This document shows positions 1 to 64,000 of a stretch of 64,000 bases of DNA, one piece after another. The notes beneath the pieces were generated by a model. That model was given only the letters and a program-made list of their open reading frames with translations. It was not told the origin of the DNA and did no database searches. The translations under genes and the position numbers were made by a program. Position 1 is the stretch's first letter, and the number at the start of each line of letters is the position of its first letter. Source of the stretch: Escherichia coli (lineage in GTDB: Bacteria; Pseudomonadota; Gammaproteobacteria; Enterobacterales; Enterobacteriaceae); assembly GCF_036507355.1 (NCBI RefSeq), contig NZ_AP027877.1; one strand, written 5' to 3'.

Positions 1-1545
1 AACGGCTCGCCGCGTGCGCCGGTCGCGGGTGCGCTTCTTATCTGGGATAAAGGCGGTGAATTTAAAGACACTGGCCATGTCGCCATCATTACCCAATTAC
101 ATGGCAACAAAGTCCGTATTGCGGAACAGAACGTGATTCATTCCCCGTTGCCGCAAGGGCAACAGTGGACGCGCGAACTGGAGATGGTGGTCGAAAACGG
201 CTGCTATACCCTTAAAGATACTTTTGATGATACCACCATTCTGGGCTGGATGATCCAGACGGAAGATACTGAATACAGCTTACCGCAGCCGGAAATTGCA
301 GGCGAGCTGCTGAAAATCAGCGGAGCGCGCCTGGAAAACAAAGGCCAGTTTGACGGTAAATGGCTGGATGAAAAAGATCCGCTACAAAACGCCTATGTGC
401 AGGCCAACGGTCAGGTGATCAATCAGGATCCGTATCATTATTACACCATTACCGAGAGCGCCGAGCAGGAGCTGATTAAAGCCACCAACGAGCTGCACCT
501 GATGTATCTTCACGCAACCGACAAGGTGCTGAAAGATGACAACCTGCTGGCGCTGTTCGACATTCCGAAAATCCTCTGGCCACGTTTGCGTCTCTCCTGG
601 CAGCGTCGCCGTCACCATATGATCACCGGTCGTATGGATTTCTGCATGGATGAGCGTGGTCTGAAGGTTTACGAGTACAACGCCGACTCCGCCTCATGTC
701 ATACCGAAGCGGGCTTGATCCTCGAACGTTGGGCGGAGCAGGGCTATAAAGGCAACGGCTTCAATCCGGCGGAAGGGCTGATTAACGAACTGGCTGGTGC
801 CTGGAAACACAGTCGTGCACGTCCGTTTGTCCATATCATGCAGGACAAAGATATCGAGGAAAACTATCACGCGCAGTTTATGGAGCAGGCGCTGCACCAG
901 GCGGGCTTTGAAACGCGTATCTTGCGCGGGCTGGATGAACTGGGCTGGGATGCTGCCGGGCAACTGATTGATGGGGAAGGGCGACTGGTTAACTGCGTGT
1001 GGAAAACCTGGGCGTGGGAAACCGCGTTTGATCAGATTCGTGAAGTTAGCGACCGTGAGTTTGCTGCGGTGCCAATCCGTACCGGTCATCCGCAAAACGA
1101 AGTGCGTCTTATCGACGTATTGCTGCGCCCGGAAGTGCTGGTCTTTGAGCCGCTGTGGACGGTGATCCCCGGCAACAAAGCGATTCTGCCGATCCTCTGG
1201 TCGCTGTTCCCGCACCATCGTTACCTGCTGGATACCGATTTCACTGTTAATGATGAATTGGTGAAAACAGGTTACGCAGTGAAACCGATTGCCGGTCGCT
1301 GTGGTAGCAATATCGACCTGGTCAGCCATCATGAAGAGGTGCTGGACAAAACCAGCGGTAAATTTGCCGAGCAGAAAAACATCTATCAGCAACTGTGGTG
1401 TTTGCCGAAAGTGGACGGGAAATACATTCAGGTATGTACCTTCACCGTTGGCGGCAACTACGGTGGGACGTGTTTGCGCGGTGATGAATCACTGGTTATT
1501 AAAAAAGAGAGTGATATTGAACCGTTAATTGTGGTGAAAGAGTAA
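1..1545 (+). CDS. gss: Bifunctional glutathionylspermidine synthetase/amidase, 5'-partial (reading frame is open from nt 1; the ORF-track Met at 133 is internal)
   Basis: Frame 1 is open from position 1 and translates to ...GHVAIITQLHGNKVRIAEQNVIHSPLPQGQQW..., continuous with the 470-aa ORF. Matches recalled Gss sequence and the gss-pitB synteny. Confidence 0.9.
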   Translation, partial: NGSPRAPVAGALLIWDKGGEFKDTGHVAIITQLHGNKVRIAEQNVIHSPLPQGQQWTRELEMVVENGCYTLKDTFDDTTILGWMIQTEDTEYSLPQPEIAGELLKISGARLENKGQFDGKWLDEKDPLQNAYVQANGQVINQDPYHYYTITESAEQELIKATNELHLMYLHATDKVLKDDNLLALFDIPKILWPRLRLSWQRRRHHMITGRMDFCMDERGLKVYEYNADSASCHTEAGLILERWAEQGYKGNGFNPAEGLINELAGAWKHSRARPFVHIMQDKDIEENYHAQFMEQALHQAGFETRILRGLDELGWDAAGQLIDGEGRLVNCVWKTWAWETAFDQIREVSDREFAAVPIRTGHPQNEVRLIDVLLRPEVLVFEPLWTVIPGNKAILPILWSLFPHHRYLLDTDFTVNDELVKTGYAVKPIAGRCGSNIDLVSHHEEVLDKTSGKFAEQKNIYQQLWCLPKVDGKYIQVCTFTVGGNYGGTCLRGDESLVIKKESDIEPLIVVKE

Positions 1546-1558
1546 TACATGTTGTAGC

Positions 1559-1599
1559 AATCCCGTACTGATTATGAAGAATAGTCAGTACGGGGATTA
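1559..1599 (+). terminator. Inverted-repeat hairpin downstream of gss (possible terminator)
   Basis: cccgtactga (1562-1571) pairs with tcagtacggg (1585-1594); no clean T-run follows. Confidence 0.35.
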
Positions 1600-1836
1600 A
1601 TCAAAATATTCAATATTTATATATTCAAATATTTATTCATTTCATATGTGAATACATTAACCAGCAGAATGCCTGTGTTCTAATTATTTCTAAAGATTTT
1701 TAATGAATGCTTATTGTCTGATACACAAGAAATAACACTCTTTTTATCGTTAAAAAATGATATTTCACTTTGCCCACACCGTTAAAGTCACTGATAATGC
1801 GTCCGTTCGTAAATTCAAAATGGCGTAATCTAATAT

Positions 1837-3336
1837 ATGCTAAATTTATTTGTTGGCCTTGATATATACACAGGGCTTTTGTTATTACTTGCTCTGGCAT
1901 TTGTGTTGTTCTACGAAGCAATCAATGGTTTTCATGACACGGCGAATGCGGTGGCAACCGTTATTTATACTCGTGCCATGCAGCCACAGCTTGCCGTGGT
2001 GATGGCGGCATTTTTTAACTTTTTTGGCGTGTTATTGGGCGGACTTAGCGTTGCCTATGCCATTGTCCATATGTTGCCAACCGATTTGTTGCTGAATATG
2101 GGGTCAACCCACGGCCTGGCGATGGTCTTTTCCATGCTGCTGGCGGCGATTATCTGGAACCTGGGAACGTGGTTCTTCGGTTTACCGGCCTCCAGTTCGC
2201 ACACCTTGATTGGTGCGATTATCGGCATCGGTTTAACCAACGCGCTGTTAACCGGCTCATCGGTGATGGATGCGTTAAACCTGCGTGAAGTGACCAAAAT
2301 TTTCTCCTCGCTGATTGTTTCCCCTATCATCGGCCTGGTCATTGCGGGAGGCCTGATATTCCTGCTGCGCCGTTTCTGGAGCGGAACGAAAAAGCGTGAC
2401 CGTATTCACCGCATTCCGGAAGATCGCAAAAAGAAAAAAGGCAAACGTAAGCCGCCATTCTGGACGCGTATTGCGCTGATTGTTTCCGCTGCGGGCGTGG
2501 CGTTTTCGCACGGCGCTAACGACGGGCAGAAAGGGATCGGCCTGGTGATGCTGGTACTGGTGGGGATTGCCCCTGCTGGCTTCGTCGTCAATATGAACGC
2601 GTCCGGCTATGAAATTACCCGTACCCGCGATGCCGTTACCAACTTCGAACACTACCTGCAACAGCATCCTGAACTGCCGCAGAAGTTGATTGCGATGGAA
2701 CCTCCATTGCCTGCGGCATCGTCTGATGGCATGCAAGTAACGGAGTTTCACTGTCATCCGGCAAATACCTTTGATGCGATTGCGCGCGTTAAAACGATGC
2801 TGCCAGGCAATATGGAAAGTTACGAGCCGTTAAGCGTGAGTCAGCGCAGCCAGCTGCGCCGCATTATGCTGTGCATCTCTGATACCTCCGCGAAGCTGGC
2901 GAAACTGCCAGGCGTCAGTAAAGAAGACCAGAACCTGCTGAAAAAACTTCGCAGCGATATGTTAAGCACCATTGAGTACGCTCCGGTGTGGATCATCATG
3001 GCAGTAGCACTGGCGCTCGGCATTGGCACCATGATTGGCTGGCGTCGTGTTGCGATGACCATCGGTGAGAAGATTGGTAAGCGCGGCATGACGTATGCGC
3101 AAGGCATGGCGGCACAAATGACGGCGGCAGTGTCTATCGGTCTTGCCAGTTATATTGGGATGCCCGTCTCCACAACACACGTCCTCTCGTCTGCAGTTGC
3201 AGGGACGATGGTGGTGGACGGCGGTGGGTTACAGCGTAAAACGGTAACCAGCATCCTGATGGCGTGGGTATTTACTTTACCGGCGGCGATTTTTCTTTCT
3301 GGTGGGCTGTACTGGATAGCATTGCAGTTGATTTAA
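1837..3336 (+). CDS. pitB: Low-affinity inorganic phosphate transporter PitB
   Basis: 499-aa polytopic membrane protein, [17 protein letters not shown]... N-terminus; length and synteny next to gss match PitB. Confidence 0.9.
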
Positions 3337-3344
3337 CCTTCCTG

Positions 3345-3382
3345 AAAATGCCCGGTCCTGGCGATCGGGCATTTCCATTTTT
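3345..3382. terminator. Bidirectional rho-independent terminator between convergent pitB and yghT
   Basis: gaaaatgcccg ... cgggcatttcc stem followed by a T-run (ccattttt). Confidence 0.5.
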
Positions 3383-3384
3383 GG

Positions 3385-4077
3385 CTAGTGATAACCACGC
3401 GCGGTCATAAAATCCGTAATCGCTTTTTCTGCATCAACCAACACCTGTTCCAGTGGCTGATTGGCATCGATATCAACCAGTTGTGCACCACCAAAGGTTA
3501 ACTGTGGCGTTATGGCAATCTTCCTCGCCAGCGATTCCCGTTTATGGTCGGGTTTACGCATGCAGGCAACTTCAAGGTCAACATTGAGTTTGATGACCAG
3601 ATCAGGCTTATGGCTCGCCATCCAGTGAAACGCTTTACGTTCCTGGCTTGCCAGCCATGAGACAAAACGACCACCTTCAACGTTAGGTGGGAACACCGTA
3701 CCATCGTAAGCGCCAGGAATTTGGTCCTGAGGATAACGGTCGGTTAGAACAATTAACCCGCGACGACGACAGGCAAGCATATGACGAAAGCGCAGTAAGC
3801 GACGGGCGACAAACGCTGTAATTACCAGCGCCGGAACTGGTCCAGGCAATTTTTTTGCTGTTTTCACCTGATTTCGTTCAATTGTTTTATGTAAGGATTT
3901 TCCCATCAACGGTAATTTTGTCACTGCACGACCGACATTTCCGGCCTGTTTTCCTAAATGAACTCTTTCGGCAGCACCATATTTTTCGACAACGGTAATG
4001 AGATGTTCACACACCGTTGACTTGCCTGAACCATCGCTACCAATAACGGCAATTAATGGAGGTGTTATTGACTGCAT
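3385..4077 (-). CDS. yghT: P-loop ATP-binding protein YghT (predicted kinase-like)
   Basis: 230-aa ORF with Walker [12 protein letters not shown]; paralogous to the two following genes; K-12 synteny. Confidence 0.8.
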
Positions 4078-4250
4078 GAATATATCCTTTAATTTAAATA
4101 TCCATTAAAAATATTTATTTGGTTAATATGTTTTTATGAAAGCGTAATTCAGGTCAATGTCACAATTAACCATTGTCACAATAAGGTTGAACGGATATTC
4201 TGAGCACGGACCACGTAATATTCAATACATTATTTGCTGCCGGGTTTTTC

Positions 4251-4964
4251 GTGAATCAACGTAATATGTCAATAATTAATTCCACGCCAGTGCGTGTTAT
4301 TGCCATTGTAGGATGTGATGGTTCAGGTAAATCGACCCTCACGGCAAGCCTGGTAAATGAACTGGCAGCAAGAATACCAGCAGAACACATTTATCTCGGG
4401 CAATCGTCCGGGCGAATTGGCGAATGGATTTCACAGCTCCCTGTTATTGGCGCACCTTTTGGGCGTTATCTGCGAAGTAAAGCGGCACATGTGCACGAAA
4501 AGCCCTCAACACCGCCTGGCAATATTACTGCGCTGGTTATCTATCTGCTTTCCTGCTGGCGGGCGTACAAGTTTCGCAAAATGTTGTGTAGAAGCCAGCA
4601 AGGCCATCTGCTCATCACCGACCGCTACCCGCAGGTTGAAGTGCCGGGTTTTCGCTTTGATGGCCCGCAATTGGCAAAAACCACGGGCGGTAACGGTTGG
4701 ATAAAAATGTTAAGGCAGCGCGAGTTGAAGCTGTACCAATGGATGGCGTCTTATTTACCCGTATTGTTGATTCGTCTTGGCATTGATGAACAAACCGCGT
4801 TTGCGCGTAAACCTGACCACCAACTGGCAGCGTTACAGGAAAAAATCGCCGTTACGCCGCAACTGACATTCAATGGCGCAAAGATCCTTGAACTGGATGG
4901 TCGGCAACCAGCCGATGAAATTCTGCAAGCGTCACTACGCGCAATTCACGCCGCGCTTTCCTGA
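4251..4964 (+). CDS. yghS: P-loop ATP-binding protein YghS
   Basis: 237-aa ORF with Walker A IVGCDGSGKST and a shared ITDRYPQ motif. Confidence 0.8.
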   Translation: MNQRNMSIINSTPVRVIAIVGCDGSGKSTLTASLVNELAARIPAEHIYLGQSSGRIGEWISQLPVIGAPFGRYLRSKAAHVHEKPSTPPGNITALVIYLLSCWRAYKFRKMLCRSQQGHLLITDRYPQVEVPGFRFDGPQLAKTTGGNGWIKMLRQRELKLYQWMASYLPVLLIRLGIDEQTAFARKPDHQLAALQEKIAVTPQLTFNGAKILELDGRQPADEILQASLRAIHAALS

Positions 4965-4995
4965 TCACCAAAATGGATAGGGGATGATTTAACGA

Positions 4996-5754
4996 ATGGA
5001 TGCACTACAAACACAAACTGTTATTAGTACAACCGCGCCGCAGCCCAACTACATTCCGGGGCTGATTGCGGTGGTCGGGTGTGATGGCACCGGTAAATCC
5101 ACACTGACCACCGACCTGGTGAAATCGCTGCAACAACACTGGCAAACCGAGCGGCGCTATCTGGGGCTGCTCTCCGGCGAAGACGGCGACAAAATCAAAC
5201 GATTGCCGTTGGTTGGCGTCTGGCTGGAACGGCGACTGGCGGCCAAATCCTCGAAAACCCAAAGCATGAAAACCAAATCTCCGGCGCTATGGGCGGCGGT
5301 GATTATGTACTGCTTCTCGCTGCGAAGAATGGCGAATCTACGCAAGGTTCAGCGACTGGCGCAAAGTGGCGTTCTGGTGGTCAGCGATCGCTTCCCGCAG
5401 GCTGAAATTTCGGGCTTTTATTATGATGGACCGGGGATTGGCGTCGAACGTGCGACCGGGAAAATAAGCATGTTTCTGGCGCAGCGCGAACGGCGTTTAT
5501 ACCAACAAATGGCGCAATATCGCCCGGAATTAATTATTCGCTTGGGCATTGATATTGAGACTGCCATCTCCCGCAAGCCTGACCATGACTATGCCGAGCT
5601 GCAGGACAAAATCGGTGTTATGTCGACGATTGGCTATAACGGCACAAAAATTCTTGAGATTGATTCCAGAGCGCCCTACAGCGAAGTGCTGGAACAGGCA
5701 CAGAAGGCGGTTTCTCTGGTTGCCATCGTTTCTGACCGCCGAAGTTTAACTTAA
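4996..5754 (+). CDS. yghR: P-loop ATP-binding protein YghR
   Basis: 252-aa ORF with Walker A VVGCDGTGKST and a shared VSDRFPQ motif. Confidence 0.8.
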   Translation: MDALQTQTVISTTAPQPNYIPGLIAVVGCDGTGKSTLTTDLVKSLQQHWQTERRYLGLLSGEDGDKIKRLPLVGVWLERRLAAKSSKTQSMKTKSPALWAAVIMYCFSLRRMANLRKVQRLAQSGVLVVSDRFPQAEISGFYYDGPGIGVERATGKISMFLAQRERRLYQQMAQYRPELIIRLGIDIETAISRKPDHDYAELQDKIGVMSTIGYNGTKILEIDSRAPYSEVLEQAQKAVSLVAIVSDRRSLT

Positions 5755-5799
5755 GGCTGGCGGGATACTTTTTACTATCAACGATAAGGTCAGGCTGAA

Positions 5800-7149
5800 T
5801 TGGCGGGTTTTAACATCAAACATTGGTTTGCAGATGGCGCGTTTCGCACCATTATTCGCAATAGCGCCTGGTTAGGCTCCAGTAATGTCGTGAGCGCCTT
5901 GCTGGGTCTGTTGGCGCTCTCGTGTGCCGGTAAAGGGATGACGCCCGCCATGTTTGGCGTACTGGTGATTGTGCAATCGTACGCCAAGTCGATCAGCGAT
6001 TTTATTAAGTTTCAGACATGGCAGCTGGTGGTTCAGTACGGAACACCAGCATTAACCAACAATAATCCGCAGCAATTTCGCAATGTCGTCTCATTTTCCT
6101 TCTCGCTGGATATCGTCAGCGGCGCGGTGGCGATTGTCGGCGGCATTGCCTTACTGCCATTCCTTTCCCATTCATTAGGTCTGGATGACCAAAGCTTTTG
6201 GCTGGCGGCGCTGTATTGCACGTTCATTCCTTCAATGGCTTCCTCCACGCCGACCGGCATTCTGCGTGCGGTAGATCGCTTTGATTTGATTGCTGTACAG
6301 CAGGCGACGAAACCTTTTCTGCGCGCAGCGGGGAGCGTCGCAGCCTGGTATTTTGACTTTGGTTTTGCGGGTTTTGTTATTGCCTGGTACGTGTCGAATC
6401 TGGTTGGCGGCACCATGTACTGGTGGTTTGCCGCGCACGAATTACGCCGCAGAAATATCCATAACGCCTTCAAATTGAATCTGTTTGAGTCTGCCCGACA
6501 CATTAAAGGCGCGTGGAGTTTTGTCTGGTCAACCAACATTGCCCACTCCATCTGGTCGGCGCGTAACTCGTGCAGCACAGTGTTGGTGGGGATCGTGTTA
6601 GGACCCGCTGCCGCCGGGTTATTTAAAATCGCCATGACATTCTTCGATGCCGCCGGAACGCCAGCGGGTTTGCTGGGTAAAAGTTTTTACCCAGAGGTGA
6701 TGCGTTTAGATCCGCGCACCACCAGACCGTGGTTGTTAGGCGTGAAGTCCGGTTTACTGGCGGGCGGAATCGGTATTCTGGTGGCGCTCGCGGTGTTGAT
6801 CGTCGGCAAGCCGCTCATTTCGCTGGTGTTTGGCGTTAAGTATCTCGAAGCGTATGACCTGATTCAGGTGATGCTGGGCGCAATTGTGATCTCGATGCTG
6901 GGTTTCCCGCAGGAGTCATTGCTATTGATGGCGGGAAAACAGCGCGCTTTTCTCGTGGCGCAAACCATCGCCTCAATCGGCTACATCGTATTGCTGTTCA
7001 TGTTCTGTCATCTGTTTGGTGTGCTGGGAGCAGCGTTTGCTTACTTCGGTGGGCAATGTCTGGACGTGGCGCTCTCGTTAATTCCAACCTTAAAGGCATT
7101 TTTTCAGCGCCATTCCTTGCTTTATAACGCAGCCGGAGAGAAATCCTGA
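5800..7149 (+). CDS. yghQ: Putative polysaccharide/lipid flippase of the MOP superfamily (YghQ); start uncertain, the ORF-track start at 5800 is TTG and an internal ATG lies at about 5938
   Basis: Long multi-pass hydrophobic ORF in the position of yghQ. Confidence 0.7.
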   Translation: MAGFNIKHWFADGAFRTIIRNSAWLGSSNVVSALLGLLALSCAGKGMTPAMFGVLVIVQSYAKSISDFIKFQTWQLVVQYGTPALTNNNPQQFRNVVSFSFSLDIVSGAVAIVGGIALLPFLSHSLGLDDQSFWLAALYCTFIPSMASSTPTGILRAVDRFDLIAVQQATKPFLRAAGSVAAWYFDFGFAGFVIAWYVSNLVGGTMYWWFAAHELRRRNIHNAFKLNLFESARHIKGAWSFVWSTNIAHSIWSARNSCSTVLVGIVLGPAAAGLFKIAMTFFDAAGTPAGLLGKSFYPEVMRLDPRTTRPWLLGVKSGLLAGGIGILVALAVLIVGKPLISLVFGVKYLEAYDLIQVMLGAIVISMLGFPQESLLLMAGKQRAFLVAQTIASIGYIVLLFMFCHLFGVLGAAFAYFGGQCLDVALSLIPTLKAFFQRHSLLYNAAGEKS

Positions 7150-7973
7150 TGATGAGAAAATATTTCCCGCTTGAGGCGAGCGAGCATCTATTTGTTGCGA
7201 TTGAGGAAGATGATGTTGTTGATGCCCAGGTCAGTTTGCCGCCGACTATCGCACTAAGTTGTACCACCGAAATCATCCATGATAATTACGCGTTATGCCT
7301 GCAATTCTGGCTCAATGGCGTTGATCGTCAGGAATTACTTCGTTTAATTCGCAAACAAGCCAAAGGCGATGAGCTGACGACAGACGAGCGTAAACAGTTT
7401 AAATACATGCGAGCGCGCTACAAGCATCTACGTTTTGCACAACGGCTGTATTTAAAAAAGCATCAGGCCAGATTTTTATTCGGCAAAACGACCGTTTTTC
7501 TGGGACGTTTTCAGGACGGATTTCGTAACGGTAAGAAAAATATTGTGTCGTATTACGGCAACCTGTTACGAATTTATTTAAGCTCTCCGGTCTGGTCGTT
7601 GGTGAACTATTCATTACGCCATAGCCAGTTAGAAAGCGTAAGCGGTTTTATTGCCTATCGGCAAAAGCAAATGCATACCCTGAAAGAGATTATTGCCAAA
7701 CCGCGACTAACCGGCAGGGAATTTCATGATGTGCGAAAAATCATCAGCCAGCAGGTTTCTTATTACGACACCTTAAGATCGCTTGATCCTGAAAATAAAG
7801 AGGCGTTACAGATTTCCCGTTTCCTCGCCGCCATTAATGGCCTGATGGGGGATCAACACGACGACATGGTGGCGGATGATATGGAAAACCGCCAGTCGTA
7901 TGATGCACCGGTGGCGCTGGATAGCGATATTCGCCAGCGCTTAGAGCTGCTGATTTCGCGTTTTCCGCTATAA
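7149..7973 (+). CDS. Hypothetical protein (274 aa), translationally coupled to yghQ
   Basis: ATG overlaps the yghQ stop (tgATGatg); no family recognised. Confidence 0.55.
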   Translation: MMRKYFPLEASEHLFVAIEEDDVVDAQVSLPPTIALSCTTEIIHDNYALCLQFWLNGVDRQELLRLIRKQAKGDELTTDERKQFKYMRARYKHLRFAQRLYLKKHQARFLFGKTTVFLGRFQDGFRNGKKNIVSYYGNLLRIYLSSPVWSLVNYSLRHSQLESVSGFIAYRQKQMHTLKEIIAKPRLTGREFHDVRKIISQQVSYYDTLRSLDPENKEALQISRFLAAINGLMGDQHDDMVADDMENRQSYDAPVALDSDIRQRLELLISRFPL

Positions 7974-7981
7974 CCGGAGCA

Positions 7982-8545
7982 ATGATGTCATCTCGTTTGA
8001 TTATTGCGCTGATTATCATGCTCTTAGCCCCGGGTGTGCAGGCACACAATTTCGTCACTGGCAAAACGGTTACCCCTGTTTATATTCAGGAAGGCGGCGA
8101 GCTGCTTCTGAATAGCGACGACGAAATTCACTACCAAAAGTGGAACAGCACACAATTGGCGGGAAAAGTCCGAATTATCCAGTATATCGCCGGGCGTAAG
8201 TCGGCGAAGAAAAAGAACTCACTGTTAATTAAAGCGGTTGAAGCGGCAAACTTTCCGCAGGATCGTTTTCAGCCCACCACCATTGTGAACACCGATGATG
8301 CCATCTTTGGTACTGGCTATTTTGTTGTTGGCAAAATCGAAAAAAATAAACGCCACTATCCGTGGGCGCAATTCGTTATTGACGGCAATGGACAGGGACG
8401 CGTTGCCTGGCGCTTGCCGGAGCAGAGTTCAACCATTCTGGTGCTGAATAAAGCCGGGCAAATTCAGTGGGCAAAGGACGGCAGCCTGACGCCGGAAGAG
8501 GTAGATCATGTTATTGCGCTGGCGCAGAAACTGATCAATGAATAA
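7982..8545 (+). CDS. YtfJ-family periplasmic protein (signal peptide)
   Basis: N-terminal signal peptide MMSSRLIIALIIMLLAPGVQA; motifs WNSTQLAGKVRIIQYIAGR and TTIVNTDDAI resemble recalled YtfJ. Confidence 0.55.
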   Translation: MMSSRLIIALIIMLLAPGVQAHNFVTGKTVTPVYIQEGGELLLNSDDEIHYQKWNSTQLAGKVRIIQYIAGRKSAKKKNSLLIKAVEAANFPQDRFQPTTIVNTDDAIFGTGYFVVGKIEKNKRHYPWAQFVIDGNGQGRVAWRLPEQSSTILVLNKAGQIQWAKDGSLTPEEVDHVIALAQKLINE

Positions 8546-8575
8546 AAAATTCAAAGGATTGAGGGCGTTAGTGAG

Positions 8576-9646
8576 ATGAAGCTGGTTGAACACTACATCA
8601 TGCGTGGTACGCGCCGTCTGGTGCTGATTATCGTCGGTTTTCTGATCTTTATTTTCGCCAGCTACTCCGCACAGCGTTATCTGACCGAAGCGGCAAATGG
8701 GACATTAGCTCTTGATGTTGTGCTGGATATCGTTTTCTACAAAGTGCTGATTGCACTGGAGATGTTGTTACCTGTTGGTCTGTATGTGTCAGTTGGCGTG
8801 ACGCTAGGGCAGATGTATACCGACTCGGAAATTACCGCTATCTCTGCGGCGGGGGGCAGTCCGGGACGCTTGTACAAAGCCGTTCTTTATCTGGCGATAC
8901 CGCTAAGTATTTTTGTCACCCTTCTGTCGATGTATGGTCGTCCGTGGGCTTATGCGCAGATTTATCAACTGGAGCAGCAGTCGCAGTCGGAGCTGGATGT
9001 TCGCCAGTTGCGGGCAAAGAAATTTAACACTAACGATAACGGACGAATGATCCTTTCGCAGACGGTTGATCAGGATAATAATCGCCTGACTGACGCGCTG
9101 ATTTATACTTCTACTGCCAATCGAACCCGCATTTTCCGCGCCCGTTCGGTTGATGTGGTTGACCCATCACCCGAGAAACCGACCGTTATGTTGCACAACG
9201 GCACTGCCTATCTTCTCGATCATCAGGGGCGTGACGACAACGAACAGATCTACCGTAATCTGCAATTACATCTGAATCCGCTGGATCAAAGCCCTAACGT
9301 CAAACGCAAAGCGAAATCGGTCACGGAGCTGGCGCGCTCCGTCTTTCCAGCCGATCATGCCGAACTGCAATGGCGACAAAGCCGTGGCCTGACCGCATTG
9401 TTGATGGCGCTGCTGGCCATTTCATTAAGTCGGGTAAAACCGCGGCAAGGGCGATTTTCAACATTATTGCCACTGACGTTGCTGTTTATTGCCATTTTTT
9501 ATGGCGGCGACGTCTGCCGTACGCTGGTGGCTAACGGCGCGATTCCCCTCATTCCTGGTTTGTGGTTAGTACCCGGACTCATGCTAATGGGCCTGCTGAT
9601 GCTGGTCGCACGCGACTTCTCTTTGCTGCAGAAATTTTCCCGATGA
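8576..9646 (+). CDS. LptF/LptG-family (YjgP/YjgQ) permease paralog
   Basis: 356-aa membrane protein with the family's N-terminal pattern (HYIMRGTRRLVLIIVGFLIF) and a large periplasmic loop. Confidence 0.65.
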   Translation: MKLVEHYIMRGTRRLVLIIVGFLIFIFASYSAQRYLTEAANGTLALDVVLDIVFYKVLIALEMLLPVGLYVSVGVTLGQMYTDSEITAISAAGGSPGRLYKAVLYLAIPLSIFVTLLSMYGRPWAYAQIYQLEQQSQSELDVRQLRAKKFNTNDNGRMILSQTVDQDNNRLTDALIYTSTANRTRIFRARSVDVVDPSPEKPTVMLHNGTAYLLDHQGRDDNEQIYRNLQLHLNPLDQSPNVKRKAKSVTELARSVFPADHAELQWRQSRGLTALLMALLAISLSRVKPRQGRFSTLLPLTLLFIAIFYGGDVCRTLVANGAIPLIPGLWLVPGLMLMGLLMLVARDFSLLQKFSR

Positions 9647-10722
9647 ATGTTTTCAGTCGCTATTTAATCCGTCATCTCTTTCTCGGTTTTGCCGCCGCCG
9701 CAGGGCTATTGCTGCCGCTTTTTACCACCTTCAACCTGATTAACGAACTGGATGATGTCAGCCCGGGCGGTTATCGCTGGACTCAGGCGGTGCTGGTGGT
9801 GCTAATGACCTTACCGCGCACACTTGTCGAACTTTCGCCATTTATCGCCTTATTGGGAGGGATTGTCGGCCTGGGGCAGCTATCGAAAAACAGTGAGCTT
9901 ACCGCCATTCGCAGCACGGGGTTTTCTATCTTCCGTATTGCACTGGTGGCGCTGGTTGCCGGGATATTGTGGACTGTTTCGTTAGGCGCGATAGATGAGC
10001 GGGTAGCGTCGCCATTGCAGCAACAGGCGCTGCAAATCAAATCGACCGCCACCGCGTTGGGGGAGGACGATGACATTACCGGCAATATGCTGTGGGCCAG
10101 GCGCGGCAATGAATTTGTGACGGTGAAATCGCTGAATGAGCAGGGCCAGCCTGTGGGCGTGGAGATTTTTCATTATCGTGACGATCTCTCGCTCGAATCC
10201 TACATTTATGCACGCAGTGCCACCATTGAAGACGACAAAACGTGGATCCTGCATGGTGTGAATCATAAAAAATGGCTGAATGGCAAAGAAACGCTGGAAA
10301 CATTAGATAATCTTGCCTGGCAATCGGCCTTCACCAGTATGGATCTTGAAGAGCTATCGATGCCGGGGAATACTTTTTCTGTCCGTCAGCTTAATCATTA
10401 CATCCATTATTTGCAGGAAACCGGGCAACCCAGCAGCGAATACCGCCTTGCACTGTGGGAAAAACTGGGGCAACCCATCCTGACCCTGGCGATGATTTTG
10501 CTGGCTGTGCCGTTTACCTTTAGCGCCCCGCGCTCGCCAGGGATGGGTAGCCGTCTCGCTGTAGGCGTCATCGTTGGCTTACTCACCTGGATCAGCTATC
10601 AAATCATGGTCAATTTGGGATTGCTATTTGCGTTAAGCGCACCTGTTACCGCGCTCGGTTTACCGATAGCGTTTGTGCTGGTGGCGTTGAGCCTGGTGTA
10701 TTGGTATGACAGACAACATTAA
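9643..10722 (+). CDS. LptF/LptG-family (YjgP/YjgQ) permease paralog; start taken at MNVFSRYLIRHLF, overlapping the upstream stop by 4 nt
   Basis: N-terminus MNVFSRYLIRHLFLGF is typical of LptG-like proteins; ATGA overlap with the upstream gene. Confidence 0.65.
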   Translation: MNVFSRYLIRHLFLGFAAAAGLLLPLFTTFNLINELDDVSPGGYRWTQAVLVVLMTLPRTLVELSPFIALLGGIVGLGQLSKNSELTAIRSTGFSIFRIALVALVAGILWTVSLGAIDERVASPLQQQALQIKSTATALGEDDDITGNMLWARRGNEFVTVKSLNEQGQPVGVEIFHYRDDLSLESYIYARSATIEDDKTWILHGVNHKKWLNGKETLETLDNLAWQSAFTSMDLEELSMPGNTFSVRQLNHYIHYLQETGQPSSEYRLALWEKLGQPILTLAMILLAVPFTFSAPRSPGMGSRLAVGVIVGLLTWISYQIMVNLGLLFALSAPVTALGLPIAFVLVALSLVYWYDRQH

Positions 10723-10756
10723 ACCCGCCGTGGCGCAACACCACGGCGGGCTCACA

Positions 10757-11929
10757 TTACTGCTTCAGAGTAGCAAATGCCTGAATGATGGCATCGATTT
10801 GCTCACGACTGTGGGCAGCGTTTACGCTACAGCGCAGCAGCGTGATGCCTGCAGGCGCGGCAGGTGGCAGGATAAGATTCACATAAACGCCCAGCGAAAT
10901 AAGCTCGCGCCAGATGCGTAAACCTTCCTCTTTCGAACCGATTATTACCGGCACTACCGGACTAATATGTGAACTTAACTCATAACTCAGCTTTTGCAGC
11001 CCGTCATACAGATGGTTGGCATTATCCATCAGTTTTTGCCGCAACTCTGGTTGAGTGGCAATGGTTCTTAACGACGAGCGCACGGTTGCAATGCAGGAAG
11101 GAGAAGGGGAGGCGGTAAAAATATACGGACGACTGCCGTAGCGCAGCACTTCCATCGCTTCCGAACCCACGGCAAAACCACCAATAGAAGCCAGGCTTTT
11201 ACTGAAGGTGCCAACGATAATATCCACATCATCTTCAACGCCAACGGCTTCAACCAGCCCGCGCCCCGTTGCGCCTAACACGCCAAACGAGTGAGCTTCA
11301 TCGACAATTAAATATCCGCCGAGACGACGTTTGATATCAACAATTTCCGCCAGCGGCGCAACGTCACCGAGCATACTGTAGATGCCCTCAACGATGATAA
11401 TCGCCTCTTTCGCCCGTTCACCGAGGCGAACCATGCGCCGTTCCAGATCTTTAGCATCGTTATGGCGGAAACGAATAATTTCCGCGCCACCGAGAGAACA
11501 GGCGTCATAAATACTGGCGTGGCTGTCAGCATCCAGTAACACCACGGCGTTATGGTCGGCAAGTGCGCTGATGACGCCTAAATTAGCGGTATAACCGGTT
11601 GAAAAAACGATAGCGGTAGGGCGATTGAAAAACTCAGCAATCTCTTTCTCTAACGCCAGATGCGGCGCATAACTGCCGTTTGCCATACGAGAACCGGTGG
11701 TGCCGGTGCCTTGGGCCGCTAACGCTGCCTGACCTTCGGCGATGGCATCATGATTGAAGGTTAATCCGAGATAATTATTGGTCCCGGCCAGAATCACTTT
11801 TTTATTGCCGATCCGGCCTTCGGTGGCGGAATACACTTCATCAATACAGGTGCCAAACGGTGTTAACCCGTTGTCACTAAATTGCAGACGCTCGCCAGCA
11901 AGGCGCGCATATTTATCGTATAGCCCCAT
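10757..11929 (-). CDS. PLP-dependent alpha-oxoamine synthase family acyltransferase (AONS/KBL/serine-palmitoyltransferase-like)
   Basis: 390 aa; class-II aminotransferase fold motifs and PLP lysine context GTFSKSL. Confidence 0.8.
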   Translation of the reverse strand: MGLYDKYARLAGERLQFSDNGLTPFGTCIDEVYSATEGRIGNKKVILAGTNNYLGLTFNHDAIAEGQAALAAQGTGTTGSRMANGSYAPHLALEKEIAEFFNRPTAIVFSTGYTANLGVISALADHNAVVLLDADSHASIYDACSLGGAEIIRFRHNDAKDLERRMVRLGERAKEAIIIVEGIYSMLGDVAPLAEIVDIKRRLGGYLIVDEAHSFGVLGATGRGLVEAVGVEDDVDIIVGTFSKSLASIGGFAVGSEAMEVLRYGSRPYIFTASPSPSCIATVRSSLRTIATQPELRQKLMDNANHLYDGLQKLSYELSSHISPVVPVIIGSKEEGLRIWRELISLGVYVNLILPPAAPAGITLLRCSVNAAHSREQIDAIIQAFATLKQ

Positions 11930-12177
11930 TATTTATTCTCCAGCCATGGAAGTAGAGTTTCCATTAATTGCGCAGGGGTTTTGACATCCAGCAGAATATT
12001 AATAGGAATGGAAATATCGAATCTGTCTTCCAGCATCATTAAGAGATCCATCACTTTGATCGACTCCAGGCCAAGATCGTTGACGAGATCGCTGTCGGGC
12101 TTAATTTCCACACCGTTTTCGACCAAATCCTGTAAACAGGAAAGGATGTAATCCATTACTATTTCACGATTTACCAT
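11929..12177 (-). CDS. Acyl carrier protein
   Basis: 82-aa acidic protein with phosphopantetheine attachment motif DLGLESIKVMDL. Confidence 0.7.
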   Translation of the reverse strand: MVNREIVMDYILSCLQDLVENGVEIKPDSDLVNDLGLESIKVMDLLMMLEDRFDISIPINILLDVKTPAQLMETLLPWLENK

Positions 12178-12208
12178 AGAAACGTTAACACACCTTTAAA
12201 CAAGACAA

Positions 12209-13123
12209 TCAAAATAGCCCGTTGCGTAATGCGTGTTCCAGGCTAATCCCGGGAAACCAATTAATATCTTCAGAAATACGGTTATTACTTGCCGACCAGT
12301 CGGCGTGGGTTAATTCACGAATTTTCGAGCGGGTCAGCATAGGTTCTTTACCTGCCAGGCGACTCAACGCGGTACTGATATCCGCAAGGCAGGTGAGTAC
12401 CGGCAGAGGAATGCCAACCATTCGCACGGAACCACAACGGGCGTCGGCGGCAAGTTGCTGTACGCGTTGCCAGTCATAGCCGCCAGCGACGCCATCGCAT
12501 AATTCATAGGTTTGCGTCTGTACAGTTTCGGCGCTTAACCACTGACCCACTGCTTGCGCAAAATCGGTGACATGCAGGAAAGAGAGCTGTGTATCTGGTG
12601 CACCAAGTCGTGGCAGCAGGCCGCGCAGCATCCAGTCAAACAGCGGTTTTAACTCTTTATCGCCGGGACCATACACGGCTGTCGGGCGAAAAACGCCCAG
12701 CGTAATTTCGTCAGCCATTGCCGTCAGCCGTTGTTCGGCGACGTGTTTGGAATTTGCGTACCAGGAGAGCTCGGGATGGCGCGCCGCCAGCGAAGAGATA
12801 AACAGAAAACGTTGGCAAAAGCCGCTCTCTTTTGCTGCTTGCATCAGGCGCAGGCTGCCGTCAACGTTACAGTGGGTAAAAATCTCTTCTTTGTGTCCGC
12901 GCACTTGCCCGGCGCAATGGACCACCGCGCTGGCTCCGGCAACCAGTTCGCTAAGCGAATGTGTATCTTCCAGCGAACCGCGCACCCAAGTAAGATTATC
13001 ATTGACGTGAGCGCGGGCAGTACGCGTCAATGCGCGAACGTGAAAGCCGCGGGCGAGCAGGTTATCGATAATATATTTACCGATAAAACCGGTAGCGCCC
13101 GTCACCGCGACAGTTTGATTCAT
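12209..13123 (-). CDS. NAD(P)-dependent epimerase/dehydratase or reductase (extended SDR)
   Basis: N-terminal Rossmann motif VAVTGATGFIGKYI; 304 aa. Confidence 0.75.
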   Translation of the reverse strand: MNQTVAVTGATGFIGKYIIDNLLARGFHVRALTRTARAHVNDNLTWVRGSLEDTHSLSELVAGASAVVHCAGQVRGHKEEIFTHCNVDGSLRLMQAAKESGFCQRFLFISSLAARHPELSWYANSKHVAEQRLTAMADEITLGVFRPTAVYGPGDKELKPLFDWMLRGLLPRLGAPDTQLSFLHVTDFAQAVGQWLSAETVQTQTYELCDGVAGGYDWQRVQQLAADARCGSVRMVGIPLPVLTCLADISTALSRLAGKEPMLTRSKIRELTHADWSASNNRISEDINWFPGISLEHALRNGLF

Positions 13124-14844
13124 GCCAGGGATTCCTGCACATGAAGGCTTGCAGCATAAGCCTTCTGATAACGTTTTTTCGCTTCCGCACGGGCAGGCTT
13201 GCCGGAGGACGTTCGGGGAATGCTGTGGGGCGGCAACAGATCGATAGCCGCGGTCACGCCAAATTCGCTTTGGATCCGTGCTGCCAGCGCGTGGATAAGC
13301 TGCCCGCGACGTTCTTCATCGCTGATCCGACACTGGATCTGCAAAATGATTTTTTCCTGGACGGTAACAAAAGCAATCGCATCGCCAGAATGAATTTCCG
13401 GTTCCTGTTCCGCTATATATTCAATATCCTGCGGCCAGATATTACGGCCACGAATAATAATCAGATCTTTAATGCGTCCGGTGACATACAGATAACCATC
13501 CAGCAGATAACCGAGGTCGCCAGTGTCTAACCAGCCCGTCGCGGCAATCTCGTCTTGCGAAGCCTGGTCGCCAAAGTAACCGCTCATCAGACTGGGACCG
13601 GAGATGCAAATATGGCCTACCACACGTTCCGCGACCGGCATACCTGCTTGATTGCGGATTTCAATACCATGTTCCGGCAACGCTTTGCCGCAGTTGACGA
13701 AAGTCGATACGGCGCGTGTCTCTGCACCCGGCGCGACGGCTTTACCCTGATATTCGAGGATGTCGCGATCCACTTCGTTAACTACAACCCCGGAGGCTTC
13801 ATCAGAGAAGCTGACAGCCAGCGCATTTTCTGCCAGGCCGTAGCACGGCATGAAAGTTTTATCGTCAAAGTTAACCTGACGGAAACATTCAGCGAATTGA
13901 TGGAGTTGTTCTGCGGAGATGGGTTCTGCACCAATACCAGCGACGCGCCAGCAGGAAAGATCCAGTTCAGCGAGATCTTTTTCATTCACGCGGCGCTGGC
14001 ACAATTCATAGCCAAACGGCGGCGCAACGGAAACGGTGCCGCGATTTTTACTGATCAATTTAAGCCATTGCAGAGGACGCATGGCAAAATCCTGAGTGCG
14101 CAAATAATCTACTGAAAGTTGCGTGGCGACGGGGGTCAGGAGAAAGCCGACCAGTCCCATATCATGGTAGAAAGGCAGCCAGGAGACGCAGCGGTCGCCA
14201 GGGCGTAATTTAATGCCGTCGTGGCTTATAGCACGTAGATTAGCCATCACTTCGCGATGGGTGATAATGACGCCACGGGGAAAACGGGTGCTGCCGGAGG
14301 TGTACTGGAGGTAGGCGATATCGTTCGGAACTGGACGCTGGAGCGCAACATCGGCTTCCGGTAATGCCTTAAACCAGGCGTGGCTTAAAACATGTAATTC
14401 GGGGTTGTCATGCGTCGCGGCATTGACCAGTGGCAACCACTCATCACCAGTGATAATGGCTGCGGGCTGGCAACTTGTCAGTAAACCCTGCAATTTGGCG
14501 CTCCAGGAATCCCGCTGACCAACGCCCATTGGAATCGCCAACGGGACGGCGACTAAGCCGGCATACTGGCAGGCAAAAAAAGCCTCTACGAACCCGCTAC
14601 TTGTTTCGGCAATCAGTGCCACGCGATCGCCTTTTTTCAGGTTCAGCGATAACAACCGCTTCGCACCAGCTTCGGCACGCGCTTTTAACGTCTGATATTC
14701 CAGTTGATCTTCAAGTTGGCAACGTCTGTCATAAAAATTCATTCCAGCGCTACTCAGAGCGGCGTAGTCCAAAGCATCAACCAGCGTTGGAAAATCGGCA
14801 TAGCGTATAGGTAGGGAATGCGTAAAGATTTTATTAGACATATA
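13120..14844 (-). CDS. Fatty acyl-AMP ligase / acyl-CoA synthetase (AMP-binding superfamily); start taken at ATG MSNKIF
   Basis: AMP-binding motifs (YLQYTSGSTRFPRGV, GYG/ELC region); stop overlaps the start of the downstream epimerase gene. Confidence 0.8.
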   Translation of the reverse strand, partial: YMSNKIFTHSLPIRYADFPTLVDALDYAALSSAGMNFYDRRCQLEDQLEYQTLKARAEAGAKRLLSLNLKKGDRVALIAETSSGFVEAFFACQYAGLVAVPLAIPMGVGQRDSWSAKLQGLLTSCQPAAIITGDEWLPLVNAATHDNPELHVLSHAWFKALPEADVALQRPVPNDIAYLQYTSGSTRFPRGVIITHREVMANLRAISHDGIKLRPGDRCVSWLPFYHDMGLVGFLLTPVATQLSVDYLRTQDFAMRPLQWLKLISKNRGTVSVAPPFGYELCQRRVNEKDLAELDLSCWRVAGIGAEPISAEQLHQFAECFRQVNFDDKTFMPCYGLAENALAVSFSDEASGVVVNEVDRDILEYQGKAVAPGAETRAVSTFVNCGKALPEHGIEIRNQAGMPVAERVVGHICISGPSLMSGYFGDQASQDEIAATGWLDTGDLGYLLDGYLYVTGRIKDLIIIRGRNIWPQDIEYIAEQEPEIHSGDAIAFVTVQEKIILQIQCRISDEERRGQLIHALAARIQSEFGVTAAIDLLPPHSIPRTSSGKPARAEAKKRYQKAYAASLHVQESLA

Positions 14845-15211
14845 CACCACGAAAAAATTGGATATCCAAAATAAAATGACAATAATGCGGTGGATTATAT
14901 AGGCATAAAAGATAAATGAGATAGTATTTTCATCGGTGTGAAAATGAACATTGATTTAAATAATGAGTTTAAGTTTTTTGTTTTTATTGTGAATGATATT
15001 TAATTTATGAATATATTAAGAAGAAGCCTTGTCCGGTCGCCTTAAATCGACAAAAGGCATTGTGGCGCTTCTGCGTAGTCGCTGACCCTATCGTAATCAT
15101 TAATAAATACTATTTATTCGTCGTTTGTATTCATTGGGTTGATTATTAAGATGCCGTTCGTTGCTGTTGCAACCTGTTTTTCACCGTTAATTATTTGTTA
15201 TCCACAGAACT

Positions 15212-16354
15212 ATGGAATGCGATCTGCTGATGATCAAAATTGAAAAAGTAATTAATAAAAATGACCTTAAGGCATTTATTGCTTTTCCGTCATCACTTTA
15301 TCCCGATGATCCAAACTGGATACCCCCTTTATTCATTGAACGCAGCGAGCATTTGTCTGCGAAGAATCCGGGGACGGACCATATCATCTGGCAGGCGTGG
15401 GTGGCAAAAAAAGCGGGGCAGATAGTTGGGCGTATTACCGCGCAAATAGATACCTTACACCGCGAGTGTTACGGCGAAGATACCGGTCATTTCGGCATGA
15501 TTGACGCCATTGATGATCCGCAGGTTTTTGCCGCGTTGTTTGGCGCAGCGGAAGCGTGGTTGAAGTCACAAGGTGCAAGTAAGATCAGCGGGCCTTTCAG
15601 CCTGAATATCAATCAGGAAAGCGGATTACTGATTGAAGGTTTTGACACACCACCCTGTGCGATGATGCCACACGGCAAACCGTGGTATGCCGCGCATATT
15701 GAACAACTGGGTTATCACAAAGGCATTGATTTACTGGCGTGGTGGATGCAGCGAACCGATCTCACTTTCTCTCCGGCGCTAAAAAAACTGATGGTTCAGG
15801 TGCGCAAAAAGGTGACCATTCGCTGCATCAATCGCCAGCGGTTTGCCGAAGAGATGCAGATCCTGCGTGAGATTTTCAACTCTGGCTGGCAGCACAACTG
15901 GGGATTTGTGCCGTTTACCGAACATGAATTCGCGACCATGGGCGACCAACTTAAATATCTGGTGCCGGACGATATGATCTACATCGCTGAGATTGATTCT
16001 GCACCTTGCGCGTTTATTGTCGGCTTGCCAAACATCAACGAGGCGATTGCCGATCTGAACGGATCGCTCTTTCCCTTCGGCTGGGCAAAATTGCTGTGGC
16101 GTTTGAAAGTCAGCGGTGTGCGAACTGCGCGAGTACCGCTGATGGGCGTGCGCGACGAGTATCAGTTCAGCCGCATCGGCCCGGTGATTGCGCTGTTATT
16201 GATTGAAGCCTTACGCGATCCGTTTGCCCGCCGGAAGATCGATGCGCTGGAGATGTCATGGATCCTCGAAACCAATACAGGCATGAATAACATGCTGGAA
16301 CGCATTGGGGCGGAGCCGTACAAGCGTTACCGATTGTATGAAAAGCAGATTTAA
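15212..16354 (+). CDS. yghO: YghO-like protein (full length here)
   Basis: 380-aa ORF in the yghO position, divergent from the lipid cluster and adjacent to glcC. Confidence 0.6.
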   Translation: MECDLLMIKIEKVINKNDLKAFIAFPSSLYPDDPNWIPPLFIERSEHLSAKNPGTDHIIWQAWVAKKAGQIVGRITAQIDTLHRECYGEDTGHFGMIDAIDDPQVFAALFGAAEAWLKSQGASKISGPFSLNINQESGLLIEGFDTPPCAMMPHGKPWYAAHIEQLGYHKGIDLLAWWMQRTDLTFSPALKKLMVQVRKKVTIRCINRQRFAEEMQILREIFNSGWQHNWGFVPFTEHEFATMGDQLKYLVPDDMIYIAEIDSAPCAFIVGLPNINEAIADLNGSLFPFGWAKLLWRLKVSGVRTARVPLMGVRDEYQFSRIGPVIALLLIEALRDPFARRKIDALEMSWILETNTGMNNMLERIGAEPYKRYRLYEKQI

Positions 16355-16360
16355 TACCAG

Positions 16361-17125
16361 CTAACTCAGGTTCATCTCCAGCGGCACCGCCGAGCGAATC
16401 AAATGGTGGCCTTCCAGCTCGATATCGTGGAGATTCTTTTTCACGGTCCGCACATGATCGCGTGCTGCGCGCTGGGCGACGTGCGGCAGCCGCTGCAACA
16501 CCGCGTTGTAGATCCGCGCATGCTGGCGATCGATCTGCTTTTTTTGCTGTGGTCGATGGTAGAGATTATTTACGCTGGCAAACACTGAATTAAACATCAG
16601 ATCGGTCAATGATTGCAGCGTAAACACCAACACCTGATTGTGAGAAGCCTGACAAATGGCGAGATGGAAAGCGTGATCCAACTGCGCATGTTCGATCAGC
16701 GAAATCTCTTTGTTGTTCTCACTGGCGGCGAGCATTTTTTCATAACAGCGGGTTATCACAACAAAATCAGCCTGGGTTCCCAGCGTTGCCGCAAGCCTTG
16801 CCGATTCGCCCTCCAGCAATGCGCGAACGTCGAGCAGATCATACAGCGTTCGCGGCTGCGTACTGAACAGATGGATCAGCGGGCTGGTGTCCTGCACCCG
16901 ATTAAGCCGTGCGACACGAGAATCGCGACCCTGCGCCGTTTCAATAATCCCGCGCCCGCGCAGCACGGTCAGCCCTTCACGCAGTGCGGAGCGTGAGAAC
17001 CCGAGCTTTTCACACAGTCGACGTTCCGAGGGAAGCGGCTGACCGACCTTCAGTACGCCGTCGATAATTAACCGTTCGATACTCTCTGCAACCACTTCGC
17101 AAATAGGGCGACGTTCATCTTTCAT
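16361..17125 (-). CDS. glcC: GntR/FadR-family transcriptional activator of the glycolate operon, GlcC (start at MKDERRP)
   Basis: Matches recalled GlcC sequence and length (254 aa); divergent from glcD. Confidence 0.9.
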   Translation of the reverse strand: MKDERRPICEVVAESIERLIIDGVLKVGQPLPSERRLCEKLGFSRSALREGLTVLRGRGIIETAQGRDSRVARLNRVQDTSPLIHLFSTQPRTLYDLLDVRALLEGESARLAATLGTQADFVVITRCYEKMLAASENNKEISLIEHAQLDHAFHLAICQASHNQVLVFTLQSLTDLMFNSVFASVNNLYHRPQQKKQIDRQHARIYNAVLQRLPHVAQRAARDHVRTVKKNLHDIELEGHHLIRSAVPLEMNLS

Positions 17126-17375
17126 TCCCGGACCTCGTGCACAGGTAGGACCAATTTTTCTGTTCTTAACTCGCAAAACACGCACATCACGTAAGTGATT
17201 ATGTTACATCAATTTAACATTAAGTTAACCAAGACAAGGTCACAGAGCTGGAAAAAAAATGGTCTGACCGGTAGCTAAAGAGATAGACGAAAACGAAAAG
17301 CCCGCTTAATAACTGTTCACAGAAGCAGCGCGCAAAAATCAGCTGCCACACAACACAACAAAGCGAAGCCTACTC
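17126..17375. promoter_or_regulatory. Divergent glcC / glcDEFGBA promoter-operator region
   Basis: Intergenic region between divergent glcC and glcD; in K-12 it is known to carry the glc promoters and regulator sites; no motifs were mapped here. Confidence 0.4.
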
Positions 17376-18875
17376 ATGAGCATCTTGTACGAAGAGCGTC
17401 TTGATGGCGCTTTACCCGATGTCGACCGCACATCGGTACTGATGGCACTGCGTGAGCATGTCCCTGGACTTGAGATCCTGCATACCGATGAGGAGATCAT
17501 TCCTTACGAGTGTGACGGGTTGAGCGCGTATCGCACGCGTCCATTACTGGTTGTTCTGCCTAAGCAAATGGAACAGGTGACAGCGATTCTGGCTGTCTGC
17601 CATCGCCTGCGTGTACCGGTGGTGACCCGTGGTGCAGGCACCGGGCTTTCTGGTGGCGCGCTGCCGCTGGAAAAAGGTGTGTTGTTGGTGATGGCGCGCT
17701 TTAAAGAGATCCTCGACATTAATCCCGTTGGTCGCCGCGCGCGCGTGCAGCCAGGCGTGCGTAACCTGGCGATCTCCCAGGCCGTTGCACCGCATAATCT
17801 CTACTACGCACCGGATCCTTCCTCACAAATCGCCTGTTCCATTGGCGGCAACGTGGCGGAAAATGCCGGTGGCGTCCACTGCCTGAAATATGGTCTGACC
17901 GTACATAACCTGCTGAAAATTGAAGTGCAAACGCTGGATGGCGAGGCACTGACGCTGGGATCGGATGCGCTGGATTCGCCTGGTTTTGACCTGCTGGCGT
18001 TGTTCACCGGATCGGAAGGTATGCTCGGCGTGACCACCGAAGTGACGGTAAAACTGCTGCCGAAGCCGCCCGTGGCGCGGGTTCTGTTAGCAAGCTTTGA
18101 CTCGGTAGAAAAAGCCGGACTTGCGGTTGGTGACATCATCGCCAATGGCATTATCCCCGGCGGGCTGGAGATGATGGATAACCTGTCGATCCGCGCGGCG
18201 GAAGATTTTATTCATGCCGGTTATCCCGTCGACGCCGAAGCGATTTTGTTATGCGAGCTGGACGGCGTGGAGTCTGACGTACAGGAAGACTGCGAGCGGG
18301 TTAACGACATCTTGTTGAAAGCGGGCGCGACTGACGTCCGTCTGGCACAGGACGAAGCAGAGCGCGTACGTTTCTGGGCCGGTCGCAAAAATGCGTTCCC
18401 GGCGGTAGGACGTATCTCCCCGGATTACTACTGCATGGATGGCACCATCCCGCGTCGCGCCCTGCCTGGCGTACTGGAAGGCATTGCTCGTTTATCGCAG
18501 CAATATGATTTACGTGTTGCCAACGTCTTTCATGCCGGAGATGGCAACATGCACCCGTTAATCCTTTTCGATGCCAACGAACCCGGTGAATTTGCCCGCG
18601 CGGAAGAGCTGGGCGGGAAGATCCTCGAACTCTGCGTTGAAGTTGGCGGCAGCATCAGTGGGGAACATGGCATCGGGCGAGAAAAAATCAATCAAATGTG
18701 CGCCCAGTTCAATAGCGATGAAATCACGACCTTCCATGCGGTCAAGGCGGCGTTTGACCCCGATGGTTTGCTGAACCCTGGGAAAAACATTCCCACGCTA
18801 CACCGCTGTGCTGAATTTGGTGCCATGCATGTGCATCACGGTCATTTACCTTTTCCTGAACTGGAGCGCTTCTGA
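17376..18875 (+). CDS. glcD: Glycolate oxidase FAD-binding subunit GlcD
   Basis: 499 aa; FAD-binding PCMH-type domain motifs; operon context. Confidence 0.93.
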   Translation: MSILYEERLDGALPDVDRTSVLMALREHVPGLEILHTDEEIIPYECDGLSAYRTRPLLVVLPKQMEQVTAILAVCHRLRVPVVTRGAGTGLSGGALPLEKGVLLVMARFKEILDINPVGRRARVQPGVRNLAISQAVAPHNLYYAPDPSSQIACSIGGNVAENAGGVHCLKYGLTVHNLLKIEVQTLDGEALTLGSDALDSPGFDLLALFTGSEGMLGVTTEVTVKLLPKPPVARVLLASFDSVEKAGLAVGDIIANGIIPGGLEMMDNLSIRAAEDFIHAGYPVDAEAILLCELDGVESDVQEDCERVNDILLKAGATDVRLAQDEAERVRFWAGRKNAFPAVGRISPDYYCMDGTIPRRALPGVLEGIARLSQQYDLRVANVFHAGDGNMHPLILFDANEPGEFARAEELGGKILELCVEVGGSISGEHGIGREKINQMCAQFNSDEITTFHAVKAAFDPDGLLNPGKNIPTLHRCAEFGAMHVHHGHLPFPELERF

Positions 18876-19927
18876 TGCTACGCGAGTGTGATTACAGTCA
18901 GGCGCTGCTGGAGCAGGTGAATCAGGCAATTAGCGATAAAACGCCGCTGGTGATTCAGGGCAGCAATAGCAAAGCCTTTTTAGGTCGCCCAGTCACCGGG
19001 CAAACGCTGGATGTGCGTTGTCATCGCGGCATTGTTAATTACGACCCGACCGAGCTGGTGATAACCGCTCGTGCCGGAACGCCGCTGGTGGCGATTGAAG
19101 CGGCGCTGGAGAGCGCCGGGCAAATGCTTCCCTGCGAGCCGCCGCATTATGGTGAAGAAGCCACCTGGGGCGGGATGGTCGCCTGCGGGCTGGCGGGGCC
19201 GCGTCGCCCGTGGAGCGGTTCGGTCCGCGATTTTGTCCTCGGCACGCGCATCATTACCGGCGCTGGAAAACATCTGCGTTTTGGTGGTGAAGTGATGAAA
19301 AACGTTGCCGGATACGATCTCTCACGGTTAATGGCCGGAAGCTACGGTTGTCTTGGCGTGCTCACTGAAATCTCAATGAAAGTGTTACCGCGACCGCGCG
19401 CCTCCCTGAGCCTGCGTCGGGAAATCAGCCTGCAAGAAGCCATGAGTGAAATCGCCGAGTGGCAACTCCAGCCATTACCCATTAGTGGCTTATGTTACTT
19501 CGACAATGCGTTGTGGATCCGCCTTGAGGGCGGCGAAGGATCGGTAAAAGCAGCGCGTGAACTGCTGGGTGGCGAAGAGGTTGCGGGTCAGTTCTGGCAG
19601 CAATTGCGTGAACAACAACTGCCGTTCTTCTCGTTACCAGGTACCTTATGGCGCATTTCATTACCCAGCGATGCGCCGATGATGGATTTACCCGGCGAGC
19701 AACTGATCGACTGGGGCGGGGCGTTACGCTGGCTGAAATCGACAGCCGAGGACAATCAAATCCATCGCATCGCCCGCAACGCTGGCGGTCATGCGACCCG
19801 CTTTAGTGCCGGAGATGGTGGCTTTGCCCCGCTATCGGCTCCTTTATTCCGCTATCACCAGCAGCTTAAACAGCAGCTCGACCCTTGCGGCGTGTTTAAC
19901 CCCGGTCGCATGTACGCGGAACTTTGA
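18875..19927 (+). CDS. glcE: Glycolate oxidase subunit GlcE
   Basis: 350 aa; start overlaps the glcD stop. Confidence 0.92.
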   Translation: MLRECDYSQALLEQVNQAISDKTPLVIQGSNSKAFLGRPVTGQTLDVRCHRGIVNYDPTELVITARAGTPLVAIEAALESAGQMLPCEPPHYGEEATWGGMVACGLAGPRRPWSGSVRDFVLGTRIITGAGKHLRFGGEVMKNVAGYDLSRLMAGSYGCLGVLTEISMKVLPRPRASLSLRREISLQEAMSEIAEWQLQPLPISGLCYFDNALWIRLEGGEGSVKAARELLGGEEVAGQFWQQLREQQLPFFSLPGTLWRISLPSDAPMMDLPGEQLIDWGGALRWLKSTAEDNQIHRIARNAGGHATRFSAGDGGFAPLSAPLFRYHQQLKQQLDPCGVFNPGRMYAEL

Positions 19928-19937
19928 GGAGCAGGCT

Positions 19938-21161
19938 ATGCAAACCCAATTAACTGAAGAGATGCGGCAGAACGCGCGCGCGCTGGAAGCCGACAGCATC
20001 CTGCGCGCCTGTGTTCACTGCGGATTTTGTACCGCAACCTGCCCAACCTATCAGCTTCTGGGCGATGAACTGGACGGGCCGCGCGGGCGCATCTATCTGA
20101 TTAAACAGGTGCTGGAAGGCAACGAAGTCACGCTTAAAACACAGGAGCATCTCGATCGCTGCCTCACTTGCCGCAATTGTGAAACCACCTGTCCTTCTGG
20201 TGTGCGCTATCACAATTTGCTGGATATCGGGCGTGATATTGTCGAGCAGAAAGTGAAACGCCCACTGCCGGAGCGAATACTGCGCGAAGGATTGCGCCAG
20301 GTAGTGCCGCGTCCGGCGGTCTTCCGTGCGCTGACGCAGGTAGGGCTGGTGCTGCGACCGTTTTTACCGGAACAGGTCAGAGCAAAACTGCCTGCTGAAA
20401 CGGTGAAAGCTAAACCGCGTCCGCCGCTGCGCCATAAGCGTCGGGTTTTAATGCTGGAAGGCTGCGCCCAGCCTACGCTTTCGCCCAACACCAACGCGGC
20501 AACTGCGCGAGTGCTGGATCGTCTGGGGATCAGCGTCATGCCAGCTAACGAAGCAGGCTGTTGTGGCGCGGTAGACTATCACCTTAATGCGCAGGAGAAA
20601 GGGCTGGCACGGGCGCGCAATAATATTGATGCCTGGTGGCCCGCGATTGAAGCAGGTGCCGAGGCAATTTTGCAAACCGCCAGCGGTTGCGGCGCGTTTG
20701 TCAAAGAGTATGGGCAGATGCTGAAAAACGATGCGTTATATGCCGATAAAGCGCGTCAGGTCAGTGAACTGGCGGTCGATTTAGTCGAACTTCTGCGCAA
20801 GGAACCGCTGGAAAAACTGGCAATTCGCGGGGATAAAAAACTGGCCTTCCACTGCCCGTGTACCCTACAACATGCGCAAAAGCTGAACGGCGAAGTGGAA
20901 AAAGTGTTGCTTCGTCTTGGATTTACCTTAACGGACGTTCCCGACAGCCATCTGTGCTGCGGTTCAGCGGGAACATATGCGTTAACGCATCCCGATCTGG
21001 CACGCCAGCTGCGGGATAACAAAATGAATGCGCTGGAAAGCGGCAAACCGGAAATGATCGTCACCGCCAACATTGGTTGCCAGACGCATCTGGCGAGCGC
21101 CGGTCGTACCTCTGTGCGCCACTGGATTGAAATTGTAGAACAAGCCCTTGAAAAGGAATAA
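19938..21161 (+). CDS. glcF: Glycolate oxidase iron-sulfur subunit GlcF (start at MQTQLTEE)
   Basis: Two CxxCxxCxxxCP ferredoxin-type motifs (CVHCGFCTATCP, CLTCRNCETTCP); 407 aa. Confidence 0.9.
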   Translation: MQTQLTEEMRQNARALEADSILRACVHCGFCTATCPTYQLLGDELDGPRGRIYLIKQVLEGNEVTLKTQEHLDRCLTCRNCETTCPSGVRYHNLLDIGRDIVEQKVKRPLPERILREGLRQVVPRPAVFRALTQVGLVLRPFLPEQVRAKLPAETVKAKPRPPLRHKRRVLMLEGCAQPTLSPNTNAATARVLDRLGISVMPANEAGCCGAVDYHLNAQEKGLARARNNIDAWWPAIEAGAEAILQTASGCGAFVKEYGQMLKNDALYADKARQVSELAVDLVELLRKEPLEKLAIRGDKKLAFHCPCTLQHAQKLNGEVEKVLLRLGFTLTDVPDSHLCCGSAGTYALTHPDLARQLRDNKMNALESGKPEMIVTANIGCQTHLASAGRTSVRHWIEIVEQALEKE

Positions 21162-21165
21162 AAAA

Positions 21166-21570
21166 ATGAAAACTAAAGTCATTCTTAGCCAGCAAATGGC
21201 GAGTGCAATTATTGCCGCAGGTCAGGAAGAGGCGCAGAAAAATAACTGGTCTGTTTCCATTGCTGTTGCCGATGACGGCGGTCATCTGCTGGCGTTAAGT
21301 CGCATGGACGATTGCGCGCCGATTGCGGCTTACATCTCCCAGGAGAAAGCGCGTACCGCCGCGCTGGGGCGTCGTGAAACTAAGGGCTATGAAGAGATGG
21401 TGAACAACGGACGTACCGCGTTCGTGACTGCGCCGTTATTAACGTCGCTGGAAGGCGGCGTACCGGTTGTTGTTGATGGGCAAATTATTGGTGCCGTGGG
21501 CGTTTCTGGTTTAACCGGAGCACAGGATGCGCAGGTCGCGAAAGCGGCAGCAGCGGTGTTGGCGAAATAA
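21166..21570 (+). CDS. glcG: GlcG (heme-binding-like protein)
   Basis: 134 aa starting MKTKVILSQQ; operon position. Confidence 0.88.
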   Translation: MKTKVILSQQMASAIIAAGQEEAQKNNWSVSIAVADDGGHLLALSRMDDCAPIAAYISQEKARTAALGRRETKGYEEMVNNGRTAFVTAPLLTSLEGGVPVVVDGQIIGAVGVSGLTGAQDAQVAKAAAAVLAK

Positions 21571-21591
21571 GCGAAAACGAGGAGATAAACA

Positions 21592-23763
21592 ATGAGTCAA
21601 ACCATAACCCAGGGCCGTTTACGCATTGACGCCAATTTTAAACGTTTTGTGGATGAAGAAGTTTTGCCGGGAACAGGGCTGGACGCTGCGGCGTTCTGGC
21701 GCAATTTTGATGAGATCGTTCACGATCTGGCGCCAGAAAATCGTCAATTACTGGCAGAACGCGATCGCATTCAGGCGGCGCTGGACGATTGGCATCGCAG
21801 CAATCCGGGTCCGGTAAAAGACAAAGCGGCCTATAAATCTTTCCTGCGTGAACTGGGCTACCTGGTGCCGCAACCGGAGCGCGTGACGGTGGAAACCACG
21901 GGCATTGACAGCGAAATCACCAGTCAGGCGGGGCCACAGCTGGTGGTTCCGGCAATGAACGCCCGCTACGCGCTGAACGCGGCGAACGCTCGCTGGGGCT
22001 CACTGTACGATGCGTTATACGGCAGCGACATCATTCCGCAGGAAGGGGCGATGGTCAGCGGCTACGATCCGCAGCGCGGTGAGCAGGTTATCGCCTGGGT
22101 TCGGCGTTTCCTCGATGAATCACTACCGCTGGAAAACGGCAGCTATCAGGATGTGGTGGCGTTTAAGGTAGTTGATAAACAATTACGCATCCAGTTGAAA
22201 AATGGTAAAGAAACCACGTTACGTACCCCGGCGCAGTTTGTCGGTTACCGTGGCAATGCCGCTGCGCCGTCCTGCATTTTGCTGAAAAATAACGGCCTGC
22301 ATATTGAGCTGCAAATCGATGCCAACGGGCGGATTGGCAAAGACGATCCGGCGCACATCAACGATGTTATCGTCGAAGCGGCCATCAGTACCATTCTCGA
22401 CTGCGAAGATTCGGTCGCGGCGGTTGATGCGGAAGATAAAATCCTGCTGTACCGCAATCTGCTGGGCCTGATGCAGGGGACTCTGCAAGAGAAAATGGAG
22501 AAAAACGGTCGACAAATCGTGCGTAAACTGAATGACGATCGTCATTACACCGCCGCCGATGGCTCTGAAATTTCTCTGCACGGACGCTCGCTGCTGTTTA
22601 TCCGCAACGTGGGTCATTTGATGACCATTCCTGTGATTTGGGACAGCGAAGGCAATGAAATCCCGGAAGGCATTCTTGATGGCGTCATGACTGGCGCGAT
22701 TGCCCTCTATGATTTAAAAGTGCAGAAAAACTCGCGCACTGGCAGCGTCTATATTGTGAAACCGAAAATGCACGGTCCGCAGGAAGTGGCGTTCGCCAAC
22801 AAACTGTTTACCCGCATTGAGACAATGCTCGGTATGGCACCGAATACCCTGAAAATGGGCATTATGGATGAAGAACGTCGGACCTCGCTGAACTTGCGTA
22901 GCTGTATCGCTCAGGCGCGCAACCGCGTGGCGTTCATCAATACAGGTTTCCTCGACCGTACCGGCGATGAAATGCATTCGGTGATGGAAGCTGGCCCGAT
23001 GCTGCGTAAAAAACAGATGAAATCGACGCCGTGGATCAAAGCCTACGAGCGCAATAACGTGCTTTCCGGTCTGTTCTGTGGGCTGCGCGGTAAAGCGCAA
23101 ATCGGCAAAGGCATGTGGGCAATGCCGGATCTGATGGCGGACATGTACAGCCAGAAGGGCGATCAGTTGCGTGCCGGGGCGAACACGGCCTGGGTTCCGT
23201 CACCAACCGCCGCCACGCTGCATGCGCTGCATTACCACCAAACCAACGTACAGAGCGTGCAAGCTAACATTGCTCAGACCGAGTTCAATGCTGAATTTGA
23301 ACCGCTGCTGGACGATCTGCTGACCATTCCGGTTGCTGAAAACGCTAACTGGTCGGCGCAAGAGATCCAACAAGAGCTGGATAACAACGTGCAGGGGATT
23401 CTGGGTTACGTAGTGCGTTGGGTAGAGCAGGGGATTGGTTGTTCAAAAGTGCCGGACATTCACAACGTGGCGCTGATGGAAGACCGCGCAACGCTGCGCA
23501 TCTCCAGCCAGCATATCGCCAACTGGTTACGCCACGGCATTCTGACCAAAGAACAGGTGCAGGCATCGCTGGAGAACATGGCGAAAGTGGTTGATCAGCA
23601 AAACGCTGGCGATCCGGCTTATCGTCCAATGGTGGGGAATTTCGCTAACTCGTGTGCCTTTAAAGCTGCCAGTGATTTAATCTTCCTCGGTGTGAAACAG
23701 CCAAACGGCTATACCGAACCGTTATTACACGCCTGGCGTTTACGCGAAAAAGAAAGTCATTAA
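21592..23763 (+). CDS. glcB: Malate synthase G
   Basis: 723 aa; N-terminus [31 protein letters not shown] matches recalled GlcB. Confidence 0.95.
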
Positions 23764-23769
23764 TAGCGT

Positions 23770-23810
23770 CAAAAAAAGCCCCGGCAAGTTTTATTGTCGG
23801 GGCTATTATA
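23770..23810 (+). terminator. Putative rho-independent terminator after glcB
   Basis: agccccg ... cggggct hairpin flanked by A/T runs. Confidence 0.45.
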
Positions 23811-24118
23811 GTAACTGCGGTAGTACATTTATCCCGGAAATAACCGGAGCGATTATCAGGGTTTAACAATATTAAATACCCGTAGCGCATCACTAGCGGG
23901 ATTAAAACAATAATATGGACATCTTAACGATACTCTGCGCCTGCGTGTGCGGAACAGAAACCCTTACCCGATATACTTGTTATGCCAAAGGTAGCAATTG
24001 CGTTAGCAGCGTACTGTTGCTGTAAAGTATAACGCCTATATTTTACAGTTCAGTCCTCTTTTGCTTATTACAACCTTAATCATATCAAGCATATAAAGAT
24101 AATAAGAGACTGAACAAT

Positions 24119-25801
24119 ATGGTTACCTGGACCCAAATGTATATGCCGATGGGAGGACTGGGGCTATCCGCTCTGGTTGCCCTGATCCCAATAATATTCT
24201 TCTTCGTTGCACTTGCGGTATTACGTCTGAAAGGACATGTCGCCGGAGCGATAACCCTTATATTATCTATCCTGATTGCGATATTCGCCTTTAAAATGCC
24301 GATTGATATGGCATTTGCTGCTGCGGGCTATGGCTTTATTTATGGTTTATGGCCAATTGCGTGGATTATTGTCGCGGCGGTGTTCCTGTATAAATTAACC
24401 GTTGCCAGCGGACAGTTCGATATTATCCGCAGCTCGGTTATCTCCATCACCGACGATCAGCGTTTGCAGGTGTTACTGATTGGTTTCTCCTTTGGTGCGT
24501 TGCTGGAAGGAGCGGCTGGCTTTGGTGCGCCGGTGGCGATTACCGGTGCGCTGCTGGTGGGCCTGGGCTTCAAACCGTTATACGCGGCGGGGCTGTGTCT
24601 GATTGCCAATACTGCGCCGGTGGCGTTTGGTGCGTTGGGCGTGCCGATTCTGGTCGCCGGTCAGGTAACGGGAATCGATCCGTTCCACATTGGCGCAATG
24701 GCGGGACGTCAGTTACCGTTCCTGTCGGTTCTTGTGCCGTTCTGGCTGGTAGCAATGATGGACGGCTGGAAAGGGGTGAAAGAGACGTGGCCAGCGGCGC
24801 TGGTTGCTGGGGGAAGCTTCGCTGTCACTCAGTTCTTTACCTCTAATTATATTGGTCCGGAACTGCCGGATATTACTTCGGCGCTGGTGAGTATCGTCTC
24901 ACTCGCTTTATTCCTTAAAGTCTGGCGGCCGAAAAATACCGAAACGGCAATCAGCATGGGACAATCCGCAGGTGCGATGGTGGTAAATAAGCCATCTTCT
25001 GGCGGTCCCGTACCTTCAGAATATAGTCTGGGGCAAATCATTCGAGCGTGGTCACCGTTTTTAATCTTAACGGTGCTGGTCACCATCTGGACCATGAAGC
25101 CGTTTAAAGCGTTATTTGCTCCGGGCGGCGTGTTTTATTCACTGGTGATTAATTTCCAGATCCCTCATTTGCATCAACAAGTGTTGAAAGCGGCACCCAT
25201 TGTCGCCCAACCAACGCCAATGGATGCGGTGTTTAAATTCGACCCCCTCTCGGCTGGCGGCACCGCTATTTTTATTGCGGCGATTATCTCTATCTTCATC
25301 CTCGGCGTGGGCATCAAGAAAGGGATTGGCGTCTTTGCCGAAACGCTAATTAGTCTGAAGTGGCCGATATTGTCGATTGGCATGGTGCTGGCGTTCGCCT
25401 TCGTCACCAACTATTCCGGCATGTCCACCACGCTGGCGCTGGTACTGGCAGGTACAGGCGTGATGTTCCCGTTCTTCTCACCGTTCCTCGGTTGGCTGGG
25501 GGTATTCCTTACCGGCTCGGACACTTCTTCAAACGCCCTGTTTGGTTCACTGCAATCGACCACGGCGCAGCAAATCAACGTCTCTGACACTCTGCTGGTG
25601 GCAGCAAATACCAGCGGCGGCGTAACTGGCAAGATGATCTCCCCGCAATCTATCGCCGTGGCCTGCGCCGCGACGGGCATGGTGGGCCGAGAATCTGAAC
25701 TGTTCCGCTACACCGTGAAGCACAGTCTGATTTTTGCCAGCGTTATCGGCATTATCACGCTGCTGCAGGCGTATGTGTTTACTGGAATGTTAGTCTCGTA
25801 A
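24119..25801 (+). CDS. glcA: Glycolate/lactate permease GlcA
   Basis: 560-aa LctP-family transporter; operon context. Confidence 0.92.
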
Positions 25802-25810
25802 GTCAATAAT

Positions 25811-25850
25811 GCCGGATGAAGGTAAATATCATCCGGCTTTCCATTTGTTT
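25811..25850 (+). terminator. Hairpin plus T-rich tract after glcA
   Basis: gccggatga ... tcatccggc stem followed by tttccatttgttt. Confidence 0.4.
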
Positions 25851-26176
25851 GTCGTTTATCTCGCCAGGGAACCGTTTTTACGATTGGCTTCTTAATACAT
25901 AGTCTCCGTTTTACAATGCAAATTGTTTAATATTTATACGTCTGAGCTTCTGTGCTGGTTATAAAGCACCCACTTTCATGAGATCAATTTTAGTATGTTA
26001 TTACATTGCTACGTCTGTTCTTTTCATGACGAATGGCGTTTTTTCTCTTGTTTGTATTTTTCACGAGAGCAATGAGCAGATCAAAATTCCCAAAAACATA
26101 AGATTATTCGCAATGAATCGCCACGGGTTTAACAGACACCTCAGAGTCATTTAAGATGGCTTAAAGAGAGGTGCCC

Positions 26177-26455
26177 ATGAGCGGTAAGCGTTATCCCGAA
26201 GAGTTTAAAATTGAAGCAGTCAAACAGGTTGTTGATCGCGGTTATTCTGTTGCCAGCGTTGCAACACGTCTCGATATCACCACCCACAGCCTTTACGCCT
26301 GGATAAAGAAGTACGGTCCGGATTCTTCCGCTAATAAAGAACAGTCAGATGCTCAGGCCGAGATCCGCCGTCTCCAGAAAGAGCTGAAGCGGGTTACCGA
26401 CGAACGGGACATATTAAAAAAAGCCGCGGCGTACTTCGCAAAGCTGTCCGACTGA
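26177..26455 (+). CDS. IS3-family transposase OrfA (HTH)
   Basis: MSGKRYPEEFKIEAVKQV... HTH and leucine-zipper-like region ending ...KKAAAYFAK, typical of IS3 OrfA. Confidence 0.8.
   Translation: MSGKRYPEEFKIEAVKQVVDRGYSVASVATRLDITTHSLYAWIKKYGPDSSANKEQSDAQAEIRRLQKELKRVTDERDILKKAAAYFAKLSD
26413..26421 (+). promoter_or_regulatory. Candidate programmed -1 ribosomal frameshift site (A-run) for an OrfAB fusion
   Basis: ttaaaaaaag near the end of orfA; orfB lies in the -1 frame relative to orfA. Confidence 0.5.
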
Positions 26456-26511
26456 GGTACGCCTTTATCCGTGACAACACCTGTTGCTGGCCTGTTCGCC
26501 TGCTCTGTCGG

Positions 26512-27324
26512 GTGCTGGATGTTCATCCCAGTGGTTTTTACGCCTGGCTTCAGCAGCCGCATTCACAACGCCATCAGGCAGACCTGAGGCTGACAGGGCA
26601 GATTAAACAGTTCTGGCTGGAATCGGGATGCGTCTATGGTTATCGCAAAATCCATCTGGATCTGCGGGACAGCGGGCAACAGTGCGGAGTGAACAGAGTC
26701 TGGCGACTGATGAAACGTGTCGGGATAAAGGCTCAGGTCGGATACCGGAGCCCGCGGGCACGTAAAGGCGAGGCCAGTATCGTGTCGCCCAACAGGCTCC
26801 AGCGACAGTTCAATCCGGATGCTCCGGATAAGCGTTGGGTAACGGACATAACCTACATCAGGACCCACGAAGGCTGGCTGTATCTTGCCGTGGTTGTTGA
26901 TCTGTTCTCACGCAAAATTATCGGCTGGTCCATGCAATCCCGGATGACAAAGGACATTGTCCTGAACGCACTGCTGATGGCTGTATGGCGCCGTAATCCC
27001 CAAAAACAGGTGCTGGTTCATTCGGATCAGGGCAGTCAGTACACAAGCCATGAGTGGCAGTCGTTCCTGAAATCACACGGCCTGGAGGGCAGCATGAGCC
27101 GTCGCGGTAACTGCCATGATAATGCGGTTGCAGAAAGCTTTTTCCAGTTGTTGAAACGCGAACGGATAAAGAAAAAGATCTACGGAACGCGGGAAGAAGC
27201 CCGCAGCGATATTTTTGATTACATCGAAATGTTTTATAACAGTAAGCGTCGGCATGGTTCCAGCGATCAGATGTCACCGACAGAATATGAAAACCAGTAT
27301 TATCAACGGCTCGGAAGTGTCTAG
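26512..27324 (+). CDS. IS3-family transposase OrfB (DDE/RNase-H-fold integrase core); probably made as an OrfAB fusion starting upstream
   Basis: DDE-type motifs (WVTDITYI..., HSDQGSQYTS, NCHDNAVAESFF). Confidence 0.8.
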   Translation: MLDVHPSGFYAWLQQPHSQRHQADLRLTGQIKQFWLESGCVYGYRKIHLDLRDSGQQCGVNRVWRLMKRVGIKAQVGYRSPRARKGEASIVSPNRLQRQFNPDAPDKRWVTDITYIRTHEGWLYLAVVVDLFSRKIIGWSMQSRMTKDIVLNALLMAVWRRNPQKQVLVHSDQGSQYTSHEWQSFLKSHGLEGSMSRRGNCHDNAVAESFFQLLKRERIKKKIYGTREEARSDIFDYIEMFYNSKRRHGSSDQMSPTEYENQYYQRLGSV

Positions 27325-27342
27325 ATTACCCGTGGCGATTCA

Positions 27343-27555
27343 GTCATCAGTAATTACGCTGTCATCCAGTTTCGCATAACAGATACTGTCATCACCGGCT
27401 TCAATATAGCTGGAAAAATTCTCACTGATGAAGCGGTAGAAAAGGGCACCGAGTACATACTGTTTAAAATCCCATCCATCTACGGAGCCTCTGACATCAT
27501 TGGCAATGGCCCAGATTTGGCGGTGTAGCTCTGCACGCTGCTGAAGGCTTGTCAT
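27343..27555 (-). pseudogene. hsdM: Type I restriction-modification methyltransferase HsdM (type IC, EcoR124I-like), N-terminal 71 codons only, truncated by the IS3-family element
   Basis: MTSLQQRAELHRQIWAIANDVRGSVDGWDFKQYVLGALFYRFISENFSSYIEAGDDSICYAKLDDSVITDD is near-identical to the recalled EcoR124I HsdM N-terminus; the ORF's stop is the terminal TGA/TCA of the IS inverted repeat. Confidence 0.75.
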
Positions 27556-27758
27556 TTTGTATCCTGTTGTATGATTCTTAAGTACTGTTATTGGCCCGAT
27601 TTTATCGTAATTTCATATTGATGACAGGCTTTGTATGTCATACGTTGCACTGAGAGTTCGTTTGCCCGGTTGTGTAGGCAGCGCTCTTTCAGCCAGGTCA
27701 GTAGAAACGTTGCGCTGACGATAAATACTGAAGCCCCAATACCATCGGGGCTGAACGT

Positions 27759-29636
27759 TCAGTCGGTGAGAATTTCTTCATCCGTATCCATTGTGGATGG
27801 TGATGAATCTATTTTTGTTGTAAGAAATACCCGATTCAGTAGTCTTTGCTTCAGGGCGTTTCTTCGCTCATTGTAGAACTCCGGGAAGCGACTGAACTCA
27901 ATATTTTCATCTGAAACTAACAGCATTGATGGCGAATAGTTGTTTGATGGCTGAGATAGCCATTGTTTCAGGGAAGTATCCTGTTTACTTATATTCTGAG
28001 AGTGATTCAGTAAATGAAGATTAGGTATGGTGTCCCAGTGCTCCGGATTTTCATAAAAGCTGAGGTTCTCTGGTGTATTCGCAACATAATCTAATTTTTC
28101 AAGATATTTCTTTGAAAAATGATTTCTTGGGTGAAGGTGATCAATATGAAACACCTCGGTCGGATTCATTTCAGGGAACAGAAGATGCAATAGTGCGCGG
28201 CAACGACCTTCGCCATATCTGATATTGAGAAGGCTTTCGATGTATTCGTCGTCAAATCTGAGGTCTTTATTCGAGCCTTTATATCTGTCAATAATCTTCT
28301 CAAGAGGAAAGTGAATATCTGAAAGACTATTTTTCATTACATCTCTGATACTCGTGAGTAGCGCATCTGCCTGGCTTCCAAAGATCCCTTTCAGAAGTAC
28401 CATGTAAAACCACTGGCTAATTACTGAGCGTTCATTGTGGTTTTTATTCAGGAGATTAATCGTTGTATATAATGGATGTCCACTGGTTTGCTTTTTGTAA
28501 AGCCAGTAGACCACAGGAATGACTGCATTTTTAGATATCAAAGACTGTGGATTGATGCCGAATCGCCTGATAAGAATAAAGGTCTCCTTGATACAGGATT
28601 TTATTTCAGACCATTGTTGTTGTATCTTACCGACCTCCTCTGAAGTGAAGTTTTTTACTTTGAACCGGACGTCAGAGTCAATAAGCATCAGGCTGGTTTT
28701 TAAGAACCAGTCTCTTTCAATATAAAAACCCATTTCATTATTCTGATAAATGTTTTTTGTCAGTTCATCCAGTTCTTTTCTGAAATCACCCTGCCAGTGC
28801 GCTACCGCTATTGACATCAGTAAGTCTGAAAACTCAAGTTTTGTCCCCCCGCTGTTCGTGCGGATGAAAACATCCAGCACATGATCAATGTCCTGACTGC
28901 TCTCATTGAAGTAGTGGATAAGATTCTCAGTTCTTATCTTGGTATAAAGTTTAAGCAGAGTTTTTCTGGAAAATTCACTGGAAATGAGATCTCTTTTTTC
29001 AAGTTCTGGTACGACAACGTTAAATAAAATATCATCAGGCGAATCATGTTGCTCGTATTTGAATATTTCGTGCAGGCAGAACCAGTGATGTTTGTTATCG
29101 GCAAGTGAATCAGTATATTGCTTCTCGGTCAGGAACCTGAAGTTATACTTCATCATGAGCTCATCGTCTGACTTAAGTGGCGCGGTTAAATCGACGTAAA
29201 GCTTTCTGGGTGGCAGGATGCGATCATCCTGTGCCGAAGGCCACCACATCCGGGGCTGTTTATACGCATACGTTCCACACAATCCAATATATAATGATGT
29301 GAGACGCTGCTGACCATCAATCACGGCCTTGAAATCATGAAACCCAGCATTTGTTGCTACGCAGGGGTTTTCTTCATTAAATCGCTGACAGTATTCTTTC
29401 AGGAACTCATAGAATTTGTAATCATTTTTAATACTGGCACTACGGATATCCCACATCATGAAAGAGTTTATCGGGTAGTCTCGCATGATGGAATCAAACA
29501 GCAAACATATCTGACTGCTGCTCCAGACGAACTTCCTCTGAATTGCAGGCAGAAGATAGTGGCGTAAATTAATTGAATCTATCGCTTGTTTTATCGTTAT
29601 TGCTTTTTCATACTGGCCAGCCATCATAAACCTCAT
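27759..29636 (-). CDS. GmrSD-family DUF262 (ParB-like, DGQQR motif) / DUF1524 (His-Me finger) protein; putative type IV modification-dependent restriction endonuclease
   Basis: N-terminal IKQAIDSI...YLLPAIQRKFVWS and IDGQQRLTSL motifs (DUF262); C-terminal FHIDHLHPRNH (DUF1524-like HNH); 625 aa; AT-rich. Confidence 0.75.
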   Translation of the reverse strand: MRFMMAGQYEKAITIKQAIDSINLRHYLLPAIQRKFVWSSSQICLLFDSIMRDYPINSFMMWDIRSASIKNDYKFYEFLKEYCQRFNEENPCVATNAGFHDFKAVIDGQQRLTSLYIGLCGTYAYKQPRMWWPSAQDDRILPPRKLYVDLTAPLKSDDELMMKYNFRFLTEKQYTDSLADNKHHWFCLHEIFKYEQHDSPDDILFNVVVPELEKRDLISSEFSRKTLLKLYTKIRTENLIHYFNESSQDIDHVLDVFIRTNSGGTKLEFSDLLMSIAVAHWQGDFRKELDELTKNIYQNNEMGFYIERDWFLKTSLMLIDSDVRFKVKNFTSEEVGKIQQQWSEIKSCIKETFILIRRFGINPQSLISKNAVIPVVYWLYKKQTSGHPLYTTINLLNKNHNERSVISQWFYMVLLKGIFGSQADALLTSIRDVMKNSLSDIHFPLEKIIDRYKGSNKDLRFDDEYIESLLNIRYGEGRCRALLHLLFPEMNPTEVFHIDHLHPRNHFSKKYLEKLDYVANTPENLSFYENPEHWDTIPNLHLLNHSQNISKQDTSLKQWLSQPSNNYSPSMLLVSDENIEFSRFPEFYNERRNALKQRLLNRVFLTTKIDSSPSTMDTDEEILTD

Positions 29637-29697
29637 ATGTTATATTAGCTGGCCTATTTTAATTTATTGCGTGTCGGTAGTACAGTCTTTGCACAAA

Positions 29698-30027
29698 CTA
29701 ATTTATGCAATGGAAAAGCTGACGGCTCGGTTTGTGTTTTTCATTCGGGTAGACTCGCATTGCGGATGCACAAAGTGATGAAACCTGTCTTGCTATATTT
29801 TTACCGAAGTTAACAAGTAGGCCGTGCTTTATTTTTTCACCCTCTGCCCTGATGCTGATGACAAAGCTGAACTGATATACGATTACCTCAATGAGGTCAT
29901 TGCCAAATGTTATGATGGCGGCGTTGTTTATTTCATATTCATAATCCCTCAGGTCAGTGTTAAGTCTTGCTGTTGCATTTACAAGTGCGTATTCTTTATC
30001 GATAATCATAACTTTCTCACTTATCAT
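29698..30027 (-). CDS. Hypothetical protein (109 aa) immediately upstream of the GmrSD-like gene
   Basis: ATG-initiated ORF on the same strand, 61 bp upstream of the DUF262 gene; no family recognised. Confidence 0.4.
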   Translation of the reverse strand: MISEKVMIIDKEYALVNATARLNTDLRDYEYEINNAAIITFGNDLIEVIVYQFSFVISIRAEGEKIKHGLLVNFGKNIARQVSSLCASAMRVYPNEKHKPSRQLFHCIN

Positions 30028-30067
30028 GTTAATGTGATTTAATCATCACTAATAATATGTTGTGATT

Positions 30068-30781
30068 TTAATTACGATTATTCGTCTGTTTACTCCCGTA
30101 ATGCATTATCTGATGAATAATGTTCATGTGGGGTAAGGCTTCCATAAAGTCAGACTGTTCAATCAGCGAAATGAGTGTGTTATCGATCTCAAACGTTGTA
30201 TCCGGTAATACCTCAACCAGCCTGATTCGGGACAGGGAAATAACGAACACGCCCGATGACGTACATCCGGCAAGAAACCACTCCGCATGGCTGCAAAGCA
30301 GACGATAGGGATGAACGGTATGGCTGACGTTTTCGTCGGTTCTGATACGCACCTTGGTCTGGTTAAGTATGGCGAGCGTTAGTCTGCTGAAATCACCGAA
30401 CAGCGTGGGTTTCTGGCGCGGCTCCGGGAGCATAATCCGGTAGGGTGAAGGGTGCTCCCCGTCAAGCAGAAGGCTCAGCAGTTTGGCATCCATCGCGGGT
30501 AACAGACGGTCAAGATGCAGCAGTCTCGCCAGTATCTTCATATCTCGTTCCGTGCGGCGACGAAAGTAATGTGAGGCAAGCTGATACACGCCGTTGCTCT
30601 GTTCAATATCAAGGTAGGTCAGACGGACGTTGAAATCCCGCCGCAGCGTTCGCGTTGTCACTCCAAATTCTTCTGCCAGCGTCCCGATATGCAGCTTTTC
30701 ACCCTGAAACAAACGGCTCAGGATGATGGAAAGGCGGGTTGCCAGTCTGTCATGTTCGTTTTCTTGTGTTATCAGCGTCAT
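30068..30781 (-). CDS. HTH plus WYL-like domain transcriptional regulator (BrxR/CapW-like candidate)
   Basis: N-terminal HTH_11-like segment (RLSIILSRLFQGEKLHIGTLAEEFGVTTRTLRRDF) followed by a ligand-binding-like domain; sits upstream of a defence gene. Confidence 0.6.
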   Translation of the reverse strand: MTLITQENEHDRLATRLSIILSRLFQGEKLHIGTLAEEFGVTTRTLRRDFNVRLTYLDIEQSNGVYQLASHYFRRRTERDMKILARLLHLDRLLPAMDAKLLSLLLDGEHPSPYRIMLPEPRQKPTLFGDFSRLTLAILNQTKVRIRTDENVSHTVHPYRLLCSHAEWFLAGCTSSGVFVISLSRIRLVEVLPDTTFEIDNTLISLIEQSDFMEALPHMNIIHQIMHYGSKQTNNRN

Positions 30782-30883
30782 ACATCATTTCCGAATTTAG
30801 CCGGGAAATGATGCCAGCAGTAGCGGACAGGATTTGTCCACCCTCTGAAGTTTTTTAAAGTCTGAATACCTTAAATGTAAGTG

Positions 30884-31633
30884 CTAAACGTCAGTATTCT
30901 CAGGTGAATAAAGATGCTTCTGGCGCATGTAGGCAATAAAAATGCAGGATGGTAGCGTCACCCGGTATGCGGGACCGGCTAAATCAATCAGCAGCCAGAG
31001 AGAACTGAGCACCCAGCCCACAGGACCGGCAAAAGCGCCCATGGTACGCGTCAGCATGGCATTTCCTGCAACGGTCAGCCCTCTGCCTAACAGGGCTTTC
31101 GCCACACCATTTGTGACAACAAGTGCCATCTGATAGGCCGCAAACCCGGATGTTTTTATCCCCGCCTGGATTGCCATGGTCAGCAACTCCGGCGTGGGGT
31201 TGCTGTAGCCTGTCTGCAATTCTTCCGCCACGGTCTTTAACTGATCGGGCGTCATCTTCTCAAGGCTTTTCTCCAGGATCTTCATCAGCAGATTCATTTC
31301 AATGGTTTCAACACTGGATTTGTTGTTGTAGTTCACCTTCATTTTATCGCAGGCATCGGTGAGAATTTCCCGGTACGGCACCCCTTTACCCCAGCGGAGC
31401 AGCGTGGCAAAGCTGTTCGCCCCAAACGTCTGAACCTCGGCGGCAATGGCATCCCAGTAGCGCGGGTGGTTGGGCTTGTGTTTTTTATACTGAGGATCAT
31501 AGGTCAGCGTTTCCGTGATGCGTGCCAGTCCGTCTTTCGGATCGCAGATAAGCACAGAAACCAGTAAATCCAGATCGTCACGATGGCAGTGGCGCAGAAA
31601 CTCAAGGTCGGGGTCGTGTCGGTAGGTAGCCAT
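30884..31633 (-). CDS. YaaW-like (UPF0174/DUF3944) protein
   Basis: Resembles recalled YaaW (LEFLRHC..DLDLLV, GPVGWVLSSLWLLIDLAGPAYRVT); 249 aa. Confidence 0.5.
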   Translation of the reverse strand: MATYRHDPDLEFLRHCHRDDLDLLVSVLICDPKDGLARITETLTYDPQYKKHKPNHPRYWDAIAAEVQTFGANSFATLLRWGKGVPYREILTDACDKMKVNYNNKSSVETIEMNLLMKILEKSLEKMTPDQLKTVAEELQTGYSNPTPELLTMAIQAGIKTSGFAAYQMALVVTNGVAKALLGRGLTVAGNAMLTRTMGAFAGPVGWVLSSLWLLIDLAGPAYRVTLPSCIFIAYMRQKHLYSPENTDV

Positions 31634-31774
31634 ATTTCACCTCATTGCAGATATTGGACCTGACAGTTTAAGGAAGCCACCGGACAGGGCTTGTCCGCCT
31701 GAAAAACAAAAAAGTAAAAAAAACCTGCCGAAAGCAGGTTTCTGTTCACCGGATGGAGGTATAACGCGTCGGGA

Positions 31775-32161
31775 TTACTTTCCGCGCCATTCCTTTTCCA
31801 CTTTATCCGCAAAAGCATCGCACTGCCGGGCATATTCCGGGTTATAGAGCAGCTCCGACTGCGAAAGCTGCATGGCGGTCATGCTGCCGTTACGGGCATT
31901 TGATTCGAGCCAGGTTCTGCCATAGGTTTTGTTCATCACCTGAAGTACCCGGTTGAATACCGGTCCGTTGAAGCGGGCATTGAGATTAACGCCTTTTACC
32001 TGAAGGCCGCTGTCACTGGTCTGGGTCAGGCGGGTGGAGTACATCGCGCAGAAGGTCGAGTTGGTTATCATCTGAGCGTCAGCCTGCTCGTCGGCGAACG
32101 CGCTGTGGCTGAAGGCGGAAAGCAGAATTGTGGCGGTTAACAGTTTTAAAATTTTCATCAT
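31775..32161 (-). CDS. Exported hypothetical protein (signal peptide)
   Basis: N-terminal MMKILKLLTATILLSAFSHSAFA signal peptide; 128 aa. Confidence 0.5.
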   Translation of the reverse strand: MMKILKLLTATILLSAFSHSAFADEQADAQMITNSTFCAMYSTRLTQTSDSGLQVKGVNLNARFNGPVFNRVLQVMNKTYGRTWLESNARNGSMTAMQLSQSELLYNPEYARQCDAFADKVEKEWRGK

Positions 32162-32235
32162 GTTCCCTTATGGATTGAAAAGCGGAGACAGCCTGCCATA
32201 CAGGGTGGTCAGGAGATGTCCGGCAGAGAAAAAAG

Positions 32236-32475
32236 TCAGGGTTTCAGCGAGGGAGCCAGTCGCCAGCGGTGAGGGCCAGCAGATTCGAGCACAAAGGCCA
32301 GTTGAGCGAGGTCCCGTCTTGCGGTCCGGGGAGATACGTCAAACTGCCGGATGATGTAGCGAACAGATATTGTCTGACCGTAAAACAGCACCATGGTCAG
32401 CCGGATGAGCCGTTCTCCCTGTCCGGTAGCGTGTTGCCTGCGACGATTAACGTTCATCGTTGCCATACGCGCCAT
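32236..32475 (-). pseudogene. Short HTH-only ORF resembling the N-terminal domain of a DeoR/WYL-type regulator (possible remnant)
   Basis: GERLIRLTMVLFYGQTISVRYIIRQFDVSPRTARRDLAQL is HTH_11-like; only 79 aa and overlaps the 3' end of the neighbouring gene. Confidence 0.35.
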
Positions 32476-32918
32476 CGGTCCCCTTTCTGAAAAGAATCGA
32501 GGTGTCTGGCAAGCCAGATATCAGGGCATGAATTGCCGGTAACGCAGCGGGCAGTAAACCGGTGGCAGTTAAAGTCGAGCAGGCTGTAGGGATAGCGCTG
32601 ACCCACTGCCGCCTTTGCCCGTTCAGCGGCCTGCGCACAACCCTGAGGCGTCAAATCCATACAATCGGTATACACCGAGATAGCGGAGTTCCAGCCATCG
32701 AGCCGGTCAAGAAACCCTTTAGCCTTACTTTTGATAACGGTTCCATCGCCATCAAGATGAACAATATCGCCGTTACCCACATAGATACCGCTGTGTGCGG
32801 CAAGGCCAAAAAGCAGTTCGCACTGCACGATACCACCGTAAGCCGGTTCATCGACGCAGGAGAGAATGCAGTTATCGATAAATGAATCCACGAAGTTCAG
32901 CAGCAGAAGCCGGTACAT
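32454..32918 (-). CDS. LRAT/NlpC-P60-superfamily protein (start at MYRLLLL)
   Basis: His-containing HSGIYVGNGDIVH followed by a C-terminal NCHRF motif resembling the LRAT catalytic-Cys NCEHF box. Confidence 0.5.
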   Translation of the reverse strand: MYRLLLLNFVDSFIDNCILSCVDEPAYGGIVQCELLFGLAAHSGIYVGNGDIVHLDGDGTVIKSKAKGFLDRLDGWNSAISVYTDCMDLTPQGCAQAAERAKAAVGQRYPYSLLDFNCHRFTARCVTGNSCPDIWLARHLDSFQKGDRWRVWQR

Positions 32919-32976
32919 AACATTCAGTTCCTTACTACGGGGGAGAGGGGGGATGCGGGGGAAACGTAGTGAACAC

Positions 32977-33405
32977 TCAGCTTTCCCACAACGTACGGAC
33001 CGTGAAAACCCCCATATCGTGGTAAGCCATAAAGTTACTTTCCCATAGCGACCAGAACTCACGGGCGTCGACATGAGAGATATCGCCACAACGGGAAAGC
33101 CACGTGTATTGTTGCGTCCAGCTCACATCGACATCTTTTTCAAGCTCAGGCCATGGATGCCCTGCATAATGAAAATCGGTGACGTAATCGAGCTGCCAGT
33201 CTTCTCCGGCAGGGATGAGGCGTATTTCGACCGGATGCCAGCCGCCCTTTTCCGGTGAGTATTCAGGGTCACGGAAGTTAATGGTTAATCCGGTGATGGG
33301 GTGACGATGAGGCGGTTTTTGCGCGAGGATATCCAGAAGCAGTTGGGTGAACGACCGGGAGAGAGGCAGCACATAGCCGCCCTGCAATATTACGGGTGAT
33401 GACAT
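32977..33405 (-). CDS. Hypothetical protein (142 aa)
   Basis: ATG ORF, same strand and closely spaced with neighbours; no family recognised. Confidence 0.45.
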   Translation of the reverse strand: MSSPVILQGGYVLPLSRSFTQLLLDILAQKPPHRHPITGLTINFRDPEYSPEKGGWHPVEIRLIPAGEDWQLDYVTDFHYAGHPWPELEKDVDVSWTQQYTWLSRCGDISHVDAREFWSLWESNFMAYHDMGVFTVRTLWES

Positions 33406-33451
33406 AGTGAATTTCCTGATTTTTGGTTAACAGAACACAGAAAAAGCGGGG

Positions 33452-33883
33452 TTAGTCCTGGCTGAGCGTAGCAAGCTGCGTCATACGATGCTGCCAGTCG
33501 GCATAGCAGCGGTGCATAAAGAGTCTGCTGCTGTCCGCTTCGATAAGGCAGATATCCGGACTTCTGAGTACGGCGGCAAGAAACCCGGCGTTGTTGGTGC
33601 TGCCCTGACCAAATAGTGGTCGAAACACACGCGACGGAAAGCTGTCCTGCTGCTGTTCAAGAATGGCGTGAATCGCATCAAGCGTTATCCATTCACGGGA
33701 GAACAGGCCTCCTTCGCCATTGGCGGTTAAGCGCAGGGCGAGGCTTCCGGTTTCATCCTCCTTACCCAGCTCATACGTCAGCAGTCCCTTACTGTGTGGA
33801 CTGATTTTCTCGGCTTCACCCCTGTAGAACACGGTATAGCTTTCGGTGACGGCGGCTTCGGTAGCGACTTTTTTCTTACTCAT
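33452..33883 (-). CDS. Hypothetical protein (143 aa)
   Basis: ORF whose start overlaps the stop of the upstream gene by 8 nt. Confidence 0.45.
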   Translation of the reverse strand: MSKKKVATEAAVTESYTVFYRGEAEKISPHSKGLLTYELGKEDETGSLALRLTANGEGGLFSREWITLDAIHAILEQQQDSFPSRVFRPLFGQGSTNNAGFLAAVLRSPDICLIEADSSRLFMHRCYADWQHRMTQLATLSQD

Positions 33884-34247
33884 GGTTCAGCGCCTCAATC
33901 AGGTTCTGGAGTTGAGTGATAACGGTCGTGTCCGGGAACACCAGATAGATACCCTGTCCGTTATCGCAGACGATACCGAGCAGGAGATACCAGCCATCAT
34001 CAAGTGCGGTGACGTATTCCGGGTTAGCCAGTGCCACTGCCAGCAGCGGGTCTTCGGGGAGGGTGTCATCGTGGTTGAGATGCCAGAGCAGGGTTCTTGT
34101 TTCTTTCCAGAAAGCAGTAAACAGGTCGATATCATCTACGGGGCCAAGAATTTCATTGCTGAGGGCTTCCAGCGCGGAGGCTGGCAGGTTGAGAAGGGAA
34201 ATACTGGTAGGGGTTGTGAGTTTGTACATAGTTATCTCCATCATCAA
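33876..34247 (-). CDS. Hypothetical protein (123 aa)
   Basis: First gene of a four-gene minus-strand cluster; no family recognised. Confidence 0.4.
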   Translation of the reverse strand: MMMEITMYKLTTPTSISLLNLPASALEALSNEILGPVDDIDLFTAFWKETRTLLWHLNHDDTLPEDPLLAVALANPEYVTALDDGWYLLLGIVCDNGQGIYLVFPDTTVITQLQNLIEALNHE

Positions 34248-34457
34248 TCGAATATCATGGAAATAATATGTGTCCGTTTTAAGGGCTATTACAGGCTTGG
34301 TGTGTTGGATTTGTTTTTCTTATTACGAACAAATAGCGACTGGCTCAGGCCGGGATTGTTTAGAGACAGATTCAGCATAGATTCGTAAAAATAAAAACTA
34401 TTAGCGCGAGATCCTCTGTTTATGCCGTGACAGTTAACTGATAGGAGGCTTGTTGGT

Positions 34458-35163
34458 TGGATTTGCCCCTATATTTCCAGACACCTGTTATCACTTAACC
34501 CATTACTGGCCCGCTGCCGCAGATATTCCCGTGGCGAGCGATAACCCAGCGCACTATGCGGATGCCATTCGTTATAATGCTCGAACGCCTCTGCAAGGTT
34601 CTTTGCTGCCGTTAACCCGTCTGGTTTGGGCATGATACTTATGTAGTCACGCTTTATCGTTTTCACGAAGCTCTCTGCTATTCCGTTACTCTCCGGACTC
34701 CGCACTGCCGTGTTCTTCGGTTCAAGTCCCAACATCCTGGCGAACTGACGTGTTTCATTCGCCCGGTAGCATGAACCATTATCCGTCAGCCACTCCACTG
34801 GAGACGCCGGAAGCTCGCTGCCAAAGCGGCGTTCCACTGCTCCCAGCATGACGTCCTGTACTGTTTCACTGTCGAAGCCACCCGTTGTGACCCCCCAGTG
34901 CAGTGCCTCACGGTCACAGCAGTCCAACGCGAACGTGACCCGCAGTTTTTCTCCGTTATCACAGCGGAACTCAAACCCGTCAGAGCACCATCGCTGATTA
35001 CTTTCTTTCACAGCCACTCTGCCGGTATGTGCCCGTTTCGATGGCGGTACAGCGGGTTTTCGCTCAAGCAACAGCGCATTCTGGCGCATGATCCGGTAAA
35101 CACGTTTGGCATTGATCGCAGGCATACCATCAAGTTCTGTTTGTCTGCGAAGCAGCGCCCATA
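34458..35163 (-). mobile_element. IS2 fragment (right-hand about 0.7 kb: 3' part of insD plus the right inverted repeat); the left half is missing
   Basis: tggatttgcccctatatttccagacacctgttatcacttaa at 34458-34498 matches the recalled IS2 right IR; the adjacent ORF matches InsD from [10 protein letters not shown] to ...NRCLEI. Confidence 0.85.
34469..35125 (-). pseudogene. insD: IS2 transposase InsD, C-terminal about 218 codons only
   Basis: Translation matches the recalled InsD C-terminal two-thirds; homology extends upstream to about 35163 ([12 protein letters not shown]) and then stops. Confidence 0.85.
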
Positions 35164-35636
35164 ACGCAGCCCTTGCCTTACTGGTGTTTCTGGCCCTGAC
35201 CGGATTACGCCTTGGTGAAACCCGTTATCTTCTGCTTGAGGATATCGACTGGTCCCGTCAGACCATCACTTTGCGAGAAACTAAAAACGGTAAGCTTCGC
35301 TGTGTGCCAGTGGGTGATAAGGCCTTTGTTCTTCTGACTGAGCAGCGCCAGCACTTGGGCGATAAAGGCTGGGTTTTCCCCGGCTATAACACAACTAATC
35401 CGGTTGCAGAACCACGCCGTCTGCAAAAGCGTATATGTGAGAAAGCCGGTATTTCACCATTCACTATTCATGAGATGCGACACACTTTCGCCACGAAACT
35501 TATCGAGAGTGGGGCTGACATCCATACCATCAAAGATTTACTGGGCCACAGCACCATAAAGGTTACCGAGAGGTACCTACATGGCAGCCCGGTGCGCTAC
35601 CACGAGGCCATTAACAAGGCGATGGATACGTTCTAG
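35160..35636 (+). pseudogene. Tyrosine recombinase (phage-type integrase), C-terminal catalytic domain only, N-terminus replaced by the IS2 fragment
   Basis: [17 protein letters not shown] (box I), HEMRHTFAT and LLGHSTIKVTERYLH (box II with catalytic Tyr) motifs; abuts the IS2 fragment. Confidence 0.7.
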
Positions 35637-35717
35637 GTATAAGCATAACTATCCACAGGCAGGTTAGTTCCTTTTTCCCTGCACGCGATTTATCTGTTTT
35701 TAATTGAGGATTAGATA

Positions 35718-37643
35718 ATGAATAACATAGTGACACCCGCCCCCTTAACGACAATGGCGCGTTTTGCCTGTTCGAAACTGAATGGATTTCTGGCTCGTCG
35801 GGCTTTGCATCAGGCAAATGCGAAGAAAATCCTTAAAAAGGCAATTGCAATCAGCATTGCGGTCGATGAGATTTCGGCAAAAGGGGGGCGTGATGGTCTG
35901 CCTGATGGGTTTGTTAACTCACCGCATGGGCTTTTTTATGATGATGGCAAAAAAGTGTTTCAGCTCAGTTCTACTGCTATTGTTCCCGTCAGCAGGCATT
36001 ATTCAGCGTGTAAGAAGCGCAATATGGGTGTCGAACTCATGACCATTAATCATGCGGGTCAGTATGTCTGCGCTGAAATTTCACTGAGCAACGTTACGCT
36101 AAACCCCGATAGTGTGATTGGCTCCCTGACAGCGCAAGGTTTCGGTATCCCTATGACGGTAAAGACGAAAGAGCTGTTGGCGCAGTTCTTACAGACATGT
36201 ATGAAGCAAGCGCTGGCTCTCCCTACCTACCTTGTCGCTGATTCAATGGGATTTGTACCCGGCAAGAAAGCGTTCTTACATGGCAATATGCCTTTAGCAC
36301 AGAACATCCCTGGGTTTGATTACCTTATTTCCGTTCAGCGTACACCCGCAGGGATCGTTGAGTCCGGCACGCTGGATGCGTGGAAGGCTCTGGTGAAAAA
36401 GAATGTCCATGGATGGCCACAGATTTTTGCATTGTGTTCTGCCTTTGCGTCCATGCTGGTTGCATTGTGTAAAATGGATGTGGCGATGTTTCACTTCTAT
36501 GGTGGGTCAACGACTGGAAAAACGATCCTTCTCCAGCTTGCGATGTCAGTTCATGGTCATGGCGGGGAGCCGGGAAGTGGAAAGCTTGTCAATGTTCTTC
36601 GCTGGAATACCACGGTGAATGCGCTAGAGAAGCGACTGAGTCAGTTCTCAGGCCTGCTGGCATGTGTGGATGAGTTGGGGGCTTATAAACAAAAGGACTT
36701 CGCTTCGCTCCTGTACAACATTACCGCCGGTCAGGGTAAAAGCAGAATGGACAAGAATCTGGATATACGTGAGCTTTATACATGGGAAATGTTAATTCTC
36801 TCCGCAGGTGAAATGTCCATTTCTGAGAAGCTAGCGACGGAAAAAGAACATCTTCAGGGTGGACAGGAACATCGCGCCATTAGCCTCAATGTTTTGCCTG
36901 AAGATGCCCGTAAAGACGGCGAATCATCAGAAAGGGTACGCTGCCGCGCTGATAGTCTGAAAAATGGCCTGAGTGAAGTTTATGGTACGGCGGGTAAGGA
37001 ATTTATTGCTAATTTGCTGGCACTGGATAATGACGATGATGAACCGCAGTCCTGGGATGAAATGTGCCTGTCTATTCAGGGGGCAGTAGAAGAACAACGT
37101 GACAGTCTTGTCGGTGAGCTGCAGGAAGAAGGTTATGCACTTAGTGACATTCAGCTGCGTGCATTAAAACGATTTTCCCTATGTTTGTGTGCCGGAATCC
37201 TGGCAGCATCATGGAATATCCTTCCGTTCAGTGAAGATATTATTAAGGGTGCGGTAATGAGCGCGGCTCGTCGCTGGCTGGATGATAAACCAAACCAGTA
37301 TAGCCCACTAAAGCAGGTGCTTACGGCTATCCAGCACGATCTTCTCACAACCAGAGCGTCCCATTTAATGCCGTTGCTTGATGAGGATGCGCATACCCCA
37401 TACAACCACTGGGGGTACACGGATAAGAACGATAACATGATGATTTTCGCTCCTGTTTTTGAAGGCTGGTGTGCCAAAAAAGGCATTAAACCTGCTGATG
37501 TGGCGAAAGCATTGGCAAAAAAAAATCACCTCAAACCAGAAAGTCAGGGCCACTACAAAAAACGTCCTCAGAAGGGAGTTCAGCAACCTTTTTATCTGGT
37601 TATGAATACATTTCTTGGCTGTAACATTGGCGCTGACTTTTAA
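35718..37643 (+). CDS. DUF927-like P-loop protein (putative primase/helicase-associated replication protein of an integrative element)
   Basis: Central P-loop FYGGSTTGKTILLQ and Walker-B-like LLACVDELG; 641 aa; sits next to integrase genes. Confidence 0.6.
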   Translation: MNNIVTPAPLTTMARFACSKLNGFLARRALHQANAKKILKKAIAISIAVDEISAKGGRDGLPDGFVNSPHGLFYDDGKKVFQLSSTAIVPVSRHYSACKKRNMGVELMTINHAGQYVCAEISLSNVTLNPDSVIGSLTAQGFGIPMTVKTKELLAQFLQTCMKQALALPTYLVADSMGFVPGKKAFLHGNMPLAQNIPGFDYLISVQRTPAGIVESGTLDAWKALVKKNVHGWPQIFALCSAFASMLVALCKMDVAMFHFYGGSTTGKTILLQLAMSVHGHGGEPGSGKLVNVLRWNTTVNALEKRLSQFSGLLACVDELGAYKQKDFASLLYNITAGQGKSRMDKNLDIRELYTWEMLILSAGEMSISEKLATEKEHLQGGQEHRAISLNVLPEDARKDGESSERVRCRADSLKNGLSEVYGTAGKEFIANLLALDNDDDEPQSWDEMCLSIQGAVEEQRDSLVGELQEEGYALSDIQLRALKRFSLCLCAGILAASWNILPFSEDIIKGAVMSAARRWLDDKPNQYSPLKQVLTAIQHDLLTTRASHLMPLLDEDAHTPYNHWGYTDKNDNMMIFAPVFEGWCAKKGIKPADVAKALAKKNHLKPESQGHYKKRPQKGVQQPFYLVMNTFLGCNIGADF

Positions 37644-37818
37644 GAGGGAGCAGGAATAGAGATTAAATAATATAAGGTTAATTAAGATTTTCCGTGCCGT
37701 AATTTAAATTGTAGGATCCGGAAATATAATCTGAATGCTCAGAGGGCAGGTTGTGCACAAAATGGGCATTTAATTTTTTAATTATTCAACATATATATCA
37801 ACTAAAGGTAATTTTAAA

Positions 37819-38238
37819 ATGTATCATACAACTCCTGATGAATGTCCTGAGTTTCCACAGGCGATTAGTTCCGAAAATGTGGGGAAAGTAAAATTTACAC
37901 GTTACAGGCTCTTAATGACACAGGCTCAATGCAATTTTTATGGTATTCAACGAGAGATTTTTGATGGCGAATTTCCTGCTCTTAGAGCAATTGTTAAAGG
38001 TGATTTTCAAATCGAATTTTTTGTGAAATATAAGTGTAGAGGGCTGGATTACTATGGTTCTCTTGGTGATTGGCCTCATATGACAATTAGTGATGCAAAA
38101 GAAATCGCAGAGGGAGTTTTCAATAACTGCGATGACTCCCACCGTAATAACTGGGAGGGTGAAAATGATAGCGATAGTATCGAAGAAGACATGATGAGCT
38201 ATTTTGAAAATGGTATTCCATTCGGCAATAATTCATAG
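37819..38238 (+). CDS. Hypothetical protein (139 aa)
   Basis: AT-rich ATG ORF followed by a strong terminator hairpin. Confidence 0.4.
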   Translation: MYHTTPDECPEFPQAISSENVGKVKFTRYRLLMTQAQCNFYGIQREIFDGEFPALRAIVKGDFQIEFFVKYKCRGLDYYGSLGDWPHMTISDAKEIAEGVFNNCDDSHRNNWEGENDSDSIEEDMMSYFENGIPFGNNS

Positions 38239-38336
38239 GTTTATACTGGATTTTCACGTCAGTAACGAAATCGAAATTCGCACATGAAAACATCTATATC
38301 TATGAGGTAGTTACTTATCGATAAACGACTGTGAAA

Positions 38337-38364
38337 GCAGAGGGGCGGCCCCTCTGCTTTTTTT
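38337..38364. terminator. Bidirectional rho-independent terminator
   Basis: gcagagggg-cggc-cccctctgc stem-loop followed by a T7 run, between a plus-strand ORF and the convergent integrase gene. Confidence 0.55.
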
Positions 38365-38365
38365 G

Positions 38366-39553
38366 CTACAACGTATCGGGTAACTGAGCGCGGATACGTT
38401 CCGCCAGTAACTGACTGGTGTTCTGTAAGCGCTGAGGATGAAGATGTGCATAACGCTGTGAAGACTGACTGCTACGGTGCCCCAGTTGAGCCTGAACGTC
38501 ATATAGCGTACCGCCGTAGGACACGATGAGGGCGGCAACCGAATGGCGGCAGGTATGGATACACACTTCCTTGTCGAAAATTCCCGCCCGACGCACGATA
38601 CGCTGAAAGGCTTTAACCGGGTTACTCAGCGGCATTCCCTGTTTTTTACCAATAAACAACCACGGATTTCCCCGCTGCGTTGGCAGCGTTCTGATTACGT
38701 CCATCGCCAGTGAGTTAAGGTGAACAATCCGTCCATAGCCATTCTTGGTTTCAGGGAGCCACAGGGTGCGTTTAACCGGGTCAACATGCTCCCACTTTGC
38801 CAGACGCAGCTCATCGCGGCGAAGGCCGGTCAATAACAGCAGTTTGACATAGCGGGCAGCTACAGGGCTGGTATCGTTATCGGCGGAGAGAAAAATACGA
38901 CGAATTTCGTCCTCGGTAAAATAACGCTGTCGGGCGTTGTTCTCCCTGAGTAGCTGTACCACCCTTGCCGGATGAACAGAGGTCATGCTTTGCCTTCCGG
39001 CCCATGTAAAGACGGCTTTAATGAGTACGATGACACGGTTACAGGTAGCCGCTGACAGGGAAGTACTTAACGTCTGCTGAAGGCGCAGAATGCTCGCTGG
39101 TGTGATATCGCTCAGCAGCCTCTGACCAATGGCGGGACGGATATGATCGCGGTAGCGCTGAACATCCTTTCCCCAACTGCGTTTAGCGGATTTTGCCCAT
39201 GGCAGATAATGCTGATTAAAGAGTTCATCGAACGTCAGCTCCATTCTCTTGTTTTCACGCTCCTGCTTAGGGTCAGTGCCGGTGGCAAGGGAACGTTTGT
39301 GTTCTATGGCAATCTGACGGGCAAGATTGACGTCCACTTCAGGCCAGTGACCAATGGCGATGGCGCGTTTTCGTCCATGATAGAGGTAGCGGAGCAAAAA
39401 CTTTTTACGACCTTCTTTTCTGCTGACCAGACACTTGAGGCCGGAAATCTCGGTGTCGCTGTATTCGGCATCGGTGCTGCGTGCATCTGATGTGTTAGGG
39501 GGCAGTGATTTAATGAGCTGATTAGTAAAACGGAAGCGTTTGGGAGTGGACAT
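38366..39553 (-). CDS. int: P4-type tyrosine integrase (DUF4102 arm-binding N-domain plus catalytic domain), apparently intact
   Basis: N-terminal ...LKCLVSRKEGRKKFLLRYLYHGRKRAIAIGHWPEVDVNLARQ (DUF4102-like); C-terminal HTCRHSVA...LGHRSSQSSQRYAH catalytic motifs; strong SD (aggagg) before the ATG. Confidence 0.85.
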   Translation of the reverse strand: MSTPKRFRFTNQLIKSLPPNTSDARSTDAEYSDTEISGLKCLVSRKEGRKKFLLRYLYHGRKRAIAIGHWPEVDVNLARQIAIEHKRSLATGTDPKQERENKRMELTFDELFNQHYLPWAKSAKRSWGKDVQRYRDHIRPAIGQRLLSDITPASILRLQQTLSTSLSAATCNRVIVLIKAVFTWAGRQSMTSVHPARVVQLLRENNARQRYFTEDEIRRIFLSADNDTSPVAARYVKLLLLTGLRRDELRLAKWEHVDPVKRTLWLPETKNGYGRIVHLNSLAMDVIRTLPTQRGNPWLFIGKKQGMPLSNPVKAFQRIVRRAGIFDKEVCIHTCRHSVAALIVSYGGTLYDVQAQLGHRSSQSSQRYAHLHPQRLQNTSQLLAERIRAQLPDTL

Positions 39554-40066
39554 ATAACCTCCTGTGACTGGTGTAAAGAACGTCAGGGTTGACCCATCCC
39601 CGGCACGGCGTTGTTAATGGCTAAGTTGATTTTCTGGCATGGCGAAGGGAATGCTGGTGCCACATGGTATGAATTAAGACGGGAAATGCAGAAAGAGCAG
39701 GCTTTACGGTCTGATTCTGGTCTTAAGGGAAAAGATTGCCGTTGGGGAAGAGTTCACAGAAATAATATGTGTTTCAGTCTAGAACAATTACATGCCATGA
39801 GGATCAAGAGAGTTGCCCGTATATGGCAGGTATCAAAGTTGGTTATGGATGTTGCCAAAACATAGTGGGGATGGATGTTGAAGTGCTAACTTGATGTTTT
39901 TAATGGGAAAGTGTAAATTGCGTGATGCGTTGCACTCATGTAGATAACACCATTGAAAGTATCAAATTGTTTGAAAAAAAATCATCTTTGATCAACCTTA
40001 AGATTGTTTCTAGATGGTAAAATCTTCATATGGGAAAGAGCTCACTGGTAAGGAAGACAAATCCTG

Positions 40067-41119
40067 ATGGGGATCATCGTACGAATTCTTAAAGCTAACC
40101 ATGGCGATTGCATTTTGGTGAGCCATGAAAGCGGTTCAGGCACTCTCAACTTGCTCATTGATGGGGGACCTGCGACGACATTCAGGTATGGCATTAGGCA
40201 GCGCTATTCTGGAGCATTGAGTAACGCTCTCGATGATCTGAAAGGAAAGGGGCAAAACATTGATCTGGCTATCCTGACCCACATTGATGATGATCACATA
40301 AATGGTTTTATCAAGGCATTCGAAAGTCCAAACTATCTGCGTCAGCTGGTTAAATCGATCTGGTTCAATTCTTCGAGGTTAATCACACATCATTTTAATG
40401 TGCCTGAAATTTGTGAAAATAATATTTTCTTGCAGGAAGTTTCCCCTGAAACTAGCGTTAAACAGGGGCAAGAACTTGAGGCATTACTTGATGAAATCGG
40501 ATGTGTGCGAGCACCGCTCATTATGGCAGGGCAAATCTACAAAGTAGGCCCGATTACTTTAACAGCACTTTCACCTGAACGAAGACAACTCGAACAGCTT
40601 TTGCATAAGTGGCCAACGGAAGTAAGTTCAGCTGACACTTCTTCATATGAGAATGATTATCACCGTTCATTGGACGAAATTTGGGCAGATGATAGATTTG
40701 AATCTGACTCATCTATTTATAATGGAAGCTCAATTGCATTTTTACTGGAAACAGATGACAAAAAAATGCTTTTTTTAGGAGACGCCAATGACCAAGTTGT
40801 TACAAAAAATTTAAGAGCATTGGGCTATAGCGAAACAAACAAGTTGAAGCTGGATCTGGTTAAAGTTTCGCATCATGGTAGTCAATACAACACAAGCAAC
40901 GAATTTCTTTCAATACTAGATTCTCCATGCTTTGTTATTTCAACCAATGGTTCGAAGCATGGTCTTCCTAATAAAAGGACTATTGCAAGGATCTTAAAGG
41001 AAACAGATGGTGATATTTATTTTAATTACAGCAATGTAATTACTCCGCTGCTTTTAGCGCATGAAGCTGAGAGCTATTCTTCTCGTCTAAAAGTGCTAGG
41101 TGATGAGATTAAATTCTAA
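40067..41119 (+). CDS. Metallo-beta-lactamase-fold hydrolase (candidate nuclease/effector); gene 1 of the candidate defence operon
   Basis: MBL motifs HGDC, THIDDDH, SHHGS; 350 aa; AT-rich. Confidence 0.7.
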   Translation: MGIIVRILKANHGDCILVSHESGSGTLNLLIDGGPATTFRYGIRQRYSGALSNALDDLKGKGQNIDLAILTHIDDDHINGFIKAFESPNYLRQLVKSIWFNSSRLITHHFNVPEICENNIFLQEVSPETSVKQGQELEALLDEIGCVRAPLIMAGQIYKVGPITLTALSPERRQLEQLLHKWPTEVSSADTSSYENDYHRSLDEIWADDRFESDSSIYNGSSIAFLLETDDKKMLFLGDANDQVVTKNLRALGYSETNKLKLDLVKVSHHGSQYNTSNEFLSILDSPCFVISTNGSKHGLPNKRTIARILKETDGDIYFNYSNVITPLLLAHEAESYSSRLKVLGDEIKF

Positions 41120-48187: not shown

Positions 48188-50323
48188 ATGAAATCAATGA
48201 ATATTGCCGCCAGTAGTGAACTGGTATCCCGACTTTCTACTCATCGCCGCGTGGTGGCGTTGGGAGATACTGATTTTACGGACGTCGCGGCAGTCGTCAT
48301 TACCGCTGCGGATAGTCGCAGTGGCATTCTTACGTTGCTTAAGCGCACCGGTTTTCATCTACCGGTGTTTTTGTATTCCGAACATGCTGTTGAATTACCT
48401 GCGGGCGTTACGGCGGTAATCAACGGCAACGAGCAGCATTGGCTGGAGCTGGAATCCGCAGCCTGTCAGTATGAAGAGAATTTGCTGCCACCGTTTTATG
48501 ACACGCTGACACAGTACGTTGAGATGGGCAACAGCACCTTTGCTTGCCCTGGGCATCAACATGGTGCGTTTTTTAAAAAGCATCCTGCCGGACGCCATTT
48601 TTACGATTTCTTTGGTAAGAACGTCTTTCGCGCCGATATGTGTAATGCTGACGTAAAATTGGGCGATCTGCTTATTCATGAAGGATCGGCGAAAGATGCG
48701 CAGAAATTCGCAGCCAAAGTCTTTCATGCCGATAAAACCTATTTTGTGCTGAACGGCACATCGGCAGCGAATAAAGTGGTGACGAATGCGCTGTTAACGC
48801 GTGGCGATCTGGTGCTCTTCGACCGTAACAACCATAAGTCGAATCATCACGGCGCGTTGATTCAGGCGGGGGCGACGCCGGTCTATCTGGAAGCTTCACG
48901 TAACCCGTTTGGTTTCATTGGCGGTATTGATGCGCACTGTTTTAATGAAGAGTATCTGCGCCAGCAAATTCGCGACGTTGCGCCAGAAAAAGCCGACCTG
49001 CCGCGCCCGTTTCGCCTGGCGATTATTCAGCTGGGAACCTATGACGGCACTGTCTATAACGCCCGTCAGGTGATCGATACCATTGGGCATCTGTGTGATT
49101 ACATTCTGTTTGATTCCGCGTGGGTCGGTTATGAACAATTTATCCCGATGATGGCAGATAGCTCGCCGCTGCTGTTAGAACTTAACGAAAACGATCCGGG
49201 GATTTTTGTGACCCAGTCGGTGCACAAACAGCAGGCTGGACTCTCACAGACGTCGCAGATCCATAAAAAAGATAACCATATCCGCGGACAGGCGCGTTTT
49301 TGCCCGCATAAGCGGTTGAATAACGCCTTTATGCTCCATGCTTCTACCAGCCCTTTCTATCCGCTGTTTGCTGCACTGGATGTTAACGCCAAAATTCATG
49401 AAGGGGAGAGTGGGCGTCGGCTGTGGGCTGAGTGCGTTGAGTTGGGTATTGAGTCGCGCAAGGCTATTCTTGCGCGCTGTAAGCTGTTCCGCCCGTTTAT
49501 CCCGCCCGTTGTTGATGGCAAATTGTGGCAGGATTATCCGACATCAGTGTTAGCCAGCGACCGCCGTTTTTTCAGTTTTGAGCCGGGGGCGAAGTGGCAC
49601 GGCTTTGAAGGATATGCCGCGGATCAGTATTTTGTTGATCCGTGCAAGCTGTTACTCACTACACCAGGTATCGATGCCGAAACCGGCGAATATAGCGACT
49701 TTGGCGTTCCGGCGACGATTCTGGCGCACTATCTGCGTGAGAACGGCATTGTGCCGGAGAAGTGCGATCTCAACTCCATTCTGTTCTTATTAACTCCGGC
49801 GGAAAGCCACGAGAAGCTGGCACAACTGGTGGCGATGCTGGCGCAATTTGAACAGCATATTGAGGATGACTCGCCGCTGGTTGAGGTGTTGCCGAGCGTT
49901 TATAACAAATATCCGGTGCGCTATCGCGACTACACCCTGCGCCAGTTGTGTCAGGAGATGCACGATCTGTATGTCAGTTTCGACGTCAAAGACCTACAAA
50001 AAGCGATGTTCCGCCAGCAGAGTTTCCCGTCAGTGGTGATGAACCCCCAGGATGCGCATAGCGCTTATATTCGCGGTGACGTGGAGTTGGTGCGGATTCG
50101 TGATGCCGAAGGGCGAATTGCGGCAGAAGGGGCGTTGCCTTATCCACCTGGCGTGCTTTGCGTGGTACCCGGGGAAGTCTGGGGTGGGGCGGTTCAACGT
50201 TATTTCCTTGCGCTGGAAGAAGGGGTGAATTTGTTGCCGGGATTTTCGCCGGAGCTGCAAGGTGTTTATAGCGAAACCGATGCGGATGGCATGAAACGGT
50301 TGTACGGTTATGTGTTGAAGTAA
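48188..50323 (+). CDS. speC: Ornithine decarboxylase, constitutive (start at MKSMNIAASS)
   Basis: 711 aa; matches recalled SpeC sequence; synteny with nupG. Confidence 0.93.
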   Translation: MKSMNIAASSELVSRLSTHRRVVALGDTDFTDVAAVVITAADSRSGILTLLKRTGFHLPVFLYSEHAVELPAGVTAVINGNEQHWLELESAACQYEENLLPPFYDTLTQYVEMGNSTFACPGHQHGAFFKKHPAGRHFYDFFGKNVFRADMCNADVKLGDLLIHEGSAKDAQKFAAKVFHADKTYFVLNGTSAANKVVTNALLTRGDLVLFDRNNHKSNHHGALIQAGATPVYLEASRNPFGFIGGIDAHCFNEEYLRQQIRDVAPEKADLPRPFRLAIIQLGTYDGTVYNARQVIDTIGHLCDYILFDSAWVGYEQFIPMMADSSPLLLELNENDPGIFVTQSVHKQQAGLSQTSQIHKKDNHIRGQARFCPHKRLNNAFMLHASTSPFYPLFAALDVNAKIHEGESGRRLWAECVELGIESRKAILARCKLFRPFIPPVVDGKLWQDYPTSVLASDRRFFSFEPGAKWHGFEGYAADQYFVDPCKLLLTTPGIDAETGEYSDFGVPATILAHYLRENGIVPEKCDLNSILFLLTPAESHEKLAQLVAMLAQFEQHIEDDSPLVEVLPSVYNKYPVRYRDYTLRQLCQEMHDLYVSFDVKDLQKAMFRQQSFPSVVMNPQDAHSAYIRGDVELVRIRDAEGRIAAEGALPYPPGVLCVVPGEVWGGAVQRYFLALEEGVNLLPGFSPELQGVYSETDADGMKRLYGYVLK

Positions 50324-50326
50324 GAA

Positions 50327-50366
50327 TAAAAAAAACGGGTCACCTTCTGGCGACCCGTTTTTCTTT
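50327..50366. terminator. Bidirectional rho-independent terminator between convergent speC and nupG
   Basis: A-run, acgggtc-...-gacccgt stem, then T-run. Confidence 0.55.
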
Positions 50367-50372
50367 GCGTAA

Positions 50373-51629
50373 TTAGTGGCTAACCGTCTGTGTACCTGTC
50401 GGGACACGAACGTGTTTATATTTGAACATCGCCATGAACGCGAAGGCCAGAACCACGGAGTAACCAGCGAAAATCAACCATACGGTCTGCCAGTCGGTAA
50501 TGCCGTTTTGGGTGTACATCTCAACCACTTTACCGCTCACGATGCCCCCGAGGATACAGCCGAAGCCGTTGGTCATCATCAGGAACATCCCTTGCGCACT
50601 GGCGCGAATAGCCGGGCTAACTTCTTTTTCGACAAACACCGAACCAGAGATGTTGAAGAAGTCGAACGCACAGCCGTAAACAATCATCGACAGAACCAGC
50701 AGTACGGTGCCGAACGGAGTCGGGTCGCCGTAAGCAAACAGCGCAAAACGCAGGATCCACGCCACGATACTGATCATCATTACGTTCTTAATGCCGTAGC
50801 GGCTTAAGAAGAACGGGATGGTCAGAATGAACAGGGTTTCAGAGATCTGCGAAATCGACATGATGATTGACGCATGCTGCACAATAAAGCTGCTGGCAAA
50901 CATCGGATCTTTGTCGAAGCTGTGCAGGAAGGTATTACCGAACATGTTGGTAATCTGCAGTTCCGCGCCCAGCAGCATTGAGAAGATGAAGAAGATTGCC
51001 ATACGCTTGTTTTTAAACAGCGCGAATGCATCGAGGCCCAGTAGGGTTGTCCAGCTCTGATTCGCTTGCTGTTTAGCAACAGGAATATGCGGCAGAGTCA
51101 GGGTAAACAGAACCAGAATGGCGGAAAGTGCTGCGCCAATATACAGCTGCATGTGGCTTAATTCGAAGCCAGACAGGCTCACCACCCACATTGCCATGAT
51201 AAAGCCGATGGTGCCCCAGATACGGATTGGCGGGAAGTCAGTAACGATATCCATCCCGGCATTTTGCAGGCGATAGTAAGAGATGGTGTTGATTAACCCA
51301 AGCGTTGGCATATAAGCAAACGAGTTAATCAATATCACAAGGAACATCGCTTCCGGCGTCGTGACCTGTGCCGCCATGAACAGCGTGATAGCGCCAATGG
51401 TGTGGCAAATGGCATATACCCATTTCGCACTTAACCATTTGTCGGCCACAATCCCCAGCAGCGCAGGCATAAAGACCGCGGCGATACCCAGTGAACTATA
51501 AACTGCGCCAATAGAAGCACCGTCAAACTTCAGGGTAACAAACATATAGGAGCCGAGGGTCGTCAGCCAACTTCCCCACAGACAGAACTGCAGAAAAGAG
51601 AGGATTTTCAGCTGCAGCTTAAGATTCAT
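50373..51629 (-). CDS. nupG: Nucleoside permease NupG (MFS), start at MNLKLQLKIL
   Basis: 418-aa MFS transporter matching recalled NupG. Confidence 0.92.
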   Translation of the reverse strand: MNLKLQLKILSFLQFCLWGSWLTTLGSYMFVTLKFDGASIGAVYSSLGIAAVFMPALLGIVADKWLSAKWVYAICHTIGAITLFMAAQVTTPEAMFLVILINSFAYMPTLGLINTISYYRLQNAGMDIVTDFPPIRIWGTIGFIMAMWVVSLSGFELSHMQLYIGAALSAILVLFTLTLPHIPVAKQQANQSWTTLLGLDAFALFKNKRMAIFFIFSMLLGAELQITNMFGNTFLHSFDKDPMFASSFIVQHASIIMSISQISETLFILTIPFFLSRYGIKNVMMISIVAWILRFALFAYGDPTPFGTVLLVLSMIVYGCAFDFFNISGSVFVEKEVSPAIRASAQGMFLMMTNGFGCILGGIVSGKVVEMYTQNGITDWQTVWLIFAGYSVVLAFAFMAMFKYKHVRVPTGTQTVSH

Positions 51630-51830
51630 GTTAATTTCCTCACATCGTGATGCGGATGAGTGTTTGAAAAAGCACATTTGACCGTGCGAGATGATGGGAT
51701 TCTATCAACTTCGCGGACTGGTTTTTTGTTACCTGTGGCAAATAATTGCAAACATTCCTAATTTGCAAAACGAAATTGTGATATGGATAACATTTTTGCC
51801 CCTGAGCATCGTCAGGGGCGGTTAGTGGAA

Positions 51831-52937
<1,107 letters not shown>

Positions 52938-52974
52938 TTATGCAAGCTGCCGGAGGCGTGCTCCGGCACTGTTT

Positions 52975-53253
<279 letters not shown>

Positions 53254-53277
53254 TCATCCTCTTTATCGACTCACGCG

Positions 53278-54330
53278 CTAAACCGGCGCGCCAGTGCGTA
53301 ACTGCTGTAACAAACGCTCCACGGGAGCCGCCAGGCCAACTGACGGCGGTTGCGCTAAGTTATACCAGAGCGCATTGCTTTCATCCATGCAGCCGGTGAA
53401 TGACGACACGGGAAGCCACATAGGCACAATATCTAAGTGGAAATGGCTGAAGGTATGCCGAAACGCGGTCAGCTGCGTCAGGTTATCGGCAGCAATCTGC
53501 CGTTGCGCCAGCCACTGCCGCAAACTTTCTTCGTCGGCAAACTGCGGGAAACAGTATAAACCGCCCCACAATCCGCTCGGCGGACGCTGCGCCAGCAATA
53601 CTTCATCTTCGTGCTGTAACAGGAGAAAGTAGCCGGTGCGCTCCGGCAGCGTCTGTTTCGGTTTTTTGCCCGGATAAAGCGACCAGCTATTGTTGGTGGC
53701 GGCAATACACCCGTTTTGTAGCGGACAGAGCGAACATTTCGGCTTCGAACGCGTGCAAATCATCGCACCCAAATCCATCATCGCCTGATTAAACCGTTCC
53801 ACGCCGACTGCGGGCGTCACCTGCTCGCTTAAACTCCATAATTTATTCTCGACCTCTTTTTTCCCAGGCCAGCCGCTTACAGCATAGCAGCGCGCCAGCA
53901 CCCGTTTGACGTTACCGTCGAGAATCGGAAAGTGCTTACCCAGAGAAAGCGAGAGAATCGCGCCTGCGGTGGAACGCCCGACGCCCGGCAGTGCTGCAAC
54001 TTCCTCAAAGGTTTCCGGGAATTTACCGCCGTGTAAGGTCGCCACTTGTTGTGCCGCTTTATGCAGATTGCGCGCGCGGGCGTAATAGCCAAGCCCGGTC
54101 CACAAGTGGAGAACTTCGTCGAGCGGCGCATTGGCGAGATCGGTCACCGTCGGGAAGCGCGCCATAAAGCGTTCAAAATAGGGGATAACGGTCGCAACCT
54201 GAGTTTGTTGCAACATCACTTCTGAGAGCCATACTTTGTAGGGCGTCTTGTCAATTTGCCAGGGCAGAGTTTTTCGCCCGTATTTATCGTACCAGTCCAG
54301 AACCTGGGCTGAAAATTGCGACGCTTGCAT
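53278..54330 (-). CDS. mutY: Adenine DNA glycosylase MutY (start at [14 protein letters not shown])
   Basis: HhH-GPD motifs and a C-terminal Cys cluster ([17 protein letters not shown]); 350 aa. Confidence 0.9.
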
Positions 54331-54490
54331 GGTCACCGAATTCACTGTTGTTGGGGGCAAGATTGCAGCACAGCGACGGCAGGGTGTAAACCGGAACTTT
54401 CCGCAGCCACGGCCTTATCATGCTTGCATCCGGCAACTAACTTTGGATAATGCCCGTTTTCAGAACACTTTCACAAGCGACTAAATCTTT

Positions 54491-55210
54491 ATGAAAAACG
54501 ACGTCATTTCACCGGAATTTGATGAAAACGGCCGCCCACTGCGCCGTATCCGTAGTTTTGTGCGCCGCCAGGGGCGACTGACCAAAGGCCAGGAACATGC
54601 GCTGGAAAACTACTGGCCGGTGATGGGCGTTGAGTTCAGCGAAGATATGCTGGATTTCCCCGCGCTTTTTGGCCGTGAAGCGCCGGTGACGCTTGAGATT
54701 GGTTTTGGCATGGGGGCGTCGCTGGTGGCAATGGCTAAAGATCGCCCCGAGCAGGACTTCCTCGGCATTGAAGTGCATTCACCGGGCGTTGGTGCGTGCC
54801 TGGCTTCTGCGCATGAAGAGGGCTTAAGCAACCTGCGCGTGATGTGTCACGATGCGGTTGAAGTGCTGCATAAAATGATTCCTGACAATTCATTGCGCAT
54901 GGTGCAGCTCTTTTTCCCTGACCCGTGGCACAAAGCGCGCCATAATAAACGCCGTATCGTTCAGGTGCCGTTTGCCGAACTGGTAAAAAGCAAACTGCAG
55001 CTGGGGGGCGTATTCCATATGGCGACCGACTGGGAACCTTATGCGGAACATATGCTTGAAGTGATGTCTTCTATTGACGGTTATAAAAACCTGTCAGAGA
55101 GCAATGATTACGTACCGCGTCCGGCATCACGTCCGGTGACGAAATTTGAACAACGTGGTCATCGTCTTGGTCACGGAGTATGGGACTTAATGTTCGAGAG
55201 GGTGAAATAA
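54491..55210 (+). CDS. trmB: tRNA (guanine46-N7)-methyltransferase TrmB
   Basis: 239 aa; SAM-MTase motifs (LEIGFGMG); synteny. Confidence 0.92.
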
Positions 55211-55536
55211 TGGCAAAGAACCGTAGCCGTCGTCTGCGTAAAAAAATGCACATCGACGAATTCCAGGAATTAGGATTTTCGGTGGCATGGCGATTCCCGG
55301 AAGGTACATCGGAAGAACAGATTGATAAAACCGTTGATGATTTTATTAACGAGGTTATCGAACCGAACAAACTGGCCTTTGACGGCAGCGGTTATCTGGC
55401 CTGGGAAGGTCTGATCTGCATGCAGGAAATCGGCAAATGCACCGAAGAACATCAGGCGATTGTGCGTAAGTGGCTGGAAGAGCGCAAACTGGATGAGGTA
55501 CGCACCAGCGAACTTTTCGACGTTTGGTGGGACTAA
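55210..55536 (+). CDS. yggL: DUF469 protein YggL (start at [12 protein letters not shown])
   Basis: 108 aa; overlaps the trmB stop. Confidence 0.88.
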   Translation: MAKNRSRRLRKKMHIDEFQELGFSVAWRFPEGTSEEQIDKTVDDFINEVIEPNKLAFDGSGYLAWEGLICMQEIGKCTEEHQAIVRKWLEERKLDEVRTSELFDVWWD

Positions 55537-55564
55537 GAAAGCATACGGGCGATGACAAATGCAA

Positions 55565-55650
55565 AACTGCCTGATGCGCTACGCTTATCAGGCCTACAAA
55601 GATGCACGATCGAGTAGGCGGGATAAGGCGTTTACGCCGCATCCGGCATG
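55565..55650. repeat. REP/BIME palindromic elements
   Basis: gcctgatgcgctacgcttatcaggcctac and gtaggcgggataaggcgtttacgccgcatccggca are typical E. coli REP sequences. Confidence 0.6.
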
Positions 55651-55719
55651 GAAAACGCGTACTTTGTTATCAATCTGGGGCCAGCAAATGCTGGCCTGAT
55701 TTGTTCTTGAGGGAAGACT

Positions 55720-56439
55720 ATGATGCGCAAAATGCTGCTGGCGGCAGCACTTTCAGTGACGGCAATTACCGCTCACGCCGACTACCAGTGCAGCGTCACG
55801 CCGCGTGACGATGTGATTGTCAGCCCGCAAACCGTGCAGGTGAAGGGCGAAAACGGCAATCTGGTGATCACGCCAGACGGCAACGTGATGTATAACGGTA
55901 AGCAATATTCCCTGAATGCTGCCCAGCGCGAGCAGGCGAAGGATTATCAGGCTGAACTACGCAGCACGCTGCCGTGGATTGATGAAGGCGCGAAAAGCCG
56001 CGTCGAAAAAGCCCGTATTGCTCTGGATAAAATTATCGTTCAGGAGATGGGCGAAAGCAGCAAAATGCGCAGCCGTCTGACCAAACTTGATGCGCAGCTG
56101 AAAGAGCAGATGAACCGCATTATCGAAACGCGCAGCGATGGCCTGACGTTCCACTATAAAGCCATTGATCAAGTTCGCGCTGAAGGCCAGCAATTAGTGA
56201 ATCAGGCAATGGGCGGAATTTTACAGGACAGCATTAATGAAATGGGCGCGAAAGCGGTGCTGAAAAGCGGCGGCAACCCATTACAGAATGTGCTGGGAAG
56301 TCTGGGCGGTCTGCAATCCTCAATCCAAACCGAGTGGAAAAAGCAGGAAAAAGATTTCCAGCAGTTTGGCAAAGATGTTTGTAGCCGCGTTGTGACTCTG
56401 GAAGATAGCCGCAAAGCCCTGGTCGGGAATTTAAAATAA
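55720..56439 (+). CDS. yggN: DUF2884 periplasmic protein YggN
   Basis: 239 aa with signal peptide; synteny between yggL and ansB. Confidence 0.85.
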   Translation: MMRKMLLAAALSVTAITAHADYQCSVTPRDDVIVSPQTVQVKGENGNLVITPDGNVMYNGKQYSLNAAQREQAKDYQAELRSTLPWIDEGAKSRVEKARIALDKIIVQEMGESSKMRSRLTKLDAQLKEQMNRIIETRSDGLTFHYKAIDQVRAEGQQLVNQAMGGILQDSINEMGAKAVLKSGGNPLQNVLGSLGGLQSSIQTEWKKQEKDFQQFGKDVCSRVVTLEDSRKALVGNLK

Positions 56440-56614
56440 TCCTCTATTTTAAGACGGCATAATACTTTTTTATGCCGTTTAATTCTTCGTTTTGTTACCT
56501 GCCTCTAACTTTGTAGATCTCCAAAATATATTCACGTTGTAAATTGTTTAACGTCAAATTTCCCATACAAAGCTAATGGATAATACGTAGCGTTCACGTA
56601 ACTGGAGGAATGAA

Positions 56615-57661
56615 ATGGAGTTTTTCAAAAAGACGGCACTTGCCGCACTGGTTATGGGTTTTAGTGGTGCAGCATTGGCATTACCCAATATCACCATTTT
56701 AGCAACCGGCGGGACCATTGCCGGTGGTGGTGACTCCGCAACCAAATCTAACTACACAGCGGGTAAAGTTGGCGTAGAAAATCTGGTTAATGCGGTGCCG
56801 CAACTGAAGGACATTGCGAACGTTAAAGGCGAGCAGGTAGTGAATATCGGCTCCCAGGACATGAACGATGATGTCTGGCTGACACTGGCGAAAAAAATTA
56901 ACACCGACTGCGATAAAACCGACGGCTTCGTCATTACTCACGGTACCGACACGATGGAAGAAACCGCTTACTTCCTCGACCTGACGGTGAAATGCGACAA
57001 ACCGGTGGTGATGGTCGGCGCAATGCGCCCGTCCACGTCCATGAGCGCAGACGGTCCATTCAACCTGTATAACGCGGTAGTGACCGCAGCTGATAAAGCC
57101 TCCGCTAATCGTGGCGTGCTGGTGGTGATGAACGACACCGTACTGGACGGTCGCGATGTCACCAAAACCAACACCACCGACGTAGCGACCTTCAAGTCTG
57201 TTAACTACGGTCCTCTGGGTTACATTCACAACGGTAAGATTGACTACCAACGTACCCCGACACGTAAGCACACCAGCGACACGCCGTTCGATGTCTCTAA
57301 GCTGAATGAACTGCCGAAAGTCGGCATTGTTTATAACTACGCTAACGCATCCGATCTTCCGGCTAAAGCACTGGTAGATGCGGGCTATGATGGCATCGTT
57401 AGCGCTGGTGTGGGTAACGGCAACCTGTATAAAACCGTATTTGACACTCTGGCGACCGCCGCGAAAAACGGCACTGCAGTCGTGCGTTCTTCCCGCGTAC
57501 CGACGGGCGCTACCACTCAGGATGCCGAAGTGGATGATGCGAAATACGGTTTTATTGCCTCTGGTACGTTGAACCCGCAAAAAGCGCGCGTCCTGCTGCA
57601 ACTGGCTCTGACGCAAACCAAAGATCCGCAGCAGATCCAGCAGATCTTCAATCAGTACTAA
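56615..57661 (+). CDS. ansB: L-asparaginase II (periplasmic)
   Basis: 348 aa; signal peptide and TGGTIAG active-site motif. Confidence 0.95.
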   Translation: MEFFKKTALAALVMGFSGAALALPNITILATGGTIAGGGDSATKSNYTAGKVGVENLVNAVPQLKDIANVKGEQVVNIGSQDMNDDVWLTLAKKINTDCDKTDGFVITHGTDTMEETAYFLDLTVKCDKPVVMVGAMRPSTSMSADGPFNLYNAVVTAADKASANRGVLVVMNDTVLDGRDVTKTNTTDVATFKSVNYGPLGYIHNGKIDYQRTPTRKHTSDTPFDVSKLNELPKVGIVYNYANASDLPAKALVDAGYDGIVSAGVGNGNLYKTVFDTLATAAKNGTAVVRSSRVPTGATTQDAEVDDAKYGFIASGTLNPQKARVLLQLALTQTKDPQQIQQIFNQY

Positions 57662-57666
57662 TTACC

Positions 57667-57696
57667 TCGCCCCGGTATCGTGCCGGGGCTTTTTCA
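57667..57696 (+). terminator. Rho-independent terminator after ansB
   Basis: gccccgg...ccggggc stem followed by ttttt. Confidence 0.6.
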
Positions 57697-57777
57697 CTTC
57701 AGACTTACGTCCATTGCCAATTTTCATTACCCTGATGATAATCACCGGAATAAATTATTCCGCGCGAGGGTTTTCGG

Positions 57778-58785
57778 GTGAAAAAGCAATGGATTGTTGG
57801 CACGGCGCTGCTTGTGTTGATGACTGGTAATGTCTGGGCAGATGGCGAACCGCCAACTGAAAATATCTTAAAAGATCAATTCAAAAAGCAGTATCACGGC
57901 ATTCTCAAGCTTGATGCCATCACCTTAAAAAATCTTGATGCTAAGGGTAATCAGGCCACCTGGTCAGCGGAAGGCGATGTCTCTTCCAGTGACGATCTCT
58001 ATACCTGGGTCGGTCAGTTGGCAGATTACGAACTGCTCGAACAGACCTGGACGAAAGATAAACCGGTAAAATTCTCGGCGATGTTAACCAGTAAAGGAAC
58101 GCCCGCGTCTGGCTGGTCGGTGAACTTTTACTCTTTTCAGGCGGCAGCCAGCGATCGTGGGCGGGTGGTCGACGATATCAAAACGAATAATAAATATCTG
58201 ATCGTGAATAGCGAAGATTTCAATTATCGCTTTAGTCAGCTTGAGACTGCGTTGAATACCCAGAAGAACTCGATTCCTGCGCTGGAAAAGGAAGTGAAAG
58301 CGCTTGATAAGCAAATGGTGGCGGCGCAGAAAGCAGCGGATGCATATTGGGGAAAAGATGCAAATGGTAAGCAAATGACCCGCGAAGACGCCTTTAAAAA
58401 AATTCACCAACAGCGTGATGAGTTTAATAAACAGAACGATAGCGAGGCGTTCGCGGTTAAATATGACAAAGAGGTTTATCAACCGGCGATTGCGGCATGT
58501 CATAAACAGAGTGAAGAGTGTTATGAAGTGCCGATTCAGCAGAAACGAGATTTCGATATCAACGAACAACGGCGACAGACTTTTCTGCAATCACAAAAAC
58601 TTAGCCGTAAATTGCAGGATGACTGGGTAACGCTCGAAAAAGGGCAATATCCATTAACGATGAAAGTTTCAGAAATAAACAGTAAAAAAGTCGCGATTTT
58701 GATGAAGATTGACGATATCAACCAGGCTAATGAACGCTGGAAAAAAGATACCGAACAACTGCGTAGCAATGGGGTGATTAAGTAA
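57778..58785 (+). CDS. yggM: DUF1202 periplasmic protein YggM
   Basis: 335 aa with signal peptide; synteny. Confidence 0.85.
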   Translation: MKKQWIVGTALLVLMTGNVWADGEPPTENILKDQFKKQYHGILKLDAITLKNLDAKGNQATWSAEGDVSSSDDLYTWVGQLADYELLEQTWTKDKPVKFSAMLTSKGTPASGWSVNFYSFQAAASDRGRVVDDIKTNNKYLIVNSEDFNYRFSQLETALNTQKNSIPALEKEVKALDKQMVAAQKAADAYWGKDANGKQMTREDAFKKIHQQRDEFNKQNDSEAFAVKYDKEVYQPAIAACHKQSEECYEVPIQQKRDFDINEQRRQTFLQSQKLSRKLQDDWVTLEKGQYPLTMKVSEINSKKVAILMKIDDINQANERWKKDTEQLRSNGVIK

Positions 58786-58808
58786 TTTTTGCGATAACGC
58801 ATGAGTTG

Positions 58809-58845
58809 TGGCCGGATGCTGCGTACACGCACGCCGCATCCGGCA
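58809..58845. repeat. REP-like palindrome
   Basis: ggccggatgc...gcatccggc palindrome between convergent yggM and hemW. Confidence 0.45.
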
Positions 58846-58853
58846 ATACAAGT

Positions 58854-59990
58854 TTACTCAGCCAGAAAAAGCTCCAGCAGCGAATTTAAAAACAGCTTCC
58901 CATGTTCCGTTATCTGCCAGTAATCCGCACACTCAGTGAGATAACCCTGAGCGATAGCCTCTTCTAACTGTGGGCGAATAACTTCTTCAGAAAGGCCAGT
59001 ATACTGGCTAAACTCCATGCGCGGCGCGGCCTCCAGCAGACGGAAGCGATTCATAAAGAACTCAAACGGCTTATCTGCGGCTTCGACATCACGCTGGCTT
59101 TCCAGATACCTTCCTTGCATAAAACCACGCGGATGACGCGTTTTGGTGGTACGCAGAATGCGCCCATCCGGGAAGGTCACTTTGCCGTGCGCGCCGCAGC
59201 CAATACCGATGTAGTCACCAAAGCGCCAGTAGTTGAGATTGTGCTGGCACTGATAACCGGGTTTGGCGTAAGCGGAAGTTTCATATTGCTGATAACCCGC
59301 TGCGGTTAATAACTGATGCCCCTGTTCGAATATATCCCACAACGCGTCATCGTCCGGCAGTACAGGAGGGCGCGAGCCAAACAGCGTATTGGGTTCGATG
59401 GTCAGTTGATACCAGGAAAGATGCGGCGGATTCAGTTCAATGGCCTGGCGTAGATCGCCAAGCGCCTCTTCCAGTGATTGATCCGGCAGCCCATGCATCA
59501 AATCAAGGTTAAAGCTACGTAACCCTAAACCGCTCGCCAGCTTCGCCGCGCGTTTCGCTTCTTGCGGGCCATGAATACGCCCAAGTCGTTTCAGCTTTTC
59601 TTCGCTAAAACTCTGCACACCAATAGAGATGCGGTTCACACCGGCACGCTGATAATCAACAAAGCGATCCGCTTCTACCGTACCGGGGTTCGCTTCCATG
59701 GTAATTTCTGCATCCGCTGCCAGCGGCAAACGCGCACGCACGCCGTCCAGCAGCGTTTGCATCGCCGGGCCGGAAAGCAGGCTCGGCGTACCACCGCCAA
59801 TAAAGATTGTCTTTACTTCACGGCCCTGAGCGTAAGCCACATCGTTGTCCAGATCGTTAAGCAGATGCTGAACATAATCGTCGTGCGGCACTTCTCCTTT
59901 CAACGCGTGAGAGTTGAAATCGCAGTACGGGCATTTCTGCACACACCACGGGATGTGAATGTAGAGACTCAGCGGCGGTAATTTAACCAT
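58854..59990 (-). CDS. hemW: Heme chaperone HemW (radical-SAM family, formerly YggW)
   Basis: CxxxCxxC radical-SAM motif ([10 protein letters not shown]) near the N-terminus; 378 aa. Confidence 0.9.
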
Positions 59991-60576
59991 TACGTAAAGC
60001 GTCCAGCAGCAGTTTCAATGCCTGACCACGGTGGGAAATGGCGCTCTTTTCTTCGCGGGTCAGTTCGGCAGCGGTTTTCCCTTCGGAAGGTACGAAGAAG
60101 ATTGGATCATAACCAAAGCCGCCAGTACCCGCTGGTTCACGAGTAATCATGCCCGGCCAACTACCGTGGCACACGAGCGGAGTCGGATCTTCCGCGTGAC
60201 GCAGATATACCAGCACGCAGTGGAAACGCGCCTGACGTTGGTCGTCCGGTACGTCTTTCAGTGTTTCCAGCAGTTTTTGCAGATTCTTTTGATCGGTCGC
60301 GTCTTCACCGGAATAACGCGCGGAGTAAATCCCCGGTGCACCGCCAAGTACATCTACCGCCAGACCGGAGTCGTCGGCAATTGCCGGTAAACCGGTCACT
60401 TTTGCCGCATGGCGCGCTTTCAGAATCGCGTTTTCGATAAAGGTCAGGCCGGTTTCTTCAGCGGAATCTACGCCGAGGTCTGTTTGGGCCACGATATCAA
60501 GACCGAAGTCGCTAAGCAGCGACGCCAGCTCACGCACTTTACCGGCATTGCCGGTTGCGAGGACAACTTTTTGCAT
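59983..60576 (-). CDS. rdgB: dITP/XTP pyrophosphatase RdgB
   Basis: 197 aa, [16 protein letters not shown]... Ham1-family motifs; overlaps the hemW start. Confidence 0.92.
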
Positions 60577-60583
60577 AGGATAC

Positions 60584-60874
60584 CTAATTAATTAACGCCG
60601 CGATTTCTGGCGGGATTTGTTGCGGATTAATGATTTTAATTTGTTTGTGGCGGCCAAGTTCGCCTTTTTCAATCACCACCTGGCTTTTGGCAACCCGGAA
60701 TTGCTTACCGAGAAACTTCACCAGATGGCTGTTGGCCTGACCGTCAACCGGCGGCGCGGTAATGGCGACTTTTACCTCGTCGCCATGTAAACCGACAATA
60801 GAATCACGGCTGGCTTTCGGCTGAATATAGAGCCGTAAAACCAGACCGTCATCGTTAACTGTTACGGCACTCAT
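60584..60874 (-). CDS. yggU: DUF167 protein YggU (start at [10 protein letters not shown])
   Basis: About 96 aa; synteny yggS-yggT-yggU-rdgB. Confidence 0.85.
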
Positions 60875-61437
60875 AACGCCATCCACAGCCCCGGCAGCAG
60901 CATATTTCCGGTCGCCTGTAATACTTCTGCGACACCCATATTGATGACATACAGCAGCAGAACGAGGATCATCGGCGAGAAATCAATCCCACCCATTGCC
61001 GGTAGCAGGCGGCGAATCGGGCGCAGCAGCGGATCGGCCAGCTGAATCAGCACGTATTCAATCGGGCTACGACCCTGGCTTACCCAGCTCATAATCGCCA
61101 TCACCAGCAGGACCCAGAAAATCAGCAGGCCGATGGTTTTCAGCAGAATCAGTAAACCGGCAATCCAGATGATTGGCAGGAAGGTCACCACTTTAAACAG
61201 CACGATGGCTTTGATAAAACTGAGAATATAGGCAACCAGCAGCGAGGCGCTATCAATGGGTCCCATTGCCGGAATAACGCGGCGCAGTGGCCCGATAATT
61301 GGCTGTGTTACCTTCACTACAAACTGTGAGAAGGGGTTGTAAAAATCACAATGAGCCCACTGCATCCAGATGCGTAATAACAGCACCATGGTATACAGCT
61401 CAATGACCGTTGAAAGCAGGAAAGTCAACGTATTCAT
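60871..61437 (-). CDS. yggT: YggT-family integral membrane protein
   Basis: 188-aa hydrophobic protein; overlaps the yggU start. Confidence 0.88.
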
Positions 61438-61454
61438 GGCGTTCCTTTAATTCC

Positions 61455-62159
61455 TTATTTTTTAGAGTAATCACGCGCACCAAAAATTGCAGTGCCGATA
61501 CGAACCATCGTGCTACCTGCCGCAATGGCGGCTTCCATATCGTCCGACATTCCCAGAGAGAGCGTGTCGATATGCGGGTAGCGCGTTTTCAGTCCGGCAA
61601 ATGCTACAGCCATTTGGCGTGCAACTTCAAACTGCCTTACATATTCTGACTCAGGCGCAGGGATTGCCATCAGCCCGCGCAGACGTAAACGCGGTAGTTC
61701 AGCGACCGCAGCTGCCAGCTCGTCCAGTTCTGCCAGTTGAATCCCGGACTTACTGTTTTCATCACTAATATTAATTTGAATCAGTACGTTAAGAGGGGGA
61801 AGTTCTGCCGGGCGCTGATCGTTGAGGCGGGTAGCAATGCGCAAACGGTCGATGGTATGACACCAGTCGAAATGCTCTGCCACCAGGCGGCTTTTATTAG
61901 ACTGCAACGGGCCAATAAAATGCCATTCTAATCCTGTTACGCCCAGTTCCTGAAAGTGGCGAATTTTATCTACCCCTTCCTGAACGTAGTTTTCACCAAA
62001 TTGACGCTGCCCGGCATCAATGGCTTCTGCGATGGCGCTCGCAGGTTTTGTTTTACTGACTGCAAGCAGCGTAATTTCTTCTGGAGAACGGCCGCAACGC
62101 GTTGCAGCCGCTGAGATTTTGTCCCGGACCTGTGCCAGGTTATGCGCAATATCGTTCAT
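61455..62159 (-). CDS. yggS: PLP homeostasis protein YggS (COG0325)
   Basis: 234 aa; TIM-barrel PLP-binding family motifs (LLAVSKTKP). Confidence 0.9.
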   Translation of the reverse strand: MNDIAHNLAQVRDKISAAATRCGRSPEEITLLAVSKTKPASAIAEAIDAGQRQFGENYVQEGVDKIRHFQELGVTGLEWHFIGPLQSNKSRLVAEHFDWCHTIDRLRIATRLNDQRPAELPPLNVLIQINISDENSKSGIQLAELDELAAAVAELPRLRLRGLMAIPAPESEYVRQFEVARQMAVAFAGLKTRYPHIDTLSLGMSDDMEAAIAAGSTMVRIGTAIFGARDYSKK

Positions 62160-62176
62160 TTTCCGAGGATCTTAGT

Positions 62177-63157
62177 ATGAATATGGAAGAAATTGTGGCC
62201 CTTAGTGTAAAGCATAACGTCTCGGATCTACACCTGTGCAGCGCCTGGCCCGCACGATGGCGCATTCGCGGGCTAATGGAAGCTGCACCGTTTGATGCGC
62301 CGGACGTCGAAGAGCTACTGCGGGAGTGGCTGGATGACGATCAGCGGGCAATATTGCTGGAGAATGGTCAGCTGGATTTTGCCGTGTCGCTGGCGGAAAA
62401 CCAGCGATTGCGCGGCAGTGCGTTCGCACAACGGCAAGGTATTTCTCTGGCGTTACGGTTGTTACCTTCGTGCTGCCCGCAGCTCGAACAGCTTGGCGCA
62501 CCACCGGTATTGCCGGAATTACTCAAGAGCGAGAATGGCCTGATTCTGGTGACGGGGGCGACGGGGAGTGGTAAATCCACCACGCTGGCGGCAATGGTTG
62601 GCTATCTCAATCAACATGCCGATGCGCATATTCTGACGCTGGAAGATCCTGTTGAATATCTCTATGCCAGCCAGCGATGTTTGATCCAGCAGCGGGAAAT
62701 CGGTTTGAATTGTATGACGTTCGCATCGGGATTGCGGGCTGCATTGCGGGAAGATCCTGATGTGATTTTGCTCGGAGAGCTGCGTGACAGCGAGACAATC
62801 CGTCTGGCGCTGACGGCGGCAGAAACCGGGCATTTGGTGCTGGCAACATTACATACGCGTGGTGCGGCGCAGGCAGTTGAGCGACTTGTGGATTCATTTC
62901 CGGCGCAGGAAAAAGACCCCGTGCGTAATCAACTGGCAGGTAGTTTACGGGCAGTGCTGTCACAAAAGCTGGAAGTGGATAAACAGGAAGGACGCGTGGC
63001 GCTATTTGAATTGCTGATTAACACACCCGCGGTGGGGAATTTGATTCGCGAAGGGAAAACCCACCAGTTACCGCATGTTATTCAAACCGGGCAGCAGGTG
63101 GGGATGATAACGTTTCAGCAGAGTTATCAGCAGCGGGTGGGGGAAGGGCGTTTGTGA
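62177..63157 (+). CDS. yggR: PilT-like type IV pilus retraction ATPase homolog YggR (start at MNMEEIVAL)
   Basis: Walker A GATGSGKST and PilT motifs; about 326 aa. Confidence 0.85.
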   Translation: MNMEEIVALSVKHNVSDLHLCSAWPARWRIRGLMEAAPFDAPDVEELLREWLDDDQRAILLENGQLDFAVSLAENQRLRGSAFAQRQGISLALRLLPSCCPQLEQLGAPPVLPELLKSENGLILVTGATGSGKSTTLAAMVGYLNQHADAHILTLEDPVEYLYASQRCLIQQREIGLNCMTFASGLRAALREDPDVILLGELRDSETIRLALTAAETGHLVLATLHTRGAAQAVERLVDSFPAQEKDPVRNQLAGSLRAVLSQKLEVDKQEGRVALFELLINTPAVGNLIREGKTHQLPHVIQTGQQVGMITFQQSYQQRVGEGRL

Positions 63158-63165
63158 CGTTGCCA

Positions 63166-63291
63166 TGCCCGATGTGCAAGCTTATCGGGCCTACAAAGGC
63201 AATAAACGTCTGATGCGACGCTTGCGCGTCTTATCAGACCTAAAATCGCTGCCACATGTAGGCCGGATAAGGCGTTCACGCCGCATCCGGC
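63166..63291. repeat. Cluster of three REP elements (BIME)
   Basis: tgcccgatgtgcaagcttatcgggcctac; cgtctgatgcgacgcttgcgcgtcttatcagacc; tgtaggccggataaggcgttcacgccgcatccggca. Confidence 0.6.
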
Positions 63292-63347
63292 AATAAGGAG
63301 TAAGGCGCGATGATATTATTTATACTCCAGCAGGCGTTTAAATCGCC

Positions 63348-63764
63348 TTAATATCCCTGCTCGAAATAGCTTTCGAGAATAATAACCGCAGAGGCAGAGT
63401 CGACTTTGCCTTTGTTGAGCGCCCGATAGCCGCCCTGTTCAAACAGACCGGAACGGGCTTCCACGGTGCTAAGACGTTCGTCATGGAGCTTTACTTCAAC
63501 ACCGAAACGACCATGAATACGGTTGGCAAATTTACGCGCTCTGGCAGTCAATGGTTGCTCGGTACCGTCCATATTCAGCGGCAAACCGACGATGATTTCG
63601 TCCGGCTGCCACTCTTTCAGTAAACGTTCGATGAGGTTCCAGTCCGGCGTACCGTCCTGTGCTTTAATTGCAGGCAAAGGGCGAGCGGTGCCGGTAATGC
63701 GTTGGCCGACCGCTACGCCAATGCTTTTGGTGCCGAAGTCGAAGGCGAGTAAGGTTCCACTCAT
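63348..63764 (-). CDS. ruvX: Holliday-junction-resolvase-like pre-16S rRNA nuclease RuvX/YqgF (start at [11 protein letters not shown])
   Basis: 138 aa; RNase-H-fold YqgF motifs. Confidence 0.9.
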
Positions 63765-64000
63765 CAGGCGTGTCCTGCCACACCAGGTATGGTGAGAATA
63801 TCCACACCAATCAGTTTTGCCGCCTCGCGCCAGCGGTCGGCAATCGGCGTTTTGAACAGAATATTCAGATCTGCCGGGGCGGTTAGCCACGCGTTATCGA
63901 GAATTTCTTGTTCCAGTTGACCTTTATCCCAGGAGGCATAGCCCAGAGCCACCAATACGTCAGACGGTTGTTTATCGGTGCCGAGCGTTTCCAGCACATC
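63764..64000 (-). CDS. yqgE: YqgE (UPF0301), 3' portion only; the start lies beyond the window
   Basis: C-terminal 77 codons; stop overlaps the ruvX start. Confidence 0.8.

Follow-up and report, generated by a model that had tools for sequence, protein, structure and literature searches.

Three P-loop kinase paralogs beside the Escherichia coli ceramide genes: candidate components of a sphingolipid head-group module

What do three adjacent, related P-loop proteins do next to a set of lipid biosynthetic genes in Escherichia coli? The question is raised by a stretch of 64,000 nucleotides of contig NZ_AP027877.1 (assembly GCF_036507355.1), referred to here as the window, in which a first-pass annotation had noticed three tandem paralogs, one of them inverted, and suspected a kinase-like role. 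E. coli is not regarded as a sphingolipid producer, yet the relevant enzymes of E. coli B are active (PMC9386255). Our literature search found nothing tying yghR, yghS or yghT to sphingolipids and no mention of ceramide di- or polyphosphate.

Three full-length paralogs with a thymidylate kinase-type fold

The open reading frame listing places the three genes exactly where they had been drawn: yghT at 3385-4077 (minus strand, 230 aa; assigned from its RefSeq name, reading frame and paralogy), yghS at 4251-4964 (plus strand, 237 aa, starting with GTG) and yghR at 4996-5754 (plus strand, 252 aa). As described at the outset, yghT is divergent from the co-directional yghS and yghR, and the gene names agree with the RefSeq annotation of E. 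coli chromosomes that are 99.3% identical at the DNA level. Both motifs singled out in the first-pass annotation, a Walker A block and a downstream [TS]DR[YF]PQ element, are found in all three proteins; the former reads IVGCDGSGKST in YghS and VVGCDGTGKST in YghR, and the latter TDRYPQ in YghT and YghS and SDRFPQ in YghR. The proposed paralogy rests on far more than the P-loop, BLASTP alignments covering essentially whole proteins in the pairs YghT/YghS (37% identity over 217 aa, E 4e-53), YghT/YghR (34% over 220 aa, E 2e-47) and YghS/YghR (44% over 218 aa, E 6e-62), with 54 invariant columns in the three-way alignment. Because the similarity is full length, a resemblance confined to the generic P-loop can be set aside.

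The predicted fold of the trio is that of a P-loop kinase of the thymidylate kinase (TMPK) type, with P-loop, DR(Y/H) motif and lid all present, in keeping with the kinase-like role first suspected; an AF2 model of the kinase was confident (pLDDT 90.8). RefSeq names the products "dTMP kinase" or "nucleoside/nucleotide kinase family protein", and PF02223 and TIGR00041 are their best family matches. All scores are nonetheless below the cut-offs, at 19.7, 17.7 and 26.8 bits against 27 for PF02223 and 24.4, 24.7 and 32.0 bits against 83.25 for TIGR00041, YghR coming closest to the dTMP kinases. A profile of the family (A2) aligned with TMPK sequences along its whole length (E 1.8e-8 to 9e-8), taking in the helix arginine (FSxxR), the DRY motif, the lid and a C-terminal "IDAtqP"; the segment between P-loop and DRY motif aligned poorly. 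Our search of the PDB found no close solved relative, the best match of a three-sequence profile having an E value of 1.6e-3, and only a 45-sequence profile reached E 2e-8 against solved structures.

At thirty positions conservation is 90% or higher in each of three orthogroups, T, S and R, to which YghT, YghS and YghR respectively belong, and these include the Walker A lysine, D124/R125 and the lid residues R186-K187-P188-D189-H190. Since the catalytic positions are conserved in all three orthogroups, none of the paralogs looks dead. The P-loop acidic residue (Asp) is kept, as are, in the profile alignment, the two arginines with which TMPK holds the acceptor phosphate, at a spacing of 21 residues that we take to match that of the human enzyme; outside these residues the NMP-binding segment aligns poorly with TMPK. 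The acceptor-site residues D23, R104, R125, D137 and E158 are conserved to the same degree as those of the ATP site, which argues for a bound second substrate. The family also has invariant motifs of its own (YLG/HLG-x3-G, P-x2-G, DRYPQ-x8-DGP and RKPDH).

Could the three proteins be true nucleotide (dTMP/NMP) kinases, as their RefSeq names imply? Fold, motifs, best family matches, the P-loop acidic residue and the two acceptor-phosphate arginines are all as expected of such enzymes. We nevertheless consider this extremely improbable in view of the sub-threshold scores and the poorly aligning segment, and because three orthogroups tied to flippase, CHAD and ceramide genes (see below) are ill suited to nucleotide salvage. 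E. coli moreover has an essential canonical tmk elsewhere.

Residues specific to groups T, S and R are located in the "xLGxxxG" loop, and dN/dS values of 0.04-0.16 across the trio (0.06-0.075 for yghT) indicate purifying selection. Together with the separate orthogroups, these sequence features suggest that YghT, YghS and YghR are probably non-redundant. Some members of the kinase family carry N-terminal segments resembling transmembrane helices. A role in anti-phage defence was considered and rejected, PADLOC models having given only matches of P-loop length with E values above 2e-4.

Age of the triplication and arrangement of the locus

A neighbor-joining (NJ) tree resolves T, S and R as separate orthogroups, each with members from E. 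coli, Serratia and Carnimonas, and the full trio occurs together in Enterobacterales, Xanthomonadales, Betaproteobacteria, Sphingomonadales and Acetobacter. The duplication is thus as ancient as first supposed, the separate orthogroups spanning Alpha-, Beta- and Gammaproteobacteria. Linkage was counted over 76 non-Escherichia loci. Another protein, P0139, is on a 1.3-kb contig without a usable neighbourhood. yghR follows yghS in 67 of these loci and yghT lies divergently upstream in 54, whereas in Sphingobium, Sphingopyxis and Acetobacter all three genes run in one direction, in the order S-R-T, so that a change of orientation, proposed earlier as an inversion, did occur. In Sphingobium and Sphingopyxis the operon reads S-R-T-YghQ-CHAD; in Acetobacter it reads S-R-T-YghQ, and a search for a CHAD homolog at that locus detected none. 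The single-domain T/S/R clade is set apart in the NJ tree from a clade of polysaccharide-cluster proteins. The closest outgroup sits in Wzx/Wzy polysaccharide clusters rather than in lipid clusters, an observation that counts against a role on ceramide.

Within the window, a terminator-like hairpin at 3346-3374 (no strand assigned; a 12-pair stem followed by a T-run, matching the consensus only) separates yghT from the convergent pitB. The AT-rich, 173-bp region between the divergent yghT and yghS (4078-4250, no strand assigned; GC about 0.40) is presumed to be their control region, and a promoter scan of this spacer returned a single sigma-70-like match (4173-4201, plus strand), a number not above chance. 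Overexpression of SlyA in K-12 was reported to raise yghS expression 3.1-fold (PMC5797941).

Partners of the trio and a possible head-group module

Two genes absent from the first-pass annotation accompany the kinases and sharpen the hypothesis of a head-group function. yghQ (5800-7149, plus strand), present in 57 of the 76 loci, encodes a full-length MOP/Polysacc_synt flippase of 449 aa (PF01943, E 4.5e-11). It is followed by an unannotated gene (7149-7973, plus strand), found in 50 of the 76, whose 274-aa product is a divergent CHAD domain of the polyphosphate-binding type, with an all-helical two-bundle fold, conserved histidine and basic residues and a Pfam match to PF05235. An alternative assignment of this protein, to the N-terminal nucleotidyltransferase-like domain of outgroup proteins of about 500 aa, was dropped in favour of CHAD (best BLASTP E value 2.2).

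Further downstream on the plus strand lie a YtfJ-family gene whose product has an N-terminal hydrophobic, signal peptide-like segment (7982-8545; PF09695, E 1.5e-59; co-located in 34 of the 76 loci) and paralogs of LptF (LptF2-like, 8576-9646; PF03739, E 8e-54) and LptG (LptG2-like, 9643-10722; PF03739, E 1e-68). [quoted passage not shown] Next come, on the minus strand, spt (serine palmitoyltransferase, 10757-11929; PF00155 and RefSeq name), whose E. coli B product has been characterised (PMC9386255), acpR (specialised acyl carrier protein, 11929-12177; from the reading frame, RefSeq and PMC9386255), cerR/epi (NAD-dependent reductase, 12209-13123; from RefSeq annotation and comparison of loci) and aasR (acyl-AcpR synthetase, 13120-14808; PMC9386255), and on the plus strand yghO (15212-16354), a homolog of bacterial ceramide synthase or N-acyltransferase equated with aca (CC_1154) in PMC9386255. 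The adjoining lipid genes mentioned in the first-pass annotation are therefore the proteobacterial ceramide cluster as defined in that study (spt, acpR, cerR, aasR, yghO/bCerS). Linkage of the trio to spt persists through at least four gene orders, that is, through several independent rearrangements, and Spt (at least 50% identity) is encoded within 10 kb of the trio in 47 of the 76 loci. Against the proposed ceramide role stand the 29 loci lacking a ceramide gene within that distance, although many of them are short contigs or belong to taxa with scattered sphingolipid genes. Recurrent near the trio are DgkA-like genes (21 loci, often directly 3' of yghR), DAGK_cat-like genes (6 loci), PAP2 lipid-phosphate phosphatases, LpxO-like hydroxylases and PEMT/ICMT-like membrane methyltransferases. 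Annotation and domain searches of the E. coli-type cluster revealed no homolog of the Caulobacter head-group proteins CpgA-D and no glycosyltransferase, which leaves the trio and the CHAD protein as the only head-group candidates.

We tentatively propose, at somewhat less than an even chance, that the three proteins are non-redundant, catalytically competent kinases of the TMPK superfamily that form a sphingolipid head-group module with YghQ and the CHAD protein; together they probably make a phosphorylated ceramide lipid not described in E. coli. Taking the fold, catalytic motifs, orthogroups, purifying selection and gene linkage observed here as given, we infer what the kinases act on, what they make and in which order the steps run, as follows. 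Spt, AcpR, AasR, CerR and YghO would make ceramide at the inner membrane, a step demonstrated with the E. coli B enzymes (PMC9386255). A hydroxyl kinase, either a DgkA-like or DAGK_cat paralog of the cluster where present or the housekeeping DgkA in E. coli, may then form ceramide-1-phosphate. The trio, acting in sequence or as a hetero-oligomer, would use ATP to phosphorylate the head group, which already bears phosphate, forming phosphoanhydride bonds as do TMPK and PPK3, while the CHAD protein may hold the phosphate-rich product. By analogy with Caulobacter, YghQ would flip the anionic lipid, and LptF2/G2 with the YtfJ-like protein would export it to the outer membrane.

A bolder version, which we regard as unlikely, has the trio and the CHAD protein extend ceramide-1-phosphate by phosphoanhydride bonds into a lipid-anchored oligo- or polyphosphate that YghQ flips and the Lpt-like exporter places at the surface. 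If true, it would define a new class of anionic envelope lipid in about three-quarters of E. coli genomes and in many other Proteobacteria, and the pairing of TMPK paralogs with CHAD, of which archaeal PPK3 has been the one known example, would turn out to serve a lipid-directed purpose as well.

The same genes might instead specify a PPK3-like heteromeric kinase producing or consuming free inorganic polyphosphate, the lipid link being indirect, for instance through phosphate supply or buffering. We give this a small probability. ppx, sixA and pst neighbours are missing from the loci examined, pitB is not adjacent in Serratia and Carnimonas, and what is conserved alongside the trio is a membrane flippase and ceramide genes. 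The match of the family profile to 2plr (E 4e-5) is limited to the P-loop, as against full-length matches at E 2e-8 for canonical TMPKs. Since the DRX arginine (R125, at least 90% conserved) is kept in T, S and R alike, none of the three corresponds to an rPPK3-type subunit. E. coli, furthermore, already has PPK1.

YghQ, which RefSeq labels "LPS biosynthesis protein", invites another reading, in which the kinases modify a sugar or polyprenyl-phosphate-linked glycan flipped by YghQ in a polysaccharide or glycolipid pathway that merely lies beside the ceramide genes. In this direction point proteins in which a related kinase domain is fused to a Polysacc_synt_3 flippase (P0222 and P0269), the flippase type of YghQ, or to a GT4 glycosyltransferase (P0257), as well as an outgroup protein (P0169) whose gene comes immediately behind that of a flippase in a Wzx/Wzy cluster that also contains GT4, Wzy and sulfotransferase genes. 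We think it improbable all the same, as the E. coli-type cluster is devoid not only of glycosyltransferases but of an initiating phosphoglycosyl transferase and a polymerase, the single-domain clade is distinct from the polysaccharide-cluster clade, and spt linkage has outlasted several rearrangements. A flippase of the YghQ family, CC_1166, is likewise found in the Caulobacter sphingolipid cluster, where it is the proposed sphingolipid flippase (PMC11324152, supplement).

The fusions to flippases, the lack of a dedicated ATPase gene for LptF2G2 in the cluster and the purely regulatory nature of one PPK3 paralog (PMC12995831) would also fit regulatory or energising NTPases that, for example, gate YghQ or LptF2G2 or sense nucleotide state and phosphorylate no lipid. 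This we judge very unlikely, given that the TMPK fold differs from that of ABC ATPases, that Caulobacter LptF2G2 runs on the housekeeping LptB (bioRxiv 10.64898/2026.04.12.717747) and that the acceptor site is as conserved as the ATP site.

K-12 bears on the choice between a glycan and a ceramide substrate. Its ceramide genes have been lost through an IS5-associated deletion with all three kinases retained, so that the trio looks orphaned there because the rest of the pathway was removed. Of 5426 complete E. coli genomes, 4139 carry spt-acpR, and an intact trio persists in K-12 and in no fewer than about 600 complete genomes of the species without spt. Transposon insertions in yghQ, yghR, yghS and yghT were all recovered among the vancomycin-resistant mutants of a K-12 library, which numbered only 50 and were dominated by envelope genes, the ygh phenotype being uncomplemented (PMC9278758). 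The joint appearance of the four genes speaks for the proposed module, but trio and envelope phenotype in a strain without spt favour the glycan; the phenotype implies either that ceramide is not the sole substrate or that the effect is indirect.

Whichever holds, the analysis gives a context to three long-standing K-12 "y-genes" and names five head-group candidates, yghT, yghS, yghR, yghQ and the CHAD-like gene, as a unit conserved across Proteobacteria. Should the product be an anionic surface lipid, it could alter the outer-membrane barrier, susceptibility to polymyxin and vancomycin, and host recognition; the anionic sphingolipids of Caulobacter exert such effects.

Comparison with known systems

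Thymidylate kinase differs from the trio in that the latter falls below every curated cut-off, has invariant motifs of its own and consists of three orthogroups linked to flippase, CHAD and ceramide genes rather than to nucleotide metabolism. LpxK, the lipid A 4'-kinase, offers a parallel to the proposed role: it too is a P-loop kinase, and the membrane lipid precursor that it phosphorylates lies at the inner membrane's cytoplasmic face, ahead of flipping and export by Lpt.

PPK3 of Sulfolobus (Saci_2019/Saci_2020) is a hetero-oligomer of two TMPK paralogs with an adjacent CHAD gene (PMC12995831), and the trio likewise comprises adjacent TMPK paralogs with a CHAD-like partner. The two systems differ in the number of paralogs (three as opposed to two), in the DRX arginine, which none of the trio lacks, in the PPX and SixA genes, of which the neighbourhoods examined contain none, and in the partners, the trio being accompanied by a MOP flippase, an Lpt-like exporter and genes for ceramide synthesis; nor did the profile comparison reveal any specific sequence affinity between the two systems.

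The head-group pathway of Caulobacter (CpgB and CpgA/C/D; PMC10331486, PMC11324152, PMC12275187) occupies the same place in a homologous cluster, the Caulobacter and E. coli-type clusters having in common spt, acpR, cerR, aasR, bCerS, LptF2/G2 and a Polysacc_synt flippase. The head-group proteins themselves are unrelated. CpgA, C and D belong to the CDP-alcohol and cytidylyl transferases, no counterpart of which occurs in the E. coli-type cluster, and published descriptions of the Caulobacter cluster include no P-loop trio. We considered whether the trio might be homologous to the ceramide kinase CpgB and rejected the idea, CpgB being a DAGK_cat/GGDG kinase (PMC10331486) and the trio having a P-loop TMPK fold and no DAGK_cat match. 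What the two pathways would share is their presumed role, namely to make ceramide anionic before its export.

Three paralogous kinase genes of ancient origin

The finding of the first-pass annotation is real: its three open reading frames, yghT (3385-4077, minus strand; 230 aa), yghS (4251-4964, plus; 237 aa) and yghR (4996-5754, plus; 252 aa), lie exactly where it had placed them, both motifs said to be common to them are present in YghT, YghS and YghR, and yghT is indeed divergent, facing away from the co-directional yghS and yghR across an AT-rich spacer of 173 bp. Since all three genes already have names and annotation (the names are those of RefSeq on E. coli chromosomes 99.3% identical to the window DNA), the bare observation of the trio is not new. 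Whole-length comparisons gave 37% identity between YghT and YghS (E 4e-53), 34% between YghT and YghR (E 2e-47) and 44% between YghS and YghR (E 6e-62), so that the similarity spans the full proteins; restriction to the P-loop, the outcome that would have refuted the first-pass annotation, does not apply. The short gaps between yghS and yghR (31 bp) and between yghR and yghQ (45 bp), together with the overlap of yghQ with the next gene, suggest that yghS through lptG2 forms one operon.

Single-sequence searches scored the trio at 18-27 bits against PF02223 (cut-off 27) and 24-32 bits against TIGR00041 (cut-off 83), both sub-threshold. Features of thymidylate kinases (TMPKs) that the family keeps are the P-loop and its acidic residue, the 'FSANR' motif's helix arginine, the DRY motif, the 'PDLvirL.vd...A..RKPDH' strand and lid, and the C-terminal 'IDAtqP'. 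Both arginines that clamp the acceptor phosphate in TMPKs are likewise conserved (R104 and R125 in YghS), with a spacing of 21 residues, as in human TMPK. Because dTMP kinase scores are sub-threshold and yet these motifs and arginines are kept, the trio is, as judged from its sequences, a divergent family of its own within the TMPK superfamily, for which the RefSeq label 'dTMP kinase' appears to over-reach; that its members are true NMP kinases is very improbable. TM-like segments are found at the N terminus of some members of the family.

Among 1.84 billion representative proteins, a profile search returned 2175 relatives, 143 of them at E <= 1e-30. In a neighbour-joining tree the single-domain relatives make up a single clade, divided into orthogroups T, S and R, each with E. 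coli, Serratia and Carnimonas members, as expected from the ancient duplication that had been proposed. With 75-82 sequences compared in each group, 30 positions reach 90% conservation or more in T, S and R alike, including Walker A, D124/R125, E158 and the lid; the few group-specific positions of the 'xLGxxxG' loop are H/K in T, Y/Q in S and Y/L in R. Comparison with cryptic Escherichia clades yielded dN/dS values of 0.04-0.16. No copy looks decaying or catalytically dead from these data. It is improbable that the trio acts as regulatory NTPases. Two YghT-type genes lie upstream of S-R in the Lysobacterales MAGs L069, L071 and L072; the family can thus grow to four paralogs.

Head-group candidates of the ceramide cluster

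The "lipid cluster" next to which a kinase-like role had been suggested is the proteobacterial ceramide cluster, which supports that suggestion. Downstream of the trio lie yghQ (5800-7149, plus), encoding a full-length Polysacc_synt/MOP flippase of 449 aa, the gene of a 274-aa protein (7149-7973, plus) known in RefSeq only as 'hypothetical protein', genes for a YtfJ-family protein (7982-8545, plus) and for LptF and LptG paralogs and, further downstream, spt, acpR, cerR (NAD-dependent reductase), aasR (acyl-AMP ligase) and yghO. The YtfJ-family protein has an N-terminal hydrophobic, signal-peptide-like segment and occupies the place of Caulobacter LptC2. The longest reading frame of the LptG paralog begins with GTG at 9562 (9562-10722) and overlaps lptF2 by 85 bp; with the start equivalent to that in RefSeq, at 9643, the overlap shrinks to 4 bp, typical of translational coupling.

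[quoted passage not shown] Sphingolipid transport in Caulobacter needs LptF2/G2 paralogs (bioRxiv 10.64898/2026.04.12.717747), and CC_1166, of the same flippase family as YghQ, is the proposed Caulobacter sphingolipid flippase (PMC11324152, supplement). Our literature search found no link of yghR, yghS or yghT to this pathway. The 274-aa protein is a divergent CHAD domain of the polyphosphate-binding type, the E. coli protein itself being missed by the Pfam search; in Luteibacter, two such genes occur in tandem (L047 18016-18855 and 18877-19716; L048 18052-18891 and 19005-19844). As the E. coli-type cluster holds no homolog of the Caulobacter ceramide head-group proteins CpgA-D and no glycosyltransferase, the trio and the CHAD protein are its only head-group candidates. 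We tentatively favor a reading in which the trio are non-redundant kinases that would phosphorylate a phosphate-bearing head group of the ceramide lipid before its flipping and export; it is doubtful that the product is a ceramide oligo- or polyphosphate.

Conservation of the linkage within and beyond E. coli

Of 5426 complete E. coli genomes, 4743 have the trio and 4139 have spt-acpR (10757-12177), so that most of the species carries the sphingolipid cluster and K-12 is the exception. In MG1655 (L090 6147-7341), yghO and a yghQ truncated to 355 aa flank an IS5 element (insH9), and the CHAD-like gene, the ytfJ-like gene, lptF2/G2, spt, acpR, cerR and aasR (window 7149-14850) are missing; yghR, yghS and yghT remain intact, with 98-99.6% identity to the window. 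The trio looks orphaned in this reference strain because the element replaces the CHAD-like gene through aasR. A K-12 transposon screen yielded only 50 vancomycin-resistant mutants; insertions in yghQ, yghR, yghS and yghT were among them, as were hits in mla, waa, opg, lpoB, nlpI and tolC (PMC9278758). This ties the four genes together and connects them with the envelope. Given that the phenotype was not complemented and the strain is without ceramide, it may be indirect or the sign of a second substrate.

Scanning one genome per GTDB species yielded 80 loci, which were compared by tblastn with the 13 E. coli cluster proteins; 76 of these loci are non-Escherichia. Among the 76, yghR directly follows yghS in 67, yghT is divergently upstream in 54, YghQ is present in 57, the 274-aa protein in 50, and 47 loci include an Spt of at least 50% identity. 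The linkage is kept despite differing block order in Escherichia, Citrobacter, Serratia, Pantoea, Rosenbergiella, Carnimonas, Rhodanobacter and Luteibacter and in Beta- and Gammaproteobacterial MAGs. Sphingobium and Sphingopyxis, where sphingolipid genes are scattered, have a one-strand operon (S-R-T-YghQ-274 aa); Acetobacter has S-R-T-YghQ, with no 274-aa homolog detected. The constant unit is thus the three kinases, the flippase and the 274-aa protein, an apparently new, conserved and putative head-group module of the sphingolipid cluster.

DgkA phosphorylates ceramide in vitro, and in 21 loci the cluster includes a DgkA-family paralog, often as the next gene after yghR. This second lipid kinase is found in Serratia, Sodalis, Pantoea, Erwinia, Rosenbergiella, Tatumella, Mangrovibacter and Carnimonas (e.g., L002 2279-2644, minus; L004 12404-12730, plus), with no cluster-embedded copy in E. 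coli. DAGK_cat genes occur in 6 loci, and PAP2 lipid-phosphate phosphatases, LpxO-like hydroxylases and PEMT/ICMT-like membrane methyltransferases are recurrent neighbours. These other neighbours of the trio point to lipid-phosphate chemistry. Beta- and Gammaproteobacterial versions add two PAP2 phosphatases, an LpxO-like hydroxylase, a DUF2147 protein and a PEMT/ICMT-like methyltransferase (L077 4956-7807 and 9776-11040; L050 3832-5116; L082 7126-7815), the latter often between T and S in loci without a detected CHAD gene.

Flippase-associated relatives and comparison with PPK3

Outside the T/S/R clade, the closest relatives have about 500 aa and join a nucleotidyltransferase-like N-terminal domain (a weak PF14907 match, in one outgroup member only) to the kinase domain. 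Fusions with Polysacc_synt_3 flippases or a GT4 glycosyltransferase occur among them, and one is encoded directly after the flippase in a Wzx/Wzy polysaccharide cluster, suggesting that MOP flippases and TMPK-like kinases were partners before this pairing came into use in the ceramide cluster. Glycan modification by the trio therefore remains a live rival, favored by these fusions and this neighbourhood, albeit an unlikely one. Natural fusions of the kinase domain include P0222 (978 aa) and P0269 (1038 aa), with a MOP flippase and a nucleotidyltransferase-like domain, P0257 (669 aa), with a GT4 glycosyltransferase, and the tandem double kinase P0254 (889 aa). In L091 (1012-12048), the outgroup nucleotidyltransferase-kinase gene lies in a Wzx/Wzy cluster with PAPS synthesis genes and a sulfotransferase gene. 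Immediately downstream, another small P-loop protein is encoded, perhaps as a parallel case of 'flippase plus paired P-loop proteins'.

In archaea, the polyphosphate kinase PPK3 consists of two TMPK-like paralogs that are encoded side by side, with a CHAD gene next door, and assemble into a hetero-oligomer (PMC12995831). Among the structural matches of YghS, the S. tokodaii homolog of PPK3 (2plr/5h70) ranks second. An assignment of the trio as PPK3 was not borne out: rPPK3 is without the DRX arginine that YghT, YghS and YghR all keep, neither ppx nor sixA lies near the trio in the loci examined, unlike PPK3, and the family profile matches canonical TMPKs better than 2plr. A PPK3-like polyphosphate kinase activity of the trio is accordingly given little probability. 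Even so, the precedent shows TMPK paralogs to be capable of acting on a phosphate chain as a hetero-oligomer, with a CHAD protein, and the resemblance of the trio, here read as ceramide head-group kinases, to the PPK3 design is apparently new.

Follow-up and report, generated by a model that had tools for sequence, protein, structure and literature searches.

A probable 13-gene ceramide-type sphingolipid locus of Escherichia coli that is larger than its described core

Among the closest described systems is the sphingolipid locus of Caulobacter crescentus (CCNA_01210-01226 / CC_1152-1165), which holds spt, acpR, cerR, aasR, bCerS, lptF2, lptG2 and cpgABCD, and whose product is ceramide diphosphoglycerate. 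The essentiality of Caulobacter LptF2/G2 depends on sphingolipid synthesis, and complex formation and binding to LptB have been reported (bioRxiv 2026). LptF/G paralogues of sphingolipid loci, E. coli UTI89 included, have been proposed to be sphingolipid exporters that borrow LptB, the UTI89 locus being drawn beside that of Caulobacter (bioRxiv 2026); this LptB-sharing model comes from a preprint on another organism (Caulobacter). For E. coli B/BL21(DE3), the orthologues ECD_02851, ECD_02853 and ECD_02854 have been tested biochemically: AcpR of BL21 bears 4'-phosphopantetheine, AasR_Ec acylates AcpR_Ec and not CoA, acyl-AcpR is the preferred substrate of SPT_Ec, and 3-oxosphinganine is made by the orthologues of AasR, AcpR and SPT (PMC9386255). 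The sequence of the acylation and reduction steps is disputed between two groups, and no report of a native E. coli sphingolipid was found in the literature searched.

Here we analyzed a stretch of 64,000 nucleotides of E. coli DNA (the window). With a probability of about 0.82, positions 3385-16354 hold the proteobacterial sphingolipid locus in the form that it takes in E. coli, comprising 13 genes whose products make a ceramide and export it to the outer membrane. The pathway core is already described and is not an unknown pathway; what is new is that the functional unit is larger than this core, the thymidylate-kinase-like proteins YghT, YghS and YghR, the flippase YghQ and a 274-aa CHAD-like protein being new additions to the ceramide gene unit. 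Published work on the locus stops short of four to six conserved companion genes and of the final lipid. Such a locus would give most wild E. coli, unlike K-12, the capacity for a ceramide-type sphingolipid sent to the outer membrane.

Extent and layout of the locus

The features of the locus are as follows.

3385-4077, minus strand: yghT, thymidylate-kinase superfamily P-loop kinase and paralogue of YghS and YghR (GxDGxGKST P-loop, DRYPQ motif)
4251-4964, plus strand: yghS, second thymidylate-kinase-like paralogue (weak TIGR00041 match, 24.7 bits against a cut-off of 83)
4996-5754, plus strand: yghR, third thymidylate-kinase-like paralogue
5800-7149, plus strand: yghQ, inner-membrane flippase of the MOP (Wzx/Polysacc_synt) superfamily (weak NF007773 match)
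6869-15251: interval absent from K-12, with IS5 in its place (blastn of the DH1 locus against the window; DH1 annotation)
7149-7973, plus strand: 274-aa protein without annotation, soluble and basic, with a CHAD-like all-helical fold
7982-8545, plus strand: YtfJ-family periplasmic protein, Sec signal peptide ending in ...VQA before HN (TIGR01626, 212 bits against a cut-off of 151)
8576-9646, plus strand: lptF2, divergent paralogue of the LPS-extractor permease LptF (TIGR04407, 318 bits against a cut-off of 230)
9643-10722, plus strand: lptG2, divergent paralogue of LptG (TIGR04408, 305 bits against a cut-off of 240)
10720-10754, strandless: G+C-rich hairpin with a 16-bp stem
10757-11929, minus strand: spt, serine palmitoyltransferase, a PLP-dependent alpha-oxoamine synthase (NF047599, 596 bits against a cut-off of 500)
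11929-12177, minus strand: acpR, dedicated acyl carrier protein (PP-binding fold, motif LGLESIKVMD; PF00550 in orthologues)
12209-13123, minus strand: cerR/epi, extended-SDR NAD(P)-dependent reductase, putatively for 3-keto reduction (N-terminal GATGFIG Rossmann motif)
13120-~14841, minus strand: aasR, fatty acyl-AMP ligase acting as acyl-AcpR synthetase (NF006624, 873 bits against a cut-off of 600)
14842-15211, strandless: AT-rich, divergent, regulatory intergenic region between aasR and yghO (from reading of the sequence)
15212-16354, plus strand: yghO, putative N-acyltransferase, orthologue of bacterial ceramide synthase (bCerS/Aca) by identity to CC_1154

All 13 open reading frames are full length, and every gene type named in a first-pass annotation of this DNA is present as an intact frame. 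The interval it assigned (7149-16354) was too short, since it leaves out the flippase that its own title names, overlooks the 274-aa frame and misses yghR, yghS and yghT, the locus reaching left to yghT. Its convergent pair of operons is borne out, with yghQ to lptG2 on the plus strand facing spt to aasR on the minus strand, and the hairpin, likely a bidirectional terminator, sits precisely between the facing stop codons of lptG2 and spt. Also as it described, the permeases come without an ATPase of their own, no ABC ATPase being encoded in the locus. The start codon of aasR is uncertain (ATG at 14841; the RefSeq start in a related strain is the equivalent of 14808), and GC drops to 0.42 in a 1-kb window around the aasR-yghO intergenic region.

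Conserved companion genes and losses in E. coli

Using the 274-aa protein as query, loci from 48 species were recovered. About 44 of these 48 keep yghQ, yghR and yghS, and mostly yghT too, together with spt, acpR, cerR, aasR and yghO; the linkage of companion and ceramide genes is seen in ~44 species, drawn from Enterobacterales and Rhodanobacteraceae, with four or more different gene orders. YghQ is encoded directly upstream of the CHAD-like gene in all 45 loci having it, yghT (dN/dS = 0.07) is syntenic with the ceramide genes in ~40 species, yghS co-occurs with the locus, and YghR has the same narrow taxonomic range as the 274-aa protein. Moreover, purifying selection acts on all 13 genes: dN/dS values are 0.035-0.155 (13/13) against E. 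whittamii, similar to the flanking pitB and glcC, and 0.05-0.12 against Pseudocitrobacter, a range as in housekeeping neighbours.

YghT shares 34-37% identity with YghR and YghS, which are 44% identical to each other, and the scores of all three fall far under the dTMP-kinase equivalog cut-off. YghQ has multiple TM segments and orthologues carrying PF01943 and PF13440, and is a candidate (phospho)ceramide flippase. For the 274-aa protein, the putative assignment to CHAD (polyphosphate-binding) is a likeness of fold (Foldseek E-value 0.06, TM below 0.5) that has no sequence support, as neither Pfam nor a comparison of its profile with PDB sequences gave a match. From synteny and fold, we propose that the companion genes serve to build and handle a ceramide head group that is phosphorylated and anionic. 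In this part of the proposal, our own inference and its weakest, YghT/S/R, the CHAD-like protein, YghQ and the YtfJ-like protein would form a head-group and handling module, in which the kinases might add one or perhaps several phosphates to ceramide, the basic CHAD-like protein may bind the anionic head group and YghQ may flip the product across the inner membrane. CpgB, the ceramide kinase of Caulobacter, is of a different family (DAGK_cat) from YghT/S/R.

The arrangement also resembles PPK3, where two exapted thymidylate-kinase paralogues are encoded beside a CHAD protein, and could be read as a ceramide core as described with YghT/S/R and the CHAD-like protein being a separate polyphosphate module, either a mere neighbour of the lipid genes or a source of polyphosphate as phosphoryl donor. 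We regard this as unlikely: PPX, SixA and Pst genes are absent from the locus, E. coli already has PPK1, and the YghR/S/T profile shows no specific affinity for PPK3, being no closer to it than to ordinary Tmk (the PPK3 homologue 2plr is absent from the top 60). Furthermore, four or more rearrangements and a spread over two orders have not separated the companion genes from spt and yghO, an argument for their functional coupling to ceramide synthesis. The deletion in K-12 takes part of the conserved unit and not one module, so that what is retained there says little.

The centre of the K-12 locus was lost through an IS5-associated deletion. The first-pass annotation named IS5 and a yghO fragment in place of the cluster and proposed a comparison with K-12; run with DH1, this comparison places IS5 where the window has 6869-15251. 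The sequence lost comprises eight whole genes together with 281 nt from the end of yghQ, the intergenic region between aasR and yghO, and 40 nt from the start of yghO. The term fragment does not hold, as yghO of K-12 is missing only its first 13 codons and promoter and keeps the remainder. At least 80% of 7149-14850 is present in 4066 of 5426 complete E. coli genomes (75%), among which other partial deletions and one IS4 insertion also occur.

Repeated losses of this kind, an AT-rich promoter region, and the undetectable 3-oxosphinganine of BL21 carrying the chromosomal cluster and empty vectors would also be expected of a cryptic remnant, intact on paper and making no lipid under any natural condition. 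This we consider very improbable given the 75% retention, the 13 full-length frames with low dN/dS in both comparisons and the fact that the E. coli enzymes are active when cloned. In ordinary laboratory culture, the locus seems to be silent.

Ceramide synthesis, export and the proposed pathway

Spt carries the GTFSKS PLP-lysine motif, and among solved structures bacterial SPTs are its closest relatives, scoring much higher than BioF, KBL and cysteate acyltransferase; the best are those of Sphingomonas (375 bits, E 4e-111), compared with 176 bits for E. coli BioF. A BioF paralogue, which the first-pass annotation had named as the finding that would undo its reading, is rejected, the NCBI SPT equivalog cut-off (NF047599) being passed and that of bioF failed (334 bits, below 426). 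The family is promiscuous, with lower-scoring matches to bioF, KBL, CqsA-type and cysteate acyltransferase models or structures, but a synthase using glycine, alanine or cysteate, or serving biotin or quorum-signal synthesis, with a non-sphingoid amino lipid, sulfonolipid or small molecule as product, is largely refuted and scarcely credible, as all those matches lie under curated cut-offs, SPT structures lead by about 170 bits, the E. coli B enzyme turns labelled serine into 3-oxosphinganine and the gene is flanked by orthologues of ceramide synthase and reductase.

CerR matches epimerase/3beta-HSD families, and ECD_02852, its E. coli B counterpart, shares 34% identity with Caulobacter CC_1164 at a coverage of 94%, pointing to an orthologue of the Caulobacter ceramide reductase. 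YghO, which had been included without a role in the first-pass annotation, matches no Pfam or NCBIfam model; ECD_02850 (YghO of E. coli B) is 44% identical to CC_1154 (E 1e-107, 98% coverage) and is predicted to be an orthologue of the Caulobacter ceramide synthase. For both proteins the role in E. coli is assigned from orthology only. No signal peptide is visible in E. coli CerR, which opens directly with the Rossmann motif, and as a periplasmic location is reported for Caulobacter CerR, we count this against our preferred reading. Distant YghO homologues adjoin spt and LptF/G genes in other phyla; YghO homologues of a Kiloniellaceae MAG and another distant genome lie in loci next to SPT and LptF/G genes, and these loci also hold a DAGK_cat kinase and a CDP-alcohol transferase, or glycosyltransferases, so that the core is constant while the head-group genes vary.

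Compared with E. coli's own LptF (6mhu_F) and LptG (6mhu_G), LptF2 and LptG2 reach only 94 and 140 bits, respectively, and the lptF2 product corresponds to Caulobacter LptF2. The YtfJ-like gene is a constant companion of this pair in the species loci compared; its product has a visible N-terminal hydrophobic signal, and no solved relative was found.

In the proposed pathway, AasR would convert a free fatty acid to acyl-AMP and pass it to the dedicated carrier AcpR, and SPT would condense acyl-AcpR with L-serine to give 3-oxosphinganine and CO2, both steps having been shown for the E. coli B orthologues. As judged from Caulobacter orthologues with genetic validation, YghO (bCerS) would add the N-acyl chain and CerR would reduce the 3-keto group, yielding dihydroceramide. 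Following the Caulobacter preprint, LptF2/LptG2 may be the membrane part of an ABC extractor that borrows the housekeeping LptB and pushes the lipid toward the outer membrane. The chemistry foreseen in the first-pass annotation (fatty-acid activation, ACP loading, Claisen condensation with an amino acid, reduction and export to the envelope) and its sphingoid product are supported. Its view of the product as unknown is right for the mature native lipid and wrong for 3-oxosphinganine and dihydroceramide, whose route is published for this E. coli cluster; nor is export a blank, as the LptF/G pair already has a published role, by analogy.

Comparison with known systems

The Bacteroidota pathway (SPT, KDSR-type reductase, CerS) has the same first committed reaction as that of E. 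coli and likewise ends in products of the dihydroceramide class; however, it uses acyl-CoA, lacks AcpR, AasR and a second LptFG, and its SPT is more distant (260 bits for S. multivorum 3a2b against 375 for the Sphingomonas enzymes). The SPTs of S. paucimobilis (2jg2) and S. wittichii (2x8u) are the best solved relatives of Spt, with a full-length match and the same PLP-lysine motif, and the ACP gene lies directly upstream of SPT in Sphingomonas as in E. coli. Sphingomonadaceae carry aasR at another place in the genome and have sphingolipids instead of LPS, whereas E. coli retains LPS and has all of the genes in one cluster.

The permeases LptF2 and LptG2 score above the equivalog cut-offs for LptF and LptG, and their alignments with the solved proteins of the LptB2FG extractor run from end to end. 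Yet they are old divergent paralogues, in a lipid-synthesis locus with no adjacent LptB or LptC, and their cargo is probably sphingolipid instead of LPS. The PPK3 operon of Sulfolobus (Saci_2019/2020 with the CHAD protein Saci_2021) likewise has several thymidylate-kinase-superfamily paralogues beside a CHAD-fold protein, while the E. coli locus has three paralogues and not two, no PPX or SixA, and lies within a ceramide locus.

With Caulobacter, E. coli has in common AasR, AcpR, SPT, CerR (34%) and bCerS (44%), the LptF/LptG paralogue pair without ATPase, and the logic of synthesis, export and an anionic-head-group module. The Caulobacter head-group genes are missing (no DAGK_cat CpgB, CDP-alcohol transferase or cytidylyltransferase CpgD), as is LptC2; in their stead E. 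coli has the three thymidylate-kinase-like paralogues, the CHAD-like protein, the MOP flippase and the YtfJ-family periplasmic protein.

Organization of the locus and its fate in E. coli

The gene order in this part of the E. coli chromosome is gss-pitB-yghT-yghS-yghR-yghQ, followed by eight more intact genes and then by yghO-glcC-glcDEF. As yghT, yghS, yghR, yghQ and the gene of a 274-aa protein stay linked to the ceramide genes across species, the functional unit in the window is 3385-16354, comprising 13 genes.

Features of the locus (window coordinates)
3346-3374: strong hairpin between the convergent gene ends of pitB and yghT
3385-5754: yghT, yghS and yghR, three paralogous thymidylate-kinase-like P-loop proteins
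5800-7149, plus strand: yghQ, MOP flippase
7149-7973, plus strand: unannotated 274-aa ORF
7982-8545, plus strand: YtfJ-family secreted protein
8576-9646, plus strand: LptF paralogue (LptF2)
9643-10722, plus strand: LptG paralogue (LptG2)
10720-10754: G+C-rich hairpin with a 16-bp stem, filling the 35 bp between the lptG2 and spt stop codons
10757-11929, minus strand: serine palmitoyltransferase (spt)
11929-12177, minus strand: acyl carrier protein AcpR, 82 aa
12209-13123, minus strand: extended SDR (cerR)
13120-~14841, minus strand: fatty acyl-AMP ligase (FAAL; aasR)
14842-15211: AT-rich divergent intergenic region between aasR and yghO, 370 bp, lost in K-12
15212-16354, plus strand: yghO, divergent from aasR

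The first-pass annotation had placed a lipid biosynthesis and export cluster at 7149-16354. Its observation is confirmed, since the listed genes are present and intact and their families score above the NCBIfam cut-offs where these are curated (SPT, FAAL, LptF, LptG and YtfJ); the gene set was right, but the flippase it named falls outside that interval, as do yghT, yghS and yghR, and the 274-aa ORF was overlooked. No ABC ATPase gene was detected in the locus, as had been noted for the two permeases, and neither lptB nor lptC is present; glycosyltransferase, CDP-alcohol transferase and DAGK-type kinase genes are likewise missing from it. Promoter and terminator scans gave results that were overall at chance (18 vs 15.4 and 18 vs 17.1), the exceptions being the hairpins at 10720-10754 and 3346-3374, both likely bidirectional terminators. 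The AT-rich region at 14842-15211 is a plausible candidate for the site at which the locus is silenced or regulated, H-NS being one possible agent. A role in anti-phage defence was discarded, the PADLOC matches being only P-loop noise (E 2e-4 or weaker).

Comparison with DH1, a K-12 derivative, bore out the first-pass view that K-12 has IS5 in place of the cluster: both flanks (window 3001-6868 and 15252-17500) match at ~99%, and IS5 takes the place of the intervening 8,383 bp. Because the replacement covers only the stretch between the conserved flanks, K-12 retains yghT, yghS and yghR, a 3'-truncated yghQ, and a yghO that has indeed lost its 5' end, although what had been called a fragment misses only the first 13 codons and the promoter. 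The three kinase-like genes are undamaged in K-12, even though the deletion took their presumed partners. Published K-12 work on yghQ (chlorhexidine) concerns the truncated remnant and is silent on the intact locus.

At least 80% of 7149-14850 is carried by 4066 of the 5426 complete E. coli genomes, while ~1190 show no match to the central part; the locus is soft core in E. coli and K-12 is the exception. The partial matches vary among genomes and reveal further deletions that arose independently, as well as an insertion of the IS4 family: within a set of four complete genomes (H4, H26, H29 and H30) one has an insertion of ISVsa5 (IS4-family), one has the locus split, and in the others the region is reduced to 19% or 1%. 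All 13 genes displayed dN/dS values of 0.035-0.155 when compared with E. whittamii, with pitB and glcC in the same range, and therefore the locus is held by selection. Over a 12.5-kb region the best match to the window among the 5426 genomes was 98.8% and few genomes reached 99% or more, so that the source strain belongs to a sparsely sampled lineage.

The ceramide synthesis core

The PLP enzyme, already named spt in RefSeq, scores 595.6 bits on NF047599 (cut-off 500), whereas its scores on the sister families stay below their cut-offs: bioF 334 (cut-off 426), KBL 295 (460) and the CqsA type 221 (428). The PLP-lysine motif VGTFSKSLASIGGF (GTFSKS motif) is present, and residues 3-385 align with the S. 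paucimobilis SPT (E 4e-111); its best solved relatives are Sphingomonas SPTs (375 bits), with BioF and KBL at 176-200. Judged by its sequence, the enzyme is a serine palmitoyltransferase. That it might be a BioF paralogue had been put forward as the alternative, and it fails here; curated cut-offs together with the ranking of solved relatives rule out a BioF, KBL, CqsA or cysteate acyltransferase identity. The SPT homologue search itself gave just close relatives (at least 84% identity) and no diversity, and YghO with a 50%-clustered library was used instead. One match of the SPT search, P0167, is a "eukprot" entry 98% identical to E. coli SPT with a PP-binding domain fused to it; it most likely reflects contamination of a eukaryotic data set by bacterial sequence, or an ACP-SPT read-through there.

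The 82-aa ACP gene lies directly upstream of spt and overlaps its start; FAAL scores 873 on NF006624 (cut-off 600), and the orthologues of ACP and FAAL carry PF00550 and PF00501, respectively. The same cluster was studied by Padilla-Gomez et al. in 2022 in E. coli BL21(DE3), where it corresponds to ECD_02850-02854 (PMC9386255). In their work the SPT orthologue ECD_02854 preferred acyl-AcpR and condensed L-serine with the acyl thioester to 3-oxosphinganine; AcpR of E. coli B was shown to be a 4'-phosphopantetheinylated carrier, and AasR (the "FAAL") to be an acyl-AcpR synthetase which acylates AcpR, not CoA or the housekeeping AcpP (PMC9386255).

YghO of the window is 95-98% identical to other Escherichia YghO proteins, and no Pfam, NCBIfam or PDB-sequence match was obtained for it, the GNAT trace in the family being a faint PF00583 on one homologue only. 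Its BL21 orthologue ECD_02850 aligns with the Caulobacter N-acyltransferase bCerS (CC_1154/CCNA_01212) with 44% identity, E 1e-107 and 98% coverage (PMC9386255). The family is large, with 1116 clusters passing E <= 1e-30 when the library clustered at 50% was searched, and the association of yghO with spt is also seen in ~40 gammaproteobacterial species. In two unrelated genomes, YghO homologues at 47% and 34% identity are encoded no more than 10 kb from genes for SPT and LptF/G: the former, from a Kiloniellaceae MAG, neighbours a fatty-acid hydroxylase, two LptF/G, a CDP-alcohol transferase, a DAGK_cat kinase and SPT, and the latter is flanked by an SDR, SPT, an LptF/G gene and ceramide-glucosyltransferase-type enzymes. 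It follows from these two distant loci that head-group genes change from one locus to another around a constant core of SPT, YghO-type acyltransferase, reductase and LptF/G.

The SDR CerR has the GxxGxxG Rossmann motif GATGFIG at residues 9-15, matches the epimerase, 3beta-HSD and NmrA families, and its orthologue shares 34% identity over 94% coverage with the Caulobacter ceramide reductase CC_1164 (PMC9386255). CerR is said to resemble NDUFA9, and the fold matches of YghR include the complex I subunit NDUFA10, a parallel that is probably a coincidence.

Putative export genes and a conserved kinase module

LptF2 scores 318 bits on TIGR04407 (cut-off 230) and LptG2 305 on TIGR04408 (cut-off 240); both align full-length to solved LptF and LptG, with hydrophobic segments visible. 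Against E. coli's own LptF and LptG they reach just 94 and 140 bits; they are old paralogues, divergent from the housekeeping copies. The YtfJ-family protein has a visible signal peptide and scores 212 bits on TIGR01626 (cut-off 151). To our knowledge no function has been assigned to the YtfJ_HI0045 family; the gene is always found with LptF2G2, and its product may be their periplasmic partner. YghQ orthologues carry PF01943 and PF13440 and transmembrane segments are seen in YghQ; since its match to NF007773 is weak (33.6 bits vs 273), we assign it only to the MOP flippase superfamily.

The alignment of the 274-aa protein was scanned over one genome per species, which yielded 48 loci whose gene content was determined by tblastn with all window proteins. 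They belong to the Enterobacterales (Escherichia, Pseudocitrobacter, Citrobacter, Hafnia, Shimwellia, Serratia, Sodalis, Pantoea, Erwinia, Rosenbergiella, Tatumella, Rahnella, Mangrovibacter, Pluralibacter, Cedecea and Klebsiella indica) and to the Rhodanobacteraceae genera Rhodanobacter, Luteibacter and Dyella. In ~44 of the 48 yghQ is followed by the 274-aa gene in this order, and yghR and yghS (mostly also yghT) occur with spt-acpR-cerR-aasR and yghO, the blocks of the conserved unit being arranged in at least four orders and orientations. Homologues of YghR (480 clusters) and of the 274-aa protein (343 clusters) were found in the same narrow set of genera.

Neither YtfJ nor LptF2G2 was detected in the 20-kb loci examined from Rhodanobacter, Luteibacter and Dyella (L048, L050 and L052). 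These three carry an MdtABC-like RND pump and a NodT-type outer-membrane factor between the 274-aa gene and yghO, and an OlsC/LpxO-like acyl 2-hydroxylase between yghR and aasR, which suggests that the Rhodanobacteraceae export the lipid by another route and hydroxylate its acyl chain. The genomes with loci L025 and L034 (Pluralibacter gergoviae and a Pluralibacter MAG) have a second, stand-alone CHAD-like gene off the sphingolipid locus; the extra copy of L025 lies ~3 kb from another OlsC/LpxO-like hydroxylase, among otherwise unrelated transporter and amidohydrolase genes. Sodalis sp. C49 (L004) has a small DAGK_prokar (diacylglycerol kinase) gene at 19667-20026, between yghO and the yghR-like gene.

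YghT, YghS and YghR are paralogues, 34-44% identical to each other, with an invariant P-loop GxDGxGKST, a DR(Y/F)PQ motif and an extra insert of ~40 residues of low pLDDT. The P-loop, the DR(Y/F) motif and the NMP-kinase fold place them in the thymidylate-kinase superfamily, and their family profile matches Tmk sequences at E 3e-6. By score they do not pass as true dTMP kinases, reaching 24.7-32 bits on TIGR00041 against a cut-off of 83.25. Homology to CpgB, the Caulobacter ceramide kinase, was also ruled out, as CpgB is a DAGK_cat/LCB5-type enzyme with a GGDG motif and no P-loop protein.

The 274-aa protein is soluble and basic, and its sequence places it in no detectable family. It gave no hit in Pfam, to CHAD or any other family, even at E <= 10, and a profile of 25 homologues found no PDB sequence at E <= 10. 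Its predicted model is all-helical (pLDDT 91.6) and Foldseek placed a Ricinus CHAD protein on top with a probability of 0.99, a non-significant E-value and a TM of 0.48; a CHAD-like fold, though not proven, is likely on the basis of this model. Public labels for the family include "TPR repeat protein clustered with yghQ", and one relative is mislabelled GspM. CHAD domains bind inorganic polyphosphate via a basic surface, according to a preprint (bioRxiv 10.1101/567040); a link between CHAD proteins and sphingolipids was not found in the literature searched.

The proposed lipid and its relation to known systems

The route would start with AasR loading a fatty acid on AcpR and SPT joining acyl-AcpR and serine into 3-oxosphinganine, two steps shown for the E. 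coli proteins. By orthology, dihydroceramide would arise through N-acylation of the long-chain base by YghO and 3-keto reduction by CerR; groups disagree on which of the two reactions comes first. Enzymes of the thymidylate-kinase-type fold phosphorylate hydroxyls (dNK) or phosphate monoesters (NMP kinases). Given that the three P-loop kinases are the only candidate head-group enzymes in the locus, we infer that the mature lipid would most simply be a ceramide bearing at least one phosphate. Its anionic head group may be held by the basic CHAD-like protein, and YghQ, as a Wzx-type flippase, may flip the phospho-ceramide product; the usual cargo of the Wzx family is linked to lipid pyrophosphate. 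By analogy with Caulobacter, LptF2G2, working with the housekeeping LptB, would then pull the lipid from the inner membrane.

We give about one chance in four to the reading that the Enterobacterales and Rhodanobacteraceae make a distinct class of sphingolipids whose head group comes from kinases alone (a ceramide phosphate, pyrophosphate or oligophosphate made by YghT, YghS and YghR), held by a divergent CHAD protein, flipped by a Wzx-like flippase and delivered to the cell surface by LptF2G2-LptB or, in the Rhodanobacteraceae, by an MdtABC-type RND system. If so, the outer membrane of most wild E. coli would contain, beside LPS, a second anionic lipid that is expressed under certain conditions. 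A locus expressed conditionally, and not one in decay, is what its AT-rich divergent control region and strong purifying selection suggest. BL21 with the chromosomal locus and empty vectors made no detectable 3-oxosphinganine (PMC9386255), and the literature searched, whose coverage is incomplete, yielded no record of a sphingolipid native to E. coli. In this respect the product is, as the first-pass annotation stated, unreported, but the core route up to 3-oxosphinganine is published. Its reading of a sphingoid lipid sent to the envelope is supported, agreeing with the published work on the E. coli cluster and with a preprint on LptF/G, and was thus already in print: for E. coli, publications cover the cluster, the enzymes of the first steps and the idea about LptF2G2.

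E. coli is the textbook case of a bacterium credited with only three major membrane lipids. This picture rests on K-12, which lost the pathway to IS5, while in three quarters of the complete E. coli genomes a ceramide pathway with a dedicated exporter is intact and kept by selection, a core fact published yet little known. The lipid may play roles in polymyxin and chlorhexidine susceptibility, in the robustness of the outer membrane and in host sphingolipid signalling in the gut and urinary tract. What is new here is the conserved module of kinase trio, CHAD-like protein and flippase, which leads to a testable hypothesis of an anionic phospho-ceramide with concrete gene targets; were the phosphate hypothesis true, lipid head groups would gain a new enzymology and the CHAD fold would have a second role in cells.

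In Caulobacter, the LptF/G paralogues can be deleted only with sphingolipid synthesis off; they associate with each other in a complex and bind LptB, of which there is a single, housekeeping copy; the locus of E. coli UTI89 is drawn next to the Caulobacter one (Klein laboratory preprint, 2026). A difference concerns CerR, reported as periplasmic in Caulobacter; the E. coli protein starts straight at the Rossmann motif with no signal peptide seen, which is not obviously compatible with that location.

A further parallel is worth stating. PPK3 consists of two exapted thymidylate-kinase paralogues encoded beside a CHAD protein (PMC12995831), an architecture strikingly like that of YghT, YghS and YghR with their CHAD-like neighbour, so that these genes could instead, though less probably, form a polyphosphate module. 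However, PPX and SixA are absent from the locus, E. coli already has PPK1, a profile search found no preferential sequence similarity of YghT/S/R to the PPK3 homologue structure, and the kinase and CHAD-like genes are tightly linked to the ceramide genes. The phospho-ceramide reading and the PPK3 view would be reconciled if polyphosphate were the phosphoryl donor for the lipid head group.

Follow-up and report, generated by a model that had tools for sequence, protein, structure and literature searches.

An intact IS3-family element at the apparent junction of a deletion between glcA and the pheV genomic island in Escherichia coli

An intact IS element of the IS3 family lies between the glcA region and the remnant of an hsdM gene in the 64,000-nucleotide stretch of Escherichia coli DNA analysed here (the window) and, judged by comparison with related genomes, it is the junction of a deletion and not the product of a simple insertion. 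In relatives, the sequences on its two sides belong to loci that do not adjoin each other, so that the element marks a rearrangement, and these two loci, which lie tens of kb apart in those relatives, are joined in the orientation that is expected for a deletion. We infer that about 10-65 kb were lost, depending on the content of the ancestor.

The IS element and its identity

The first-pass annotation had reported an IS3-family element at 26111-27345. The element is real, and the span given for it consists of the IS itself (26114-27342) plus three flanking bases on each side. Its features are as follows.

26114-27342, + strand: IS3-family IS, 1,229 bp, intact, 99.9% identical over its full length to other E. 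coli copies
26114-26151, + strand: left inverted repeat (IRL), opening with 5'-TG, from inverted-repeat detection, outer 15 bp perfect
26177-26455, + strand: orfA, Pfam HTH_Tnp_1 (E = 4e-20)
26416-26422, + strand: slippery A7 run inside orfA, in the frame TTA AAA AAA G, at the overlap of orfA and orfB
26422-27324, + strand: orfB, in the -1 frame, DDE transposase, Pfam rve (E = 1.7e-33), HTH_21 and rve_2
27305-27342, + strand: right inverted repeat (IRR), closing with CA-3', from inverted-repeat detection

With an HTH OrfA, a DDE OrfB, a -1 frameshift site, and inverted repeats (IRs) of the TG...CA type, the element belongs to the IS3 family. Both orfA and orfB match the NCBIfam model transpos_IS3, for which a score of 358.7 bits was obtained against a cut-off of 160, with orfB matching over positions 90-369 (E = 3.9e-107). 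An A7 run in the frame TTA AAA AAA G is the usual type of slippery site in this family, and in the E. coli copies that are 99.9% identical to the IS in the window, PGAP fuses both frames at the A7 site and names the product 'IS3 family transposase, programmed frameshift'. The terminal IRs, which had been described as intact in the first-pass annotation, have 38-nt arms with 76% complementarity, and their outer 15 bp (TGAATCGCCACGGGT...ACCCGTGGCGATTCA) indeed pair perfectly, at 15 of 15 positions. The base that makes this 15-bp IR perfect is a C at 27327 in the IRR, where all of the other sampled copies (25 of 25) carry a T. By its sequence, the element looks transposition-competent.

Among 5,426 complete E. 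coli genomes, 178 contain full-length copies, and near-full-length copies are found on 702 enterobacterial plasmids; within the window, there is only one copy. The exact 33-bp left end is also present in Pantoea, Erwinia, Enterobacter, Kosakonia, Franconibacter, Klebsiella, Salmonella arizonae, and others, and in Pantoea sp. alder81, a collapsed-repeat contig of 1,229 bp represents the whole element.

The element is probably ISEhe3-like (ISfinder reference AF327445), a lead that comes from length, family and group, as well as host range. ISEhe3 was originally described from the pPATH plasmid of Pantoea agglomerans. It is a member of the IS51 group of the IS3 family with TG ends and a direct repeat of 3-4 bp (PMC10425158), and a 1,229-bp allele is on record (PMC11756799). 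The IS in the window is alike in its length of 1,229 bp, its family, its TG ends and direct-repeat length, and its enterobacterial host range, whereas the PGAP name of its transposase, 'IS3 family transposase', is only generic. The name ISEc52, which appears in the annotation of strain XJ34, was considered and rejected, as blastn returned no match of the XJ34 element to the IS in the window.

Flanks from two separate loci

The features that adjoin the element on its two sides are listed below.

25802-26113, no strand: left flank, AT-rich intergenic DNA (36% GC) downstream of glcA, within which homology breaks in relatives
27343-27555, - strand: hsdM stump encoding HsdM residues 1-71, matching TIGR00497 positions 1-66 of 515 and Pfam HsdM_N
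27343-46899, no strand: surviving part of the pheV island, collinear with the islands of GPEC1189 and AHM9C68I and supported by Pfam domains
27759-29636, - strand: DUF262/GmrSD_N gene, the first intact gene of the surviving island, Pfam GmrSD_N (E = 1.9e-33)
46900-46975, - strand: tRNA-Phe (pheV), the island attachment site, identified by ARAGORN

On the left, glcA ends at 25801 and the IS begins 312 bp further downstream. Homology to most E. coli already ends at window positions 25839-25846, and from about 25847 onwards lineage-specific DNA follows that represents the start of the region upstream of a wHTH/tad-flp pilus locus. The segment at 25850-26113 (~270 bp) was found at 100% identity in 36 genomes, among them O145:H28 strains, TB06052, PapRG-06-5, XJ34, and 14EC033. 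In these matching genomes, the left-flank DNA opens a 1.4-kb intergenic region that leads to a winged-helix regulator and the tad/flp pilus locus; in TB06052, for example, the sequence runs on past the equivalent of 26113 into the wHTH and tad genes. The distance from the left-flank point to tRNA-Phe amounts to 53.7 kb in PapRG-06-5 and accommodates the tad locus, a fimbrial-type operon, and a complete T6SS.

On the right, the IS runs directly into the hsdM stump, the stop codon of which is the terminal TGA of the IS. An intact hsdM comprises ~518 codons, and hsdS, hsdR, and additional genes come after it in the islands of GPEC1189 and AHM9C68I; no match to the hsdS or hsdR of these intact islands was found within the window. 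With just hsdM codons 1-71 left, the type I restriction-modification system is dead. The gene in question belongs to the pheV genomic island and is not the hsdM of K-12, and the DUF262 gene is found beside hsdM in the same position at three comparison loci. What survives of the island comprises two integrase genes, one of which is truncated, as well as a DUF927 gene, an IS2 fragment, and an ABC-3C cassette. It lies at the 3' end of pheV, as GI-pheV islands do, and a P4-type tyrosine integrase (domains Arm-DNA-bind_3 and Phage_integrase) is encoded at 38366-39553, separated by a 6.8-kb cassette from tRNA-Phe, which in turn sits between the island and yqgA/speC. A second copy of the pheV 3' 23-mer, that is, an attR, was not found in the window with up to 3 mismatches allowed, which is consistent with the deletion having removed the distal end of the island.

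Missing target-site duplication and position of the IS ends

The sequence around the element reads ...TTATTCGCAA - IS - GTCATCAGTA..., with CAA on the left and GTC on the right, so that 0 of 3 bases agree at the expected target-site duplication (TSD) length of 3 bp. No direct repeat of 2-7 bp was found in the flanks, which bears out the earlier observation that the two flanking triplets differ. The element does yield 3-bp TSDs on simple insertion. An exact TSD of 3 bp (CCG, CGC, AAG, GGC, ATA, CTG, CTC, and ATA) borders eight of 25 other full-length copies at identical TGAATCG...CGATTCA ends, the chance expectation for such a match being 1 in 64. The TSD-less state is, at the same time, common for this element, as 17 of the 25 sampled copies are without an exact TSD (6 of 11 from complete E. 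coli genomes and 11 of 14 from species-representative genomes). In three other copies, the flanks agree at two of three bases, and these may represent decayed TSDs.

Moving the IS ends in order to recover a TSD was ruled out, since other copies and both empty sites fix positions 26114 and 27342. The left end is given by the uninterrupted TB06052, homology to which covers window positions 10702-26113 and breaks at 26114, and the right end by GPEC1189 and AHM9C68I, the alignments of which begin exactly at 27343. By the first-pass annotation, a TSD appearing with redefined ends would have refuted the observation; none emerged, the ends being held in place by the eight copies with exact TSDs together with the empty sites.

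Extent of the deletion

The window agrees in its order with the arrangement glcA - (tad...T6SS) - island - pheV of TB06052 and PapRG-06-5, and hsdM is oriented relative to pheV as it is in AHM9C68I. The missing DNA was not found anywhere else in the window. On the backbone side, the loss may amount to up to ~54 kb, comprising the tad pilus, the fimbrial operon, and the T6SS. The distal part of the island was lost with attR, hsdR, hsdS, and all of hsdM beyond codon 71, which corresponds to at least 9.4 kb, taken as the distance between the breakpoint and the distal integrase. If the ancestor had possessed both the full PapRG-06-5 backbone and the distal island of AHM9C68I, the deletion would have removed ~63 kb. 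The breadth of the range given at the outset reflects that the ancestor was perhaps already trimmed, since truncations have arisen independently in other strains that possess this backbone; the closest complete genome matches the core genes of the window at only 99.4%, too distant for a near-clonal comparator of the ancestral gene content.

These comparisons also put the initial reading of the locus into perspective. The truncation of hsdM that had been recognized there is real, and the proposal of an IS-mediated rearrangement in place of a simple insertion is supported by flanks from loci that are far apart in relatives. Genes were indeed lost beside glcA, as had been suggested, but the proper comparator is the wHTH-tad-fimbrial-T6SS block and not K-12 (sslE/gsp side). 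The comparison with uninterrupted loci, likewise recommended, leads from the left flank into the tad/flp locus of TB06052 and from the right flank into the intact hsdM-hsdS-hsdR of GPEC1189 and AHM9C68I.

Mechanism

Homologous recombination between two direct IS copies appears to be the most likely route to the present arrangement, and we favour it with moderate confidence; its two-copy intermediate is postulated. The ancestral order would have been glcA, the wHTH-tad/flp pilus locus, the fimbrial operon, the T6SS, the distal pheV island (attR...hsdR-hsdS-hsdM-DUF262...), the integrase, and pheV. In a first step, IS copies in the same orientation would have come to reside at both sites, namely in hsdM (with the TSD GTC) and in the intergenic DNA after glcA (with the TSD CAA). 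In a second step, RecA-type recombination between these direct 1.2-kb repeats would have excised the interval and left a single hybrid IS copy that retains the left CAA and the right GTC. Such a route predicts the precursor junctions CGTCTTTAATGTC-TGAATCGCCACGG (hsdM into IRL) and CCGTGGCGATTCA-CAAAGCTGATTTTGC (IRR into the tad-upstream DNA), whereas a translocation or inversion would instead leave an IS copy elsewhere with ...AATGTC on its left or CAAAGCTGA... on its right. In the 5,426 complete E. coli genomes and the JGI metagenome contigs, neither a precursor with the IS at either site and its own TSD nor an identical junction in another genome was found.

The transposition chemistry of the family provides further context. 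Transposition of IS3-family elements by copy-out-paste-in proceeds via a circular intermediate and regenerates the donor site, and a review on the deletions linked to IS629 points out that this pathway does not directly yield adjacent deletions, for which an extra resolving step would be needed (bioRxiv 10.1101/2023.06.07.543989). For the rbs deletions linked to IS150, homologous recombination of two IS copies has been given as the cause (PMC4173774).

Less probable, yet a serious contender, is a one-step adjacent deletion mediated by the transposase, in which a single pre-existing IS copy at either site transfers one of its ends to a target within its own molecule (strand transfer of the 'sloppy' or intramolecular type) and deletes the DNA in between, leaving one old and one new flank and no TSD. 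The end product would be the same as that observed, a model of this kind has been drawn for IS629, which is also an IS3-family element, and the failure to detect a two-copy precursor in the genomes and metagenome contigs searched speaks for it as well. The 17 of 25 TSD-less copies would fit a frequent non-canonical outcome and might even mean that this element gives rise to non-canonical, deletion-forming events unusually often; however, many TSD-less copies are equally expected from recombination among multiple copies.

An assembly artefact, in which two direct IS copies with tad-T6SS-hsdRS between them were collapsed as a repeat and the interval was skipped, is predicted to give a false join that would look just like the junction. 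We consider this very improbable, however, because the 64-kb window is unbroken across both the IS and the IS2 fragment, because it is collinear with complete genomes on either side of the IS, and because several finished genomes have real deletions of this interval with IS elements at their borders. A simple insertion with a TSD that later mutated, or with mis-called ends, can practically be dismissed: the two-of-three matches in three other copies could be read as decay, but the copy in the window matches at none of the three bases, the homology of its flanks to different loci extends to the very ends of the IS, these ends coincide with those of the eight copies having exact TSDs, and the empty-site comparisons exclude a decayed TSD. 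The landing of an IS in an older deletion junction was likewise rejected, since a TSD would have formed.

IS-driven loss elsewhere in the glcA-pheV interval

Several other strains bear independent cuts in the glcA-pheV interval that were made by IS1 and IS629-like elements. In LR-50, sslE is joined at codon ~10 through IS1A to hsdM, 147 bp away from where the junction of the window lies, and in AHM9C68I, a pair of IS1 elements links a truncated pitB to the distal integrase of the island, the whole glc operon being gone. The tad region is truncated by IS1 in 14EC033 and XJ34, and the tad locus of O145:H28 RM13516 by an IS629-like element. A variant with 97.7% identity to the IS and the same orientation is found in BEN5202 and AR_0085, where it sits 11 bp further into hsdM and is itself truncated by IS30; as its sequence is not the same and its junction is displaced, this insertion represents an independent event.

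Three independent IS junctions lie within 147 bp of hsdM, namely those of the window (codon 71), of BEN5202/AR_0085, and of LR-50, and on the tad/sslE side, other strains show at least four more truncations bounded by IS elements. That the first ~360 bp of the island hsdM and the wider glcA-pheV interval form a true hot spot of IS-driven loss, and not a coincidence, nevertheless seems rather unlikely to us. The clustering of junctions in hsdM, in what is a small sample, may be due to selection for loss of the restriction system, to a regional target preference, or to chance. No IS911-style targeting of IR-like sequences was detected at the two hsdM sites that are 11 bp apart, where the best ungapped matches to IRL and IRR were no better than shuffled ones.

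Comparison with known systems

The rbs deletions associated with IS150 in the long-term evolution experiment with E. coli are alike in that an IS3-family IS is located at the deletion edge and one copy is left, and recombination between a resident and a second copy has been invoked as the mechanism (PMC4173774), as we favour for the window. These deletions were seen in real time and their ancestors are known, whereas the ancestor of the window had to be reconstructed from other strains; moreover, the deletion in the window is far larger and crosses the boundary of a genomic island. A further parallel is the IncC plasmid pT5282-Ct2, in which an ISEhe3 insertion is accompanied by a 24.5-kb backbone deletion (PMC6872532). 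This case is alike in the name of the element and in its place beside a multi-kb loss of backbone, and it concerns a plasmid, whereas the deletion described here is chromosomal.

GI-pheV islands occupy the same tRNA locus and are mosaics of IS-separated modules, whole modules of which have been lost in single events (PMC11537424), a loss that has been ascribed to the flanking IS elements (PMC11537424). In comparison, the deletion in the window also takes attR and tens of kb of backbone outside the island. Finally, the system of IS629 and the IS-excision enhancer (IEE) in EHEC, in which IEE promotes IS629 excision and deletions, is alike in that an IS3-family element is tied to genomic deletions. 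IEE events, however, remove the IS, whereas the IS in the window is fully retained and intact, and an IEE-type excision was rejected on this ground.

Significance

The arrangement is an already-known kind of IS-associated deletion and involves no new mechanism or element. It represents one more case of IS erosion in the pheV region and is mainly of value for annotation and strain biology. If the hot spot were true, it could reflect selection to shed type I restriction together with tad/T6SS while keeping DUF262/GmrSD, or else a local target preference of the IS. For the strain itself, the deletion explains why it is without the block of tad pilus, fimbrial, and T6SS genes that its relatives have between glcA and pheV, as well as the reduction of the type I restriction-modification system of the island to a 71-codon stump, and the island, being without attR, is probably no longer able to excise.

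Ends and Target-Site Duplications of the IS3-Family Element

The intact IS3-family element at the deletion scar (1,229 bp, probably ISEhe3-like) carries a C at window position 27327, within its right inverted repeat, where all 25 other sampled copies have a T; its right end accordingly reads ACCCGTGG, as compared to ATCCGTGG, ATCTGTGG, or ATCCGTAG elsewhere. With this C, the outer 15 bp of both ends are perfectly complementary. Among 25 other full-length copies (loci L007-L012, L021-L078, and L087-L091 from other genomes), an exact 3-bp target-site duplication was found in eight, and three more matched at two of the three bases. The raw share lacking an exact duplication (68 %, draft-assembly effects included) seems high for an element of the IS3 family.

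A variant with 97.7 % identity adjoins an hsdM stump in two further strains, BEN5202 and AR_0085, 11 bp deeper in the gene than the junction in the window:

L005 8144-9131, same orientation as the window copy: variant element in BEN5202
L006 8144-9131, same orientation as the window copy: variant element in AR_0085

In both strains, the variant is cut off by IS30 at element position 313, and the truncated form (313-1229) was found repeatedly, on many enterobacterial plasmids.

Further Rearrangement of the pheV Island

A second insertion sequence lies within the surviving part of the pheV genomic island:

34458-35163, minus strand: IS2 copy of which only the 3' ~706 bp are present
34469-35125: ORF within this remnant, encoding residues 84-301 of IS2 TnpB
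35106-35636: ORF for the C-terminus alone of a tyrosine integrase

Comparison with GPEC1189, a strain with intact island hsdM-hsdS-hsdR genes, showed that the IS2 remnant in the window takes the place of approximately 2.6 kb of that strain's island, comprising one hypothetical gene and the 5' portion of the tyrosine integrase. The site is a second IS-linked deletion in the same island that was truncated at the IS3-family element.

At the other end of the island, a four-gene ABC-3C (ABC-three-component) operon is flanked by the island integrase (38366-39553) on one side and by pheV on the other:

40067-46063, plus strand, GC content 38.5 %: genes for an MBL-fold protein, a trypsin-like protease with CTD4 domain, MComp1, and a 1,043-aa SMC/AAA_23 ATPase

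In AHM9C68I, likewise with intact island hsdM-hsdS-hsdR genes, this position holds no more than ~1.1 kb, with a single small hypothetical gene; the stretch between integrase and tRNA therefore appears to be a variable slot for cargo.

Accessory Block Upstream of glcC and Apparent Erosion of the glcA-pheV Interval

An accessory block (5800-14850) lies upstream of yghO and glcC, at a position where K-12 has other genes. From 10702 onward, the window is collinear with strain TB06052; ORF sizes, position, this collinearity, and the annotation of relatives suggest that the block corresponds to genes annotated in TB06052 and 14EC033, i. e., those for an LPS-biosynthesis protein, a YtfJ-family protein, extra lptF/lptG copies, serine palmitoyltransferase, an acyl carrier protein, an epimerase, and a fatty acyl-AMP ligase.

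In the glcA-pheV interval, five more independent IS-bounded truncations or deletions, involving IS1A, IS1B, and an IS629-like element, were found in other E. coli:

L001 8573-9643: LR-50
L013 8364-11846: AHM9C68I, which has lost the glc operon entirely
L014 21336-23170: 14EC033
L086 3263-12018: XJ34
L015 42248-44297: RM13516

Judged by the sequence comparisons, IS-mediated erosion appears to recur in the glcA-pheV interval.

What the first reader, a model, noticed from the sequence alone, without database searches (positions are those of the whole stretch)
27343..27555. Decayed type IC restriction-modification system: only the first 71 codons of an EcoR124I-like hsdM survive, cut by an IS3-family element
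The fragment is a near-verbatim match to the recalled EcoR124I HsdM N-terminus and ends precisely at the IS inverted repeat. The rest of hsdM, hsdS and any hsdR are absent, so the island once carried a type I R-M system next to the GmrSD-like gene, a typical defence-island pairing. Its loss through IS activity shows ongoing turnover of defence content.
Basis: partly seen in the sequence, partly recalled or inferred. Interest (0 to 1): 0.5.

Follow-up and report, generated by a model that had tools for sequence, protein, structure and literature searches.

The report
IS-truncated remnant of type IC hsdM
The 213-bp stretch is a dead stub of an EcoR124-type restriction-modification methylase gene; the rest of the system was lost in a deletion that ends at an insertion sequence, which is an ordinary kind of gene decay in E. 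coli defence islands.

Summary

- **The fragment.** Window 27343-27555 (minus strand) encodes 71 codons. They are 69/71 identical to EcoR124II HsdM residues 3-73 (E 2.7e-42) and 71/71 identical to an intact hsdM in E. coli GPEC1189.
- **The junction.** The reading frame runs straight into the right inverted repeat of a 1,229-bp IS3-family element (26114-27342). The terminal TCA of that element supplies the stop codon.
- **What is missing.** No other part of HsdM, HsdS or HsdR is encoded anywhere in the 64-kb window.
- **What used to be there.** Sister pheV-type islands in other E. coli carry, in the same order, a BrxU-like (GmrSD-family) gene, then hsdM, hsdS and hsdR (all full-length EcoR124 family), then 2-3 more genes and the island's attR.
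- **The deletion.** The IS has no target-site duplication. Its other side is chromosomal DNA 312 bp downstream of glcA. So a deletion of at least 9.1 kb removed the R-M system and the island end, not a simple insertion.
- **A parallel case.** E. coli LR-50 shows an independent IS1-mediated deletion joining the glcA flank to hsdM.

This is an ordinary IS-truncated pseudogene of a kind that annotation pipelines already label. It has low novelty and low interest.

The parts
27343..27555 (-). hsdM 5' remnant: codons 1-71 of an EcoR124-family (type IC) methyltransferase subunit. It holds only part of the HsdM_N domain and has no catalytic domain.
   Evidence: 69/71 aa identical to EcoR124II HsdM residues 3-73, E 2.7e-42. 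Pfam HsdM_N; 71/71 aa and 208/213 nt to intact hsdM of GPEC1189; aligns to L004 hsdM starting exactly at 27343.
26114..27342 (+). Complete 1,229-bp IS3-family insertion sequence: orfA 26171-26455, orfB about 26512-27324, IRL 26114-26151, IRR 27305-27342. Its terminal TCA (27340-27342) provides the stop codon of the hsdM stub.
   Evidence: 38-nt IRs. HTH_Tnp_1, rve, NF033516; 99.8-99.9% identical copies in many E. coli, annotated as IS3 family transposase; the CDS in four fetched copies is annotated 'programmed frameshift'; no target-site duplication here (left ..TTCGCAA, right GTCATCAG), whereas copies elsewhere have 3-4 bp duplications.
25802..26113 (.). Chromosomal DNA downstream of glcA, forming the left deletion junction. 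It is collinear with E. coli O145:H28 RM13516 up to base 26113 and diverges where the IS begins.
   Evidence: 100% coverage at 99.4% identity in O145:H28 genomes; the alignment breaks exactly at 26113/26114.
27556..27758 (-). Intact intergenic region upstream of hsdM, with one weak sigma-70-like site at 27627-27599 on the minus strand. The stub may therefore still be transcribed into the IS, antisense to the transposase. This is an inference.
   Evidence: one promoter-like match, not above shuffle expectation; one nucleotide difference (27619) from GPEC1189 in this interval.
27759..29636 (-). Intact BrxU-like (GmrSD-family, DUF262) type IV restriction gene, the former upstream neighbour of hsdM. 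It survives the deletion.
   Evidence: Pfam GmrSD_N, 1.9e-33. PADLOC HEC-05, 766 bits. BrxU 7P9K, E 5e-99, residues 9-600 against 2-575. The DGQQR and DHLHP motifs are visible in the translation.
46891..46975 (-). tRNA-Phe (pheV, 46900-46975) and its 3' end, the island's attachment site. In the sister island a second copy of this roughly 58-bp sequence marks the distal end (attR). That copy is missing from the window.
   Evidence: tRNA-Phe. L004 18039-18095 matches window 46891-46948 and matches nothing else in the window.

Best explanation
The 213 bp are a non-functional remnant (pseudogene) of the hsdM gene of an EcoR124-family type IC restriction-modification system. That system once lay at the distal end of a roughly 30-kb pheV-integrated defence island, in the order BrxU-like gene, hsdM, hsdS, hsdR, 2-3 further genes, attR.

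A 1,229-bp IS3-family element became the endpoint of a deletion that fused hsdM codon 71 to chromosomal DNA 312 bp downstream of glcA. Two routes are possible. One is homologous recombination between two directly oriented IS copies, one in hsdM and one near glcA. The other is an IS-promoted adjacent deletion. Either way, methylase, specificity and nuclease subunits were lost in one step, together with the island end and whatever lay between the island and glcA.

Shown: the identity of the fragment, the exact junctions, the lack of a target-site duplication, the absence of the rest in the window, and the intact arrangement in sister islands.

Inferred: the route of the deletion, its full size, and that the stub has no function.
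For: - **Fragment identity:**
- **IS identity and boundaries:**
- **No target-site duplication at this copy.** Simple insertions of the same or a related IS elsewhere show 3-4 bp duplications: ACA, GGT, GTTT.
- **Left flank.** It is collinear with the glcA-downstream DNA of O145:H28 up to the IS.
- **Absence of the rest.** Only HsdM 1-71 is found in the window by tblastn. The island-distal DNA, L004 18096-27175 (about 9.1 kb, including attR), has no blastn match in the window.
- **Intact sister islands.** YZ22MPE54, BKQWHE, AHM9C68I and GPEC1189 have BrxU-like, hsdM, hsdS and hsdR in the same order and orientation. The GPEC1189 products are full-length EcoR124 HsdM, HsdR and HsdS.
- **Independent parallel.** E. 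coli LR-50 has glcA, IS1A, hsdM nt 1-362, then the BrxU-like gene, with different breakpoints on both sides.
- **No post-truncation decay.** The five nucleotide differences from GPEC1189 are clustered and synonymous, which fits allelic variation.
Against: - The window is only 64 kb, so a displaced copy of the rest of the system elsewhere in the genome cannot be excluded.
- No read-level data are available to rule out an assembly collapse across IS copies.
- The two deletion routes leave the same scar and cannot be told apart.
- No complete E. coli genome in the collection, and no GTDB species representative, carries this exact junction. The event therefore cannot be placed on a phylogeny.
Confidence: 0.9

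Rival explanations
1. Assembly artefact. The genome really has two copies of the IS, one near glcA and one inside an otherwise complete hsdM. The assembler collapsed them into one, which falsely removed the DNA in between.
For: The IS is a multi-copy element in E. coli, with up to 15 places per genome. The single IS with non-matching flanks is what a collapse would also produce.
Against: - The window is 64 kb of contiguous sequence that also crosses a truncated IS2, which suggests a finished or long-read assembly.
- A genuine deletion of the same kind exists in the complete genome of LR-50.
- Collapsed repeats normally break contigs rather than join distant loci.
Confidence: 0.04
2. Simple insertion followed by relocation. 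The IS inserted into hsdM, and the 3' part of hsdM with hsdS and hsdR was moved to another chromosomal site rather than lost. The route could be inversion, or excision and re-integration. An inactive or partly active system would then persist elsewhere.
For: IS3-family insertion into an EcoR124-like hsdM with both halves retained does occur: STEC309 has a 4-bp duplication. Sequence outside the window is not available.
Against: - An inversion between two IS copies would leave an IS on both sides of the inverted segment. It would place hsdM 3' sequence next to the glcA-side IS. Instead a single IS directly joins the glcA flank to hsdM 5'.
- Nothing of hsdM 3', hsdS or hsdR lies within 26 kb to the left or 36 kb to the right.
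Confidence: 0.04
3. The 71-codon ORF is retained because it is functional. It might act as a small protein made from the preserved hsdM start and upstream region. Alternatively, its transcript, reading into the IS antisense to the transposase, might dampen transposition.
For: - The start codon and the 203-bp upstream region are intact, with one nucleotide difference from GPEC1189.
- All five differences within the stub are synonymous.
- Stubs of similar length (74 and 120 codons) occur in other strains.
Against: - The synonymous differences are a clustered allelic patch also compatible with recent truncation.
- The stub lengths differ between strains (71, about 74 and 120 codons), as expected from arbitrary breakpoints.
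- Only about a third of the HsdM_N domain is present (profile positions 1-45 of 135).
- The only promoter-like match is no better than shuffled sequence.
Confidence: 0.02

Closest known systems
EcoR124I/EcoR124II type IC restriction-modification system (HsdM; PDB 7BST and related entries)
   Same: The 71 residues are 97% identical to EcoR124II HsdM residues 3-73. The intact allele in the sister island GPEC1189 matches EcoR124 HsdM, HsdR and HsdS over their full lengths.
   Different: Only 71 of about 518 codons remain, and the methyltransferase domain, hsdS and hsdR are missing from the window. The ancestral system was chromosomal, on a pheV island downstream of a BrxU-like gene, rather than on plasmid R124. 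The plasmid origin of EcoR124 is from my own knowledge.
IS-truncated hsdM pseudogenes already annotated in E. coli genomes (PGAP: 'type I restriction-modification system subunit M N-terminal domain-containing protein; incomplete; missing C-terminus')
   Same: Same class of lesion. LR-50 has IS1A next to hsdM nt 1-362 at the same chromosomal locus. AR_0085 and BEN5202 have the same IS type 11 bp deeper in another allele. STEC309 has a related IS inside hsdM.
   Different: The breakpoint (codon 71) and the junction to the glcA flank are specific to this sequence. No complete E. coli genome in the collection has the same junction.
BrxU / GmrSD-like type IV restriction enzymes embedded in or next to type I R-M, BREX and Hma systems (Picton et al. 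2021, as cited in bioRxiv 10.1101/2024.01.29.577857)
   Same: The neighbouring 625-aa protein aligns to BrxU 7P9K over nearly its full length and to PADLOC HEC-05. It has the same orientation as the former hsdMSR, which matches the reported embedding pattern.
   Different: The partner R-M system has been deleted here, which leaves the BrxU-like gene on its own.

Membership tests
Type IC (EcoR124 family) HsdM | N-terminal domain sequence homologous to EcoR124 HsdM | tested here: met
   69/71 identical to 7BST_D residues 3-73, E 2.7e-42. Pfam HsdM_N above its cut-off.
Type IC (EcoR124 family) HsdM | SAM-dependent N6-adenine methyltransferase catalytic domain present | tested here: not met
   The ORF stops after codon 71 at the IS. 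tblastn of the 518-aa HsdM finds only residues 1-71 in the window. It is therefore a remnant of a member, not a functional member.
Type I R-M system (complete) | Linked hsdS and hsdR genes | tested here: not met
   No tblastn match for HsdS or HsdR at E<=0.01 anywhere in the 64-kb window. Both are present in sister islands.
IS3 family insertion sequence | orfA (HTH) and orfB (DDE/rve) in overlapping frames joined by programmed -1 frameshift | tested here: met
   HTH_Tnp_1 and rve/rve_2/rve_3. NF033516 covers profile positions 1-85 in orfA and 110-369 in orfB. Copies 99.6-99.9% identical are annotated 'programmed frameshift'.
IS3 family insertion sequence | Imperfect terminal inverted repeats ending 5'-TG...CA-3' | tested here: met
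   38-nt arms at 26114-26151 and 27305-27342, TGAATCGCC...GGCGATTCA.
IS3 family insertion sequence | 3-4 bp target-site duplication flanking the element | tested here: not met
   The flanks are ..GCAA and GTCA... Other copies show ACA, GGT and GTTT duplications. The absence here is what a deletion or recombination ending at the IS would leave. It does not count against IS3 membership.
GmrSD/BrxU family (the neighbouring gene) | N-terminal DUF262 domain with DGQQR motif, plus a C-terminal HNH-type (DUF1524) nuclease domain | tested here: inconclusive
   GmrSD_N 1.9e-33, and DGQQR is present in the translation. The alignment to BrxU spans residues 2-575 of 587, and a DHLHP motif is visible. However, the Pfam C-terminal domain did not score at E<0.01.

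The most novel reading that the evidence does not exclude
The first ~330 bp of EcoR124-type hsdM may be a preferred target for this group of IS3-family elements. Three independent insertions, all in the same orientation, were seen within about 110 bp: the window, AR_0085/BEN5202, and STEC309. That would make IS-driven knock-out of type IC R-M a recurrent, semi-targeted route to losing restriction barriers. Alternatively, the conserved short N-terminal stub and its antisense read-through into the IS may have a regulatory role. My queries contained only hsdM nt 1-213 or nt 1-80, joined to the IS in that one orientation. They could only recover nearby same-orientation insertions, so the clustering is most likely ascertainment bias.
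Probability: 0.04. Interest if true: 0.4.

Novelty: already known. Interest (0 to 1): 0.12.

Why it matters
The finding documents one more case of defence-island turnover. A complete type IC R-M system, together with the island's distal end, was removed in one step at an IS. The adjacent BrxU-like type IV enzyme, a JukA-like gene and a Lamassu system were kept.

The strain should have lost one methylation signature and one barrier to unmodified foreign DNA. That is useful for annotation: the locus should be called a pseudogene, and no type I system should be predicted here. It is also useful for interpreting the strain's methylome or transformability.

It does not reveal any new mechanism.

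Tried and rejected
1. **Candidate hsdS/hsdR at 40067-46063.** The 1,043-aa and 439-aa ORFs looked like the missing hsdR and hsdS displaced by inversion. Pfam and PADLOC show they are a Lamassu/ABC-3C system (LmuA x2, LmuC, LmuB), not R-M.
2. **Same junction in other genomes.** I searched 5,426 complete E. coli genomes with a 1.95-kb query and a 160-bp query. I also searched GTDB species representatives with an exact 35-mer. None has this junction. The near hits turned out to be independent events at other positions.
3. **A reference genome with glcA, the intact island and pheV, to size the deletion exactly.** The pheV-glcA interval is rearranged or differently filled in every genome inspected. 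Only a minimum of about 9.1 kb can be given.
4. **An ISfinder-style name for the IS.** The libraries give only 'IS3 family' and PGAP gives no specific name. I do not assign one from memory.
5. **An insertion hot spot in hsdM.** I considered this and set it aside, because my queries could only detect insertions near the 5' end in one orientation.
6. **The WYL regulator as a BrxR homologue.** There is no sequence match to any PDB chain at E<=0.01, so I make no claim.

Full report
**Observation.** The minus-strand ORF 27340-27555 encodes MTSLQQRAELHRQIWAIANDVRGSVDGWDFKQYVLGALFYRFISENFSSYIEAGDDSICYAKLDDSVITDD. Against all PDB chain sequences, the best match is the EcoR124II M protein (7BST_D), residues 3-73, at 69/71 identical and E 2.7e-42. 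Pfam HsdM_N scores 37.2 bits against a cut-off of 24.5. NCBIfam TIGR00497 (hsdM) matches profile positions 1-66. PADLOC type I MTase models agree. As DNA, the 213 bp align end to end with hsdM genes on more than 1,000 plasmids at 80-92.5% identity. They also align with intact chromosomal hsdM genes in E. coli, the closest being GPEC1189 at 208/213 nt and 71/71 aa.

**The element that cuts it.** An inverted-repeat search finds 38-nt imperfect arms at 26114-26151 and 27305-27342, reading TGAATCGCCACGG...CCGTGGCGATTCA.
- These arms delimit a 1,229-bp element.
- The element has an HTH_Tnp_1 orfA (26171-26455) and an rve-domain orfB (about 26512-27324).
- Together the two ORFs cover the NCBIfam IS3-family transposase model.
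- Copies 99.8-99.9% identical occur in many E. coli chromosomes and plasmids. Four of them that I fetched are annotated as IS3-family transposase with programmed frameshift.
- The hsdM reading frame ends at base 27343, and the stop codon is the complement of the IS terminal TCA.

I could not assign an ISfinder name with the tools available, and I do not give one from memory.

**Not a simple insertion.** Five other copies of this IS or a close relative were inspected. Three have 3-4 bp target duplications: ACA in L010, GGT in L011 and GTTT in L002. The window copy is flanked by ...TTCGCAA on the left and GTCATCAG... on the right, with no duplication. The left flank is the DNA immediately downstream of glcA. 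It is collinear with E. coli O145:H28 RM13516 (99.4% identity) up to base 26113, 312 bp past the glcA stop, and diverges where the IS starts. The IS therefore bridges two sequences that are not neighbours in any genome inspected.

**What is missing.** I translated HsdM, HsdS, HsdR and three further distal genes from a sister island (YZ22MPE54, locus L004) and ran tblastn against the whole window. Only HsdM residues 1-71 were found, at 27555-27343.
- blastn shows the window collinear with that island from 27343 rightwards to pheV. The alignment starts exactly at hsdM nucleotide 213.
- The sister island continues for another 9.1 kb (L004 18096-27175): the rest of hsdM, then hsdS, hsdR, a beta-flower protein, a 5'-nucleotidase and a hypothetical gene.
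- It ends at a 58-bp repeat of the pheV 3' end (L004 18039-18095, matching window 46891-46948). That repeat is the island's attR.
- None of this is in the window. The deletion is therefore at least about 9.1 kb, plus whatever lay between the island and glcA.

The upper bound cannot be fixed, because the pheV-glcA interval differs in every genome examined:
- O145:H28 has a fec island, a gentisate pathway and an Flp pilus cluster there.
- YZ22MPE54 and AHM9C68I have IS1-associated rearrangements there.

**The ancestral system.** Four sister islands were inspected: GPEC1189, YZ22MPE54, BKQWHE and AHM9C68I.
- They sit at pheV or at other attachment sites.
- All carry, in the same orientation, a DUF262 gene followed by hsdM (518 aa), hsdS and hsdR (1,038 aa).
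- The GPEC1189 proteins match EcoR124 HsdM (1149 bits, 1-518 against 3-520), HsdR (2125 bits, 1-1037) and HsdS (544 bits) over their full lengths. The lost system was therefore type IC in the strict, EcoR124-family sense.
- In one search, 114 of 5,426 complete E. coli genomes have the DUF262 gene joined to the hsdM 5' end.

**The neighbour.** The surviving 625-aa gene (27759-29636, minus strand) is a full-length homologue of BrxU (PDB 7P9K, E 5e-99). It also matches PADLOC HEC-05 at 766 bits. Payne and colleagues equate HEC-05 with BrxU. They report that GmrSD-like genes are frequently embedded in type I R-M systems in the same orientation (bioRxiv 10.1101/2024.01.29.577857).

**How it most likely happened.** This part is inference. 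A single IS with non-matching flanks, joining a chromosomal site to the middle of a gene, is the scar left by two processes:
1. Recombination between two directly repeated IS copies.
2. An IS-promoted adjacent deletion.

The sequence cannot tell these apart. An inversion is excluded, because it would leave two IS copies and would place hsdM 3' sequence next to the glcA-side copy.

Losing hsdM, hsdS and hsdR together avoids the self-restriction hazard of losing modification alone. That point rests on established knowledge of R-M systems and was not tested here.

The stub shows no degenerative change. Its five differences from GPEC1189 cluster at 27409-27433 and are all synonymous (71/71 aa). 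That pattern looks like an allelic recombination patch rather than decay, so there is no sign of long residence as a pseudogene.

**Parallel events.**
- **LR-50.** This E. coli strain has glcA, then IS1A, then hsdM nucleotides 1-362, then the same BrxU-like gene. The IS is different and both breakpoints are different. It is an independent deletion with the same outcome at the same locus.
- **AR_0085 and BEN5202.** These carry the same IS type, in the same orientation, 11 bp deeper in a different EcoR124-like hsdM allele, in an unrelated island. Again the 3' part is missing.
- **STEC309.** This strain has a related IS (the joined IS-plus-hsdM match is 89.6% identical) inside hsdM at about nucleotide 320. 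Both halves are retained and there is a 4-bp duplication.

These cases show that IS hits on this gene family are common. The apparent clustering near the 5' end probably reflects my queries, which contained only that part of the gene.

**Rivals.**
- Assembly collapse across IS copies cannot be excluded without reads. It is unlikely, given a contiguous 64-kb window that also crosses a truncated IS2, and given the genuine parallel in a complete genome.
- Relocation of the rest of the system elsewhere in the genome cannot be tested beyond the window.
- A function for the stub is not supported. It holds only about a third of the HsdM_N domain. Stub lengths differ among strains. The one promoter-like site upstream is no better than shuffled sequence.

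**Verdict.** This is an ordinary IS-associated pseudogene of a well-known family, and annotation pipelines already label the equivalent features in other genomes. Novelty: already known. Interest: low.

Noticed in passing
window 34457-35161 (and ORF 35106-35636): A truncated IS2 (TnpB residues 84-301) replaces about 2.6 kb that the sister island YZ22MPE54 has (L004 34293-36883). The lost DNA held a hypothetical gene and the 5' part of an internal tyrosine integrase. Only the integrase C-terminal remnant is left. This is a second IS-associated deletion in the same island.
   Followed up: partly
window 40067-46063 (+): A Lamassu / ABC-three-component defence system lies between the island integrase (38366-39553, minus strand) and pheV. 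It has two LmuA-type effector genes (a metallo-beta-lactamase-fold protein of 350 aa and a trypsin-like protein with CTD4 of 439 aa), LmuC (191 aa) and LmuB (1,043 aa). It sits on the tRNA side of the integrase, which is an unusual position for island cargo.
   Followed up: partly
window 30068-31633 (-): A JukA-like gene (DUF3944/YaaW, PADLOC JukA 240 bits) and an HTH-WYL regulator lie upstream of the BrxU-like gene. I did not look for a JukB partner. The WYL protein has no sequence match in the PDB at E<=0.01.
   Followed up: no
L013 (E. coli LR-50) 6573-8213: An independent IS1A-mediated deletion joins the glcA flank to hsdM nucleotides 1-362 at the same locus. It has a different IS and different breakpoints from the window.
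   Followed up: yes
L006/L007 9060-9304; L002 9001-10553: The same 1,229-bp IS type abuts a different EcoR124-like hsdM allele 11 bp deeper, in the same orientation, in AR_0085 and BEN5202. A related IS sits at about nucleotide 320 of hsdM in STEC309 with a GTTT duplication. This could be an insertion hot spot, but it is more probably ascertainment bias from my queries.
   Followed up: partly
window 27409-27433: Five of the seven differences from GPEC1189 across 2,358 nt fall within 25 bp of the hsdM stub, and all five are synonymous (71/71 aa). This looks like a short recombination patch from another allele rather than pseudogene decay.
   Followed up: partly
window 25802-26113 versus other E. 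coli: Only 37 of 5,426 complete genomes, the listed ones all O145 lineages, share the DNA immediately downstream of glcA. In O145:H28 RM13516 this DNA leads into an Flp/Tad pilus cluster and a gentisate pathway. The pheV-glcA interval is filled differently, or rearranged by IS1, in every genome inspected.
   Followed up: partly

Follow-up and report, generated by a model that had tools for sequence, protein, structure and literature searches.

A BrxU-type restriction gene as probable exchangeable cargo of a pheV-integrated island in Escherichia coli

The locus and its BrxU-like gene

The window is a stretch of 64,000 nucleotides of Escherichia coli DNA (contig NZ_AP027877.1). The genes and signals discussed here are all placed on its minus strand, as follows.

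27340..27555, (-): hsdM remnant of which the first 71 codons are left; the gene is interrupted by the IS3-family element at 26171-27324
27759..29636, (-): BrxU-like gene, open reading frame of 625 aa; likely start M4 at 29627, which is also the RefSeq call
27957..28229, (-): C-terminal nuclease region of the HNH (DUF1524) type, roughly residues 470-560; aligns with the DHIYP region of BrxU
28809..29591, (-): DUF262 / GmrSD_N NTPase domain, residues 16-276
29615..29654, (-): inverted repeat GGCCAGC...GCTGGCC over the GAGG Shine-Dalgarno and start codons of the BrxU-like gene; can form a hairpin
29698..30009, (-): orf103, 103 aa, last conserved backbone gene; IS200/TnpA-like fold, no HUH motif
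30068..30781, (-): WYL237, short HTH-WYL transcription regulator of 237 aa without WCX (Pfam HTH_DeoR and WYL; PADLOC WYL)
30783..30813, (-): perfect 10-nt inverted repeat CATCATTTCC-N11-GGAAATGATG, abutting the WYL237 start codon; partly conserved
30822..30842, (-): palindrome GG(T/C)GGACA-N5-TGTCC(A/G)C(C/T), conserved; candidate WYL237 operator
30884..31633, (-): JukA-like YaaW/DUF3944 gene upstream of WYL237 (PADLOC JukA, 6e-72)

The three minus-strand open reading frames described in the initial annotation are real and were correctly placed, with one amendment: the small one, annotated at 29698-30027 (109 aa), starts at M7 according to both its homologues and RefSeq, which makes it 103 aa long. 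The HTH-WYL regulator and this small gene do lie directly upstream of the 625-aa gene on the same strand, the three being separated by intervals of about 60 bp in which nothing resembling a terminator was seen.

The 625-aa protein had been described as carrying a DUF262 domain with a DGQQR motif, and Pfam agrees (PF03235, 1.9e-33, residues 16-276). Read from the translation, VIDGQQRLTSL occupies residues 104-114 and FHIDHLHPRNH residues 496-506; the DGQQR itself is D107-R111 (codons 29304-29318), and the DHLHP of the HNH region, which holds D499 and H500 (codons 28128-28142), is followed further downstream by an NL..N motif. The proposal that this is a GmrSD/BrxU-type enzyme was confirmed by phmmer, which aligned residues 9-600 with residues 2-575 of BrxU (PDB 7p9k) at an E-value of 5e-99, the two proteins being collinear over their full length with 37% identity across 565 aligned positions. 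Moreover, the PADLOC profile HEC-05 (PDLC04151), which corresponds to BrxU (Payne et al. preprint), matched residues 4-604 with 766 bits (E 5e-231), and BrxU itself, used as a control, scores 771 bits on the same profile.

Both proteins share the DUF262, helical linker and HNH architecture, as well as the (R/L)LFDS, DGQQR and DH(I/L)(Y/H)P motifs. In studies of BrxU, S42 was linked to dimerisation and the DGQQR residues to the hydrolysis of nucleotide, and direct mutagenesis addressed D474 and H475, the residues of the nuclease (PMC8565348, Payne et al. preprint). The counterparts of these residues are S49, found in an LLFDS motif inside the DUF262 domain, D107, Q109, Q110 and R111 (aligned with BrxU D98, Q100, Q101 and R102), and D499 and H500, which align with the catalytic pair, the DHIYP of BrxU being read here as DHLHP; all seven are kept, and with them every residue found essential in BrxU by mutagenesis. 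The differences concern R38L, the arginine of RLFDS being replaced by leucine, N485K and N519I, positions that were mutated in BrxU and are non-essential or weakly important there, and also E528Q. Indeed, the R38A mutant of BrxU retained phage resistance (PMC8565348).

The expected DUF1524-type HNH nuclease at the C-terminus was recovered by alignment, FHIDHLHPRNH coinciding with the DHIYP of BrxU. The Pfam search with GmrSD_C (DUF1524, PF07510) returned no match at E<=10. This miss is uninformative because the crystallised BrxU reaches only an i-E of 0.012 on that model, below threshold. The Pfam domain was consequently dropped as a criterion for membership, the BrxU control indicating that it lacks the sensitivity needed for this subfamily.

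Judged by its sequence, the 625-aa gene is clearly related to BrxU and belongs to the BrxU type within the GmrSD family. The DUF262 domain is also common to SspE-like and DndB-like families, and the protein is no more than 37% identical to BrxU; one could thus imagine a phosphorothioate sensor of the SspE type or a DndB-like regulator instead of a modified-cytosine nuclease. We regard this as extremely improbable: the SspE profile aligned only 14 residues (E 4.6e-5) against the 766 bits of HEC-05, the protein is collinear with BrxU from end to end and includes the HNH motif, and no dnd or ssp genes were found in the neighbourhood. Both readings were ruled out on the profile scores.

BrxU is known to cleave DNA with modified cytosines in an ATP-dependent manner and to restrict modified phages (PMC8565348, PMC12409352), its substrate range being taken from the latter source. 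While homology and motif conservation were read directly, the activity is one that we infer from BrxU. The N-terminal DUF262 domain would bind and hydrolyse nucleotide, and the C-terminal HNH domain would cut DNA containing 5mC, 5hmC or glucosyl-5hmC. The enzyme would therefore act against phages whose DNA modifications protect them from classical restriction. As the identity is only 37%, the substrate preference could differ from that of BrxU. We suggest that BrxU-type type IV restriction enzyme is the proper name for this gene, which RefSeq labels "DUF262 domain-containing protein".

Backbone and cargo of the island

The three genes had been taken for a functional module resembling BrxR/BrxU. 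Gene order across lineages, which was observed directly, supports this reading only partly. Maps made by tblastn over 20+ loci place WYL237 and orf103 at the end of a conserved backbone, that of a pheV-type integrase/DUF927 island. Homology between the loci breaks at the orf103 stop codon and the DNA beyond it is variable cargo. In E. coli, Enterobacter, Pseudocitrobacter and Mixta this cargo is the BrxU-like gene together with type I hsdMSR. In Hafnia, Limnobaculum, Morganella, Kluyvera and Pectobacterium it consists of unrelated convergent genes, and alternative cargo is also found at a further locus, L026. Across these six other lineages the cargo is mostly convergent and usually lies behind a terminator-like hairpin, which does not agree with a three-gene module. 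We found no paper on the island backbone (DUF927 and DUF2787).

The whole locus recurs in 65 complete E. coli genomes at 97-99.8% identity, and about 2% of complete E. coli genomes carry the BrxU-like gene. The BrxU-like gene and hsdMSR are, in addition, present on 259 Klebsiella plasmids where the WYL gene is absent and orf103 survives only as a decayed remnant. A scan of viral contigs with a narrower orf103 alignment found the BrxU-like gene and hsdM on phage-plasmid-like contigs and recovered nothing else.

At the present locus the type I partner has been lost. The hsdM remnant matches the N-terminus of the intact HsdM of E. coli GPEC1189 at 100% identity, and in that strain a complete hsdMSR directly follows the BrxU-like gene; of hsdS and hsdR nothing is left at the present locus. 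Genes of the GmrSD type, BrxU included, are often embedded in type I restriction-modification systems (Payne et al. preprint). The arrangement in the relatives resembles such associations, for instance TgvAB of V. cholerae VPI-2 and the GmrSD-like genes in type I RM and Hma, in having a type IV enzyme co-directional with and beside hsdMSR, and in the complementary coverage of modified and unmodified DNA. It differs from TgvAB, which comprises two proteins embedded within the cluster, in that a single BrxU-type protein is found upstream of hsdM; at the present locus, moreover, an insertion sequence has destroyed the type I system. BrxU itself has another context, inside a BREX operon on a plasmid; the BrxU-like gene is carried on the chromosome by the pheV island and precedes a type I hsdMSR.

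These observations make it quite likely, in our opinion, that a BrxU-type modified-cytosine nuclease is exchangeable cargo of a pheV-integrated integrase/DUF927 island, and that the genes upstream of it are the island's own. Its gene lies at the variable end of the island and, in relatives, forms a co-directional unit with the type I hsdMSR. As the latter attacks unmodified DNA, it would complement the BrxU-like enzyme; at this locus an insertion sequence has removed this partner. WYL237, found with the JukA-like gene, would be the island's own short HTH-WYL regulator, and orf103 the last backbone gene with a TnpA-like fold devoid of catalytic motifs; neither is likely to be part of the enzyme. 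The current understanding is not overturned by these results. Nevertheless, the slot downstream of orf103 holds differing defence cargos and is a practical hunting ground for new defence genes, the uncharacterised convergent genes of Hafnia, Limnobaculum, Morganella and Pectobacterium being the candidates.

The WYL237 regulator and expression of the cargo

Pfam identified HTH_DeoR (6e-6) and WYL (5e-4) in WYL237, and the PADLOC WYL profile covers its full length at 4e-15. These matches, like those of the 625-aa protein, are well outside what chance would produce. Of the WYL and WCX domains that had been anticipated, only the first was therefore matched. The WCX profile (PF25583) was not; only about 45 residues lie C-terminal to the WYL domain, and an alignment with the 304-aa relative P0098, which has PF25583, opens a gap of about 65 residues at the WCX of the latter. 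In a Foldseek comparison, the structural model of WYL237, of which the pLDDT is only 66, matched CapW, BrxR, PafBC and DriD at 3e-7 to 1e-5, the best being CapW (3e-7) and BrxR (4e-7).

Members of the BrxR family are defined by a BLASTP E-value below 1e-5 (PMC9122601). As a proxy for this, all PDB sequences were searched with phmmer and with a family profile, and on this measure WYL237 falls outside the family: BrxR and CapW, including 7qfz, 7t8k and 7tb5, gave no match at E<=10. The best PDB sequence match was the WYL domain of PafBC (5e-6).

WYL237 resembles BrxR and CapW (wHTH-WYL-WCX; PDB 7qfz, 7t8k, 7tb5) in that its HTH is N-terminal and its WYL domain central, in preceding defence genes at this locus and in the inverted repeats of its leader. 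It differs from them in its length (237 aa against 270-300 aa), in the absence of the WCX dimerisation domain and in having no detectable sequence similarity. It is, moreover, tied to no single defence system and is conserved with the island backbone and the JukA-like gene.

The leader of WYL237 contains two inverted repeats. The GGACA-N5-TGTCC core of the palindrome is invariant in 10 loci, one of them with a regulator that is 66% identical, and one arm position switches on both sides from T-A to C-G. The two hairpins folded together as RNA gave a z-score of -4.06. WYL237 probably autoregulates through GGACA-N5-TGTCC as a candidate operator.

The initial annotation had regarded WYL237 as a regulator of the BrxR type. 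If so, it would be the dedicated repressor of an orf103-BrxU-(hsdMSR) operon, released upon phage infection, as BrxR is on the pEFER BREX/BrxU island. The shared strand, the gaps of about 60 bp free of terminator-like sites, the conserved palindromes upstream of WYL237 and a structural class common to BrxR and CapW all speak for this. The missing WCX domain and sequence searches that match neither BrxR nor CapW at E<=10 speak against it, as do the unrelated convergent genes that follow WYL237 and orf103 in the six other lineages, usually past a terminator-like hairpin, and the 259 plasmids that kept the BrxU-like gene and hsdMSR without WYL237. We find dedicated repression unlikely, and the adjacency of a WYL regulator should not be read as evidence of a dedicated regulatory pair.

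A second possibility, still doubtful but somewhat less so, is that WYL237 is functionally paired with the JukA-like gene in a JukA-WYL defence pair unrelated to BrxU. The JukA-like gene is intact in five of seven related lineages having WYL237 and its upstream sequence, and is present as a fragment in a sixth (Morganella); the related island L024/L025 lacks both genes. Besides, genes with WYL domains are among the most frequent neighbours of jukA and JukA-only systems have been reported (Juk preprint); the JukB profile matched no neighbouring ORF here. On the other hand, WYL237 lies downstream, and not upstream, of the JukA-like gene, the conserved palindromes are in its own leader, and in Pectobacterium the WYL237 copy is decayed and the locus gives no YaaW match.

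A scan for sigma-70 promoters between 27300 and 32300 found 6 sites against 8.3 expected by chance, none convincing for the BrxU-like gene, so it gives no usable promoter call for this gene. The inverted repeat over the start codon of the BrxU-like gene has a local fold z-score of only -1.6, and it is identical in all BrxU-carrying loci, so that covariation could not be tested. In every lineage with the BrxU-like gene in the island, this gene is co-directional with WYL237 and orf103 at a spacing of 61 bp without a terminator, so that the genes may indeed be co-regulated. WYL237 is thus upstream of and co-directional with defence genes in the BrxU-carrying lineages, whereas the genes downstream of it are convergent in Hafnia, Limnobaculum, Pectobacterium, Kluyvera and Morganella. 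With the cargo in the same orientation and no terminator in the way, transcription reading through from WYL237 and orf103 may add to BrxU expression. As regards regulation, we infer that such read-through would be an accident of insertion in this lineage and not a conserved pairing.

The orf103 family

The orf103 gene is under purifying selection. Neither the single sequence nor a 24-member profile matched anything in Pfam, PADLOC, NCBIfam, PHROGs or the PDB sequences. The nearest fold is that of IS200/IS605 TnpA, a Y1 HUH transposase (PDB 2vhg, 2ec2), and the likeness is in fold only. None of the 24 aligned family members has histidines on strand 3 (FSFVISI in orf103) or matches Pfam Y1_Tnp, so orf103 does not qualify as an IS200/IS605 Y1 transposase. 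The family further differs from TnpA in its size (100-120 aa) and in having no IS ends at its flanks. A co-variation of the N-terminal half of orf103 with the type of cargo was also discarded, as identity by halves followed general divergence with phylogeny and had no cargo-specific pattern.

The position of orf103 directly upstream of the BrxU-like gene on the same strand, and the 3' remnant that accompanies this gene on the Klebsiella plasmids, could suggest an accessory subunit, an antitoxin or a specificity factor of the enzyme. However, what the plasmids carry is a remnant that lacks a start, has lost internal sequence and is interrupted by an IS5-family element. Complete members of the family are found in islands without any BrxU, and BrxU (HEC-05) is reported to work independently as a single protein. 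There is hardly any chance, in our view, that orf103 has such a role.

It is conceivable, though we think rather improbable, that orf103 stands for a family of small proteins with an inactivated, HUH-less TnpA-like fold which mark the exact junction between backbone and exchangeable defence cargo in several integrase/DUF927 island architectures and bind DNA hairpins or junctions for the control of excision or the exchange of cargo, WYL237 supplying an infection-responsive read-through into co-directional cargo. Being small, well conserved and uncharacterised, the family merits structural or genetic study. In some elements, the orf103 family gene is located between the primase and the integrase.

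The BrxU-like enzyme and its locus

The chromosome in the window is E. coli-like, with glcB and glcA at 21.6-25.8 kb, and the three minus-strand ORFs described in the initial annotation were recovered at the reported interval, with spacings of about 60 bp each:

27759-29636, minus: BrxU-like ORF, 625 aa
29698-30027, minus: small ORF, 109 aa as read (orf103)
30068-30781, minus: ORF of a putative regulator, 237 aa (WYL237)

GC falls to 0.39-0.41 over the BrxU-like gene. The complete 4.4-kb locus was found in 65 of 5426 complete E. coli genomes, at 97-99.8% identity.

Both motifs quoted for the 625-aa protein, DGQQR and DHLHP, are present (VIDGQQR, residues 104-111; FHIDHLHP, residues 496-503). 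Of the DUF262/DUF1524 pair proposed, Pfam recovered the first (GmrSD_N, 1.9e-33) and gave no GmrSD_C match for the second. As a control, the BrxU sequence was rebuilt from the alignment and run on HEC-05 and Pfam GmrSD_C; since BrxU itself reached an i-E of only 0.012 on the latter, the absent DUF1524 match is a weakness of the model and not of the protein. The BrxU-like/GmrSD identity is supported by the PADLOC profile HEC-05, which is BrxU according to Payne et al., covers residues 4-604 (5.4e-231) and scores 766 bits here vs 771 bits for BrxU. The sole PDB sequence match (phmmer) was 7p9k (5.1e-99), the BrxU from E. fergusonii pEFER (PMC8565348), which is collinear (residues 9-600 vs 2-575) and 37% identical over 565 aligned positions. 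Seven BrxU residues that BrxU studies implicate in handling nucleotide, in dimerisation or in cutting DNA are identical: S42, D98, Q100, Q101 and R102 correspond to S49, D107, Q109, Q110 and R111, and D474 and H475 to D499 and H500. The enzyme assignment is sound, and the protein is one more member of a known family. BrxU cleaves 5mC, 5hmC and glucosyl-5hmC DNA in an ATP-dependent manner (PMC12409352), and by analogy the window protein would have the same general activity.

The WYL237 regulator and orf103

An HTH-WYL regulator does lie upstream on the same strand, as proposed: WYL237 matched HTH_DeoR (6e-6) and, weakly, WYL (5e-4) in Pfam, and the 229 positions of the PADLOC WYL profile end to end (4e-15). 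Its top PDB sequence match was the PafBC WYL domain (5e-6); neither BrxR nor CapW appeared among PDB sequences at E<=10 with the sequence or an 11-homologue profile as query. The HTH and WYL domains are the confident parts of an AlphaFold model of mediocre overall quality (pLDDT 66), and the top Foldseek matches were CapW, BrxR, PafBC and DriD (E 3e-7 to 1e-5, low TM scores). The expected WCX domain is missing: the alignment has a gap of about 65 residues where a 304-aa relative carries the WCX Pfam domain. Because of these profile, model and gap results WYL237 is regarded as a short HTH-WYL regulator, which shares its architectural class with BrxR but falls outside the BrxR family by the published sequence criterion (BLASTP E<1e-5, PMC9122601).

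The WYL237 leader contains a palindrome, GG(T/C)GGACA-N5-TGTCC(A/G)C(C/T), that is likely to be an operator; its core is invariant across ten loci, and a single arm position is altered on both sides. Next to the start codon lies a 10-nt perfect inverted repeat, and the two elements folded together as RNA gave a z of -4.06.

Homologues and RefSeq place the start of orf103 at M7, giving 103 aa. With full-length homologues in at least 10 Enterobacterales genera and dN/dS of 0.22-0.33, it is a genuine gene. Its profile matched 39 clusters of 100-120-aa proteins among 1.8 billion representatives, and nothing in Pfam, NCBIfam, PADLOC, PHROG or PDB sequences. The AlphaFold model (pLDDT 81, pTM 0.73) has a beta-alpha-alpha-beta-beta-alpha-alpha-beta topology; in an independent Foldseek search against AFDB the best annotated matches were IS200-type transposases, ranked below uncharacterised proteins. 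Unlike IS200/TnpA transposases, every orf103 family member is missing the HUH motif. The protein belongs to an uncharacterised family with a predicted TnpA-like fold.

Island backbone and cargo

The backbone of the island was defined from tblastn maps of all fetched loci. The integrase and the DUF927 primase-helicase share one strand, and a divergent operon on the opposite strand runs h123 - h143 - DUF2787 - LRAT - HTH79 - 128-aa ORF - YaaW/JukA-like - WYL237 - orf103. At 32236-34247 (minus) the conserved backbone comprises a 79-aa HTH protein overlapping a 154-aa LRAT/NlpC-P60-like protein, together with a DUF2787 protein and hypotheticals of 143 and 123 aa, the last three matching PHROG families of unknown function. 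The 128-aa ORF (31775-32161, minus), upstream of YaaW, looks secreted and had no family match.

The cargo after orf103 differs between lineages. The BrxU-like gene and hsdM follow in E. coli, Pseudocitrobacter, three Enterobacter species and Mixta, unrelated opposite-strand genes in Hafnia, Limnobaculum, Pectobacterium, Kluyvera and Morganella, and a DUF6708 gene in locus L026. Between-lineage nucleotide homology stops within the final codons of orf103, and non-BrxU loci have a terminator-like hairpin after it. The orf103 gene marks the backbone/cargo junction and is not an accessory of the BrxU-like enzyme; its family, with the putative TnpA-like fold, is the sole mildly novel element of the locus. 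Distant relatives of orf103 occur after LRAT without a WYL or YaaW gene (L024/L025), alone next to an integrase remnant (L023), and between DUF927 and integrase in gut-metagenome elements (L020-22). In L020 (4140-7520) a 107-aa relative overlaps the DUF927/HTH_56 primase end and the tyrosine integrase start; a position between primase and integrase genes is typical of excision/recombination-directionality factors.

Four of the alternative cargo sets, all convergent, were as follows:

L002 (Hafnia), 8666-13014: SMC-like 838-aa ATPase and 611-aa protein
L004 (Limnobaculum), 7405-9878: 463/177/167-aa trio
L006 (Pectobacterium), 7577-10656: 714/248-aa proteins
L016 (Morganella), 9428-11897: GHKL/MutL-like 671-aa ATPase and 143-aa protein

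PADLOC matched none of these genes save the Hafnia ATPase, which hit the untested candidate model PDC-M26A; these uncharacterised sets are therefore candidate new defence systems.

Away from the island, the BrxU-like gene and an intact hsdMSR, at about 94% identity, are carried by 259 Klebsiella plasmids and by one Klebsiella phage record of 110 kb. Among five IMG/VR contigs that resemble phage-plasmids, four carry them too, and the other one stops within the BrxU-like gene. WYL237 is in none of these, and all that they keep of orf103 is a remnant that lacks its start, has an internal deletion and is cut by an IS5-family element. The backbone/cargo maps and these WYL237-free copies therefore show the functional unit to be the BrxU-like gene with type I hsdMSR; earlier work has described such type IV/type I pairs for GmrSD-like genes. 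In the E. coli lineage this unit occupies the cargo slot of the mobile island. The BrxR/BrxU regulatory module first suggested is only partly supported: the adjacency holds, and a dedicated module is unlikely given the variable cargo and the WYL237-free plasmids. WYL237 and orf103 are island genes, both complete in 106 E. coli genomes, vs 114 with a complete BrxU-like gene; the discordance was due to IS insertions in all three loci inspected.

WYL237 goes with the JukA-like gene, and WYL genes are among the commonest jukA neighbours according to the Juk preprint. The YaaW/DUF3944 protein itself (30884-31633, minus) matched PADLOC JukA at 6e-72, and no JukB match was found near it. A strong terminator-like hairpin (31719-31743) upstream of YaaW separates it from the 128-aa ORF; from YaaW to the BrxU-like gene there is no such site except for weak stems in the coding region of WYL237. 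The island transcription unit may thus read through into the co-directional cargo here, which is no conserved design.

IS damage and a Lamassu-type system

Both island ends in the window carry IS damage (26171-27555 and 34469-35636). An IS3-family element (26171-27324) cuts hsdM after codon 71, so the type I partner of the BrxU-like gene is lost; the element adjoins glcA, and hsdS, hsdR and flanking chromosome therefore appear deleted. The tyrosine integrase is truncated by an IS2-like orfB fragment and the island is thus probably immobile.

A complete Lamassu-type defence system lies at 40067-46063 (plus), in a low-GC block (0.35-0.40) adjoining tRNA-Phe; RefSeq relatives label it 'ABC-three component system'.

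Lamassu-type genes and the adjoining tRNA
MBL-fold LmuA-type protein, 350 aa, plus, 2e-128
Second LmuA-type protein, 439 aa, plus, 2e-142
LmuC, 191 aa, plus, 3.5e-50
LmuB, 1043 aa, plus, E 0
tRNA-Phe, 46900-46975
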